In this document: in pieces, positions 1 through 64,000 of the stretch
Layout of the letters: every line of letters begins with the position of its first letter
Position numbering within the stretch: position 1 is the first letter of the stretch
Source: Macrostomum lignano
Lineage: Eukaryota
Length of the DNA: 64,000 nt
Assembly: GCA_002269645.1 (NCBI GenBank)
Contig: NIVC01000218.1
Location: 444,911 to 508,910, forward strand
Direction of reading: 5' to 3'
Made by a program: the position numbers and the translations under genes
The notes under the pieces: model-generated
Database searches by the model: none
What the model was told of the DNA's origin: nothing
Seen by the model: the letters and a program-made list of their open reading frames with translations, nothing else

Positions 1-799
1 CAAATGTGGCAGCGGCGATGGTCAAAAAGGTATCAATGACTAAGTCTAGTGCTGAGCTAGCTGAGAATACAATATATAGTTGCGAGGAACAAAAAAATTG
101 TCTAAGCTTGCTATTAGAATTATTTTAATAATTTTTATTGTAATTTCTTTTTTTAATTCATATCTTACTTAGGCTTATTTTATCAATTAGCAAGGTCAAC
201 TAAATATATAATATGCAAGATATGCAAAGTGCCTTGTAATTGATAAATGCAATTAATTGAAGTTTAATATCAACTAGGATATCCAAACCTAAAAATTTTC
301 ACCTAGTAATCAAAAGTTATAGTCTAGTTTAGAGATTAACAATAAACTTTTTAGTTCATCATATTTCTCATAGCAATGGAAGAGGATGTTTTTGTAATAG
401 ATCTTGATAGACAAATAAGTAGCTTGTACTAAGGTCTATAGTGAGATTTTGAAAGTTCAAAATTTATTCTTTTTTAGATATACATCTGATAGGGGACAAC
501 AACAGCATTACAAAATGGTTTTACTTATTAATTTTGGTTGAGTAATTAAAAATTTATAGCATTTATGTCCAAAAAATTGATTTTTAGATAGTGAAGCTAG
601 ATAGACAACTCATTTTTAGTATATAGGACTAGCAATCTTCGCCCCCTGATGGGGTACATCTGGAAAGAATCCTTGTTCTTTACAAATAACAAATAGACAG
701 CGAAATAAAGCCTTCATAAAAAACAATAGACATTCCCTCTAAAAACAAAACATCCCAAGACAGCAAGCATCCCCAGACAGCATTCAAGCATCAATCCCC

Positions 800-1570
800 A
801 AATAGCAAGCATCCCCCAGACTGTAAATATCCCCCAAATAGCAAGCATCTCCCAGACTGCAAGTATCCCCCAAATAGTAAGCATCCCCCTGATAGCAAGC
901 AATGCCAGATAGCAAGCATCCTCTAGACCACAAGCAATCCCAGATAGCAAGCATCCCCTAGATAGCAAGCATCCCCCAAATAGCAAGCATCCTCCCAATA
1001 GCAAACAACCCTAGATAGCAAGCATCCCCCAGACCTCAAGCAACCCCAGATAGTAAGCATCTCCCAGATAGCAAGCAACCCTAGATAGCAAGCATCCCCC
1101 TGATAGCAGGCATCCCCCAGACTGCAAGCAACCCCAGAAAGCAAGCATCCCCCAGATAGCAAGCAACCCCAGATAGCAAGCATCCCCCCGATAGCAAGCA
1201 TCCCCCAGACTGCAAACAACCCCAGAAAGCAAGCATCGCCCAGATAGCAAGCATCCCCCAGATAGCAAGCATCTCCCAGATAGCAAGCATCCCCTAGACT
1301 ACAAGCAACCCCAGATAGCAAGATAGCAAGCATAACCTGGATACAAAAAGACCTTATAAATATCTAGCAACCCCCTCTAGGATATTAAGTACCCTCCACC
1401 CTCCAAGAGCAAGTATCTCCCAATAGCAAGTTACCCCAGTAGCAAGCATCCTTCCGATAGCAAGCATCCCCCCAATAGCAAGCATCCCTTAGATCGCAAG
1501 TATCCCTTAGATAGCAAGCATCCCTCAAATAGCAAGCATCCCTCAGATAACAAGCATCTCTCAGATAGCA
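800..1570. repeat. Degenerate ~18-19 bp minisatellite (GATAGCAAGCATCCCCCA-like)
   Basis: Unit GATAGCAAGCATCCCC repeated dozens of times with variants; explains the LGDACY-type ORFs 714-1600. Confidence 0.9.
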
Positions 1571-1689
1571 AGTATCCATCCTTAAATAGCAACCATCCAC
1601 CAGAGAACAAGTAGCTAATGCAACAATTTCTTTAGCTTTATAGTGGTTCTATTTTGTTTGGCATGACGCTTCTTTTATGTTTGAAATGG

Positions 1690-4545
1690 TGGCTCTTTAA
1701 TGTTTGACATGGTGGCTCTTCAATGTTTGACATGGTGGCTCTTCAATGTTTGACAAGGTGGCTCTTCTATGTTTGACATGGTAGCTCTTTAAGCTTGACA
1801 TGGTGGCTCTTCTATGTTTGACATGGTTGCACTTTATTGTTTGACATGGTGACTTTTCTATTTTTGACATGGTGACTCCTCTATGTTTGACATGGTGTCT
1901 CTTCTATGTTTGACATGGAGTCACGTATATGTTTGACATGGTGGCTCTTTAATGATTGACATGGTGGCTCTTTAATGATTGACATGGTGGCTCTTTAATG
2001 ATTGACATGGTGGCTCTTTAATGTTTGACATGGTGGCTCTTTAATGTTTGACATGGTGGCTCTTTAATGATTGACATGGTGGCTCTTTATTGTTTGACAT
2101 GGTGGCTCTTTAATGATCAACATGGTGGCTCTTTAATGTTTGACATGGTGGCTCTTTTATGTTTGACATGGTGGCTCTTCAATGTTCAACATGGTGGCTC
2201 TTTTATGTTTGACATGGTAGCTCTTTAAGGTTGACATGGTGGTTCTTCTATGTTTGATATGGTTGCACTTTAATGTTTGACATGGTGACTTTTCTATTTT
2301 TGACATGGTGGCTCTTTAATGATCAACATGGTGGCTCTTTAATGTTTGACATGGTGGCTCTTTAATGATCGATATGGTGGCTCTTTAATGTTTAACATGG
2401 TGGCTCTTTAATGATCGACATGGTGGCTCTTTAATGTTTGACATGGTGGCTCTTTAATGATCGACATGGTGGCTCTTTATTGTTTGACATGGTGGCTCTT
2501 TAATGATCAACATGGAGTCACATATATGTTTGACATGGAGTCACATATATGTTTGACATGGAGTCACGTATATGTTTGACATGGAGTCATGTATATGTTT
2601 GACATAGAGTCATGTATATGTTTGACATGGTGGCTCTTTAATGATCAACATGGTGGCTCTTTAATGTTTGACATGGTGGCTATTTAATGTTTGACATGGT
2701 GGCTCTTTAATGATCAACATGGAGTCATGTATATGTTTGACATGGTGGCTCTTTTATGTTTGACATGGTGGCTCTTTAATGTTTGACATGGTGGCTCTTT
2801 TATGTTTGACATGGTAGCTCTTTAAGGTTGACATGGTGGCTCTTCTATGTTTGACATGGTTGCACTTTAATGTTTGACATGGTGACTTTTCTATTTTTGA
2901 CATGGTGACTCCTCTATGTTTGACATGGTGTCTCTTCTATATTTGACATAGAGTCACGTATATGTTTAACATGGTAGCTCTTTAATGATTGACATGGTGG
3001 CTCTTTAATGTTTGACATGGTGGCTCTTTAATGTTTGACATGGTGGCTCTTTAATGATTGACATGGTGGCTCTTTATTGTTTGACATGGTGGCTCTTTAA
3101 TGATCAACATGGAGTCACGTATATGTTTGACATGGTGGCTCTTTTATGTTCGACATGGTGGCTCTTCAATGTTCGACATGGTGGCTCTTTTATGTTTGAC
3201 ATAGTAGCTCTTTAAGGTTGACATTGTGGCTCTTCTATGTTTGACATGGTTGCACTTTAATGTTTGACATGGTGACTTTTCTATTTTTGACATGGTGGCT
3301 CTTTAATGATCAACATGGTGGCTCTTTAATGTTTGACATGGTGGCTCTTTAATGATCGACATGGTGGCTCTTTAATGTTTGACATGGTGGCTCTTTAATG
3401 TTTGACATGGTGGCTCTTTAATGTTTGACATGGTGGCTCTTTAATGATCGACATGGTGGCTCTTTAATGTTTGACATGGTGGCTTTTTAATGATCGACAT
3501 GGTGGCTCTTTAATGTTTGACATGGTGGCTCTTTAATGATTGACATGGTGGCTCTTTATTGTTTGACATGGTGGCTCTTTAATGATCAACATGGAGTCAC
3601 ATATATGTATGACATGGTGGCTCTTTTATGTTTGATATAGTGGCTCTTTAATGTTTGACATGGTGGCTCTTTTATGTTTGACATAATGGCTCTTTAATGT
3701 TTGACATGGTGGCTTTTTAATGATTGACATGGTGGCTCTTTATTGTTTGACATGGTGGCTCTTTAATGATCAACATGGAGTCACGTATATGTTTGACATG
3801 GTGGCTCTTTTATGTTTAACATGGTGGCTCTTTAATGTTTGACATGGTGGCTCTTTTATGTTTGACATGGTAGCTCTTTAATGTTGACATGGTGGTTCTT
3901 CTATGTTTGACATGGTTGCACTTTAATGTTTGACATGGTGGCTCTTTAATGATCAACATGGTGGCTCTTTAATGTTTGACATGGTGGCTCTTTAATGATC
4001 GACATGGTGGCTCTTTAATGTTTGACATGGTGGCTCTTTAATGATTGACATGGTGGCTCTTTATTGTTTGACATGGTGGCTCTTTAATGATCAACATGGA
4101 GTCACGTATATGTTTGACATGGTGGCTCTTTTATGTTTAACATGGTGGCTCTTTAATGTTTGACATGGTGGCTCTTTTATGTTTGACATGGTAGCTCTAT
4201 AATGTTGACATGGTGGTTCTTCTATGTTTGACATGGTTGCACTTTAATGTTTGACATGGTGGCTCTTTAATGATCAACATGGTGGCTCTTTAATGTTTGA
4301 CATGGTGGCTCTTTAATGATCGACATGGTGGCTCTTTAATGTTTGACATGGTGGCTCTTTAATGATTGACATGGTGGCTCTTTATTGTTTGACATGGTGG
4401 CTCTTTAATGATCAACATGGAGTCACATATATGTTTGACATGGTGGCTCTTTCATGTTTGATATAGTGGCTCTTTAATGTTCGGCATGGTGGCTCTTTTA
4501 TGTTTGACATAGTGGCTCTTCTATGTCTGACATGGTGGCTTTTTT
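1690..4545. repeat. 23-bp satellite (ATGTTTGACATGGTGGCTCTTTA)n with higher-order blocks
   Basis: About 2.8 kb continuous array; the same ordered run of variant units recurs near 1780, 2215, 2815, 3205, 3870 and 4190. Confidence 0.95.
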
Positions 4546-5185
4546 ATGATTGAGCAAGTTGGTTAGGGTAAAAAGTTATGACATAATCAATTTCTTAGTC
4601 AGCCAATATCAGTCTCAATTCAAGTTAGCAATATTGGTTACACAATTTAAATCAAGTCGTGTGTACATTTCTTTGGCACTTTTTTCAACTTGGTATGATG
4701 CAATCTTTATCAGAATTGAAATTCAGTCAGTCAGTTTTTTTCTCTAGCATTTTTACAATGCATTTCAGGTCAAAAGAGCTGCTTGGCCTTTGCAAAAAAG
4801 CATGTTTTTCAAATATTTAATCCCTTTAAAATTGAGCAATTTCTTAGCCAAGATGCATGTACCGTCGTAAGAAAATTTTGATCGAATGGTGCAAGTTTGA
4901 AGAAAATTGGTTGAGCCATTTTTTCTGAAATCTATCTCACACATATACAATTTTTTGATTTTTAGTATATTTGATTTGTGATTGAATGGTGCAAATTTGA
5001 AGAAAATCGGACAATGCATTCGCCTAAACGACGAGAAGATGGCTATTTTACATGGCACTAATTGACATATATATATATATATAGTTTTCATTTTTAGTAT
5101 ATCTGATTTTGATTTTTAGTATATTGGATTCGATATGATATACAATTTTTTCATTTTTAGTATATTTGATTGGATATGATATTAG

Positions 5186-5929
5186 TAGAGCTCGAACGGG
5201 AGTAGAATTTTCGGGATCGGGCGGGATCGGGATTGAAAATAATTTTGGGATCGGGATTCGGGATTAGTATTCGGGATTCGGGAATCTGGGATCTGGGAAT
5301 ATATTACTTACTAACTAATGAATCAAGGATTCAAGGATAGTTTTATCTGACTATAAACCCATGAGGGGCTTTTCATATTGTCAATTCTTGTTCCAGACCC
5401 TTTTTCCAAAGTATAGCCTAAAAATTATCGGAATACTTGATGGAATAGTTAATGGAAAAGTTAACGGAATACTTAACGGAAAAGTTAATGGAAAAGTTGA
5501 CGGAATAGTTGACGGAATAGTTAATAGAAAATTTAACGGAAAAGTTGACGAAAAAGTTGACGGCCAAAGTTATATTCGTCTTTTTTCTTGTAAAATTCTG
5601 TTTCTGGAATCGCTTTGTGAAAAGCCTCATACTTGTTAGTTTGTTATTTACGAGTACAACTCTTTACAAATCTGTTACTAAGTAAAAATCTGCTGCTTTA
5701 TTTGGTGAATTCAAGGTCAGACTTTCAACATATTTATAGTTGCTGTTACAAAAATTAGCTTAGTATTGATTACTGCTCTTGATTGTTGAAAGCATCATCT
5801 TCATTATCAATCTATTGTGCTCCCGAATCCTGAGTTCTCTAAGCCTTCGGGATCCCGATCCCGAATTCCCGAAAAATCTTCGGGATCCCGAGAATTTGAG
5901 ATCGGGATCGGGATCCCATTCGAGCTCTA
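5186..5929. mobile_element. Non-autonomous hAT-type DNA transposon (MITE), 744 bp
   Basis: TIRs TAGAGCTCGAACGGGA / ATCCCATTCGAGCTCTA; perfect 8-bp TSD GATATTAG at 5178-5185 and 5930-5937; subterminal CGGGAT repeats at both ends. An 8-bp TSD is diagnostic of hAT. Confidence 0.85.
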
Positions 5930-5999
5930 GATATTAGCCAAGTGCTATAGGACCATCTCCAAGAAGCAAAAGACTATTAGCAAGCTGTAAGGCACAATA

Positions 6000-6780
6000 A
6001 ATGGGGATAATGACCTTTGCCTGCCAGACATTTGCCAGCCAACATTTGCTATCTAATATTTGCTAGCAAGACATTTGCCAACTGATGTTTGCCAGCTAGA
6101 CATTTGTAGGCAATAATTAGTTAAAGAATCATGCTCTCTCTAGGCTTACATGTACTTGCATTTAAAAACTGCAAACATAGAACCAATCTAACCCGTTGCT
6201 CCCTATTATACTGCTCCTAAATATACAGATTACTAACAAAAGTGTGGCATAGTGATGTTTGCTAGCCAACATAACATAAGTCACTGAAAAATTTGATATT
6301 AAAATTTAGTAGTATGGCAAAAACTATTTTTAGTCCAACTTTTTTATAGTTATTCATAGGTATAAAAGTTTGGCCACTGAGATAAAAAGTTGCTAGTTTG
6401 GATAGTTTTGGTTACATCAGTTGCTTTGGCACCTATTACTACAATTAGTAGCAACTTTCTCATAAAATCTACCCGAAATATCAAGAAGACAAGGAGCTTT
6501 CTAGTGAGAGTAGTTTGTTAGTAATAGTAACTTGTACATATATATTTAGTAGCAATATAGTATGAAGTAAGGTGCAGTTAGATTGGTGCTATGTCTGCAG
6601 TTTTCAAATGCAAGTAAATATAAGCTTATAGTGTCAATAGAGGCCAGAGGGCATAATTTTAATTATTTACTGCCTACAAATGTTGGCTGGCAAATGTGGC
6701 TAACAAACATTGGCTGGCAAATGTCCTACTGGCAAACTTTGGCTAGCAAATATCTGACAGGCAAATGTTGTAGACCCTAA
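6000..6780. mobile_element. Decayed foldback/MITE with ~190-bp imperfect inverted arms
   Basis: 6010-6195 (CATTTGCCAGC repeats ...AAACATAGAACCAATCTAAC) is the reverse complement of 6572-6775 (GTTAGATTGGTGCTATG... GCTGGCAAATG repeats). No clear TSD. Confidence 0.6.
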
Positions 6781-7810
6781 AAACGAGCTTTGTAGGTGGG
6801 TGCAAAAGCTGAGTCAGCAGCAGCAAGGAAATAAGACTATCAGGTAAGCCATTCTTAAACTATAGTTTAAGGTTTATGACTTGCATAGTAGCCTGAAGCT
6901 CATATATGCCCAACCTTAAAATTTCACCCATCTGGTGCAACTTTGTTTTGTCCAGATTTGTGACTTAGTTCCTCTTAATTGCGCCTTGTTCCTCTTGATT
7001 GCAACTTAATTTTCACTTTCTATGACTTTTCTTGCCTTTTTCTCTTTTTTTCTTTTCTTTCTCTTTCTTTTTTCTTTTCTCTTTTTTTCTTCTTCTTTTC
7101 TTTTCCTTTTCTCTTCCTTTCCTTTTTTTTCTTTTCATTTTTCATTTTTTGTGTTTTTGATTTTGGGACTTACTTTGGCTGGCAGCCCTTTTACCCATCT
7201 AGTTTAGATGGGTCAAACAAGTGTTGGGCATGTATGTTCATTGAAGCTGGCTTCATAGTTGCTGCAAGATGAAGCTGCTTTGTTTTACATTGAAACAATG
7301 GAGAGCTTGGCCTATAATTTACTAACAAGGTCATTAAAATGTCTACAAAGCTTGTTTTAGAATGCCAAATACCAGTGGAATACTTTGGAGGCTCTATTAG
7401 ATGCATTCTTCAAGACCTAGTTGGCCTGGATGAACTTGCCTTGCCTGCAATTGCTATCAACCTTGCTGATTAGCAGTTTGTACTATAGCATTAGCAACTG
7501 CCTAGCCAAATCATGCTTGATAGAGCACTTTGCAAATGCCACAAATTATAGCCAGCTAATTATACTTATGACCAACATAACTAGCAAATTGACCTGGCAC
7601 TTTTAAATACTAGGTAAACCCTCATTAGCACTGTTAGAAATTTCTTTTTAATAGACTAAAGATAAGACAGGCTAGGTTCAGACTCAGCTTGGCTTTAGTA
7701 GGCAATAGCTCCCTTTTTCAAAAAAATTTAGATAACTATTTATAATGGGGAACTTATTTGCAAATGAAAAACAGCTTAGTTATATATACAAAAGGTTATT
7801 ATATAGGCTA

Positions 7811-8426
7811 GGCGCATGACCAAGATGGCCACATACCAAGATGGCCACAGCTCTAAACGTCTAAATAGATAATAACAAGACTAGGTACATATATTTAACT
7901 CCTTTTTTAGTAATAAGGAAAATAGATGTTATAATAGAATTGTATTATAAATATAATCATTCCCTTTGGACTTAGGCCTAGGCCTAGCTTTTATTGTAGC
8001 CTGACCTATAGAGGCCTATCTATTTATCCACTATGCACTATATGAAGGAAGTAACCTAGCACAAAATAAATAGGCCTACCCTATTACATTCATATATTTA
8101 TCCTAATTATTTGCATAGCTAGCATTATCATTAGCAATAGTTTATTAATAAACAGATCATGATAGATTTGATAGATGTAATGATAGAGAATAAATTGGCA
8201 CAAACACTAAAAAAGATTAAAGGTTTTGTATTATAAGTAGGCCTAATTAGTTTCAAATCTATTATTGTATTAGTATTTATGAATATAATTGATTAAACAA
8301 AAATAATTTAATATATTATATTTTATTGCTAATTAATGATAGATAGAAAAAGAGAGTAGATATAGGGGCCTATTAAATATTCAATGTTTTAGCCATCTTG
8401 GTATGTGGCCATCTTGGTCTTACACC
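7811..8426. mobile_element. MITE-like element with ~38-bp terminal inverted repeats
   Basis: GGCGCATGACCAAGATGGCCACATACCAAGATGGC at 7811 and GCCATCTTGGTATGTGGCCATCTTGGTCTTACACC ending 8426; AT-rich interior; no TSD recognised. Confidence 0.6.
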
Positions 8427-11400
8427 ATTAGGCATTATATATACTAGCCTACATAACCATTAGGTCTATTTGCCAAGTTATTAGTGATTTTGTCTGCTAG
8501 GCCTATTTGATTTGTTACATTTTTTCTACTAGGCCTTAGGCCTAGTAATCTTTTAAGAGTTCTTTGCCTTACTGAAACAAAAGGCAATCTTTTACTTTAT
8601 TGCGTTTAATTATTTTTCATTTTTCTTTCTCATTTCAGCCAACTTACTGATAGCTGGAAGGCCCTTTGCGCCCACTACAATTATGCCCAAGGCCAATCTA
8701 AGGCCAGTAGCCGAGCTGTATGACATTGACGTCACACTACGCGAGCTTGTGCTACTGACATCTAACAGCTAGCAAACTATTTGCTAGCTGGCCACCTACA
8801 GGCTACTATGAAATTCTCGGGCGTGTGAACGATGCCCTGAGGCTCTAACCATGCGGCTATAGAGGCGGGATAGAGCCCAATTTGTTGATGGCTATGCCTG
8901 GGTAGGCACTTCAGTGAGAAAATTAAATTTCAGAAATTGTTATAGGCTGCTATTTCACTAGATAGATCTTACTTTCCCATTTCCAAAATGGCCAAACTTT
9001 AGTGATTTGGTTGAGTAATAAGGAAACTACAGCTATTTTAGTAACCCCGATTTGTGCCTTTAGCCAATGGAATTTTTACATTACGGTTTGTGATCATTTT
9101 TGGCCAAAAAGTTGGCTTTTTGTCTTTGAACACTTGTAATTAATTTTCTAGCCAACCAAAATGACTGTGCTTGGTGTCATTTTGTTCAGTTTTTTAGTGT
9201 TAATTGTATGAATTATATATTTTAATATTATTTTATATGCCCAAGTTGCTAAGCTAATTGAAACAGGATGGGTGTATGAAATTTTGACTATTTTAACCAG
9301 ATACGCAATGATTGCAATTTTAAAAATACAATAGCATCTGTTCTGCTTGCTTAATTTATACAAGGCTAGTGTCATTTTGTTCAGGTTTTTACCTACTATA
9401 ATACTATTCTACTTCTTGCCCTAAATTTTTAATGCATGACAGACACCCCAACTGCAATGTAATGTGCTGTACAGGCTTTGCGCATGGGTTTATTAAAAAA
9501 TGGTTTTGCCTATCGTGTTCAGCATAGCAGAATTAGTTAAATGACACAGAGAACTAGTTTGCCGGAAGGCAGAGTCTCACAAAAAACACGAAATACACAT
9601 TTCAATGGGTATTTTACATGTAAACGTATCAAAAAAAGAAACCTCCACAAAATTTTTGCGCCTATAGCTATTGGCAAGCGGTTTTTTTTACTGTGCTTGT
9701 ATTGTCAATAGGTAATGAAAAATATAAAGAGAAACAATGCAGGAAAAGGATTTCATGGAAAATTTTGGATTTGAAATTTTGCATAGAGCCATATGGGCAT
9801 TAAAAGAAAAAAAAAAATTTTTTAACACCAGAAAAATGTTTCTAAATTATCCCTTTACACTATAAAACCTTTGTTTCCATTATAAGAAACACATTGCAGC
9901 TAAGAAAAAGCATTTTCTGAACCACTGTTTTTTATTCATTTTGGCTTCAATTTTATATTCCTCCTAAAAATGGTCAACTTTAAAAATAGACAGTGCAAAA
10001 AGTATAACAAAGCTAGACTTGCAGTTGGTGTCATTTGAAAGAGCTCCTTTTTACCTTTTAAATGCATATTTTACTTTCATCCTGGCTTCTATAGTTTCTT
10101 TAAAATCGCCCTTGAAAAATTGGACTTTTTTCTTACTTTTTTGCCATTGGCACGCACTTCTTATAACTCACTGAAGTCCCTAGCCTGGGCATGTCCGACC
10201 TGCAGGATGCAGAAAAGCACTTAAAGACACTTAGCTTTTATCCTCCTACCATCTTTATGTTCTGAAATTTAAAAAGAACCATTAAAAAATTAAACACAGT
10301 AAAGTAAAAGATTGCCAAACAAAATGTTTTTTATATCTATAGCCATGTCTTAGTTTTTTTTCTATAGACTATCTATATCTAGTAAACTTTCTATAACTTC
10401 CTTCCTTGCTATAATGTGCTATTATAGCATTAGGCATTTAGACCTTTTGCTATTGGCTATTACCTACTATGTCTATAGGCATAGCAACAGAATGCAACCA
10501 TGAATAATGTTTTATAGAATATATCTATAATATTCAATAGGGTCAATGCATATCAGTTTGATTCCTTTTATTGTCCTTTTTTCTCTTCTTTCTTCTTTCT
10601 TCTCTTTCCTTTTCTCTTTTTTCTTTTTTTACAATTCTCATTTCTAGGCCTACCATCTTTTCTTATATATAGGCCTACCATTTTCTTTTTTCCTACATTG
10701 TCCTACCTAGCACTACTGTATAGGCCTATGTAATGTAGATGTACAGAGTAGTGTAGTTATGACATGCAGGTAGGCTTCCTTAAGCCTAACCTAAGGCTAA
10801 GCCCTAGGCCCTACTAGCCCGAAGCCGAAACTAAAGTAGGCACCCTATTTTTAATTAAATAGGCCTAATCGTTTATAATTAATTATATTGAGAGTAAATC
10901 GTACAAACTTTGCATTTTTTATTTTAAAGTTAGTTGCTAGTTAAAAAAGATTGATTTAGCAATGAGTGATATCATACCTCACAAATGCTAATCACTAATT
11001 CTAAGTAGCTATAACTCAAATGTGATGACGATTAGTCTGCTGAATCAAAATAGTCGACCCGCTAGATCCTGACATTTGCAGAATTATAACAAACAATATA
11101 TACAATTAGGTACAGAGAGCATTTTCGTACAGTTTTTTAAGATTAAAAGCAAATATTTGTAATAAATATTACTTTTTTAATTACTACTGCATCTATTGTG
11201 ACAGTAAGCAAAAGCTGGAGTCGATTTGGTTTGGAAATTCTAGGCGATTTTATCCATTATTAACTGCTACTGCGACTATTGCTTGATCTTCCTATTTCAT
11301 TTTTAATTACGTTTTTTGAATTGGTGGGTGCGAAAAACGTTTTTATTGTACTTCATGTAGTCTCAGTTAGAACTACAGTAATGAATCAAGCCTGGATTAA

Positions 11401-12009
11401 GATCCAGTCCATTTTATATGGCCAATTCAACAAAAACAACTTGACACGTGGGGAATTTGATTGGATCCTTCATCATGCATCCACTGAAAATGGTATTCCA
11501 GTTTTAGTGAAATGTTTTATGAATTAATCCATTCGCTTAAAGGATTGTTAATCGTTTTAAAAAATACTGCATTTTTATTATGTTAATGATCATGATGTAT
11601 CATTCAACAAAGTATTTTATTACAAAAGAGCTCTGCTCAATCATTCAGGATTGTGTTTTGCTCATTTTCATGAATTCAATAAATAATTTAAATACTGTTT
11701 TAATTTAAGCGATCAATATATTTTATTTAAGGCCTTAATGATGACACAACGGGCTATAGAGAAAATAGAGAAAGTAAACATTGCTTGCAGCTATCGACAG
11801 GCTGGAAAAATCTAGAAGCAACTTTACTGTCAGGATAACTAAACGATTAGCTGCTTGCAGTCTTATAATATTTTTATAATGTGATTTTTTAGCGTTTAAT
11901 AGCTAACAAATAATATGCCTTAAAGACAATCAATTTTTTTTCCTCATCAAATATATAGAATTATTTTTACACCTTCAGCACCTGAATAAGCACCTCACGT
12001 CACCTGGTG

Positions 12010-15000
12010 ATGTCAGAAAAATCTTTCTCTACCACCGAAGTCGATGCCGAGGATGAAACTCCACGCTCTAGTCGGCAACGCCGTTCTGGACTGTCTCGCC
12101 TCGCCGAAAAACGCGGCCTCATCGCTTCGCCAACGGCATCAAATGCCAGTCTTCGCAGCGTCGGTGGGACATCCGGCTGTGGCGGCGACGAAGCGTTGAA
12201 ATCGGCCGGCACCAACCCGGGTGCGGGTTTGCCGCCTCCTGCGCCGAAGGCTGGTGGCAGCAGGTTGCTCAGTCGTCGCAAAGAGCAGCACCCTGCAGTC
12301 GAGGATGAAGGCGGCACCACCGGCGGCGTTGTTCGACTGGGCAGCAGCATGAAGCGCAGCATTAGTTCTCAGGTTTGTGCGTTTGTTAAAATCTTTAAGT
12401 GCAGTTTCAGCTTGTAGCCACCCTGAATATCAGGCATATTAGCCACGCAAACTCCAAGTTTAGAATCGCCTCTAATGATTTTAACGGTTCTACGACAATT
12501 TACTGGCACAATTTCACCGAAAAATATTTTTTATTATTTTGACTGTAATTTTCATTTATATTCGTTGACATTTGTATACATTAACTACCAGCTACTGCTA
12601 GTTCATTACATTTTGTTTTAAGCCCTAAGCCAAAGCAGAAAAAAAGATTCGATGCTCAGAAAGGGCAAAAAATATGCTTTGTTTTCAGCATTGAAACTTT
12701 ACAGTCTATTTGTACTTTTTGCTGTCTGTATACTATACATTATAAATCTAAGGGATTTTCTACCAGGAGTATTGTATAGTCAGTATGCATTTTTAAACTA
12801 TCTGGAAATGTCACTTCATTGTTAAATTTGAGTAATCTGTAAACATGGAGTCGGCAGAGTCCGCAACTTCTGTGGGCCAGAAAGGCTCAGCACTGCAGTG
12901 TTAAATGAAGGTTAAGAGATGTTGGTATTTTAACTGATGCTGATGATTTCACACGCAATCAGGATCTAGCATCGACTAGCGAATCACAAGCCGACATGCT
13001 GATGTCGACCGCAGTCACAAGCGCCGCCGCTGACGACAATAGCCTGGGCTTGGACCGGCTGAACGACTGGGACAACTCGGGTTCGAGTCGCCTGGGCCGG
13101 CTGCAGCAGCGCCGATTTCAATCGTCAACATCGCTGGCCAACGTGCCGACAGACACGCGCGGCTCCATGAGCTCGCTGGCCTCCAATGCGTCGTCAACTA
13201 TGCGTAAAATTCCCGTTAGCGACGTTCGCAACCGGACCTTCCTGCACGGCAGTCTGAGCGCCAACGGCCTGCTGGGTGCTGATCAACTGGATGCATTAAT
13301 TGCCGATAGACGAGTCGATATCATGGCTGTCACCTGGAATATGGCCGGTCTGGACTCGAAAGTGAGTGTCAGATTGAGTTGAAGCAGATCAATTAAAATC
13401 TGCTAATTACTCAGCACAGTAATCAGTATTTTAGTATAGGTGGACTAGCACACTGAGCCCTCCTTGAGGGTGGACTGAATGACCTCTTTACACTGCCTAA
13501 AAAGGAGCCATCAAATCACATCACACTGATACACGAAGTGACCGAAAATATGTACAAGGTGTGCGAAGTAGGTTTGACTCATTTGATTGCTGCAATGTAC
13601 GACGAGCCTTAAAAGTATCACAATTGGCACAGTTAATCTGCAGTATGATTAACTAAGATTGTAAAAAAATCGTCCTTGAATGAAAACAGACAGTAGGCAG
13701 GGACAACTGAAGCGACGTATATAAGTACATCAAGTTAGTAAGGCATTAGAACGCACAAAGATGGGCAATATGATAGATATAGTAAAGCGGATCCTAAGAG
13801 ACTCAAGATAGATACTGAGGAACTCTAAGACACTAAAGAACAGACTTCAATTCTTCCAAAAAAATTGCCACAGTCATATCCTCGGTCGCTGGAGTCGCTG
13901 CTATTCCCGCCTGATCAAGAGCACGTACCAGACGTATACGCTCTCTGCTTTCAAGAGGTGACGCCAGATATGTGAGTACATTGAGATGAATTTCAAAGTC
14001 ATGGTTTGTTCAGTTCACGGCTTTGTGAGTTTCTAAATTTGTAATGTAGCTTACCTTTAAATTTTACTCAACAGTAAGGAGCTTCTGCTACGTTGTCAGG
14101 CAACGATTGGCCCGAATCACGTGCTGTTCGAATTCTGCCGTAACAAAGCGTTATTGTTAGCTATCTTTCTGCGACGCGATTTGATCTGGTTTGTCTCTGG
14201 TGAGTTAGGAACATTCAGCATAGTGAATGTCTACCTATTTTGTATCCTGACTGGGATTTATCCTGTGCCTTTCGAAGCAGCGTAGCTGTTGCAATGCAAT
14301 TTCACGAAATTGTCCGGTTTTCAGTTCCCGACACCAGCTTCCTATCGACCAGAGTTGCCATGGCTACGAAAGGCTGCGCGGCGATATGCTTCACCCTGTT
14401 TGGAACTTCAATGCTGTTTATTAGTTCGCATTTTAAGCGTGAGATTTTGTATTTTTGCCTATTTGTCTATTTGCTCATTGTGCGAATTCGAACTCGGCAC
14501 TTACTAATCTATGCTCACATGTATCTTGTGCACCTTTATTCCACAGATGATGACGCAAATTTTGAGAAGCGAATTCACGACTACCAGAAGATCATAACTC
14601 GGTTAGATTTGCCAAAATTTACTAAGCCCGTTCGTAAAAGTGAGTCGGTTTCTAATCCAGTAACCTGTTAAATCCCTTGTGACGTGTGCATGTACTTAGC
14701 AGTTTTACACCTGTTTTGTCTCGTTCACAATTCATGTGAGCTGCATTATCGATGCAGTTTAGTAGGTCTTTTGTCAACATCAATGATGGAGGAACTAAAT
14801 GGTGCATGTGACTCTGATTTTTAATCTTTGAGCATTCTTGTGCTCTACTAGCAGTAGGAATAAGAGGATGTTGTGTGTTTTAATAGTAGAAAAAGGTAAA
14901 ACCCAACAATTTTAGGCGCGTTCACTTGTCATTCTACAGAGATCCGCCTCCTAAAGTTGTATCTTCTACCGTTATAATAAAGTGCAGATTATTAACCCGT

Positions 15001-16025
15001 ACAGAAAACGCGCTTCAATCCAGGCAATGACGTCACAGAACGCTTCGATTACGTCATCTGGTCGGGCGATTTAAACTTCCGCGTACGCACCGGCTACGGC
15101 GATCGGCAGCGAGTTGATCGCGTCTTGACCGCATCGACGTCCCCGGCCGAGGTGCCGCCCGACGTTGCGGACGCGCTGACGGCCGGCGACGAGCTGAAGA
15201 TGGCCCAGGCTGAGGGGAAAATTTTTCAGAACTTTCTCGAAGGCGACATTCGCTTCCCGCCGACGTATAAGTTCGATATCAACAGCGATGTGTATGACAC
15301 ATCGAATAAACAGCGCGTGCCGAGCTACACTGTAAGTTGGGAGCTGCCGCTGTTCGTGCTGTACAACTGTGTTTAATTCTACTGTAATCTGCTGTAATTT
15401 ACTGTAAATCACGATGGTAAACCAATTATTCAATGAAGTATATATATGAGAAAAATTTCTCTGGATATTTCTGGCCCTGCAGGACCGAGTTCTCTATCGC
15501 TGCAGACGACCCGGGACCGCAACGGTGACCGCCTACAACAGCATCCGAGAGTTGCGCTGCTCAGACCATCGACCCGTATATGCGGTCATCAATGCCACCA
15601 TCAGGCCGGGGGTTGACAGGTTGAAGAACTTACTCAAAATGGCTCTCAGTTCAGAATCACTAGACCCATCCTTCCAACCGAATATATCTAGTATCTGTAG
15701 CTTCATCATTTCAATTAAATATATTCAGATCATCTCAGCTTCATCATTGCAGTATCATCATTCCAGATTCCCTAAGTTTTGGGCTTCAACATTCTAACTA
15801 ACTCACTCCAGAATCTCAGCTTCATCTAATGACAATACATTCGTACTCTCTAGATTACACAACATCATCTGGCTCACAATGCCTTGACCCCGCAGTATAC
15901 CACTGGCTCACGGTCGATTTCGACATGACATCTACGTCGAAGGTACTCGTCGACGAGCTACTCAGCTGGACCTGTCTGGATTGGACGCCAGAGATAAGGC
16001 ATCTCAAGTCTGCAGCGTCATGTGA
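12010..16025 (+). CDS. INPP5E: Inositol polyphosphate 5-phosphatase E (ciliary phosphoinositide 5-phosphatase), 9 exons, ~588 aa
   Basis: Exons 12010-12372, 12963-13361, 13874-13971, 14075-14199, 14325-14438, 14547-14639, 15024-15331, 15483-15619, 15896-16025; all GT-AG and phase-compatible (1767 nt). Motifs AVTWNMAG, CFQEV, FLRRDLIWF, FISSHF, WSGDLNFR, PTYKFD, PSYTDRVLY, SDHRPV; C-terminal IPLAHGRF... ending in CAAX CSVM, as in INPP5E. Confidence 0.93.
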
Positions 16026-17275
16026 CCGCAAAGAAATGACCCTTGACCTGAACTTTTTTTAGTACCCGGTTCAGACCACAAAATTTATTAAGAGCAAGAT
16101 ATTTGTAACACAGGCCATACGCTATTAAGCTACTTTCAGTTAAGTAGTATAATTGACTTTCCTTCCCGACAATTCCTAGCTTATCTGGCCTATCAGTGAA
16201 AACTCCCAACCCACCCCCTTTTTATTACCCCATCCTGAAGCAGCAATGTACATTATCAGTCGTACAGTCTTTGATAGCTGCGCGTCTAGTCTATCCAGCC
16301 AACAATTTTAGTTTATTGCTCTTCCACATAAGTGCCCCGCAAGGGTTTAAGCTTAGCTGAAGAACTTATATTGTGTGCGTGTCGCTTAATGTATACGCTC
16401 GTAGTTGGTACAGTGCTTACTTAGTTCGTAGCTTGACGTTGAATGGTGGCTGAAAAACGAGCGCGCGTAGAAAATATTCCCAAGCTATTCCCCAAATGTA
16501 CATTTAACTCGCGTACAAATATCATCACGTGACTGCTTTCCCAAATTTATCATCTATGCAACCCAAAAGGTCACGTGTTCTTTTTTCTCTCGCTAAGATC
16601 CATTCATTATTCCTAATTTCTTTAGTTGCTACTGAATAGATGGGCAATAGTAGTATGGAGAGCAATTCTAGAAAGTAGTTCTAAAAGTATAGTAGACAGA
16701 GTATTTGTGGTCTCTGCGGGGACACACGCGAAAACTTTACCGACTACTATTATTTGTTACCCAAGAAATGCCTTTTTGTTCTGACAGCAGATTCTGTATA
16801 GGCAAGCCTTAATTATACTTTTTTATTCCAAATTGAGGACAAGTACACTTCTTCCTTTGATTTTTATGATTGCATCACTGCCTTTAAGGATATATTTGTT
16901 TATCTATTAGGTCGTAGCATACTTTGGGTTTTTAAGTCGAAATTTCAATATCGACATTTTTTCTATATGAACACTCGTTTCTTGTTATAGTCAAAGCAGA
17001 GATAGCTGATGTCTGTGGGTGTAATGTACTAAATGTTCAATCCATATTACTCGTAGTATAGTCAAAGGCTGCAATATTATTGATATATGCCTAATGCCTA
17101 ATTTTCTTGTACATATACAATATTACCAAAATTAATTTATAAGGTATGCTATAAATATATACTTTGAGTAGCGATTGCAATAAGCACCGTCCAGTGTTTT
17201 CGTTACAAATAATTAATTTTAGCTTACATCAATAAGTACTCTTGGTGCCTTTGTTCTTTGTATGTTAGATCGAAT

Positions 17276-17376
17276 GGGTTATGGCCTAATAGTTAGATCG
17301 TAAGACTCATGAAATGAAGGTCGGGGGTTCGTTTCCGATCCCACTGAAACGATTTGTGTCTTTGAGCAAGACACAT
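17276..17376 (+). mobile_element. Decayed tRNA-derived SINE fragment
   Basis: A-box-like TGGCCTAATAG, B-box-like GGTTCGTTTCC, then GTGTCTTTGAGCAAGACAC, shared with the SINE at 17651. Confidence 0.55.
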
Positions 17377-17509
17377 CTTGGCTATAAGATACAGACTGAA
17401 AATAAACTGGCTCTGTTTCAAAAACACGATTTTTGGATAAGACAAAACAATATAAATGTGTTTTAATGCAGTGAAATTACTTAATCTTTGCTGAAAAAGC
17501 CTTATTTAC

Positions 17510-17625
17510 TGCTGGCACCCTTTGGTGCTGGCGCCCCTTTGGTGCTGGCGCCCCTTTGGTGCTGGCGCCCCTTTGGTGCTGGCGCCCCTTTGGTGCTGGC
17601 GCCCCTTTGGTGCTGGCGCCCCTTG
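17510..17625. repeat. 17-bp minisatellite (GCTGGCGCCCCTTTGGT)n
   Basis: About 6 near-perfect copies directly upstream of the SINE. Confidence 0.9.
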
Positions 17626-17650
17626 GTAAAAGTCTATTCTATCAGTGAAT

Positions 17651-17957
17651 GGGCTGTTGTAGCCCAGTGACCAGAGCGTCGGACTCACTACTGAAAAGTC
17701 AGGCGTTCGATTCTCGACCCACTGGAACAATTGGTGTCCTTGAGCAAGACACTTAACTCTGCATTGCTTCAGCTCGCCCAGCTGTAAAATGGGTGCCAGC
17801 ATTAGCTGGGGTAATTGAGGCTGTGTGTGGCGACCCTCCAGTCCTTGAACTGAACAGCCGTACGCAGCCTTCAGATGCGCAGCGCGAATAGCTGCGGCTG
17901 AGCTGTCGGTTGCACATCTGGCCATTAGGCCAGGTGTAATAAATTAATTTTATTAAT
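17651..17957 (+). mobile_element. tRNA-derived SINE with CORE/Nin-like central domain
   Basis: Pol III A box TAGCCCAGTGACC, B box GTTCGATTC, central GTGTCCTTGAGCAAGACACTTAAC...CAGCTGTAAAATGGG; its 3' half recurs inverted at 21540-21693. Superfamily assignment is from memory of consensus sequences. Confidence 0.7.
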
Positions 17958-18724
17958 AGATTAACAACCTTAGCAAACAGGTTTGGCGCCTCTGTCTAAA
18001 AAGTCTCTCGGACAAAAGCAGTCTTTTTGTTTCCATATTGACTTGAAATTTCTCACTAATTTCTGTTCTGGGAATTCCGAGAGTTGTCAGCGCTCACCGC
18101 GCAGTTTGTTAGCAGCTACCAATCTGTTCAAAATCTGCCCCGACGTCAGACTTTAATCTGCGACTCTATATGAATAAAATAATAAAATTGCAGCGCTAAA
18201 TTCCAGACGATGTGTGTGTGTGTTCGTGCACTTTTTCCGACAGCAAAATATCGCCGAGAATAAATAAACAATTTTTTCTACCATGCACTGCGCAGTGGCC
18301 TCACAAATTGCTGTTGGAGTCACGAGAATGCAAATTGACTGGTGAAGTTTGTAGTTTAAAGTACTGACTGTTGTAGTTTCTTGTTCCTTGTAGCTATTTC
18401 TAGGTAGCTTTATACCTACGAGTACTCAGTGAGCTACTACTCGTAGCTAACTACCTTATCTACCTTATCTACCTTATCTATTAACCTACTTTATCTACCT
18501 GTCTATACCTAACTACAGTGTACCTGTGATCATCAACCTACAAACCAACAAACCTACATGAAACTTGCTAGCCACCTACCTGTCTGCTTACCTATACCTT
18601 CTTGACCAGGAATATAATATATCCTACATATAGGTATACACGTACCTATCCTATATATACCCATCTAAATGTGTAGACCTACCTAATACCTAATCAGTCT
18701 ACTACCGGTACGTAACCTTCCTAC

Positions 18725-19830
18725 CAGTAGCGCCCACCAAGAGACAGGGGCGCCAACCAAGAGACAGGGCGCCAACCAAGGGACAGGGGCACCAACCAAG
18801 AGACAGGGCGCCAACCAAGAGACAGCTGGGCGCCAACCAAGAGACAGGGGCGCCCACCAAGAGACAGAGGCGCCCACCAAGAGACAGGGGCGCCCACCAA
18901 GAGACAGAGGCGCCCACCAAGAGACAGCTGGGCGCCAACCAAGAGACAGCTGGGCGCCCACCAAGAGACAGAGGCGCCCACCAAGAGACAGGGGCGCCCA
19001 CCAAGAGACAGAGGCGCCCACCAAGAGACAGCTGGGCGCCAACCGAGAGACAGCTGGGCGCCAACCAAGAGACAGCTGGGCGCCAACCAAGAGACAGGGG
19101 CGCCCACCAAGAGACAGAGGCGCCAACCAAGAGACAGGGGCGCCCACCAAGAGACAGAGGCGCCCACCAAGAGACAGCTGGGCGCCAACCAAGAGACAGG
19201 GGCGCCAACCAAGAGACAGGGGCGCCCACCAAGAGACAGAGGCGCCCACCAAGAGACAGGGGCGCCCACCAAGAGACAGAGGCGCCCACCAAGAGACAGC
19301 TGGGCGCCAACCAAGAGACAGGGGCGCCAACCAAGAGACAGGGGCGCCCACCAAGAGACAGAGGCGCCAACCAAGAGACAGCTGGGCGCCAACCAAGAGA
19401 CAGCTGGGCGCCAACCAAGAGACAGGGGCGCCCACCAAGAGACAGCTGGGCGCCAACCAAGAGACAGAGGCGCCCACCAAGAGACAGCTGGGCGCCAACC
19501 AAGAGACAGCTGGGCGCCAACCAAGAGACAGCTGGGCGCCAACCAAGAGACAGCTGGGCGCCCACCAAGAGACAGCTGGGCGCCAACCAAGAGACAGCTG
19601 GGCGCCAACCAAGAGACAGCTGGGCGCCAACTAAGAGACAGCTGGGCGCTCACCAAGGGACAGGGGCGCCAACCGAGGGACAGCTGGGCGCCAACCAAGA
19701 GACAAGGGCGCCAACCAAGAGACAGGGACGCCAACCGAGAGACAGCTGGGCGCCAACCAAGAGACAGGGCGCCAACCAAGGGACAGGGGCGCCAACCGAG
19801 GGACAGCTGGGCGCCAACCAAGAGACAGGG
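18725..19830. repeat. 21-23 bp minisatellite (GGCGCCAACCAAGAGACAGCTG/GGG)n
   Basis: About 50 copies in three variants; source of the spurious minus-strand ORFs 18683-19886. Confidence 0.95.
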
Positions 19831-20398
19831 GTGTCCACCAAGACACTTAATCTTGGCGTTATTCTAGTATCTGTGAATGTACTCACATGTACAGTACTTT
19901 CAAATTGGAAATTTAAAAAGAACGCTTGCTTAAAAAGAACGTGACAGGAATTAAAACAAATAAAGCAAAATTAAATTTGCACCGAAAAATGCCTCCAGAA
20001 ATTTTCCCATGCGAAATTTCTTTATTATAATAAATTGTTGTTCTATTTACAGAGATCTGTTTTAGGCTTAAACTGGGTCTGTGAAATTTTCATTATGTTA
20101 TCTTTTGTTCACTTTTTTAGTCGAGACTAAATTACTCTAGAAGAAATGCGAAAATTTTATATCGTTTTCTCACATCATTTCGGGTATGCTAGAGCGGTAA
20201 AAGTACATTTTTTTATATTTAAGTTCTGTTTTAAACAAACTTCTTCGGAGCTACCAGTTGCGACAGCCCTCAGTATAATTTCTGTTTCGTAAAAATCAAA
20301 TAAATGTCCACCTCTCTAATTTTTAGACGTAATAATTTATAAAATTACTAACTACAGACAGGGCAGTCAGTAATGCGTTAATGGAATAAAAGTAAAAG

Positions 20399-20776
20399 CA
20401 GGCGCGTCGCCACCGGGGATACAGGGGGGACATGTCCTCCCAGTAAATGCTGTGTGGGGACATGCCAATGCTTTGTCCCCCGCACCTTGTGAGTCGTTGT
20501 GTATTTTTTCTTTAGGGCGCCAAAATATAGCGACTTCGGCGCTAAAATGAGTGCCTGCGGCGCTAAAATGAGTGCCTGTGGTGCTAAAATGAGTGCCTGC
20601 GGCGCTAAAATAAAAGCCTGCGGCGCCAAAATGACTTCCTGCGGCGCTAAAATGAGTGCCTGCGGCGCTAAAATGAGTGCCTGCGGCGCCAAAATGAGTG
20701 CCAAAATTTAGTCATGTACATGTTGAATTATTGGCTGTCCCCCCCACCCACCATAAAATCCATGGCGTCGCCCCTG
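20399..20776. mobile_element. hAT-like MITE containing a 21-bp internal minisatellite
   Basis: Ends CAGGCGCGTCGCCA / TGGCGTCGCCCCTG; flanks AGTAAAAG and GTATAAAG are an imperfect 8-bp TSD; internal (GCCTGCGGCGCTAAAATGAGT)n at 20535-20705. Confidence 0.5.
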
Positions 20777-21539
20777 GTATAAAGTCAGTAATGTTGAGAC
20801 TAAGGTGCAAAAACGTTTTGTTTTACTCTAATATATACAGGAGGCAAAAAAATTAAATGCATCAACAAATCGAACGGCTGATATGTATTTTCATTTTCTC
20901 TCGATAATTTACAACTTAATATCGACACACACTTTGGAAATAGATCTTTGTAGGAAAGACCTATACGCAGAATTACGAGTATAACAAAAAATAACAAAAT
21001 CATTAGACTTGGAAACTTCTGTAGCCATTGGAAGTTTCAGAAAATTGTAAGTGCCCCCCTAAGAGGGTCGTCAGAGCTAGTCTATCAGCACTGTAACTTC
21101 AGCCATTGCAGAGTAGATGGCCGTGATCTTCCATTTAGAATTTATTGAAAGTCAGAACGCCAGTTTTTCAAACCGGTTATGGATGATAATTTTCTTCATA
21201 ATATTCTCTATAGAGTTTTCCGGTCTGCATAAAAGCTATGTTTTTTCACCTACTACTTTGGCATCAGTTCACTGCTCCTTCTTGTCCCAATCTTTCTCTC
21301 CTCATGTCCACTCATCGGGTTGCTATGCTTAATAGCTGCGCTATTGTCCCGTCGTTATAATAGTACTGCTCTCCATCTCGTCTTTCCTGTCCTATCCTCA
21401 CCTGCCACCAGACCTACCTCTCTCCTTTCCTACGGTCAAGGAGATCTTTATCGAGAATCTGCCCCTGAACAGTCTCCCTCAAAATTATCCTCAGACACAA
21501 TTTCTGCTGATATTTTATTGGCTGATAATACAGTAACAA

Positions 21540-21693
21540 TAATAATATTAATTTATTACACCTGCCCTAATGGCCAGATGTGCAACCGACAGCTCAGCCC
21601 CAGCTATTTGCGCTGCGCATCTGAAGGCTGCGTACGGCTGTTCAGTCCAAGGACTGGGGGTCGCCACACACAGCCTCAATTACCCCAGCTAAT
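21540..21693 (-). mobile_element. SINE 3' fragment, inverted copy of 17805-17957
   Basis: Reverse complement matches the 17.8-17.96 kb sequence (GGCCAGATGTGCAACCGACAGCTCAGC...CCTCAATTACCCCAGCTAAT). Confidence 0.75.
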
Positions 21694-21709
21694 TCTGGCT
21701 AAACCAAAG

Positions 21710-21900
21710 GGCTTTAGCACCAAGGGGCTTTAGCACCAAGGGGCTTTAGCACCAAGGGGCTTTAGCACCAAGGGGCTTTAGCACCAAGGGGCTTTAGCAC
21801 CAAGGGGCTTTAGCACCAAGGGGCTTTAGCACCAAGGGGCTTTAGCACCAAGGGGCTTTAGCACCAAGGGGCTTTAGCACCAAGGGGCTTTAGCACCAAG
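21710..21900. repeat. 16-bp minisatellite (TTTAGCACCAAGGGGC)n
   Basis: About 12 perfect copies, plus 2 remnant copies at 22129-22160. Confidence 0.9.
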
Positions 21901-22549
21901 GTGTGGGGCAGTGTACATCTGCCTCCCTCTCTCTCTCCCTCGCTCACTTGGTCCAGCGCTATCACTGCCCCGTACAAGTACGTACAGCCAACCACTCACT
22001 TCAATAATTGATTTAGCTCGTATTACGCAATTAGTCATAGCCAAATATAAGCCGGCCCTGCTAAGTGCAAGCGGCCCTTGAGTTATTCTTCATGCCTGCC
22101 TAGCACCATATCGCGGCATTAACTTTTCTACACAAGGGGCTTTAGCACCAAGGGGCTTTAGAATGAGACAAAGTTTTTACTAAAACATGCTGCAGAAAGT
22201 GACCAGAGAGGACTTGGTTTGTAAGCATTCCAGATTTAGGCTTTAATTAGTACTCCTTGAAGTTGCAGAGAGCCCGTCTGGCTCGGCTCGCTATTGGCTG
22301 CAGAGCCAAATGTGAATTATCCAAAAATAGAGTTGCGCATGGCGTGCAGGCGCTCCTGCACTCCCCCCAAAGAAAATGAGGGAGAGAGAAACGAGAGGTG
22401 CAGGGAGCGGAATAGAGTATATCATAGGCCGCTGAATTTCTTCAGCAGCTAAAGCACAACACATTGCTTTAACAAGGATTCCAAGTTTGGAGAGCAGAAC
22501 AGAATCGCTACAGTTGCCTTACAGAGACTCTGCCAACGCATCTGATTAA

Positions 22550-25500
22550 ATGCTACCCGAACTTTTGCATCAGCTGGTTCAACAGACAGTCAGCGGCAGC
22601 GAAAGCCTGTTGGCACCGTGGGCCTGGGCTCCAGCATTAGTCCTGCTGATTGTCCTGTTAGTCTATGGCATTTTCCTGCGCAAACTGGACTACACCCGCT
22701 CTCTGGAGGATGTTGGCTACATCACCTTCGACGGACTGTCGCGCAGAGACACCGCCAACCGGATCCGGCGGGCTCGCAAGGAGGGCCGGGTGCCGCCCGT
22801 GTACCCGAACGGCTGGTACCTGGTGATGGAGGGCGACCAGTTGAAACCGGGCGAGGCCAAGTCTGTCCAGATGATCGGTGAGTGGCCCTGTGGCTCTGTG
22901 CCTGACGTGCTATTTACGAGAGCACTCACAGCTCTATAGTTTTATTAGTAAAATGAGCGAGTAGAATTTTTTCCAGTTTCTTTCTATCTTCATCTGTTGC
23001 TTCGGGTCAGTGGCTTTGTTTATTCAACACTTAATTAAGTGCTCTAACTGTCTGTCTGATTGTCTCTTAGCTTGCTTTGCGAAGCTTTTCAGACTCTTAA
23101 TGACTTGAAAGGGTTTGATTGTGGCCCAGCAACTCAGGATCTGGGAGGCTGGCCCAGCAATTGAGGATCTCGGAGGCTGGCCCAGCAATTGAGGATCTGG
23201 AAGGCTGGCACAGCAACTGAGGATCTGGGAGGCTGGCCCAGCAACTGAGGATCTGGGAAGGCTGGCACAGCAACTGAGGATCTGGGAGGCTGGCCCAGCA
23301 ATTGAGGATCTGGAAGGCTGGCACAGCAACTGAGGATCTGGGAGGCTGGCCCAGCAACTGAGGATCTGGGAAGGCTGGCCCAGCAATTGAGGATCTGGAA
23401 GGCTGGCACAGCAACTGAGGATCTGGGAGGCTGGCCCAGCAACTGAGGATCTAGGAGGCTGGCACAGCAACTGAGGATCTGGGAGGCTGGCCCAGCAACT
23501 GAGGATCTGGGAGGCTGGCCCAGCAACTGAGGATCTGGGAGGCTGGCCCAGCAACTGAGGATCTGGGAGGCTGGCCCAGCAACTGAGGATCTGGGAGGGT
23601 GGTGGCCCAGTTATATTAATAGTTAACTGTACATCAAAGCGCTAAACACGCACATGCCACCAGTGCTTTCGTCATTTCCTTGCATCCTTTGCTACAAGAG
23701 TTGCTAGTTTCCATAAATATCTTCTGTGTAAACAATGATCAGTAAAATGTTAAATGTGCCTAAAATGTACGCTGCAGAAGAAAAAAGCATTTACCCGAAA
23801 ACAATTATCTAATAAGTAAAACCTTCAGTGCATTGACATAATTAAAAAGTTGGACTACCAGGGCAGGCGTGCGGACATGCGTATGAACTGGTCAGTAAAA
23901 TACAGTACAAAAAAAGTTTTGGTCAGTGCAGTCTGCTGGCTATTTGCGGCTTCAAATATTACCAAATACTCGGTAAACTCGTCTACCTGTCGCCCAACAC
24001 TACCCCTATTTCGATTTCACTTGGGGCCTGCTCTGAGGCTTTATAAGTTTGAAAAGGGGGCGATTAGAAAGAGCCAAAAAATTGCAATTTTGCTGCGAAA
24101 ATTGCACAAGATTTGCTTTAGCAGAAGCGTTTGCTGTCATGCAATATCAGGTGTTGTGAGACCCAAACACAAGCGGTGCACTGTCTCGGGACCTACCTTT
24201 GCACCCCGGCCCTGTATTATCAATAAAGAAACCAAAAATTACCAAGAAACAGATATGAAAATAAGATTGTTAGAGAAAGAGAGGAAACCTTAGGTTAGTT
24301 GTTTTACCAGTTTGAGTAGTAAAGTCTTCCTTTTTGGCCTTCTTATCAGCTGCCGAGGGTTAATCCACTGCACATATGACTACACTTATATAGATCCGTT
24401 TTAATTTCTTTTTATCTGACTTCTTAGCTTTGCTTGTTTTGGCTTCTTACCCTCGTATTTTAGGTTTTAAGCAAATACCTGATAGCTGGATATATATATG
24501 TTTATTCTTCGTCCCTGCGGGGGGTAGGGGTGGCTGCCTATAACAGTCTGGGGTTAGGGTGGCTGTCTACGCTCGCATAATTCCAAACAAGTGTAAGTTA
24601 GGCTTACTTTAATATGTACAAGCCAAATAGACACATGGGTCAACGCCCGATCCCCAGACTATAATACGAACTAGTCTGGGGGTAGGGGTGGCTGCCTATA
24701 ACAGTCTGGGGGTAGGGGTGGCTGCCTATAATAGTCTGCGGGTTGGGGTGGCTGCCTATAATAGTCTGCGGGTTGGGGTGGCTGCCTATAACAGTCTGGG
24801 GTAAGGATGGCTACCTATAACAGTCTGTGGGTAAGGGTGACTACCTATAACAGTCTGTGGGTAAGGGTGACTACCTATAACAGTCTGTGGGTAAGGGTGA
24901 CTACCTATAACAGTCTGGGGTAAGGGTGACTACCTATAACAGTCTGGGGTAAGGATGGCTACCTATAAGAGTCTGGGGTAAGGGTGGCTGCCTATAACAG
25001 TCTGCAGGTTGGGGTGGCTGCCTACGCTCGTATAATTCCAAACAAGTGTAAGTTAGGCTTACTGTAATATGTACAAGCCAAGTAGACACATGGGTCAACG
25101 CCCGATCCCCCGTAACTGCGACCCCACAGGCAAAACCCTGGCCGTATTCCGCACGGAGTCGGGCGAAGCGCACATACTCGATGCCTACTGCCCGCACTTT
25201 GGCGCCAATATGGGCGCTGGCGGTCGTGTCGTTGGCGACTGCATCGAGTGCCCGTTTCACGGCTGGCAATTTCGCGGTTCAGACGGTCGCTGCGCTAGGA
25301 TCCCGGTTCTGGCCGAAGGCGGAAAGAGTGAGAAAATGTTTAGTTAATCCTTTTGATTGAATGTAGCGCTATAAAATGTAAACCGTCAGATTAGCAAGCA
25401 AGGACACGGGTATAAACGATGGAATAGATAACTACTTGTCTTAAAACAAACAAATTTTGTTTTTTTGCGGCCAACGAAGTTTAAAAGTGCAACCGGAAAA

Positions 25501-28500
25501 TCAAGCACATGTTAAATTTAGCTGGCTCAAAATTGCCAGCTTTATCGAGGCCGAGCCAATTTCTGCCATAGACAAGTTGGTCGCGAGCTGCGAGCAGAGA
25601 CAGAGCCGCACTTTTAGAGGGCGCAGAAAATTCAGCCCAGCCACCGATAGAAAGCGATCGCTCTCGGGCCACCATCGGAAGTGCAGCTCAACCAGCTAGC
25701 AAGCAAGTGCCGGGGCATTCAAACGCCAATCGGAGCTACTCCAAGCGATAGAACTCAGCCTAAGCATGCGAGAATGCATCTCAGTACACATTGGTCAGGC
25801 TGGGGTACAGCTGGGCAACGCGTGCTGGGAGCTGTACTGCCTGGAGCACGGCATCCGACCCGACGGGACCAAGCTCGGAGCCGCGCCTCCAGTCGCAGCG
25901 CACTCGATGTACAGCTGCTCCTCCTCCTGCCAGCAGCCGCAGCCGCAGACTTGCTGCTCACACGACAGCTGCCCCAACTCCGAGGAGACGTTCTTCGCCG
26001 AGACGCAAAACGGCTCTAGAGTGCCTCGAGCAATGTTTGTCGACCTCGAGCCAACCGTGATTGATGAGGTGCGCTGCGGCGCCTACCGCCGGTTGTTCCA
26101 CCCAGACCAGCTGGTCACCGGGCTGGAAGACGCCGCCAACAATTTCGCCCGTGGCCGGTACACCATCGGCAAGGAGCTGGCGCCGCAGGTTGCTGAAACT
26201 GTTGGGCGCCTCATCGAACGCTGCGATTTTCCGCAGGGTTTCCTGGTGTTCCACTCGTTTGGCGGCGGCACCGGCTCCGGTTTCGGCTCGCTACTGATGG
26301 AACACCTGGCCAACGAGTGCGGCAAGCTGTCCCGCCTGTTGTTCTCAATTTATCCGGCGCCCAGGATTTCCACGGCGGTTGTGGAGCCGTACAATGCCAC
26401 TCTGTGCATGCGAGGCATGCGCGACCGGTCCGAGTGCAACTTCATCGCGGACAACGAAGCCCTGTACGACATTTGCCGGCGCGGTCTGGACATCGAGCGT
26501 CCAAACTACACCAATCTGAACCGCCTGCTTAGCCAGGTTTTGTCGGCAGTGACCGCCTCGCTTCGGTTCGACGGCGCTCTAAACGTTGACCTGGCCGAGT
26601 TCCAGACCAACCTCGTGCCCTACCCGCGGATCCAATACCCGATGGTGAACTACGCTCCAATTCTATCGCCCGAGCGGGCCAATCACGAGCAGCTGAAAGT
26701 GTGGGACATGACCAGCGCCTGCTTCGACCGATCTAACCAGCTGGTGAACTGCGACCTGCAGTCTGGCCGCTACATGGCCTGCTGCCTGCTCTACCGCGGC
26801 GACGTGGCGCCCTGCGAAGTCAACATGGCCATCCAGCGCCTGCGCTCGTCCGAGCGTCGACGCGTCCGATTTGTCGACTGGTGCCCCACCGGTTTCAAGG
26901 TCGGCATCAACGGCCAGGTGCCGACGGTGGTGCCCGGTGGCGACCTGGCCAAGGTGCCCAGAGCTCTGTGCGCCCTTAGCAACACCACGGCAATCTGCGA
27001 CGCCTGGGACCGGCTGGCATACAAATTCGACTTTCTCTATTCGAAGCGCGCCTTCGTGCACTGGTTCGTCGGCGAAGGCATGGAAGAGGCCGAGTTCGCC
27101 GAGGCGCGCGAGTTTCTCAGCTGCCTACGACGCGACTACGAAGAGATCGACGGCACAGTGACCACTCCGACTGCGGGAGGCGCGACAGTCGTTGATGACT
27201 CATTGTCGTGGTCGCAGCAACAACCGCAGGAACAAAAATCTCAACAACAACAACAACAGAGTCCTGAAGACCAGCAACATCAGGCAAACGCAGAGTTGGA
27301 GAATTCATGACGACAGCAAAAAAGTCGCCAGATTGCGTTTTTGTCGGGCCGCCGTTTTGTCACATTTTCCGCGGTCGATTCTCCCTCACCGGGTTGAGGT
27401 GCTTCTTTCGCTCTCGCACTCTCTGCAGCACTTTTCTGTACGTTCGAGACTTTTTGATACGGCGGGATGGCCTCTCTAAATTGGAGGTGGGGGGATGCTT
27501 TTATAACTTCCAGAATTTTACGATCTCTTAAACAGCTGCTCAGCTGGATTGTCTTGGCCGATAAACCAATTTTCGAATTTCTTTTTGAAAAACAACACAC
27601 AGAGCGTCACGTTAGAAAGATTGAAATGCGCTAAAAAAAGAATAAAAAGCTCTGCTTTCTTTGCGGACCTTCTTTTTAGGGTCCCGACTTTTTGTTTTAT
27701 TGTCAAGTCTCCAGGTGGAAACAGACGGCTTTATTTGTTTCTTTATTTTCTTTTTTGAAGGTAACCCAACGGTCATATATAACTGTGGTACTGAAGGGAG
27801 TAGGCGGCAGTGAAGGGAGTAGGGGCAGTGAAGGGAGTAGGGGCAGTGAAGGGAGTAGGAGCAGTGAAGGGAGTAGGAGCAGTGAAGGGAGTAGGAGCAG
27901 TGAAGGGAGTAGGGGCAGTGAAGGGAGTAGGGGCAGTGAAGGGAGTAGGGGCAGTGAAGGGAGTAGGGGCAGTGAAGGGAGTAGGGGCAGTGAAGGGAGT
28001 AGGGGCAGTGAAGGGAGTAGGGGCAGTGAAGGGAGTAGGGGCAGTGAAGGGAGTAGGGGCAGTGAAGTGAGTAGGGGCAGTGAAGGGAGTAGGGGCAGTG
28101 AAGTGAGTAGGGGCAGTGAAGGGAGTAGGGGCAGTGAAGGGAGTAGGGGCAGTGAAGTGAGTAGGGGCAGTGAAGGGAGTAGGGGCAGTGAAGGGAGTAG
28201 GGGCAGTGAAGGGAGTAGGGGCAGTGAAGGGAGTAGGGGCAGTGAAGGGAGTAGGGGCAGTGAAGGGAGTAGGGGCAGTGAAGGGAGTAGGGGCAGTGAA
28301 GGGAGTAGGGGCAGTGAAGGGAGTAGGGGCAGTGAAGGGAGTAGGGGCAGTGAAGGGAGTAGGGGCAGTGAAGGGAGTAGGGGCAGTGAAGGGAGTAGGG
28401 GCAGTGAAGGGAGTAGGGGCAGTGAAGGGAGTAGGGGCAGTGAAGGGAGCAATGGCAGTGAAGGGAGTAGGGGCAGTGAAGGGAGTAGGGGCAGTGAAGG

Positions 28501-31500
28501 GAGTAGGGGCAGTGAAGGGAGTAGGGGCAGTGAAGGGAGTAGGGGCAGTGAAGGGAGTAGGGGCAGTGAAGGGAGTAGGGGCAGTGAAGGGAGTAGGGGC
28601 AGTGAAGGGAGTAGGGGCAGTGAAGGGAGTAGGGGCAGTGAAGGGAGTAGGAGCAGTGAAGGGAGTAGGGGCACTGAAGGGAGTAGGGGCATTGAAGGGA
28701 GTAGGAGCAGTGAAGGGAGTAGGGGCACTGAAGGGAGTAGGGGCATTGAAGGGAGTAGGAGCAGTGAAGGGAGTAGGGGCATTGAAGGGAGTAGGGGCAG
28801 TGAAGGGAGTAGGGGCAGTGAAGGGACTAGGGGCAGTGAAGGGAGTATGGGATACATATTCGTGAACGTCATGCAAATAGGTTAATATTTTCATCTAAAA
28901 GCCAGCCAAAAAGCCAGAGTGGCTCGTGCAATTTTTCCTCCATCTAAACCGGAAACGAGAAATTTTAGCGTTTGTTAAAATTCGGGGGTTTGCAATAATT
29001 GCATTGCGGCCTGTGCGTGGGCGGTTCGGGATGACAAACGCTTGCAGTTGTTAGTGGGGCTGAGTGGGCGTTGGCGTGCTGGGGTGAATCATGCCCATAT
29101 TTGCAAATACTGCATTGGATTCACATGGACATCTGTCTGTGCGTACCTGGACTGGGGTAAGCACAATAGTTCAGAAATTTCATTTCCAATTGCTAGAAGT
29201 TAAAAAGTATCGTTAGTTTCGAAAGTAAATTATATTTAATTCAATTAGTTATAAGAAACGGGTACATTATAAAGTATAAACTGTAAAGTACTAGGAAATT
29301 CAAGGAAATTATGTTGTGTGCAGCAAGCCCTATAGTCCATGAGAGATCATGGATGACTTTCTCTGTCCTGCGCTGTTAAGCTCTAGATAGTCTAGATAGC
29401 GTTTGAGCATATCAACCCCAGCAGTGCGTCTGGGGGTTCTTCACCCAGAAGGGCAATCTGCATGATTAATTTCATTTGTTCAGCCCAGTCGGTCTCATTC
29501 ATCACATTCGCCAGACTGGTCAGCTATGCTTGTGTTGCATTAATTTTTTCTGGTGCACTTTTGTAAAATGAAAAATGCTCCCAGCATCGGTCCTGCCTTC
29601 GGAAAAATGTCCAACAGTCAGACTAATAATAGCGGTGAAGATGGACATATTTTTGGTGATTCTGTCTCTAACTTGGTGTCCTTATCTCAGATTGGGTGTC
29701 TTTATCTCAGATTGGGTGTCCTTATCTTAGATTGGGTGTCTTTATCTCAGATTGGGTGTCCTTATCTCTAACTTGGTGTCCTTATCTCAGATTTGGTGTC
29801 CTTACCTCAGATTGGGTGTCCTTATCTCAGATTGGGTGTCTTTATCTTAGATTTGGTGTCCTTATCTCAGATTGGGTGTCCTTATCTCAGATTTGGTGTC
29901 CTTATCTCAGATTGGGTGTCTTTATCTTAGATTTGGTGTCCTTATCTCAGATTGGGTGTCCTTATCTCAGATCGGGTGTCCTTATTTCAGATTTGGTGTC
30001 CTTATTTCAGATTTGGTGTCCTTATCTCAGATTTGGTGTTCTTATCTCAGATTTGGTATCTTTTGAGTAGTACTTTTGAGCGTTCCATGTACTATTGAAA
30101 ATAGTGGATTTCATTTACATCTTCATGCATTATTGGACCGTGAGCTGATAACAGACACAGCCTTGTTCCATCCGAGCGTTACAAACTTGAATTGGCTACT
30201 ATTATAGTTAATCTACACTCAATATCATTGTAGGAGTTGAATAGTCAGAGAATCCTGTCAATATTGGTTGCCTTTGGCACCCGGGATGCTTCAATTTAGC
30301 CAAGAAGCTCAAGAAGCTATACCTGAATCGTAAAGTATGAGAATAATAGTAATTCATGTAATTCACAACAGCACTTCCTTTATTAGGTACAGACGCTTTA
30401 TTGTGTGGAACAACAATGAAACGAATTAATAGTTAATGGAATTTAATAATAGGTTTCATTATGTACTTAATAAATATTGAATAGAACTTATATCCAGTCA
30501 TAAAACTTGATAGAGCAGTGCGTACTTTTTTGAGGAGAGGTCGACTATATACTCCCAAAGTACTCCAAAGTACGTACGTGCATTCAGTTAGTAAATTTAC
30601 AATAACGTTTACCCTCCTACCTGTATTAGGTCGTAGTGGCATTGCTTCGCGATTATACATCTCGCTTTCACGGTCCCTAGCCATGCCCATCCCCCTCTAC
30701 TGTCTCCCCTCTCTCCCTCTCTCCCCTCACTCACTTTCTCCCCTTACTCACTTTCTCCCCTCACTCACTTTCTCCCCCTTTCTCCTATCTCCCTCTCTCT
30801 ACCTGTCTCTCCCTCTCTCCTATCTCCCCCTCTCTCCTATCTCCCCCTCTCTCCTATACCCCCTCTCTCCTATCTCCCCCTCTCTCCTATCTCCCCCTCT
30901 CTCCTATCTCCCCCTCTCTCCTACCCCCCCTCTCTCCTATCTCCCCCTCTCTCCTATCCCCCCTCACTCACTTTCTCCCCTCACTCACTTTCTCCCCTCA
31001 CTCACTTTCTCCCCCTTTCTCCTATCTCCCTCTCTCTCCCTGTCTCTCCCTCTCTCCTATCTCCCCCTCTCTCCTATCTCCCCCTCTCTCCTATACCCCC
31101 TCTCTCCTATCTCCCCTCTCTCCTATCTCCCCCTCTCTCCTATCTCCCCTCTCTCCTACCCCCCTCTCTCCTATCTCCCCTCTCTCCTATCCCCCCTCTC
31201 CTATCTCCCCCTCTCTCCTATCTCCCCCTCTCTCCTATCCCCCTCTCTCCTATCTCCCCCTCTCTCCTATCTCCCCCTCTCTCCTATCCCCTCTCTCCTA
31301 TCCCCCTTTCTCCTATCCTCCCTCTCTCCTATCCCCCCTCTCTCCTATCCCCTCTCTCCTATCCCCCCTTTCTCCTATCCTCCCTCTCTCCTATCCCCCC
31401 TCTCTCCTATCTCCCTCTCTCTCCTATCTCCCCCTCTCTCCTATCCTCCTCTCTCCTATCCCCCCCTCTCCTATCTCCCCCTCTCTCCTATCCCCCTCTC

Positions 31501-34331
31501 TCCTATCTCCCCTCTCTCCTATCTCCCCTCTCTCCTATCCCCCTCTCTCCTATCTCCCCCTCTCTCCTATCTCCCCCTCTCTCCTATCTCCCCCTCTCTC
31601 CTATCCCCCTCTCTCCTATCTCCCCCTCTCTCCTATCTCCCCCTCTCTCCTATCTCCCCTCTCTCCTATCTCCCCCTCTCTCCTATCTCCCCCTTTCTCC
31701 TATCCCCCTCTCTCCTATCTCCCCCTCTCTCCTATCCCCCCTCTCTTCCTGTCTCCCCCTCTCTCCCTGCCTCCTCTCTCCCTTTATCCCCTCTCTCCTT
31801 GTCTTCCCTCTGTCTTTTCTCCCCACCCTCTCCTACTTCAGTTCTCCCTCTACAGTGACTGTGAATGGAAGCACCCGTAATTAAGAAAAAATGCAAATAT
31901 TAAAATAGACCCGAAGCACAGTAGAATTCCAGCATAGTAAGTTACGAAAAAATTTTCTGTTTGTCCAAAATAGGGGCACCCAGCAACTAAAAGAAGACCA
32001 GCTTTTATCTGCTGTCTCTCTCAGGTGGTATCTGCTGTCTCTCTCAGGTGGCATCTGCTGTCTCTCTCAGGTGGTATCTGCTGTCTCTCTCAGGTGGTAT
32101 CTGCTGTCTCTCTCAGGTGGTATCTGCTGTCTCTCTCAGGTGGTATCTGCTGTCTCTCAGGTAGTATCTACTGTAGATGTCACCGATGAATTTTATAAAT
32201 TAATGCACTTTAACACCATTCTCCGTTCTCAGTTCCCGAAATGGCTCGCGTCACCAGTCACATCGTCAAGGAAGTAAACGGCGGCCTCTACTTGTGGTTC
32301 GACGCCGAGGGCAGAGAACCGACCTGGGATCTGCCTGTGATTGAAGAGATTGAAACTGGCGAATGGTCTTTCAAGGGTCGAACTAGGCACTTTGTTAACT
32401 GCCATATCGAGGTAAGAGAACCGCTAGTTTTCTTTCTAACGAATGTACATTGTGAATGTACATTAAACAGCCATAGATTCCTTTCTTTGCTCTTATCTCG
32501 TTCCTGATTGGCTGGCTGTTTAGCCTCGTGTAGACCGCTAGGCATCAAATGTACACCTTAAATATCGCCGTGTTCTTTCTTTATCTGTTGAGGCAGAGTG
32601 GCTCCGACGCCAACCCCCAAAGCGCATGATGTATGCACACTGCGACTGCCAGACTATAAAGACTATATTCCTGCTAATAGCAAGGACTGCTCAAGTAGGA
32701 CGGGAAAACTGTTTCTAAGAAAATTTCAGAAGGCAGGTTTTTCCAAAGAAATATATTACGAAGATAGGCTTTCATGCTTTCAGCACAAAAATTGTTATTG
32801 CTGTTGATAGGAAGCCGACCCAGTTTTTATCTTTTTTACATGTTGTGCCTTTCTTTATAGCTCTATAGATATTATAAAATTACAATTATGTTTATTATGT
32901 TTATGTTTATGTTTATGTTAAATTATGTTTATAATAGGATTCTACGTTAGGATTCTACGTTAATTTTACATGGTTTTACGTAAATCTATTATATCTAAAA
33001 ATCCTAAAATACATGGCACAGCTCGACTCATTAGTTTTATGAATCTGTTTCATCATCTCTATTATACATATTCTTACAGTCAGCTATAAAGAAACCTAAA
33101 ATTTTCCAAGAAACGTTTTCCCATAAACCCGAAAAATCACGACACCGAAAGCACTTCCCATCATAAACCCGAAATATCATACACCCGAAATATCACAAAC
33201 CCGAAATATCATAAACTCGAAATATCATAAACCCGAAATATCACAAACCCGAAATATCATAAACCCGAAATATCATAAACCCGAAATATCATAAACTCGA
33301 AATATCATAAACCCGAAATATCACAAACCCGAAATATCATAAACCCGAAAAATCACAACTCCGAAAACCAAAATAGCATTGCCCATCATAAACCCGAAAT
33401 ACCATAAACCTTATTTCGGGTTTGTGATATTTCGTGTTTGTGATATTTCGTGTTTGTGATATTTCGGGTTTATGATATTTCGAGTTTATGATATTTCGGG
33501 TTTATGATATTTCGGGTTTATGCTATTTCGGGTTTATGATATTTCGGGTCTATGATATTTCGGGTTTGTGATATTTCTGGTTTATGATATTTTGGGTTTA
33601 TGATATTTCGGGTTTATGATATTTCGGGTCTATGATATATCGGGTTTATGCTATTTCGGGTTTGTGATATTTCGGATTTATGATGGAAAGCGCTTTTCGG
33701 AGTTGTGATTTTTCGGGTTTGTGATGCCCTCCCCCTTGAATAGCAGCTGCTTTGCTGCCATTGTAAACTAACTGCTTTTTGGCTGGCTGAGACAAGTATA
33801 GATACAATAAGCTGAAACTCAATAACCTACTCACAGGAGATCAACCAGAACGGAGCAGACGTGGGCCACCTGACAACGGTGCACGATCCCAGCTTCTTTG
33901 GCGGCACAGATTTGCGCTACATCTTCCGCTGGTGGAGCAGCTTTCTATGGCAGAAGTTCTCAGCCACCTGGAAGCCGTGCACCGAGCCGGGGAGTCGTCA
34001 CCAGGCAGTCATGGTGCTGCACGAGAAGACCTACTTGTTTGGAAAGAATGTCAAGTTTGTTGAGATGACGGTCAGAGCCAACCAGGTGAGGTCAGGGTGT
34101 GGGAACTGTTTAGCTTTCTATTATGCTGCTAAATAAATCGATAAACCTATATAAATTGGTTAACTGATTGCTGTTGACTGTTTTTATGTTCCACAGATGA
34201 TTTGCAACTAAATATATGGATTTACTGATGAACTGATTGATTGATTTATTGATTGATTGATTAATTGATTGTCTGATTGATTTATTAATTGATTGATTAA
34301 TTGATTGATTAATTGATTGACTGATTGACTA

Positions 34332-34366
<35 letters not shown>

Positions 34367-34409
34367 TGATTGATAGGATTGTTTGATTAATTGATTGACT
34401 GATTGATTA

Positions 34410-34440
<31 letters not shown>

Positions 34441-34485
34441 TCATTGATAGGATTGATTGATTTATTGCTTGACTGATTAATTAAC

Positions 34486-34518
<33 letters not shown>

Positions 34519-34919
34519 TGATTGATAGGATTGATTGACTAATTAATTGACTGATTAATTAATTGATTGATTGATTGGTTTATTGGTTGGATTGATTGAT
34601 GATTGATTGTCTGATTGATTAATTTATTGATTGACTGATTAATTAACTGATTGATTGATTGGTTGGTTGATTGATTGGATTGATTGATAGGATTGATTGA
34701 CTAATTAATTGACTGATTAATTAATTGATTGATTGATTGGTTTATTGGTTGGATTGATTGATGATTGATTGTCTGATTGATTAATTTATTGATTGATTGA
34801 TTAATTGATTGACTGATTGATTGATTGATTGATTGATTGATTAGTTGGTTGATTGATTGATTGATTGACTGATTGACTGGTTGATTGGTTGATTGATTGA
34901 TTGATTGATTGATTGATTA

Positions 34920-34951
<32 letters not shown>

Positions 34952-34985
34952 GTTGATTGATTGACTGATTGATTGATTGATTGAC

Positions 34986-35027
<42 letters not shown>

Positions 35028-35091
35028 GTTGATTGATTGACTGATTGATTGATTGATTGACTGATTAATTGATTGATTAATTGATTTATTA

Positions 35092-35168
<77 letters not shown>

Positions 35169-35565
35169 CTGATTGATTGATTGCCTGATTGATTGACTAA
35201 CTAATTCCGAACGATACCCGCAGCTCGGTCCCGCCGTGGTGTACCTGGAGTTCGACAGCCTATTCGGCAAAGGCGTATTCCTGCACTGCGTGACCCCGGT
35301 GGAGCCGCTGCTGCTCCGAGTCCACCACAGCATCTACATGCAACGCTGGGTGCCCAACATCGTGGCCACAGTCTACCTGAATGGCGAGGCTTTCCAATTC
35401 GAGCGCGACATCATGATCTGGAACAACAAAGAGTTCAAGGACAAGCCGGTGCTGGCCAAGTCCACCGAGGACTCGCTGATGGTGCAGCACAGGCGCTGGT
35501 ACTCGCAGTTCTATTCGGAGAGTTCTCCGACTATTGAATCGCTGCGCGACTCGAAGGACTGGTAG
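22550..35565 (+). CDS. nvd: Rieske-domain cholesterol 7-desaturase (Neverland/DAF-36 family), 5 exons, 431 aa
   Basis: Exons 22550-22877, 25130-25327, 32233-32411, 33837-34085, 35224-35565; all GT-AG and phase-compatible (1296 nt). N-terminal TM segment; PPVYPNGWY; Rieske CPHFGANM...CPFHGW; [12 protein letters not shown] iron-binding motif; [11 protein letters not shown]; RRWYSQFYS. Confidence 0.95.
23122..23600. repeat. 28-29 bp intronic minisatellite (GGCCCAGCAACTGAGGATCTGGGAGGCT)n
   Basis: About 17 copies in nvd intron 1. Confidence 0.93.
24515..25110. repeat. ~29-bp minisatellite (CTATAACAGTCTGGGGGTAGGGTGGCTGC)n with a duplicated ~90-bp unique block
   Basis: Array units plus the block TACGCTCG...CCCGATCCCC present at ~24568-24655 and ~25023-25110. 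Confidence 0.85.
25766..27310 (+). CDS. Divergent intronless alpha-tubulin (514 aa) nested in nvd intron 2
   Basis: [13 protein letters not shown] start, [60 protein letters not shown]; one uninterrupted ORF; candidate AATAAA at 27641. Confidence 0.96.
27807..28850. repeat. 18-bp G-rich minisatellite (AGTGAAGGGAGTAGGGGC)n
   Basis: About 58 near-perfect copies; explains the GSEGSR/LPLLPS ORFs. Confidence 0.97.
29680..30060. repeat. 20-bp minisatellite (GTGTCCTTATCTCAGATTGG)n
   Basis: About 19 copies. Confidence 0.93.
30690..31835. repeat. Polypyrimidine CT-rich low-complexity repeat (CTCTCCTATCTCCCC)n
   Basis: 1.1 kb almost free of G; the 446-aa ORF here is an artefact. Confidence 0.95.
32006..32170. 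repeat. 23-bp minisatellite (ATCTGCTGTCTCTCTCAGGTGGT)n
   Basis: About 7 copies ending ~60 bp before the nvd exon 3 acceptor. Confidence 0.9.
33122..33725. mobile_element. Foldback-type element made of inverted arrays of a 17-bp unit
   Basis: (AAACCCGAAATATCATA)n at 33122-33410, then its reverse complement (TATGATATTTCGGGTTT)n at 33413-33725; unique terminal motifs are also mirrored (CCCGAAAAATCAC...CCATCATAAA). Confidence 0.75.
34220..35200. repeat. (GATT)n microsatellite, ~1 kb
   Basis: Fills most of nvd intron 4 up to ~25 nt from the exon 5 acceptor. Confidence 0.97.
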
Positions 35566-36630
35566 CTTGGGTGCACGGGTATCTGTGACCATTGGTAGCT
35601 TGTGTGCGCGGGTATCTGTGACCATTGGTAGCTTGTGTGCGCGGGTATCTGTGACCATTGGTAGCTTGGGTGCACGGGTATCTGTGACCATTGGTAGCTT
35701 GTGTGCGCGGGTATCTGTGACCATTGGTAGCTTGTGTGCGCGGGTATCTGTGACCATTGTTAGCTTGGGTGCACGGGTATCTGTGACCATTGGTAGCTTG
35801 TGTGCGCGGGTATCTGTGACCATTGTTAGCTTGGGTGCACGGGTATCTGTGACCATTGGTAGCTTGAGTGCGCGGGTATCTGTGACCATTGGTAGCTTGG
35901 GTGCGCGGGTATCTGTGACCATTGTTAGCTTGGGTGCACGGGTATCTGTGACCATTGGTAGCTTGTGTGCGCGGGTATCTGTGACCATTGGTAGCTTGGG
36001 TGCGCGGGTATCTGTGACCATTGTTAGCTTGGGTGCGCGGGTATCTGTGACCATTGGTAGCTTGGGTGCGCGGGTATCTGTGACCATTGGTAGCTTGGGT
36101 GCACGGGTATCTGTGACCATTGGTAGCTTGGGTGCGCGGGTATCTGTGACCATTGTTAGCTTGGGTGCGCGGGTATCTGTGACCATTGGTAGCTTGGGTG
36201 CGCGGGTATCTGTGACCATTGGTAGCTTGGGTGCGCGGGTATCTGTGACCATTGGTAGCTTGAGTGCGCGGGTATCTGTGACCATTGGTAGCTTGAGTGC
36301 GCGGGTATCTGTGACCATTGTTAGCTTGGGTGCGCGGGTATCTGTGACCATTGGTAGCTTGGGTGCGCGGGTATCTGTGACCATTGGTAGCTTGGGTGCG
36401 CGGGTATCTGTGACCATTGGTAGCTTGAGTGCGCGGGTATCTGTGACCATTGGTAGCTTGAGTGCGCGGGTATCTGTGACCATTGTTAGCTTGGGTGCAC
36501 GGGTATCTGTGACCATTGGTAGCTTGAGTGCGCGGGTATCTGTGACCATTGGTAGCTTGGGTGCACGGGTATCTGTGACCATTGGTAGCTTGTGTGCGCG
36601 GGTATCTGTGACCATTGGTAGCTTGTGTGT
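35560..36630. repeat. 33-bp minisatellite (GGTAGCTTGGGTGCGCGGGTATCTGTGACCATT)n
   Basis: About 32 copies starting at the nvd stop codon; explains the 11-aa-periodic ORFs. Confidence 0.97.
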
Positions 36631-36864
36631 AGCCAGTCCCACTCCCCATTAAGCAAAGCTTCAGAGATTTTTATTCAAGAAAAACACAGGCATCTAAATA
36701 TCTTGTGTGTGTCAGATTTTGCTCACGGACGTTCATATAACTGTAACTTTTTGTGTAGTGGGTTCGAGTTTAAACTGTATTTGTATATTTATCAACGTTA
36801 TTCTACCATTATATGTTTTGAACATTGCTTTTTTGCATTAGGAGACTGTTAAAGTTTAAAAATA

Positions 36865-37350
36865 GTGACACACAGTGTCGTAGAGAGTGACTGACAGTGT
36901 CTTAGAGAGTGACTGGCAGTGTCTTAGAGAGTGACTGACAGTGTCTTAGAGTGACTGGCAGTGTCTTAGAGAGTGACTGGCAGTGTCTTAGAGAGTGACA
37001 GACAGTGTCTTAGAGAGTGACAGACAGTGTCTTAGAGAGTGACTGGCAGTGTCTTAGAGAGTGACTGGCAGTGTCTTAGAGAGTGACTGACAGTGTCTTA
37101 GAGTGACTGGCAGTGTCTTAGAGAGTGACTGGCAGTGTCTTAGAGAGTGACAGACAGTGACTTAGAGAGTGACAGACAGTGACTGAGAGAGTGACAGACA
37201 GTGTCTTAGAGAGTGATAGACAGTGACTTAGAGAGTGACAGACAGTGACTTAGAGAGTGACAGACAGTGTCTTAGAGAGTGACAGACAGTGACTTAGAGA
37301 GTGACAGACAGTGTCTTAGAGAGTGACAGACAGTGACTTAGAGAGTGACA
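36865..37350. repeat. 22-bp minisatellite (GTGTCTTAGAGAGTGACTGGCA)n
   Basis: About 22 copies. Confidence 0.93.
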
Positions 37351-37911
37351 CAAACACTGAAATCAACACGAAACAGCCTGAGTTGCCTTCAAAGTCCGTA
37401 AGCACAATAGACGCAGTGCATGATTTTGTAGGCAACCGTCACAATTGCTTTAATCCAAGTTCTAACAGAAAAAAATTGCGTAAAACAACTTTTAGCTTGC
37501 TTTACAGAAACGATTTTTCTGTTTTCAATATTTTCCATTTTTAATCTCGCCAATCTTTGTTATACTTAAAGTAGTTTCATATGCTTTTTAAGCTTCAGAG
37601 AACTAATAGCCAAGTAAGTGCTTGTGCTTAGGAAAAAAGCTGCCTAATAAAAAAAGGCCTTTGTGCTTTTTGCACTGCACTGTAGTTTTGTTATTTATTT
37701 TTTAAACACAACCAAATGCTCTTCTGCAGACTTGTGAATCTGTTTGTCTGGATCAGACTGAATAGCCACCTGCACACTAAAGCCAATACACTTGCAACCA
37801 GCTCTATCCAGTTTGCAATGCTCTTTTATATATTTGAATTACTTGCAAAGTATTTATTTTTTATCGTTTGGCCTCTGTTGTTTTCACTTGACTTTGACTC
37901 TTTAAAGTTCT

Positions 37912-38411
37912 ACCACTGGCTGCAGCTGATGGTCCGGCACTGGCTGCAGCTGATGGTCCGGCACTGGCTGCAGCTGATGGTCCGGCACTGGCTGCAGCTG
38001 ATGGTCCGGCACTGGCTGCAGCTGATGGTCCGGCACTGGCTGCAGCTGATGGTCCGGCACTGGCTGCAGCTGATGGTCCGGCACTGGCTGCAGCTGATGG
38101 TCCGGCACTGGCTGCAGCTGATGGTCCGGCACTGGCTGCAGCTGATGGTCCGGCACTGGCTGCAGCTGATGGTCCGGCACTGGCTGCAGCTGATGGTCCG
38201 GCACTGGCTGCAGCTGATGGTCCGGCACTGGCTGCAGCTGATGGTCCGGCACTGGCTGCAGCTGATGGTCCGGCACTGGCTGCAGCTGATGGTCCGGCAC
38301 TGGCTGCAGCTGATGGTCCGGCACTGGCTGCAGCTGATGGTCCGGCACTGGCTGCAGCTGATGGTCCGGCACTGGCTGCAGCTGATGGTCCGGCACTGGC
38401 TGCAGCTGATT
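37912..38411. repeat. Perfect 24-bp minisatellite (CACTGGCTGCAGCTGATGGTCCGG)n
   Basis: About 21 identical copies. Confidence 0.97.
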
Positions 38412-39133
38412 CATGCATTTTAAATACGCGCTTGTGCCAGTGCGCGCTTGTGTCACTGAGAGCAGTTAAAAAATGCGCGCTTATGTCATGCGCGCTTAAT
38501 CATGCATCCCCTACCAACTCTACCAACAAAGCTCTTAAAAACTCTTACCAACTAAAAGATTTTGACAAATCATGCGCGCTTACCTACTAACAGCAGCAAA
38601 ATAGTAGGCAAGTGCGCTTGATTTGTCAAAATCTTTAATGGCTGGAAGATTTTTAAAGACAAAACTACCTAATTCACGCCGAGCACTGGTCCAGAATACC
38701 CCGGCTTTTGCAAACCGAGGACCAAGGCCGAAGTCACGTGATTACTCTCGGGTTCAAAAATCCGAGACCGCCCCGCCATGATATGTAAAAATTAGCAGAA
38801 ACTAAACAATTGTATTTATTAAATAGACGAACTTCGTTCCAGAAAAATTATATTCGCCGACAAATTGACGCAGAAGTATGGTTTATTTTCTTTGGCGTTA
38901 CCTTCTTTTCCGGCGGTGTTTTTAAGCTATTTTAAGCTAAACGGGCTTGAGGGTAAAACTATATGAGTTGAGTGCAGAGTATACCGGAGTTGGTGGAAAA
39001 AATTAAAACCACGCAGGGCAAAGTCGGTTTGTTAAAATGAGCCGCAGTTTTTTTCGTTGGAAAAAACGTGCAAAAATCGATAAAAACATGTTTTTTGGTC
39101 CGCTTTCGCACCTTCGCTTGTTTTTCGCTTTGT

Positions 39134-42100
39134 TTAGCATTTGTGCCCAATGTGAGAAGCGACAACGTTGCTGCTTCTGCGGCAGATATGCGACTTTGCT
39201 TGCTGCTGCTGCTGTTGTTGTTGCTGGAGCTGGGCCTGCTGCTGTCTCAGCTGCTGCGGCTGCTGCTGCTGGCACATCCCGCCGAGCGATACAACAGCAG
39301 CTGTGGTCGGCTGGCAGTGATGGTACAGCTGCTGACTCTGTGCCATCGCCTGCTGCTGTTGCGGCTGCTGCTGAGTCGGTGGCGGAGGCGGCGGAGGCCG
39401 ATAACCCTGGCTCACTCCGGCACTGCAGCCGGGGCCTCCTCCAGCGCCAAGCATCCCCGTTGTTGACCAGCTGCAGTCGTCAACCGCGCCAGCTGTTGCA
39501 GCTCTGGCAGGCGTCATCGCGGCGATTCCGCCGGACCCACTGACGGCGCTGACTGGCGCGGCGCTGCTGCTGCTGACAGTCTGGCAGGCGGAGTGGCAGG
39601 ACATCACCCGTTCTGCTTCGGCCTCGCGACGTCTGGCCTCGTTTTTTAGGCGCTCCGTGTCGGCCCTGATGCGCTCGGCTTCAGACCGGAGCCGCTCCGT
39701 CTCGGCCAGCATCCAGGCCAGCCGGTCTTCGCTGTCGCGCACCCGCAGCATGGCGGCCTGCGGGATGGATGATGGTTGACGCGCGTGGTCTTTGAGATGC
39801 GCTGCTGAGCTGGTATTGACATATGAAGGGTGTGATTTGAAGACCAGAAAAAGCAAGATACAAAAGACATATGAATAGCCACCCAAAAGTACATAGAAGC
39901 ACTTTGTTTTGTTATTGATTAGATGAATTTTTCTGATTGTTTTTTGTATGTTTGTAATTATCTATTAGCTTATTTCATGGCTTAGTTGGTTGCTTGGTTG
40001 TCTAATTTCTTGGTTGCTTGGTTGCTTGGTTGCTTGGTTGCTTGGTTGCTTGGTTGCTTGGTTGCTTGGTTGCTGGGTGCTTGGTTTCTTGGTTGCTGGG
40101 TGCTTGGTTTCTTGGTTGCTTGGTTGCTTGGTTGCTTGGTTGCTTGGTTTCATGGTTGCTTTGTTGCTTGGTTGCTTGGCTGCTTGGTTGCTTAGTTGCT
40201 TGGTTGCTTGGTTGCTTGGTTGCTTGGTTGCTTGGTTGCTTGGTTGCTTGGTTGCTTGGTTGCTTGGTTGTTTAATTTCTTGGTTGCTTTGTTGCTTGTT
40301 TGTTTGGTTGCTTCGTATTCAGCCTTAAATAACAGCTAGACTTCACGGGCCTGTGACAACCTAAATTAATAAACTTAAAAAAGGACCTTATGCGGAACCG
40401 AGCATTGTCCAAACGGCAAAAAATAACGATTAATACGAGCGTTTGGGGTTACGGCCCAGCGGCTTCTCACCTTTAGTCCCCACTCGCCTTTCAGCGACTC
40501 ATGGAGTATTCATTAACCTCCGACACGTCCGAGGCTGCTGGAGCACCAACCGAGGTTGGCACCGCGGCCCAGCCGGACATTCGCAACACTGGAACCCCCG
40601 GTGCCTCTCAATCTGCCGGAGTGGCTGGACAAGACAGCGGACCTCAGATTTCGAAAAAGAAGGCCCGTAGCATTGCTCGCTACAAAGCCTTTCTCCAGCG
40701 CAAAGCGGAGGAACGGAGGAATGCGAAAGCCGCCCCTCCGGCCACCTCTGAGGAGGGTGCCGGTAACTCTGCGAAACCCGCGGAGGAGCCGACATCCGAC
40801 AAGGGGGTGGACCCCGCGCGCCGGTCTGATGCGTCAGCTGCCGCCGAAGCTCCTGGTGCGGCTGGCCCCTCCCGTGACCGGACCTCTGCCCGTGTGGAAG
40901 CTCCCAAGGCCGTGGAGGGATCCAAAGCGGGGGGCGCTGGCCAAACCACAAAGCCGAAGCGAACCTACGCGGCCATGGCCAAAAGGCAGCCGGCCCTGGT
41001 TATCCAAGGCCAGGAGACGCCTCTTACGGCCGAACAGCTCGACCTTATCTGGCGCAGGTTGGACTCCCACCTGGTCAAGATGGCCTTGAGCCGCACTACT
41101 ATTCGAGTCCAAAAGACGAAAGTCGAGGACCAAGCCCTCTATATCCAGCCCACCGACAGCCAGTCAGGACAGCAGCTCCTCGAGCTGCTGAAAACCTTCG
41201 ACTGGGGTACGGAGCTGGAGAACCTGTTCATCTACAGGGAGGACGAGCGACCCCGGACACACCGGCACCGTGCCTGGATCCCGGCTCGCAGCTGCATCAC
41301 CAAGGCCGACGAGCTGCGTCACCTGCTAGTGGCTTCCAACCCAGAGCTACCGGCCAACGGTGTCGTAGTTCACGAGACCATCTCCAAGCCGGGCGGAGAC
41401 GGTTTCACGGCTATTCATGGACTGTCGGATAGCTGGATGCTCCGCTACCCGGATATGTCCATCATCTCTGTCGGGCTGTTGCAGATTCAGCTCTTTAGCT
41501 TTGATTCTGACGCCACCCGCCCACCGCCCCCGGAGAAGCGTAAGCGGGCAGTCGGGGGCTCTGCCGGGCGGAAACGCCCAGGAAAAGAAGCTCCCGGTCG
41601 TCACGACCCCTCCGAGGACGTGGACCCTGTCAGAGGGAAAGCCGCGAAAGCTGCAGCAACAGGCGGACGTGGAAAGGGCCGGAAACCCGCCCGGAACACT
41701 ATCCGCTCTGGTCTGACTCAGCGCGCGAAGCAGCTGCTGGACACCGCCAAGGCCCCCAACCGCAGCCACCCCCAGCCCAGTGTTACCACTGCGGCCCCCC
41801 CGGAAAACCGGGCCGAGAGCGAGAATGCCGCCCAGGTAGCGACCTCGCCCTCGACCATGGAATCCATCCGGGAGGAGCCCATGGAGCTGGAACCTGGAGC
41901 TATCGGCGAGGCAGAAGAGGCAGCTCTCCTGCACAACTCGCCTTGAGCCGGCAGGAAGCTGCGCGGACCACTCGTGGAATTCCCGGAGTGGACATCCTGC
42001 AGCTTAACCTGCACCACTGCATCGCGGCCTCGACCAACCTGATGAGGGTGGCAAACTTTGCGAAACCGGGCATCATCCTACTCCAGGAGCCCTGGACAAA

Positions 42101-45100
42101 GAAAGGTAAGATTCCGAATATTCCTGCTGGTTTTGACTGTTTTCAAGACCCCCAAAACCCCAGAGCAGCCATTTTCGTATCTACCCACCTCAAAGCTTGG
42201 TACAGACCGGACCTCTCTGACAGAGACCTCTGTGTCATTCAGTCCAACCACATTATCACCAACCGCACGGCCATCATCGCCTCGATCTATATCCCTGGCG
42301 ATGGCCCCGCGGTTCCACCCAACCTCACCTCCCTCGTGGACTACTGCTCTAACCGTAGGTTCGAGCTGCTGGTGGCGGGCGACATCAACGCTCACCACAC
42401 CCACTGGGGCAGTAATACTTCCAATAGCAGAGGCGAGGAACTCCTTGCTTACATCTGCACCACCAACACTGTGTTTTGCAACATTGGTGGAACCCCCACC
42501 TTTGACAACGGGCGATGGACGGAGGCCCTCGACGTTACCCTCGTCTCCCATGGCTTGGCTCCTTTAGTCAAGGACTGGGAGGTGTGGGACGAAGAGGAGT
42601 CTCTGTCTGACCATCGCTTCGTTCGTTTTCGTTTGCAATCCTCTTGCCCCAAGCCTCACATTCTGTGGAAAAGGAACGTCCGGAACACTGATTGGACGGC
42701 TTTCACGGAAACCCTGAAATGCCAGACAGATCAGCTGACTACCGTCGCTCCAACCACCTGTCAGGAAGTGGATGACCTTGCAGACTTGCTCAGCAAGACC
42801 GTCCTGACAGCCCATGAGGCTTCCTGTCCTCTTAAAGCCTACAAAGGCAAAAAATCCGCCCCCTGGTGGCACCCGGCGCTCGGATCCCTCCGGCGCAAGG
42901 CAAAGTGCCTCCAACGGAAAGCTCGCAAGAGCAAGGACCCAGCTGACCTGGCCGCCTATCAAGAAGCGATCCGCGACTTTAAGCGTGAAACCAGGAAAGC
43001 CAAGTCCGACAAATGGCGCCAATACTGCGCGGAGTTAGAAGGCACCCGCCCTACTTCGCGCGTAGTTAAGGCTCTCACCCTCGACAAAATGTCAAAGCTC
43101 TCAGTCATTAAAAGACCGGACGGCCGGCTCGCTGAGAACCCTGGGGAATCGCTGGAAATTATGCTTACCAGCTCTTTCCCACGTGCCGCACCGCAGCTAG
43201 GCCCACCGGACCACTCTCCGGGCGGACAGATCCTGGCTTCGACCATCATTACTAGAGAGAGGACGGCTCGCGCCGCAAAATCCTTCTCTCCTTTCAAGTC
43301 CCCGGGTCCTGACAACATTTATCCTGCCTTCCTTCATGAGGCAGTTAAAAATGACAGGTTTCTCGGCCTCCTCTGCAACCTCTTCAAGGCCAGAATTACC
43401 CTCGGGTATGTGCCAAAAGCCTGGCAAGAGGCTACGGTAGTCTTCATACCCAAGCCAGGAAAGGGAGACTATCAGTCTGACGTCCTTCTTCCTCAAACTG
43501 ATGGAACGGCTAGTGCTCTGGCGCCTTCTCCTCGTTGAGCTGAGGTACTCCCCGCTCTCCCCTAATCAGCACGCCTTTCGTCCTGGACGTTCCATCGAAA
43601 GTGCGCTGCACGCCATTGTCGACAAGCTGGAGCGCGCCGTGCTTGGCAGTGGATACGCGCTGTCGCTTTTCCTCGACATTGATGGTGCTTTTAACAATGT
43701 GCTCTTTGAAGCCTTTAAGCGAGCCCTGGAATCCCGGGGCACGCACGAGCACCTCACCCGCTGGATCATGTACATGGTCTCCCATCGTACTGCCACCTCG
43801 CACCTCCTGGGACACTCACGCTCCGTGGAAGTCCAGAAAGGCGGACCGCAAGGTGGAGTCCTCAGCCCGATCCTCTGGAACTTAGTCATGGACGAGCTGC
43901 TTTGCAGCCCGCATCCGGACCCTGTTCAGAAGGTCGGCTATGCGGACGATGTTACCACCACTGTGGCTGGACCATCGCCCGCGGTCCTCAGGGACCTCCT
44001 TCAAGCCTTCATCCACCGTGCCGAGCGCTGGGCACATAGCTGCGGTCTCAGGTTCTCTGAGTCTAAAATCGTGGCTATCATGTTCACCAGCCGCCGAAAC
44101 TGGAGGATCGAACCGCTCTCCCTCTACGGCAAACCTGTTGCCATGGAGAAACAAACTAGATGTCTGGGCGTCACCCTCGACCACAGGTTGAGCTGGACCC
44201 CGCACGTCCAAACTAAAGCCCGCAAAGCTCTCGCGACTCTCGCGCAGATCCGCAGAGCTTTCGGTGCTACCTGGGGCCTCACCCCCGCCGCCTCTGGTGG
44301 ATTTACACTGCCATTGTTAGACCGGCCATCTCCTTCGCCGGCTTCATTTGGAACAGTGCCCTAGAGGTGAAAGGGGTTCTTGAGGTTTTAAATAGGGTGC
44401 AAGGCCGCGCTTGTCGAGCTATCATGAGCGCGGCTCCCTCAACGCCCTTCGCTGGCATGAACTCCTTCTTGGACATTCCCCCCTCGACCTCTTTGTTAGA
44501 GGGGAGGCTATGAAAACCACCCGTCGTCTGCTTGACGCGGGTGTCCAAATCCAGAAGCAGTTTGCCTTCAGAAAGCGGAACCTCCGGCCGCATGGCGACC
44601 TCAGCCTGCGAGACCTGGAAGCAGCGAGAGGCCTGCTGACCCTCTCGGACGGAATCCCGTCCACGCTCTGCCCCCCGCTCAAATTCAAACCAGCATTCCA
44701 CCACGCCATGAAGCGAGAGACAACTGGAAACCCCATGAAATCCACTGCTTCACTGACGGGTCCCAAATCAACTCCGCCTCTGGATACGGCTACTGCATCG
44801 TGTCTGGAGGGAGAACTGTGGCGACCTTCTCCCAACACACCGGCACCTGCTCCACCGTCTTCCAGAACGAAGTTCTCGCCATCAGCTCCTGCGCCATGGA
44901 GCTGTACAATCAGCGCGTTTGGGGGAAGGAAATTACCCTCCACTCGGACAGTCAAGCGGCGCTTCACGCCCTTGAGCGCACCACCACCTGCTCGCGTACA
45001 GTCCTCGACTGCATCGGGCAGCTCAACCGCTTAGGCGCCTCCAACAAGGTGTCCCTAAGGTGGATCCCCGGGCATTCGGGCCACCCCGGCAACGAGCTGG

Positions 45101-48100
45101 CCGATCGCCTGGCCAAGGCTGGCTCGACCGGTTCTTTCACTGGTCCCCTGCCCGTGGCCCCCACCCCCATCGCCGTTGTCACCACTCGGATCAACCAGTG
45201 GGTGGCTTCTAAGCACAGGGAGAGGTGGGCTAACGCACCCGACTGCCGACAATCCCGCGCGGCTGTCCCCTGTCCCTCCTCCGCCCTACGCAGGGCCCTG
45301 CTTGGACTCAACCGCAGGGACATCAGGGCGGTGACCATGGCCCTCTCGGGTCATGGCTGCTTTGCCAGGCAGGCATCGTTACCTCCAGGAGAAAATCCGC
45401 AGTGAGGAATGCCCTTTCTGCCTCTCCGGTGTCGAGAATGCGGAGCACTTCATCTGTGAATGCCCCGCCTTTACTCAGGACAGACTCACCTACCTCGGCC
45501 CAAACCCGGACCTCTCCGACGTTTTCAGGCCCGAGAATCTCTGCCAGCTCGTCCGCTACCTAAGGGCTACCGGGCGAGCGACAATCCACCTCCTGGACTC
45601 TCCGGAGGGGGACCGCGCTGCGGACGCCGGCGCCACCGGAACTCCCTGCGCGACACCGCAGCACTAGCTGCCCGTGGTCGCCAGGGGTTAGCGAAATGGG
45701 CGGCAACGCCTCCTCGCTGTTTCCGGACGCACGGAGCCCCCTGCAGCTAAGTCAAGTAAAGTAAGTTATTGATTAGATGAATTTTTCTGATTGTTTTTTG
45801 TATGTTTGTAATTATCTATTAGCTTATTTCATGGCTTAGTTGGTTGCTTGGTTGTCTAATTTCTTGGTTGCTTGGTTGCTTGGTTGCTTGGTTGCTTGGT
45901 TGCTTGGTTGCTTGGTTGCTTGGTTGCTTGGTTGCTTGGTTGCTTGGTTGCTTGGTTGCTTGGTTGCTTGGTTGTCTTATTGCCTTGTTGCTTGGTTGCT
46001 TGGCTGTCTAATTGCTTGGTTGATGGTTGCTTGGTTACTTGGTTGTTTAATTTCTTGGTAGCTTTGTTGCCTGTTTGTTTGGTTGCTTCGTATTCAGCCT
46101 TAAATAACAGACTTCACGGGCCTGTGACAACCTAAATTAATAAACTTAATCAAGGACCTTATGCGGAACCGAGCATTGTCCAAACGGCAAAAAATAACGA
46201 TTAATACGAGCGTGAAATTCAACAAAGAACTCTTTAGACACGCGTGTAAAAAGTCGACATTCTTGACTGACCAGCTAAGAAACACCGAGCCTCTCACCTG
46301 TCTCTCCAAATTGGCTGCCTCAACGGCCAGATTTGAGCAGACCGGCTGTCCAACGTTGAACGACTGCGGCTCGCACTGGTACCCGCTGCCCCCGACTCCC
46401 CCGCCGCCGCCGCCAGAAACAACTGTTGCAGACTGTACAGCAGCGGGGAACGGAGCCCCAGATGCCATGGACGCCGCAGGATAGGGATCCATGGCCGCAG
46501 CTGGCTGATACTGCTGCTGCTGTTGCGATTGACATCTAAACTGCGGCTGCTGCGGCTGCTGACGTTGCTGCATCAGCGGCTGCTTCCCCGGGTCCGGTAG
46601 TCTCGGTCGCGAGCAGCTGGACGCTGACCGGCCAACGCGCCGACTGACCCCGCCGCCAGTCGGTCCGCCGCTACCACCGTTGAGGCTTCCTCCGCCGCCG
46701 GCGCGCATCTCCGTCAGTAGGCGGACGGCTTCTTCGACCGAGCGGCCAACCGGCATGTCGCTGATGCTGGCCTGGCAGATCCGGCGATCGGGACCGACTA
46801 GGAAAGTTGCTCTGGGGAGGACAGCGACGAGGGGAGAAATTTGGACGATTTTTTGACTACTTGCAGGCCTGTAACACGTATTCTTCTCATCCATCTCAAT
46901 ATCCACTCCGCGTCCCTCTTTTCATGCTTTCTGCAACTTATGGTACATTTCCGCTGCATTCCCAGCCCGATTCTTCAGACTCAGGATTCTACGGGGTTCG
47001 ATTCCCTGCAAATTGACCAAGGACTTGCCATCCAAATTGTCGTTAATGAAGGCCAAAAAAAGTGTACATACCTGACAGTAGGAGATACTTGGGGGGCAAC
47101 TTTACACCATGTGTGTGTGCCTTCATCATTCCCACCTGTACGAGGCCCCAGCATCCTAATATAACAGTATACTTCATCATCCCCACCTGTACGAGGTCCC
47201 AGCATCCTAATATAACAATAGACCTAATCATTCCCACCTGTACGAGGCCCCAGCATCCAAATATAACAGTATACTTCATCATCCCCACCTGTACGAGGCC
47301 CCAGCATCCTAATAACAGTAGACTTCATCATTCCCACCTGTACGAGGCCCCAGCATCCTAATATAACAGTAGACTTCATCATTCCCACCTGTACGAGGCC
47401 CCAGCATCCGGCGCCAGCACTCCGTAGGCCTCGGCAATCTCGTGAGTCCGGTCGCTGAGCAGAACCGGAAATCCGGCGGCCGCCTGTTCGGCAGTCCAAC
47501 CGAGGCCGCGCTCGCTTTTAGGCGCCTTCAGCCAGGCCAGGTGGGTGAAAGCCGAGTCAGTTGAGCAGCAGACTGTGCTGCACTTCAACTGCTCGGTTAG
47601 TTCGGTCCATTTGTCGGCAAATTGTTGCACTTCGGTTGGGCAAACGAATGTGCTGCAGTAAAAGTTGATTTTTTTAATATCAGTTTTATTTCTAGGAATC
47701 AATGACACGTAAGACCAAAATTAAAAAAGCAAATATTAAAATCAATTGGGTTTAAGATTGGACGGACTGGCGTATCAAAATTTAAATTTATAAAACTAAC
47801 CTAGTCGAATCACTTAATCCCAAAACTAGTTGGCCTTCACGTGAAGGCCACGCGGACTTCCGTGAGGCAGAGATGAAAGGCAGGGAAATATGAGCAGGTA
47901 TATCGAATAAAGTTCTGAGACACGGAGAGGAATACCAAAGAGATCTCCAAGACACGGAGATGGAAATCAAGGAGACTTCCAAGAACCGAGATGGAAATCA
48001 AAGAGACTTCCAAGACACCGAGATGGAAATCAAGGAGACTTCCAACACACGGAGATGGAAATCCAGGAGACTTCCAAGACACCGAGATGGAAATCAAGGA

Positions 48101-48539
48101 TACTTCCAAGACACGGAGATGGAACTCAAGGAGACTTCCAAGACACGGAGATGGAAATCCAGGAGACTTCCAAGACACGGAGATGGAAATCAAGGAGACT
48201 TCCAAGACACGGAGATGGAAATCCAGGAGACTTCCAAGACACGGAGATGGAAATCAAGGAGACTTCCAAGACACGGAGATGGAAATCAAGGAGACTTCCA
48301 AGACACCGAGATGGAACCCAAGGAGACTTTAATGTGTACTCTACATGCATCGATTTAAAAGCCTCAACCTTCAAAATAAACAAATGAACTCACAAGTCGG
48401 ATGGATAAAAGACCAGCAGCAGGTACTGAGCGTCTCGCATCGCGTCCTCTAACGTAAAATCGGATACGATTTCGCCATTTTTCACTGCCTGGCTGCGAAA
48501 CGGTGGCGCCAAATCGCCAGGCTGTAGGAAGTGCGACAT
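39134..48539 (-). CDS. Peroxiredoxin (AhpC/Prx1-type) domain fused to a ~340-aa Gly/Gln/Pro-rich, coiled-coil-containing C-terminal extension; 4 exons, ~515 aa
   Basis: Minus-strand exons 48539-48394, 47652-47389, 46811-46298, 39757-39134; all GT-AG and phase-compatible (1548 nt). Splicing rebuilds LVFYPSDFTFVCPTE (peroxidatic C53), [32 protein letters not shown] (catalytic Arg) and [14 protein letters not shown]. Exons 1-3 are high confidence; joining exon 4 is inferred from phase and the acceptor CCCGCAG. Confidence 0.85.
39911..40442. repeat. Left copy of a host-intron direct duplication flanking the LINE (contains (GGTTGCTT)n)
   Basis: GTTATTGATTAGATG...AATACGAGCGT; recurs at 45765-46213. 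Confidence 0.92.
40501..41946 (+). CDS. LINE ORF1 (gag-like/nucleic-acid chaperone), 481 aa
   Basis: Intact ATG-TGA ORF upstream of the endonuclease ORF; basic, low-complexity termini. Function inferred from position. Confidence 0.75.
   Translation: MEYSLTSDTSEAAGAPTEVGTAAQPDIRNTGTPGASQSAGVAGQDSGPQISKKKARSIARYKAFLQRKAEERRNAKAAPPATSEEGAGNSAKPAEEPTSDKGVDPARRSDASAAAEAPGAAGPSRDRTSARVEAPKAVEGSKAGGAGQTTKPKRTYAAMAKRQPALVIQGQETPLTAEQLDLIWRRLDSHLVKMALSRTTIRVQKTKVEDQALYIQPTDSQSGQQLLELLKTFDWGTELENLFIYREDERPRTHRHRAWIPARSCITKADELRHLLVASNPELPANGVVVHETISKPGGDGFTAIHGLSDSWMLRYPDMSIISVGLLQIQLFSFDSDATRPPPPEKRKRAVGGSAGRKRPGKEAPGRHDPSEDVDPVRGKAAKAAATGGRGKGRKPARNTIRSGLTQRAKQLLDTAKAPNRSHPQPSVTTAAPPENRAESENAAQVATSPSTMESIREEPMELEPGAIGEAEEAALLHNSP
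41943..45610 (+). pseudogene. LINE ORF2 (endonuclease-reverse transcriptase-RNase H), disrupted
   Basis: Frameshifting deletion at ~43470 removes the PKSYRP-type motif before ISLTSF; further frameshifts near 44290, 44480, 44700-44750 and 45370. Confidence 0.88.
45765..46213. repeat. Right copy of the host-intron duplication flanking the LINE
   Basis: Same unique sequence as 39911-40442, with a shorter and differently mutated (GGTTGCTT)n tract. Confidence 0.92.
47121..47408. repeat. 51-bp tandem repeat containing the peroxiredoxin exon 2 end and 5' splice site
   Basis: Six copies of CTTCATCATTCCCACCTGTACGAGGCCCCAGCATCC...; on the minus strand GATGCTGGGGCCTCGTACAG|GTGGGA. Confidence 0.92.
47930..48330. 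repeat. 32-bp minisatellite (CCAAGACACGGAGATGGAAATCAAGGAGACTT)n
   Basis: About 12 copies in peroxiredoxin intron 1. Confidence 0.93.
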
Positions 48540-49419
48540 AGTTACACTGCAGCAGAAGATAGTGCCAGCTAAATGAGTTGTTCTCAAATTAAATTGGACG
48601 CGAACGAGCTTAACAAGATGCTACTTGCTTGCTCTCTCGCTTTTAAATTAATATACTAATGGTACTAATGGTAGATTATACACAACAAGGCAAAAGTCTG
48701 TCGACAGGGCAATTAATTTTAGCGCGCTGTCTATGGCCGCTCGCAGAATCTCGTCTGAATGAACTTATTTCTAACATGGGGCTTTGCTTAATTCAGGAAT
48801 ATCCACAGGGAATATCAGTCTTTGGGTTGGATCAGACTTGGGCAAGAATAAACAACGGGGTGTCAGCGACAAGGGAGCAAAAGGTCGCTAAACGAACTAG
48901 GCCCAGACGGCGCCGCGGCGGCGATGGAGAGTACTTATGATGTTAGTACTTTATGTTTTAAATTACAATTACAGCACTTCTCCGGACTTGGGCAAGAATA
49001 AGCAACGCGTGGTGTCGGGGTGTCGGGGTGTCGGGTTGGTGACTCGCTCATCGCCGATCGTGAAGGCAAATGGCATCAAGAAACCAGCATGTGCCGCGTC
49101 AACCTGCGCTTTTTGAGCTAGTCCGCATCGTTTAAGTCTCTGTCGAGAAAATAGCAGATAACTACATGTACATTTCTAGGCCGGGCTGCAGGCAGCCACT
49201 ACTTTAACACTCAGATGCTCACTGAAAGGGCTAGAAGCCCTGAACTCTATATTTATAGCAGTATCGTTATGTACAGCAAGGGGTGGGTTGAAGGCTCAAC
49301 TGAGGGGGTAATTGGCTGACATAAAGTAAGGAGGGTGGAGTACGCGACAGGCGAGAGAATGAGAGGCTTAGAGAAGAATGAGAGACCGACCAATCAGAAG
49401 AAGGAAATGGTGAGAGATC

Positions 49420-49536
<117 letters not shown>

Positions 49537-51759
49537 AACTATATTGATTGAGACAAGGTAAACGAAGAGAGCCAAACAGCAGATGAGAAAAGTGTAAATA
49601 ATCTAGCGACTAGATTGGAAAGTAGCGATTAAGTCTCGGCGTTGCAAAGCAGGACGGTCACGACCCAGCACGGCCATCTGTAACAACACGACGGTACACA
49701 CTGTCGCAGCCAGAGCCGATAATTGTCAGCGTAGCCTAGCGGCTCAGCCTCTCCCGTCGTAACAACGGTAGAACAATAAAGACAGCATAAGACTTTCAAG
49801 CGAGAAAGAATGAAATGCAAATGAAATTATGAAAAAGCAGCTAGAACACAGTAGAAACAGAGTAACATTGATCTATAGTCATTAAAAATTCAGGAGTCAT
49901 AAAATTAAAAATGAAAACATAAATAAAATTCTACGCTACACGAACTGATCAATTGCTATCCCTCTTTTAACCTTAAGGCCTAAACTCACCAATACACATT
50001 TTCCAAAGTTAAAGCCGGTACAGTGGTACTCGACTCGCTTCTAGAAAAGCAATGATTCAAGCAAAGATTTTGCACAGTTTCTAAGAAAAAAAATTACAGT
50101 CTACGACTCTACGTCTACGATGAGGTCTACGCTAAACGAAATTTTAGGGGGGGGGGGGGCTAGTTTCAAATCAGTTAAAAACCAGTCTGAATTTTACCGT
50201 TTCAATGAACGTAGGCTTAATATTAATAGGCCTATGCGCACAATTATCACAGAATACATTAAAAATGAAAGCTAAAAAGCAAGGCCTAGGCCTAGCTAGA
50301 CCTAAGTCTAAGAATTGTATAGGATAGTCCTAACATAGTCATAAATATAAGCCTAATTTTATCATGTTTTTTTAATTAACTTAGTCCAAAGCCTTATGCC
50401 TATGCTCTAGATCTAGGCGTCTAGGCCTATGGCTATGTCTGAATAAAATTTATGCATTGTTAGGCTGCCTTTATAAATATAATATCTGAAGATATATATA
50501 ATATATAATATAAAAATATACTTTGATATTTGTCAACTTTTTAAAGCTCATAGATATTTAGACTGGACCATGGCCAATTTTTCAAGCTGAAGAATGTTGC
50601 AGCTTTCTGCACTGCAGCTTTCTGGTGTTAGATACATTAAAACAAGTTTTAAAGCATAGAATTAGTGCTCAATCAGGCTTAAGTCTCTTAAAAATATTTT
50701 TTATACTAGAAATAGTTGGTAGATTACTTTTCTGGAGTCAAAATAATTTAACAAACAAAACTATAGATAGGCCTAGTTATGTCAATTTTCTTTTATAATT
50801 GAATTACTTACCATTTTAGTATACTTTATTACTACCATTTATTATACTCTCTAGACTAAGGCCTAGTAAATAGTTGATATAGCAATAGACAAAATATGCC
50901 TAGGGGCTAAGGCCATAATAAACCGTCATTTTTATTGAAAAGTCAATTTATAAGATATAAATGATAAGACTAGGCATTTTGCCGAGTTTAAATATTACAA
51001 ATAAAGGCCTATTGTAGTATTGATTGGCCTTTAAAGAAAATATAATATGAAAATGAATAGGGCCTAGCTTAGGCCTATATATCCTTAGCTAAATCTTTGC
51101 CCTTTTAGATTTATTAATAGCTTAGTGTTGATTTAGGTCTATTAATTTATAAGGCTAGCTATGGTCTAAGAATTTTCTAGGCTAGGCCTAGTTATTATAG
51201 CTTTTACTACTTTAGTCTTAGACTATATTTTAAATCTTGAGTAAGCCTAATTTTATTGAAGCCTCACTTTGTCATATAAAATTATTATTTATGTACAAAA
51301 GTTGTTTATTTCTGTTTATTTCTATTTTTTATGGCCACCAACTTGCCTAATTAACTTAACCATCAATGGATAATTAAGTCTAGGCCTAATGATATTGATA
51401 GCAAAGTTGGTTTTAGTAAGTTTCACAGCCAGTGTAAATCAGGCGGGTTGCACATGTATGTTCCAAATTGGCACCTGGGGTTCCAAATTTAGGTTAATCT
51501 TCTATCAATTGTTAAATTTAAGCAATCTGTAAACATAGAGTCTGCAGATTTCTGCAACTTCTGTGAGTCAGAGAGGCAGTCAGAAGTGTAAGCATAGGGC
51601 AGAGATGTTGGTATTTTATTAGATTTTTGACTTTCTGACTGATAGCAGCTGGAATCTCGATTTGGACCCAAAATGCCTAGAATGGCACTGCGATTCTGAT
51701 GTTTACAAACTCAGGATGAAAAGTGTCAATATGTCCTAAAACTACTCTTGCCAATCCAG

Positions 51760-54700
51760 CAAGCGCCAACAACAAAGCGCAAAAAGCCGTCAGCGTCGCC
51801 CTCGCCTTCGTTTCAATCTTCGCCTTCGCCGCAGGCGCAGCAACAGCAGCAGCAGCCGCAGCAGTACATTGGCGTGACCTCCGGCGCCGCGGCGGCTGCA
51901 GCCGCTGCCCAGCAGGAGCGCCAATCATTCGCTCTGCTAAGCGCCGAAACTCTCCGCCTATGGTGCGACTCGGCCGGAGCCCAGCTGGCCAATCGGGACG
52001 CCATGCTCTGCCTGGCCCAGGAGGTCACCTACCAGACTCGGCACCTCATCACCAAGGCTGCCCAACGGATGCGACATTCGGCGCGCAGGCGATTAACTGT
52101 CGACGATGTCGATTCCGCTTGCTTAGCGTCGAAGTCGCCGCGTTTGATTGGTCATCTGGCGCCACCAGCGGAGCTGCTAACCTGCCCGACGCCTGTACGA
52201 CTTCCGGCGGAAGCTGTGGCTGGCGACCCGGACTTGGCTGGTCTTCGCTACCTGCCGGAGACTTGCTTAGATCCGCTGCTGCTGCTGCGCAGAGCTCGGG
52301 TTGGCAGCGCTGATCCGTCAGTATCGGCGCCTCTGTCTATACTGCGCGTGTGCAACTCTTCTACCAACAGTTTGGACTCTGTTAATACTGGCAGTTTAGC
52401 TTCATCTACGGTCACTCTGACCCAGGCTGAAGCTGCCTATAGCGCTGAGATTCGTCGACTCCTACTACTACGTCGTCCGTTAAATAGTCCAATCCAGTCG
52501 GTTTCTTCGTCTTTGAAGCAGCCGCAGCAGCAGCGAGTGAAGCAGCAACCAGGCAATTCTAAGCAGAGTCCGCAGCAGCAGCCGCCATTCCATCACCTGC
52601 TCCGCCACCTTGCCAGCACGGACACTCCCGCCCTCGGCCGGATCCTTTCCCGCCTACTGCAGTTCCTTGGCCGGCTATGTCGTCGATTCGGCCACTCGCC
52701 CGTTCTGCTGTCTCGCTGCCTACGCTGTCTGCAAGCTTGCGCTAGTAATCCTCATCTGACTTGGCCAGCCTCCGAGTTCGCCATCGCTGTTCACCTGCTC
52801 TCCTGCCTGCTGGCCACCACTCCGCCTTGTTCAGTCTGGCGACCAGCCGAGGCTGTCGATCTGCAAGAGGCCGCCGCGACACTTCTAGCAAGACTATCGC
52901 CTAGTCGTGGCAGACAGTCGAATCCGTTGCTTCGTCGGCTGCTGTTATCGTCCGATGGTTCAGCCGCGGCTTCCGGGCTGCAGTCAGCTGCAGAGATGCC
53001 GCCCTTGCTGGACAGAAGCTGGCCAGCTGTGCGCAAGTCGCTGCCTCGCCTGCTGGCGCAATTGACGCCGGCGATTGTCGGCCAGACTGCTGATGTGGAG
53101 TCCGTGGCCTCCGCCGTCAGGCTTCGCTGCAGACTGTTGGCCTATCTGAGGCGATTGTCGATGGAATCTGTTGCCAGGCGCCAGGCTGATAACGAATCGC
53201 TGTCAGATGAAGAGGAAGAAGAGCTTCCGGTTGCTGCCGATGACGTCGAATGCGATTCGGAGAGCTGCCGTGGCGCAGGCGAAGATTGTCGTGATTGGCG
53301 CTTGGCCGCTAGCGTGTACAGCGCGTTGGCATCGAGCGACGGGTTCGCTTCGATGCTCGACCTGCCGCTCTATCAGTTTCGCAGACTCTGCGCTGCTTCA
53401 TCAGTGAACTTCGGCCTGATGTCGCAACAGCGACAACTTCAGCAGGGCCCGGATCTGCTCAGCTCTGTTGCCGCAGCTGATAGCATCGCCGAGAATGTTG
53501 ACGGCCTGTTGATGCTGTTGGAGCAGCAACAGCAGCAGCAGCAGTTTCTGCAGGAGCAGCACCTGAGCCAGGCTCTACTGCCGATCGATATTGGCGCAGA
53601 TGTCGATGTGATCAGTCCAGAAGCTGCTTGCTCGCCGAACTCTCGACCGCCAGTGCTGGAGCCGGCGATGCCTCAGCTGGGCCTGATGCAGGACGACCCG
53701 GTGCCCTCCCAGCTGCCTCTGCTAAGAGACGATGATGATGTCGTTGAAAGTCGAGGCGATTTACCAGTGCCGGACTCCGATGTCAGCTGCATGGCGGACC
53801 TGCTTAATTTCGGAGGTTTGTCCGCATTTTTATAAATATTTTGTCTAAATATGCACTTAGTATGCTTAAACAAGTACTTTTACTGCGTCTAGGTATGTAC
53901 TTTTGCAGTGTCAGGACTACAGAACATGCATTTTTAATCTGTCTAGATATGTAGTTTTGTTGTGTCAGGACATTTAGTTTTTTTGTGTCAGGACATGTAG
54001 TTTTTTTGTGTCAGGACATGTAGTTTTTTGTGTCAGGACATGTAGTGCTGTGTCAGGACATGTAGTTTTGTTGTGTCAGGACATGTAGTGCTGTGTCAGG
54101 ACATGTAGTTTTGTTGTGTCAGGACATGTAGTGCTGTGTCAGGACATGTAGTTTTGTTGGGTCAGGATATGCAGTTTTGTTGTGTCAGGACATGTAGTTT
54201 GTTGTCTCAGGACATTTAGTGTTGTGTCAGGACTTGTACTCGTAGTTTTAAAGTGTTGAAGGCAGTTTTTACATTTCACATAAAAGTTATAGTGTAACTT
54301 TTCTCTCTATACTACTTACTATCCGCAGTAGTAGAGCAGTAGTGACACAAATGAACATCTATTCCCAATTTTGCAGCTCTGTCAGCCGACCAGTGCTCGG
54401 AGGCCTCCACGTTGCCCGCCATCAGCGACCGTCCGCTAACGCCGCCTCTGGCATCGGAGGAGCCGCCTCTGCGGCTGGCTGCCGAAGCGTCGCCGCCGCA
54501 GCAGCAGCAACAGCAAAAGCAGAAGCAGACACAGCAGCCGCCAATGTTTGAATTAATCTCTCCGCCTCTTCCACAGCCGCCGGCGCCTCATCCTCAGCCT
54601 CAACCGCCGCCTCCGCCCTTGTTCAGCATCGACACCGACGATCTGGAAGTATTCGATTATCCTAGTAGAAGACCGTTGCAACGTCAGAAACGAATTGTTA

Positions 54701-54981
54701 TTCGATTATTGTCGAATAACTCTGGCGCTAAAATGCCTACTCATACTACTCATAGTGGCGAGTCAAGTGCCTTGCCTAATTGTCAGCAGCCTGCGGCTGG
54801 CACCGAGTCGTCAGAGTTCTATCGATTGTTTCAGCAGTTGAAATGGCGATTCGGCTGGGGCATCGGCCGGGCCGCCGTGGCGTCGGTTAGTCGCGGCGGC
54901 ATTGCAGGGGCTTTCAATAGCGGAATTCCCGGAGACAGCGACCTCGTGGCAGTGTTGCCGGATTTTGCCTACCCATTGTGA
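51760..54981 (+). CDS. TAF6L: TAF6-like RNA polymerase II/SAGA subunit (TAF6L-like), 5' end not located
   Basis: Large exon 51760-53815 (acceptor CCAG; donor G|GTTTGT) plus a probable phase-1 exon 54377-54981. H4-like histone fold (SAETLRLWCDSAG...LAQEVTYQTRHL...MRHSARRRLTVDDV) and a TAF6 C-terminal helical region (LSRCLRCLQACASNPHL). TAF6L rather than TAF6 is my judgement from remembered sequences. Confidence 0.75.
53960..54232. repeat. ~23-26 bp minisatellite (TGTGTCAGGACATGTAGTTTT)n
   Basis: About 11 copies in the putative last TAF6L intron. Confidence 0.88.
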
Positions 54982-55074
54982 CGCTTCTCGTTTGTTTCGG
55001 TTATTTATTTTATGCCCAGCTTGTTGGTTGTAATTTTTGTTAAAGTTTTATTAAATTCTCAAGTTCCAAATTGC

Positions 55075-55545
55075 TGGAAGGTTCCAAACTAAATGGTTCT
55101 AAACCGGAAGGTTCCAAACCGGAAGGTTCCAAACCGGAAGGTTCCAAACCGGAAGGTTCCAAACCGGAAGGTTCCAAACCGGAAGGTTCCAAACCGGAAG
55201 GTTCCAAACCGGAAGGTTCCAAACCGGAAGGTTCCAAACCGGAAGGTTCCAAACCGGAAGGTTCCAAACCGGAAGGTTCCAAACCGGAAGGTTCCAAACC
55301 GGAAGGTTCCAAACCGGAAGGTTCCAAACCGGAAGGTTCCAAACCGGAAGGTTCCAAACCGGAAGGTTCCAAACCGGAAGGTTCCAAACCGGAAGGTTCC
55401 AAACCGGAAGGTTCCAAACCGGAAGGTTCCAAACCGGAAGGTTCCAAACCGGAAGGTTCCAACCGGTTCCAAACCGGAAGGTTCCAAACCGGAAGGTTCC
55501 AAACCGGATGGTTCCAAACCGGAAGGTTCCAAACCGGTTCCAAAC
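55075..55545. repeat. Perfect 15-bp minisatellite (AAACCGGAAGGTTCC)n
   Basis: About 30 copies; open in all frames, giving artefactual ORFs. Confidence 0.97.
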
Positions 55546-56221
55546 CGAAGAAACCGGAATTAAAACCAAAAAATTTAAAGATTAATTCCGTACAAAACCA
55601 AGCCACATTATGTTTCCTGTGAATGGATCCGCCAACGCCTACTGACGGCCGCCAACGCCTACTGACGGCAGCATTTTCCTGTTCGCTTCAGCTAACTCGC
55701 TTTCTTACTTACCTGATTCGCTCATTGACAAAAATACAAAGCCTAATTATAAGCAGAATTTCATTTCAAGCTTGTAAATGAGTATTAACTATTCATATAA
55801 TATTTAACGATAGGTTTTTAAATCTTTGTTTTTTCTTCTAACTTCGCAATTTTAGATGAAGTACCGCGATATAGTGCGGTTTGGTTCGGCCTATATAATA
55901 TATGGGTCAATATTTCTGACAGCAATAATCATAAATACCAGATTTATCTGGAGAGGATTTTGGTGGGAGCGTAGAAATAATCAAATTTGTTGCTTTCAAT
56001 CGCCCTGTGCGGTCGGGTTTACAGTCTAAACACGGTGCTTTTAATGAGTGTCTTGAGTTTATCGGTCTTGGCTAGCTTTGGCTTGTCGGAATGTCATTAA
56101 TCTTGATGTCTGAATTTGCACCTGTACTGTAAATACGAGGTTGATAGATGCGTTTTCAAGTTTAAATAGGCTGGTATAGACTGGTAGAAACACGACTGTG
56201 CTTGCTCGGTGTAAAGATAAA

Positions 56222-56336
56222 TTGATAGATGGGTAGGTAGATAGATAGGTAGATAGATAGATAGATAGGTAGGTAGATAGATAGATGGGTAGATAGATAG
56301 ATAGATAGGTAGGTAGGTAGATAGATAGATAGATAC

Positions 56337-56369
<33 letters not shown>

Positions 56370-56670
56370 CAGGTAGATAAAGTAGATAGATAGACAGGTA
56401 GATAAAGTAGATAGATAGACAGGTAGATAAAGTAGATAGATAGACAGGTAGATAAAGTAGATAGATAGACAGGTAGATAAAGTAGATAGATAGACAGGTA
56501 GATAAAGTAGATAGATAGACAGGTAGATAAAGTAGATAGATAGACAGGTAGATAAAGTAGATAGATAGACAGGTAGATAAAGTAGATAGATAGACAGGTA
56601 GATAAAGTAGATAGATAGACAGATAGATAAAGTAGATAGATAGACAGGTAGATAAGGTAGATAGACAGGT
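56222..56670. repeat. (GATA)n microsatellite grading into a 25-bp derived unit (AGATAAAGTAGATAGATAGACAGGT)
   Basis: Visible transition from tetramer to higher-order unit at ~56370. Confidence 0.92.
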
Positions 56671-57589
56671 AAATCGCTAGGTATAAACGTAGATATTCCC
56701 GCAGCAGATGCAATGCCGAGCTATCACTTGAACAGAACTCAGCCTCGCAGCAATCAGATTTCGCATCCACTTCAATCCCCGACAAGATCGGTGGCGCCGT
56801 TGCCTCAAAAAGTTCAGATTTCAGTCTTCTGATTCTGCAATATTTTCAAAACAAAGCCCCCAGGCGCAGACACACTGAAAACTCGTCCCCACTGATTTTC
56901 ATCTGCTACAATTCCATGGGCTACTTTGTACCAGCATTAAGCGAAATGTCAGCCGAAGCGGCGGAAACGGAGATGACACTATATTGCCGTTTTTGAACTT
57001 GCAGTTGAAGTTTCTGTCAGCTCGGTTGCTTCTTGTGGGCAACCGAGGTTCGGGGTTATAGCTGGCGCTGCTGCAGCCGCGGGTTGGGTTAAGTGCTGAG
57101 GAACCAAACTCTGCGGCTTATAAGGCGCGATAGCAACAGATTCCATCACGAATTCTACAGCCTTCTTTAGCCGTTGTAATGCTACCACAGCGTAGCTGTT
57201 TTATTACTGCCTTGGTCCCTGTGCATGTACGAGTATACACGTATATCTATACGTTAAGCATGATTGGTAACAGCGTCTCCCATGGCAACAATAAATTAGA
57301 TAACACCGTGTGTTTTTTCGTCTACACCGAACATACAGACATTAGTACGTGGTTTTTACTGTCGGCTTGTGCCTTGGGTGTATATTGTAGCATAGATTTG
57401 TCTGACAGCAAATTATGCGAATATTTAAGTGTGCGGTCAAGTACTGTACTGTCCGTACTGAAGTTAACTCCTCCGTCTTGGAATTTCACTGGTCCGTCTG
57501 ACACCCCAATGTCTCCGTCTGACACCACACTGTCTTTGTCTGAAACATACAGAATAAACACCATGCCATTTCTGTATGACACTCGAATG

Positions 57590-58012
57590 TCTCAATCTGA
57601 CACCCCAAAATGTCCGTCTGACAGCACACAGTCTCTGTCTGACACCACACAGTCTACGTCTGACACCACACAGTCTGTCTGACACCACACAGTCTACGTC
57701 TGACACCACACAGTCTCTGTCTGACACCACACAGTCTCTGTCTGACACCACACAGTCTCTGTCTGACACCACACAGTCTCTGTCTGACACCACACAGTCT
57801 CTGTCTGACACCACACAGTCTGTCTGACACCACACAGTCTCTGTCTGACACCACACAGTCTGTCTGACACCACACAGTCTCTGTCTGACACCACACAGTC
57901 TCTGTCTGACACCACACAGTCTGTCTGACACCACACAGTCTCTGTCTGACACCACACAGTCTCTGTCTGACACCACACAGTCTCTGTCTGACACCACACA
58001 GTCTACGTCTGA
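57590..58012. repeat. 17-21 bp minisatellite (GTCTGACACCACACAGTCTCT)n
   Basis: About 20 copies. Confidence 0.93.
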
Positions 58013-58458
58013 CGCCTCTCCCTATAGCAGGTGGTAAGACATGTTAAAACCCCCATCAAAACGTACCCTACCTTACTTACCTTTACCTTGTGATAATGCG
58101 CCCCCCACACCGTGGTTGAATGGTGCCTGAAGTGACTCGCAGTCACAGTCCCGTTCAGGTGTAAGACGCTGAAAAATCAAAGAAAACAAATCGAAAATTC
58201 CTTTACAGTTCTACTTTCTTCAGTCAAAAAGAGTTTAAAACTGTAAAACTTTTTCTGGTCGAATTTTTGGACAAAAAACTATCGAATCCACGTTTTTTGC
58301 TATTGCTTTTTTAAACACTATTTTCTCCGATCGTTTTTGTTGCAAATCTACTCGTAGGACTGCAGAATGTGGCTGCTTGTCAAAGACTGATCGAGTATCG
58401 ATTTCTTTAAATTTTTGCCTCCTTCAAGTTTCAGTGGATTTAGGAAAATTTCTAAATA

Positions 58459-58499
<41 letters not shown>

Positions 58500-58759
58500 A
58501 AGTCTTACAATCTAGCTCTGGTTTCGTTACACTTTGTAGCTGCATTTTATTATTCCATTTCATTGCTTTCATTTCAAATTTCGATATTATTGGAACTGGA
58601 AGTAGAAAGTTATTTTGTGTGAGCGAAATATCAGCATGCATGATAATATGTCAGCTTCATCTAAATTATTAATTATATTCGGCTTCTTGCTTTGAAGTTT
58701 AGCTTCATGAATGATTTAAGTCCGAGGTTTGCTCCTCAGGTCCCGAAATTGTCTCATTT

Positions 58760-60105
58760 TAGTTACTGAAATTGTGTCACTTCAGATACTGAAATTGTGT
58801 CACTTTAGATACTGAAATTTTGTCACTTTAGTTACTGAAATTGTGTCACTTTAGTTACTGAAATTGTGTCACTTTAGTTACTGAAATTGTGTCACTTTAG
58901 ATACTGAAATTGTGTCACTTTAGATACTGAAATTGTGTCACTTCAGATACTGAAATTGTGTCACTTCAGTTGCTGAAATTGTGTCACTTTAGATACTGAA
59001 ATTGTGTCACTTCAGTTACTGAAATTGTGTCACTTTAGATACTGAAATTGTGTCACTTTAGATACTGAAATTGTGTCACTTCAGTTGCTGAAATTGTGTC
59101 ACTTCAGTTGCTGAAATTGTGTCACTTCAGTTACTGAAATTGTGTCACTTCAGTTACTGAAATTGTGTCACTTTAGATACTGAAATTGTGTCACTTTAGA
59201 TACTGAAATTGTGTCACTTCAGTTACTGAAATTGTGTCACTTCAGATACTGAAATTGTGTCACTTCAGATACTGAAATTGTGTCACTTCAGTTGCTGAAA
59301 TTGTGTCACTTCAGTTACTGAAATTGTGTCACTTCAGTTACTGAAATTGTGTCACTTCAGTTGCTGAAATTGTGTCACTTCAGTTGCTGAAATTGTGTCA
59401 CTTCAGTTGCTGAAATTGTGTCACTTCAGTTACTGAAATTGTGTCACTTCAGTTACTGAAATTGTGTCACTTCAGTTACTGAAATTGTGTCACTTCAGTT
59501 GCTGAAATTGTGTCACTTTAGATACTGAAATTGTGTCACTTTAGATACTGAAATTGTGTCACTTTAGATACTGAAATTGTGTCACTTTAGATACTGAAAT
59601 TGTGTCACTTTAGTTACTGAAATTGTGTCACTTCAGATACTGAAATTGTGTCATTTCAGATACTGAAATTGTGTCACTTTAGATACTGAAATTGTGTCAC
59701 TTCAGTTGCTGAAATTGTGTCACTTCAGTTGCTGAAATTGTGTCACTTCAGTTGCTGAAATTGTGTCACTTCAGTTACTGAAATTGTGTCACTTCAGTTA
59801 CTGAAATTGTGTCACTTCAGTTACTGAAATTGTGTCACTTCAGTTACTGAAATTGTGTCACTTCAGTTGCTGAAATTGTGTCACTTTAGATACTGAAATT
59901 TTGTCACTTCAGTTACTGAAATTGTGTCACTTTAGATACTGAAATTGTGTCACTTTAGTTACTGAAATTGTGTCACTTCAGATACTGAAATTGTGTCACT
60001 TCAGATACTGAAATTGTGTCATTTCAGATACTGAAATTGTGTCACCTCAGATACTGAAATTGTTTCACCTCAGATACTGAAATTGTGTCACTTCAGTTAC
60101 TGAAT
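58760..60105. repeat. 23-bp satellite (ACTGAAATTGTGTCACTTCAGTT)n
   Basis: About 58 copies. Confidence 0.96.
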
Positions 60106-60764
60106 TATGGTGTTCCTTTCTGTTTCCAAAGCCACCTCAGATAATTTTAGCTCACCAGCTGCTTACAGCTGTGAGTCTCTCTTTCCTGTCTTCTATCTAT
60201 TTTTCTAATGTTGTAAAAATTATTGCATTATACACATCGGAAATGAATGGGGGACGAGAGCAGGGTGAACAAAAAGCGACAGTCTTCAGGATCTGAATTT
60301 TTTTCTTTTTGGCTATCTTTTTTATCGTAGTTATGAGGAAATTCTACCGTTTTACAGTTTCATAGAAGTCCATGCTGGTTTCAAAGAGCAGGTTAACCTT
60401 GGGACGAATTGACAAAAATTTATTCTTTTAAGTTTTTTCGAACTCGTTTCCTATCTGTGACCTCTTCGTGTCGAGTTTATGGCCCTCCGACCACTGTGAC
60501 TGCTTATGACCTCTCCTCTCACCCCTACTTATATCTGTGTCCCTGCTTCCCAGACTTTACTCTCAAATCTCGAACAGGCCATTTCCGGTGTTACCGTACT
60601 TTAATAAATATAATTGGTTCACTGCATCTCCAGGTGTTAGGAGATACTTGACTTTGACTTTGAGACTTACTTGACTTTGAATGCTACGTTAGCTTTTGTG
60701 GAATAATATGGCAATTAATAGTAGTTTCGGTCGTTTCTCGGTGGTAGTTTCCGGTAAATTTCTG

Positions 60765-63700
60765 CCGAATCTTCATGACAGTTTCTGCTGAATCTTCATG
60801 GCAGTTTCTGCTTATTCTTCATTGCAGTTTCTGCTTATTCTTCATGGCAGTTTCTGCCGATTCTTCATGGCAGTTTCTGCGAATCTTCTTGGCAGTTTCT
60901 GCCGATTCTTCATGGCCGTTTCTGCCGATTCTTCATGGCAGTTTCTGCCGAATCTTCTTGGCAGTTTCTGCCGAATCTTCATGGCAGTTTCTGCCGAATC
61001 TTCTTGGCAGTTTCTGCCGATTCTTCATTGCAGTTTCTGCTTATTCTTCATGGCAGTTTCTGCCGAATCTTCATGGCAGTTTCTGCGATTCTTCATTGCA
61101 GTTTCTGCTTATTCTTCATGGCAGTTTCTGCCGAATCTTCTTGGCAGTTTCTGCCGATTCTTCATGGCCGTTTCTGCCGATTCTTCATGGCAGTTTCTGC
61201 TTATTCTTCATGGCAGTTTTTGTTTATTCTTCATGGCAGTTTCTGCCGAATCTTCATGGCAGTTTCTGCCGAATCTTCATGGCAGTTTCTGCTGATTCTT
61301 CATGGCAGTTTCTGCTTATTCTTCATGGCAGTTTCTGCTTATTCTTCATGGCAGTTTCTGCCGAAACTTCATGGCAGTTTCTGCCGATTATTCATGGCAG
61401 TTTCTGCTTATTCTTCATGGCAGTTTCTGCCGAAACTTCATGGCAGTTTCTGCCGATTCTTCATGGCAGTTTCTGCTTATTCTTCATGGCAGTTTCTGCT
61501 TATTCTTCATGGCAGTTTCTGCCGATTTTTCTTGGCAGTTTCTGCCGATTATTCATGGCAGTTTTTGCTTATTCTTCATGGCAGTTTCTTCCGATTCTTC
61601 ATGGCAGTTTCTTCCGATTCTTCATGGCAGTTTCTGCCGATTCTTCTTGGCAGTTTCTGCCGAAACTTCATGGCAGTTTCTGCCGATTCTTCATGGCAGT
61701 TTCTGCTTATTCTTCATGGCAGTTTTGTTTATTCTTCATGGCAGTTTCTGCCGAAACTTCATGGCAGTTTCTGCCGATTTTTCACGGCAGTTTTTGCTTA
61801 TTCTTCATGGCAGTTTCTGCCGATTATTCATGGCAGTTTTTGCTTATTCTTTATGGCAGTTTCTGCCGATTATTCATGGCAGCTTTTGCTTATTCTTCAT
61901 GGAATTTTCTGCCGATTATTCATGGCAGTTTTTGCTTATTCTTCATGGCAGTTTCTGCCGAAAATTCATGGCAGTTTCTGCCGATTCTTCATGGCAGTTT
62001 CTGCTTATTCTTCATGGCAGTTTCTGCCGATTCTTCATGGCAGTTTCTGCCGATTCTTCATGGCAGTTTCTGCCGATTCTTCTTGGCAGTTTCTGCCGAT
62101 TCTTCATGGCAGTTTCTTCCGATTCTTCATGGCAGTTTTGTAATATTCTTCATGGCAGTTTCTGCCGATTATTCATGGCAGTTTCTGCTTATTCTTCATG
62201 GCAGTTTCTGCCGAAACTTCATGGCAGTTTCTGCCGATTCTTCATGGCAGTTTTGTAATATTCTTCATGGCAGTTTCTGCCGATTCTTCATGGCAGTTTC
62301 TGCTTATTCTTCATGGCAGTTTTTGCTTATTCTTCATGGCAGTTTCTGCCGAAACTTCATGGCAGTTTCTGCCGATTCTTCATGGCAGTTTTTGCTTATT
62401 CTTCATGGCAGTTTCTGCCGAAACTTCATGGCAGTTTCTGCCGATTCTTCATGGCAGTTTCTGCTTATTCTTCATGGCAGTTTCTGCGATTATTCATGGC
62501 AGTTTTTGCTTATTCTTTATGGCAGTTTCTGCCGAAACTTCATGGCAGTTTCTGCCGATTATTCATGGCAGTTTTTGCTTATTCTTCATGGCAGTTTCTG
62601 CCGATTCTTCATGGCAGTTTCTGCTTATTCTTCATGGCAGTTTCTGCCGAATCTTCATGGCAGTTTCTGCCGAATCTTCATGGCAGTTTCTGCTGATTCT
62701 TCATGGCAGTTTCTGCTTATTCTTCATGGCAGTTTCTGCTTATTCTTCATGGCAGTTTCTGCCGAAACTTCATGGCAGTTTCTGCCGATTATTCATGGCA
62801 GTTTCTGCTTATTCTTCATGGCAGTTGTCTGCCGAAACTTCATGGCAGTTTCTGCCGATTCTTCATGGCAGTTTCTGCTTATTCTTCATGGCAGTTTCTG
62901 CTTATTCTTCATGGCAGTTTCTGCCGATTCTTCTTGGCAGTTTCTGCATTATTCATGGCAGTTTTTGCTTATTCTTCATGGCAGTTTCTTCCGATTCTTC
63001 ATGGCAGTTTCTTCCGATTCTTCATGGCAGTTTCTGCGATTCTTCTTGGCAGTTTCTGCCGAAACTTCATGGCAGTTTCTGCCGATTCTTCATGGCAGTT
63101 TCTGCTTATCTTCATGGCAGTTTTTGTTTATTCTTCATGGCAGTTTCTGCCGAAACTTCATGGCGTTTCTGCCGATTTTTCACGGCAGTTTTTGCTTATT
63201 CTTCATGGCAGTTTCTCGATTATTCATGGCAGTTTTTGCTATTCTTTATGGCAGTTTCTGCCGATTATTCATGGCAGCTTTTGCTTATTCTTCATGGAAT
63301 TTTCTGCCGATTATTCATGGCAGTTTTTGCTTATTCTATCATGGCAGTTTCTGCCGAAAATTCATGCAGTTTCTGCCGATTCTTCATGGCAGTTTCTGCT
63401 TATTCTTCATGGCAGTTTCTGGCCGATTCTTCATGGCAGTTTCTGCCGATTCTTCATGGCAGTTTCTGCGATTCTTCTTGGCAGTTTCTGCCGATTCTTC
63501 ATGGCAGTTTTCTTCCGATTCTTCATGGCAGTTTTGTAATATTCTTCATGGCAGTTTCTGCCGATTATTCATGGCAGTTTCTGCTTATTCTTCATGGCAG
63601 TTTCTGCCGAAACTTCATGCATTTCTGCCATTCTTCATGGCAGTTTGTAATATTCTTCATGGCAGTTTCTGCCGATTTCATGGCAGTTTCTGCTTATTCT

Positions 63701-64000
63701 TCATGGCAGTTTTTGCTTATCTTCATGCATTCTCCGAAACTTCATGGCAGTTTCTGCCGATTCTTCATGGCAGTTTTTGCTTATTCTTCATGGCAGTTTC
63801 TGCCGAAACTTCATGGCAGTTTCTGCCGATTCTTCATGGCAGTTTTTGCTTATTCTTCATGGCAGTTTCTGCCGATTATTCATGGCAGTTTTTGCTTATT
63901 CTTATGGCAGTTTCGGCCGAACTTACTTCATGGCAGTTTCTGCCGATTATCATGGCAGTTTTTGCTTATTCTTCATGGCAGTTTCTGCCGATTCTTCATG
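60765..64000. repeat. 23-bp satellite (TTCTTCATGGCAGTTTCTGCCGA)n running off the window end
   Basis: More than 3.2 kb; explains the 23-aa-periodic ORFs; indel density rises after ~62800. Confidence 0.97.

Follow-up and report, generated by a model that had tools for sequence, protein, structure and literature searches.

Gene structure of the locus

This locus of Macrostomum lignano raises the question of whether a peroxiredoxin (Prx) domain has exchanged the C-terminal arm with its resolving cysteine for a long tail, and of what such a protein might do. In the window (the whole stretch of 64,000 nt that was analysed), the gene is read from the sequence as four minus-strand exons (48539-48394, 47652-47389, 46811-46298 and 39757-39134) with GT/AG borders and compatible phases. 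Their conceptual product of 515 amino acids is 100% identical to GenBank PAA87757.1 (BOX15_Mlig016974g1, hereafter g1), in agreement with the exon structure proposed by the first-pass annotation. The M. lignano annotation behind this entry draws on RNA-seq data and assembled transcripts, with ORFs called by TransDecoder (PMC5730564). It uses the same junction between exons 3 and 4 (46298 to 39757) that had been proposed, and one predicted helix spans this junction.

Exon 1 (48394..48539) begins with the ATG at 48539-48537 and ends at the donor GAC TT/gtgagt. It encodes residues 1-48 and two nucleotides of the codon of Phe49; this is the beta-hairpin at the N-terminus of the fold, as far as FYPSD. 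Exon 2 (47389..47652) encodes residues 49-137 (first two nucleotides of the Arg137 codon), from the acceptor cag/C ACA TTC GTT TGC, read as FYPSDFTFVCPTE, to the donor TAC AG/gtggga. This exon carries the motif FTFVCPTE with the peroxidatic Cys53 (codon 47642-47640), the residues C73, C77, C78 and W89, the motif RGLG and a loop insertion of 6 residues; its final 21 nt and its donor fall inside a 51-nt minisatellite. Exon 3 is composed of a Prx part (46703..46811, residues 137-173) and a tail part (46298..46702, residues 174-308). The Prx part, whose acceptor ccag/A GCA ACT completes YRATF, includes Arg137 (YRATF), Cys149 (46777-46775), Arg160 (PVGRSV) and the last Prx helix up to LLTEMR. The tail part, closed by the donor AGA CAG/gtgaga, shares the reading frame of the Prx domain, which places the fusion inside a single exon, as had been claimed; it encodes a predicted disordered linker rich in Gly, Gln, Ser and Pro (residues 174-295) and the start of a long helix (residues 296-308, 46336-46298). 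Exon 4 is preceded by ccgcag, starts with GCC GCC ATG and terminates at TAA. Its first part (39569..39757, residues 309-371) corresponds to the long conserved helix, which is rich in Arg, Glu and Ala and may form a coiled coil. The remainder (39134..39568, residues 372-515 and the stop codon 39136-39134) encodes a second predicted disordered stretch, rich in Ala, Gln, Gly and Pro with a P7 run, followed by a polyQ-rich terminal helix (residues 474-514). The annotated minus-strand frame is the only frame open throughout both exons 3 and 4.

Peroxiredoxin domain and active site

Judging from similarity and predicted structure, residues 1-173 are a Prx1-type peroxiredoxin domain, a divergent member of the Prx1/AhpC subfamily. 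The Pfam domain AhpC-TSA matches residues 8-148 (E=3.9e-24), and PDB chains of Prx1 type align to residues 5-172 (E=1.7e-35, ~40-47% identity), the top matches being all Prx1-4, tryparedoxin peroxidase or AhpC. The homology stops at LLTEMR (residues 170-173). The AlphaFold2 model is confident over residues 1-175, with a helix predicted at 161-174, and a Foldseek comparison of this model with human PRDX1/2 gives a TM score of 0.89-0.90 and an rmsd of 2.0 A. This agrees with the Prx1/AhpC fold initially assigned to this region.

The catalytic set reported by the first-pass annotation was found complete, with P46, T50 and C53 of the PxxxTxxC signature and the catalytic R137. All eight residues of the active-site pocket listed in PMC10215765 are kept: Y45, P46, T50, V52, E56, W89, R137 and R160 correspond to Y43, P44, T48, V50, E54, W86, R127 and R150 of hPrx2. 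Two features add to the first-pass description. R160, in PVGRSV, conserves the second Arg of the active site (hPrx2 R150), and Cys149 occupies the position of a well conserved Arg of beta7 (hPrx2 R139), where Arg is found in 76% and Cys in 1% of 268 homologs. All four genes of the family retain Cys149 and Cys77. Activity or oligomerisation might be affected, in ways hard to predict, by the motif RGLG, by the inserted loop residues and by Cys149.

Absence of the resolving-cysteine arm

The Pfam domain PF10417 (1-cysPrx_C), present in 120/120 of the nearest homologs among the matches listed, gave no match up to E=1 in the 515-aa protein. No exon encoding VCPxxW was found in any frame of the 64,000-nt window, and tblastn detected no remnant of the Prx C-terminus at four loci (the locus itself and three sister loci). 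The region of the YF helix is absent from the predicted protein. The motif GGLG reads RGLG, at a position occupied by Gly in 258/268 homologs, and is followed by an insertion (6 residues here, 3-6 across the family). The losses of the resolving-Cys motif and of the YF helix and the altered GGLG, all noticed at first reading, are therefore real features of the predicted protein.

Typical 2-Cys peroxiredoxins are recognised by the resolving Cys of the C-terminal arm (VCP motif) and by the PF10417 domain, and the hyperoxidation-sensitive eukaryotic ones by the GGLG loop and the C-terminal YF helix (motifs as defined in PMC10215765); none of these four features is found here. The sequence supports the earlier view that this protein, with its intact Prx1-type site, is not a standard 2-Cys peroxidase. 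Its UniProt name, "thioredoxin-dependent peroxiredoxin", was assigned automatically.

Composition and predicted structure of the tail

The tail (residues 174-515, 342 aa) has a high content of Gln, Ala, Gly, Ser and Pro. In the AlphaFold2 model, residues 182-292 (linker, pLDDT below 50) and 378-471 are predicted to be disordered, residues 296-371 to form one helix of 76 residues with pLDDT above 90, and residues 474-514 to form a polyQ helix. In the best heptad register of the long helix, the d positions are M324/L331/I338/L345 and the a positions L, T, A, T and A; 38% of its residues are charged. The model is compatible with a weak coiled coil as well as with a single alpha-helix, and the helix could be a stable single alpha-helical spacer instead of a coiled coil.

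A tail cysteine had been put forward as a possible resolver, and this proposal is not supported by the family: none of the 12 tail cysteines of this copy has a counterpart in the paralog Mlig013099, whose tail contains 0 Cys, and C419 is replaced by Tyr in the near-identical homeolog.

A family of four genes under selection

In M. lignano the family is composed of four copies, i.e. two recent homeolog pairs derived from one old duplication, and all four display 170-342 open codons after the Prx domain. The tails of g1 and its homeolog g2 differ by 12 substitutions in total, 8 synonymous and 4 non-synonymous (pS 0.032, pN 0.005, omega 0.16, binomial P=0.002), with 5 synonymous and 3 non-synonymous changes in the tail part of exon 3, and 2 and 1, respectively, in the remainder of exon 4, where the lengths of the polyQ/polyP runs are unchanged. 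The sole indel, of 6 nt, is in frame and located in the tail part of exon 3. The Prx domains of g1 and g2 differ by 3 synonymous and 0 non-synonymous changes, and their introns by ~3-4% mismatches, numerous indels and big length shifts. This pattern, in a dN/dS test based on 12 substitutions, indicates that the tail is coding and under selective constraint.

The paralog pair Mlig013099 (342 aa) shares the first two introns, the position of the intron after exon 1 being identical, and shows the matching layout: a Prx domain, a disordered linker of ~100 aa and a long helix (predicted at 270-336). Between g1 and Mlig013099, pS is 0.74 (dS saturated) and pN 0.23 in the Prx domain, against pS 0.60 and pN 0.36 in the helix region. 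The helix is the only tail segment alike in both proteins (BLASTP E=3e-7, 23/53 identical, with a gap of one heptad). The linkers have in common only their composition (Q/S/G/P-rich) and predicted disorder, and show no sequence conservation; the remainder of exon 4 (residues 372-515) is missing from the 342-aa paralogs.

The low pN relative to pS between paralogs (0.23 vs 0.74), the 0 vs 3 changes between homeologs and the fully kept pocket are the pattern expected if catalysis by the Prx domain matters. M. lignano also possesses a canonical prdx1, encoding RGLFII...FQFTDK (PMC5043416), which is not located within the 64,000-nt window. The Prx-tail family would consequently represent an extra, specialised paralog.

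Proposed mechanism

On balance, we favour the explanation that this is a real, transcribed and selectively maintained Prx1-type gene, in which the arm has been replaced by a linker and a helix and whose product would be an enzyme acting in 1-Cys mode and positioned by its tail. The lost arm (resolving Cys and YF helix) has given place to a Gln/Gly/Ser/Pro-rich disordered linker of ~100-120 residues and then to a conserved, amphipathic and highly charged helix of ~70 residues, which is followed in the BOX15_Mlig016974g1 copy by a predicted disordered extension of ~140 residues ending in polyQ. Like other peroxiredoxins, the protein would react with peroxide through Cys53, which would become a sulfenic acid. 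Because no Cys of a partner arm is available, resolution of this sulfenate would fall to an external thiol, supplied by thioredoxin, glutathione or a target protein, and the protein would hence work in 1-Cys mode and readily enter into mixed disulfides with other proteins (thiol-oxidase or relay behaviour). In the Prx1-type enzyme Tsa1 of yeast, the C171S mutant, which lacks the resolving Cys, shows a strong rise in mixed disulfides to other proteins (bioRxiv 10.1101/2023.12.13.571451). The helix may zip Prx dimers or oligomers together or dock them on a partner, and the flexible linker would extend the reach of the catalytic domain. The likeliest activity would therefore be that of a thiol peroxidase or oxidase of 1-Cys type, which the tail would position or bring together into oligomers.

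A stronger version, which we regard as rather unlikely, is that of a natural "trap-like" Prx1-type thiol oxidase that would obligatorily pass its sulfenate to clients recruited by the helix and linker. Such a protein would be a redox relay carrying its own scaffold, possibly assembled into higher-order or condensate-like bodies via the Gln-rich regions. The first-pass annotation had likewise suggested a possible redox sensor or relay tethered to a condensate-forming or scaffolding region.

Alternative explanations

The protein could also be an atypical 2-Cys Prx in which Cys149 (beta7) or Cys77 (beside Cys78) acts as resolver, with an intra- or inter-subunit disulfide reduced by thioredoxin and the tail as an appendage for localisation or oligomerisation. 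The retention of both residues in 4/4 genes across the old duplication speaks for this, as do the rarity of Cys at the Cys149 site among the 268 homologs and its location, beta7 being the B-type dimer interface in Prx1-type enzymes. But Cys is found at the same position in two canonical 2-Cys Prx that retain GQVCPANW (P0032, P0073), where it is thus tolerated without a change of mechanism, and no Prx1-subfamily member is known to resolve through either position. We consider this explanation unlikely.

A mainly non-enzymatic Prx domain (chaperone, holdase or structural oligomer), with a tail that builds it into a larger assembly or a tissue-specific matrix, peroxide turnover being secondary, seems distinctly improbable. 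It is consistent with the decamers and chaperone action known for Prx1-type proteins (cf. PMC6147784, PMC10215765), with a long disordered linker and helical module typical of scaffold proteins, and with the loss of the motifs that tune hyperoxidation-dependent switching (GGLG, YF). It does not account for the retention of all pocket residues, nor for the deficit of non-synonymous changes in the Prx domain between homeologs as well as between paralogs.

According to a third explanation, the gene is a decaying Prx1 duplicate that has lost its last exon and is translated into a former intron or repeat (CAG/GGC microsatellites), the tail being functionless. The tail is indeed of low complexity and GC-rich, and parts of it can also be read without stops in several further frames and on the opposite strand; outside the helix it is unalignable between paralogs, and the locus is rich in tandem repeats and harbours a LINE insertion. 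This explanation is already disfavoured, and we hold it for very unlikely, since the tails of the homeologs show an omega of 0.16 and a single in-frame indel, since the polyQ/polyP runs remained constant while intronic repeats changed greatly in length, since 4/4 copies stay open past the Prx domain, and since the helix and the layout are conserved across a duplication with saturated dS.

Finally, the model could be an annotation artefact: exon 4 would be a gene of its own, lying downstream in a polycistronic, trans-spliced unit and starting at GCCGCC-ATG (Met311), and the Prx would end in or just after exon 3. This is suggested by the many polycistronic precursor transcripts of M. lignano (PMC5730564), by the Kozak-like ATG 6 nt past the acceptor at 39757 and by an ORF that stops 66 codons on if intron 3 is retained. 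It is very improbable given that exon 4 of the paralog has no Met codon and yet continues the frame of exon 3 into the homologous helix, that protein similarity and the predicted helix both cross the junction, that an independent ab initio model on an older assembly has the identical junction (P0002/P0275), and that 135 tail residues would in any case stay fused within exon 3.

Comparison with known systems and distribution

The best sequence and fold matches (~40-47% identity over residues 5-172, TM 0.9) are typical 2-Cys Prx1/AhpC enzymes such as human PRDX1-4, Schistosoma mansoni Prx1 and Ancylostoma ceylanicum Prx-1, which have in common with the M. lignano protein the motif FTFVCPTE, the catalytic and second Arg and the pocket residues. 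Unlike them, the M. lignano family has neither resolving Cys, VCP motif, YF helix nor PF10417, reads RGLG with an insertion of 3-6 residues, carries Cys instead of Arg at the hPrx2 R139 position and ends in an unrelated tail of 170-342 residues. The resolving-Cys mutants and C-terminally truncated Prx1-type enzymes that serve as relay traps, such as yeast Tsa1 C171S, also possess a peroxidatic Cys and no resolving Cys, and their sulfenate is resolved by thiols of other proteins; these are, however, engineered point mutants that keep the arm, whereas in M. lignano the arm is naturally absent and replaced, and this state is kept by selection. With the 1-Cys Prx of the Prx6 subfamily, the M. lignano protein probably shares the formal mechanism (single catalytic Cys, external thiol), but the folded C-terminal domain (PF10417) that Prx6 proteins retain is lacking here, and the best matches are all of Prx1 type.

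An N-terminal Prx1-type domain with a long C-terminal addition is also found in Prx-thioredoxin-like (P0187, P0272) and Prx-Mpv17-like (P0189, Epipyxis) fusions, but these additions are recognisable domain-type sequences to which the M. lignano tail is unrelated. The mite Dinothrombium tinctorium has a 405-aa "Peroxiredoxin 1-like protein" (P0243) that also resembles the M. lignano protein in outline, being devoid of VCP and resolving Cys, with Prx homology ending at the same helix and a long Lys/Glu-rich tail; its active-site region is nevertheless degraded (FFLTCPTE; GRS lost) and its tail is unrelated. None of the compared Prx fusions has the layout of a linker plus a conserved helix.

When 1.84 billion representative proteins were searched exhaustively with a profile, no further family member, no ortholog in a second species and no homolog with this tail were recovered, other Macrostomum transcriptomes being possibly absent from the databases; the family is so far known from one neopolyploid flatworm only. 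Text searches and supplementary data from four M. lignano papers yielded no biochemical or expression data for the four genes. The architecture was not recognised at first reading. It is not described in the literature searched and its tail has no homolog in the profile search, but its novelty was overstated: GenBank and UniProt already list the protein under automatically assigned names, and there are other lineage-specific Prx1-like proteins with long, unrelated tails, such as that of the mite.

Prx redox relays are usually studied through engineered mutants of the resolving Cys. Here, evolution appears to have made and kept a Prx1-type protein without resolving arm and with a complete peroxidatic site. 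If active, this protein would offer a natural test of how an arm-less Prx1 enzyme behaves and of how an appended scaffold steers it. Transgenesis is established in M. lignano (PMC5730564), which should make localisation and loss-of-function tests feasible.

Introns and repeats

The introns of g1 are rich in repeats. Intron 1 (47653..48393, minus strand; 741 nt vs 1231 nt in the homeolog) contains a 32-nt minisatellite of 12.9 copies at 47918-48329. The 51-nt minisatellite associated with intron 2 (46812..47388, minus strand) extends over 47121-47409 in 5.7 copies and repeats the 3' end of exon 2 along with its splice donor. Intron 3 (39758..46297, minus strand) is of 6540 nt, against 1343 nt for its counterpart in the homeolog, where the LINE insertion is not present; it has been enlarged by this insertion and by a duplicated block (microsatellite array and a 105-nt unit). 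The ORFs of the LINE retrotransposon (40501..45667, plus strand) are antisense to the gene and encode, in interrupted frames, ORF1, an APE-type endonuclease, a reverse transcriptase and an RNase H, with Pfam matches to Exo_endo_phos_2 (E=1.7e-19), RVT_1 (E=1.7e-24) and RNase_H (E=4.8e-11).

Gene structure and annotation

The product of the four exons found on the minus strand of the window (exon 1, 48539-48394; exon 2, 47652-47389; exon 3, 46811-46298; exon 4, 39757-39134; all with GT/AG borders) is a protein of 515 residues, 100% identical to the GenBank entry PAA87757.1, "hypothetical protein BOX15_Mlig016974g1" of Macrostomum lignano. The corresponding gene, Mlig016974g1, is placed on contig NIVC01000218.1 of the assembly Mlig_3_7 (GCA_002269645.1) and its annotated span matches these coordinates. 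UniProt has automatically named the protein "thioredoxin-dependent peroxiredoxin". The splice phases rebuild the sequences FYPSD|FTFVCPTE over intron 1 and SY(R)ATF over intron 2, and the junction between exons 3 and 4 is in phase 0. The Mlig_3_7 annotation was not predicted ab initio; it combines genome-guided RNA-seq and transcript assemblies (StringTie/TACO, de novo transcriptome) with TransDecoder ORFs (PMC5730564), and the exon 3-exon 4 junction therefore has transcript support.

Exon 4 opens directly after the acceptor with GCCGCC-ATG (39757-39749, Met311), a Kozak-like context. Since polycistronic, trans-spliced units occur in M. lignano (PMC5730564), it is conceivable that exon 4 forms a gene of its own. 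This internal start or separate cistron was rejected because the paralog Mlig013099 has a homologous exon 4 that is devoid of any Met codon and continues the frame of its exon 3. The use of the same exon 3-exon 4 junction by older ab initio models, obtained from a different assembly, also counters this possibility.

A Prx1-type domain without the resolving arm

The Pfam family AhpC-TSA was detected at residues 8-148 (E=3.9e-24), with no other significant Pfam match in the protein. The sequences matched in the PDB are Prx1-type enzymes (hookworm Prx-1, S. mansoni Prx1 and human PRDX1-4; best E=1.7e-35), and all these alignments end at residues 170-173. The AlphaFold2 model is confident over residues 1-175 and superimposes on human PRDX1/2 with a TM score of 0.89-0.90 and an rmsd of about 2 A. 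The active-site pocket of human PRDX2 (hPrx2) comprises the residues Y43, P44, T48, V50, E54, W86, R127 and R150 (PMC10215765); all eight are kept in Mlig016974g1, as Y45, P46, T50, V52, E56, W89, R137 and R160. Cys149 was considered as a replacement of the second active-site arginine, but this is wrong: residue counting against PMC10215765 and the PDB alignments shows that Cys149 aligns with hPrx2 R139 and not with R150, the arginine of the motif PVGRSV, which is conserved as R160.

The arm that carries the VCP resolving cysteine and the YF helix in typical 2-Cys peroxiredoxins (PF10417, 1-cysPrx_C) is absent. PF10417 has no match in the Mlig016974g1 protein; it is present in 120 of the 120 nearest homologs among the matches listed. 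The VCPxxW motif is missing from every frame of the window. A hidden canonical last exon was searched for with regular expressions and with tblastn, using 150 canonical C-termini (from 177 extracted), and only noise was obtained in the window and the three sister loci. The absence of PF10417 and of VCPxxW and the empty tblastn in the four loci confirm the loss of the arm. The family genes also retain no remnant of FTDKHGEV. Read-through models inspected in other species suggest a common intron at HGEV|CP, and translation into such an intron was considered as a possible origin of the tail. The sequence RGLG replaces GGLG, at a position where Gly is found in 258 of 268 homologs. The first-pass annotation, which had described the exons and their phases, an intact Prx site, the missing arm, the RGLG sequence and the unusual tail, was thus accurate in every particular.

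Conservation of the tail in homeologs and paralogs

The near-identical homeolog Mlig016974g2 (P0273, 517 aa, locus L003) shares two neighbours with Mlig016974g1. These genes, both on the plus strand of the window and syntenic at L003, encode a TAF-domain protein (886 aa, about 51760-54981) and a Rieske/KshA_C-domain protein (431 aa, about 29134-35565) that resembles a Neverland-like oxygenase by its domain content. From the comparison of the homeologs, we observe three synonymous and no non-synonymous differences in the Prx domain, and eight synonymous and four non-synonymous differences in the 342 codons of the tail (pS 0.032, pN 0.005, omega 0.16; binomial P 0.002 for a neutral expectation of 76% non-synonymous sites). 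The sole indel of the tail is an in-frame GlyGly, and the polyQ and polyP runs have the same length in both homeologs. By contrast, the introns display about 3-4% mismatches, numerous indels and large differences in length (741 vs 1231 nt and 6540 vs 1343 nt).

The same architecture is found in an older pair of paralogs, Mlig013099g1 and Mlig013099g2 (342 aa; P0276 and P0003; loci L004 and L002). These genes have four exons, and the positions of introns 1 and 2 are identical to those of Mlig016974. Their Prx domain, about 60% identical to that of Mlig016974, terminates with LTELR; next come a Q/S/G-rich linker (about 100 residues) and then a long helix. Synonymous sites of the Prx domain are saturated between the two groups (pS 0.74; pN 0.23), and the fusion, shared by both, is therefore older than an old duplication. 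When the tails are compared alone, the similarity is confined to the helix (composition-adjusted BLASTP E=3e-7, 23/53 identities and one gap, exactly seven residues long), where pN is 0.36 and pS 0.60. AlphaFold2 gives the same layout for both proteins, with a long helix at residues 296-371 of Mlig016974g1 (pLDDT above 90) between low-confidence flanks (pLDDT below 50), and at residues 270-336 of the paralog. In Mlig016974g1, neither the predicted helix nor the resemblance to the paralog is interrupted at the exon 3/4 junction (residues 308|309).

The site of intron 3 differs between the groups. Measured against the conserved LRxRDSE motif, it falls three codons ahead and in phase 0 in Mlig016974 (LRVRDSE; window 39757), but about 23 codons ahead and in phase 1 in the paralog (LQLRDSE; L002, 12500/15860). 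These non-homologous positions could result from intron sliding, or from loss plus gain.

The basis of the annotation, the selection between homeologs, the layout shared with the old paralogs and the structure predicted across the junction all say that the tail is translated. The selection seen in both comparisons contradicts the view of the gene as a decaying duplicate whose tail is junk read-through. The protein is real and constrained.

Distribution of the family

A HMMER profile built from two full-length family proteins was searched against 1.84 billion representative proteins. The architecture, which had not been recognized at first reading, was found in none of them beyond older models of the family's own genes. 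The next match scores 194 bits and is a Prx3-like protein, canonical except for internal repeats of assembly type; the others are ordinary peroxiredoxins. Those long matches that were inspected proved to be artefacts of assembly, models with read-through, or fusions of an unrelated kind. Prx-thioredoxin-like fusions and a chrysophyte Prx-Mpv17-like fusion also have a long C-terminal addition, and a mite "Peroxiredoxin 1-like protein" of 405 aa likewise lacks the resolving cysteine, but the tails of all these proteins are unrelated to that of M. lignano. The full-length homolog search was dominated by polyQ words, and no sequence other than the four models from M. lignano obtained a score. With the Prx domain only, the matches listed are all canonical peroxiredoxins of about 195 aa with at most 46% identity, the family itself being missing from this listing. 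A profile of the helix only (74 residues) gave no match at E up to 10, its sensitivity being low for a database of this size. The Pfam match of the helix to NRBF2 (E=0.005; 16.8 bits, the cut-off being 36.8) was set aside as a generic resemblance between coiled coils.

A canonical prdx1 is present in M. lignano as well; its published qPCR primers encode RGLFII and FQFTDK (PMC5043416) and have no match in the window. Because no further members were found and a canonical prdx1 exists separately, the family looks like an extra, specialised and lineage-restricted offshoot of the animal Prx1-type enzymes, known so far from one flatworm within the databases searched. Other Macrostomum transcriptomes may simply be missing from these databases. 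In a search for expression data, the gene identifiers were found neither in paper texts nor in the supplements covered for four M. lignano papers. The protein is present in databases under automatic names, yet undescribed in the literature searched.

Cysteines and possible mechanism

Five cysteines are conserved in the family: the peroxidatic C53, C73, C77, C78 and C149. C73 is equivalent to hPrx2 C70 and C78 is common in invertebrate and bacterial enzymes, while C77 (codon 47570-47568, minus strand) and C149 (codon 46777-46775, minus strand), both kept in the four genes, are family-specific. At the C149 site (beta7, hPrx2 R139), Arg is found in 76% and Cys in 1% of 268 homologs. Since two canonical 2-Cys peroxiredoxins likewise carry Cys at this site, C149 offers a lead without being diagnostic.

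That the pocket is complete and the Prx domain under strong purifying selection argues that Cys53 would still react with peroxide. Lacking a partner arm, the enzyme has no canonical resolving cysteine, and the simplest model is a 1-Cys-type chemistry where the Cys53 sulfenate would be resolved by an external thiol. The initial interpretation had also suggested a cysteine of the tail as resolver. The tail of Mlig016974g1 contains 12 cysteines, that of the paralog contains none, and C419 is a Tyr in the homeolog, so this role is not supported. The initial interpretation is supported in part: the protein is a Prx1-type peroxiredoxin that lacks the resolving arm and continues instead into a disordered linker and a conserved helix. 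In yeast, Tsa1 without its resolving cysteine forms strongly increased mixed disulfides with other proteins (bioRxiv 10.1101/2023.12.13.571451), which suggests by analogy that a Prx1 naturally devoid of the arm would tend to act as a thiol oxidase or relay.

The d positions of the helix are leucine-zipper-like (M324, L331, I338, L345), those at a form a weak series (L, T, A, T, A), and 38% of the residues are charged. The helix may either dimerise as a coiled coil or remain single, as a stiff alpha-helix. The Gln-rich disordered parts of the tail, conserved in composition and not in sequence, are compatible with a flexible tether; the formation of condensates is pure conjecture.

Repeats around the gene

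Intron 3 of Mlig016974g1 contains an antisense LINE (40443-45839; ORFs at 40501-45667, plus strand) with ORF1, APE endonuclease, RT and RNase H in broken frames. This element is missing from intron 3 of the homeolog. It is bracketed by a duplicated block (39986-40442 and 45840-46213) composed of a (TTGGTTGC)n array and a 105-nt unit, 98% identical from side to side; with at least 430 nt, this duplication is unusually long for a target-site duplication. A 51-nt minisatellite (47121-47409, 5.7 copies) starts within exon 2, so that the final 21 nt of this exon and its splice donor are part of the repeat. About five tandem donor sites result, and the reading frame is preserved at the first copy only; this array led the older ab initio model P0002 astray. 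Intron 1, of 741 nt here and 1231 nt in the homeolog, contains a 32-nt minisatellite (47918-48329, 12.9 copies). The 64-kb window is dense in minisatellites, with about 25 large arrays of units mostly of 15-35 nt, the largest being located at 1671-4553, 58745-60104 and 60759-64000.
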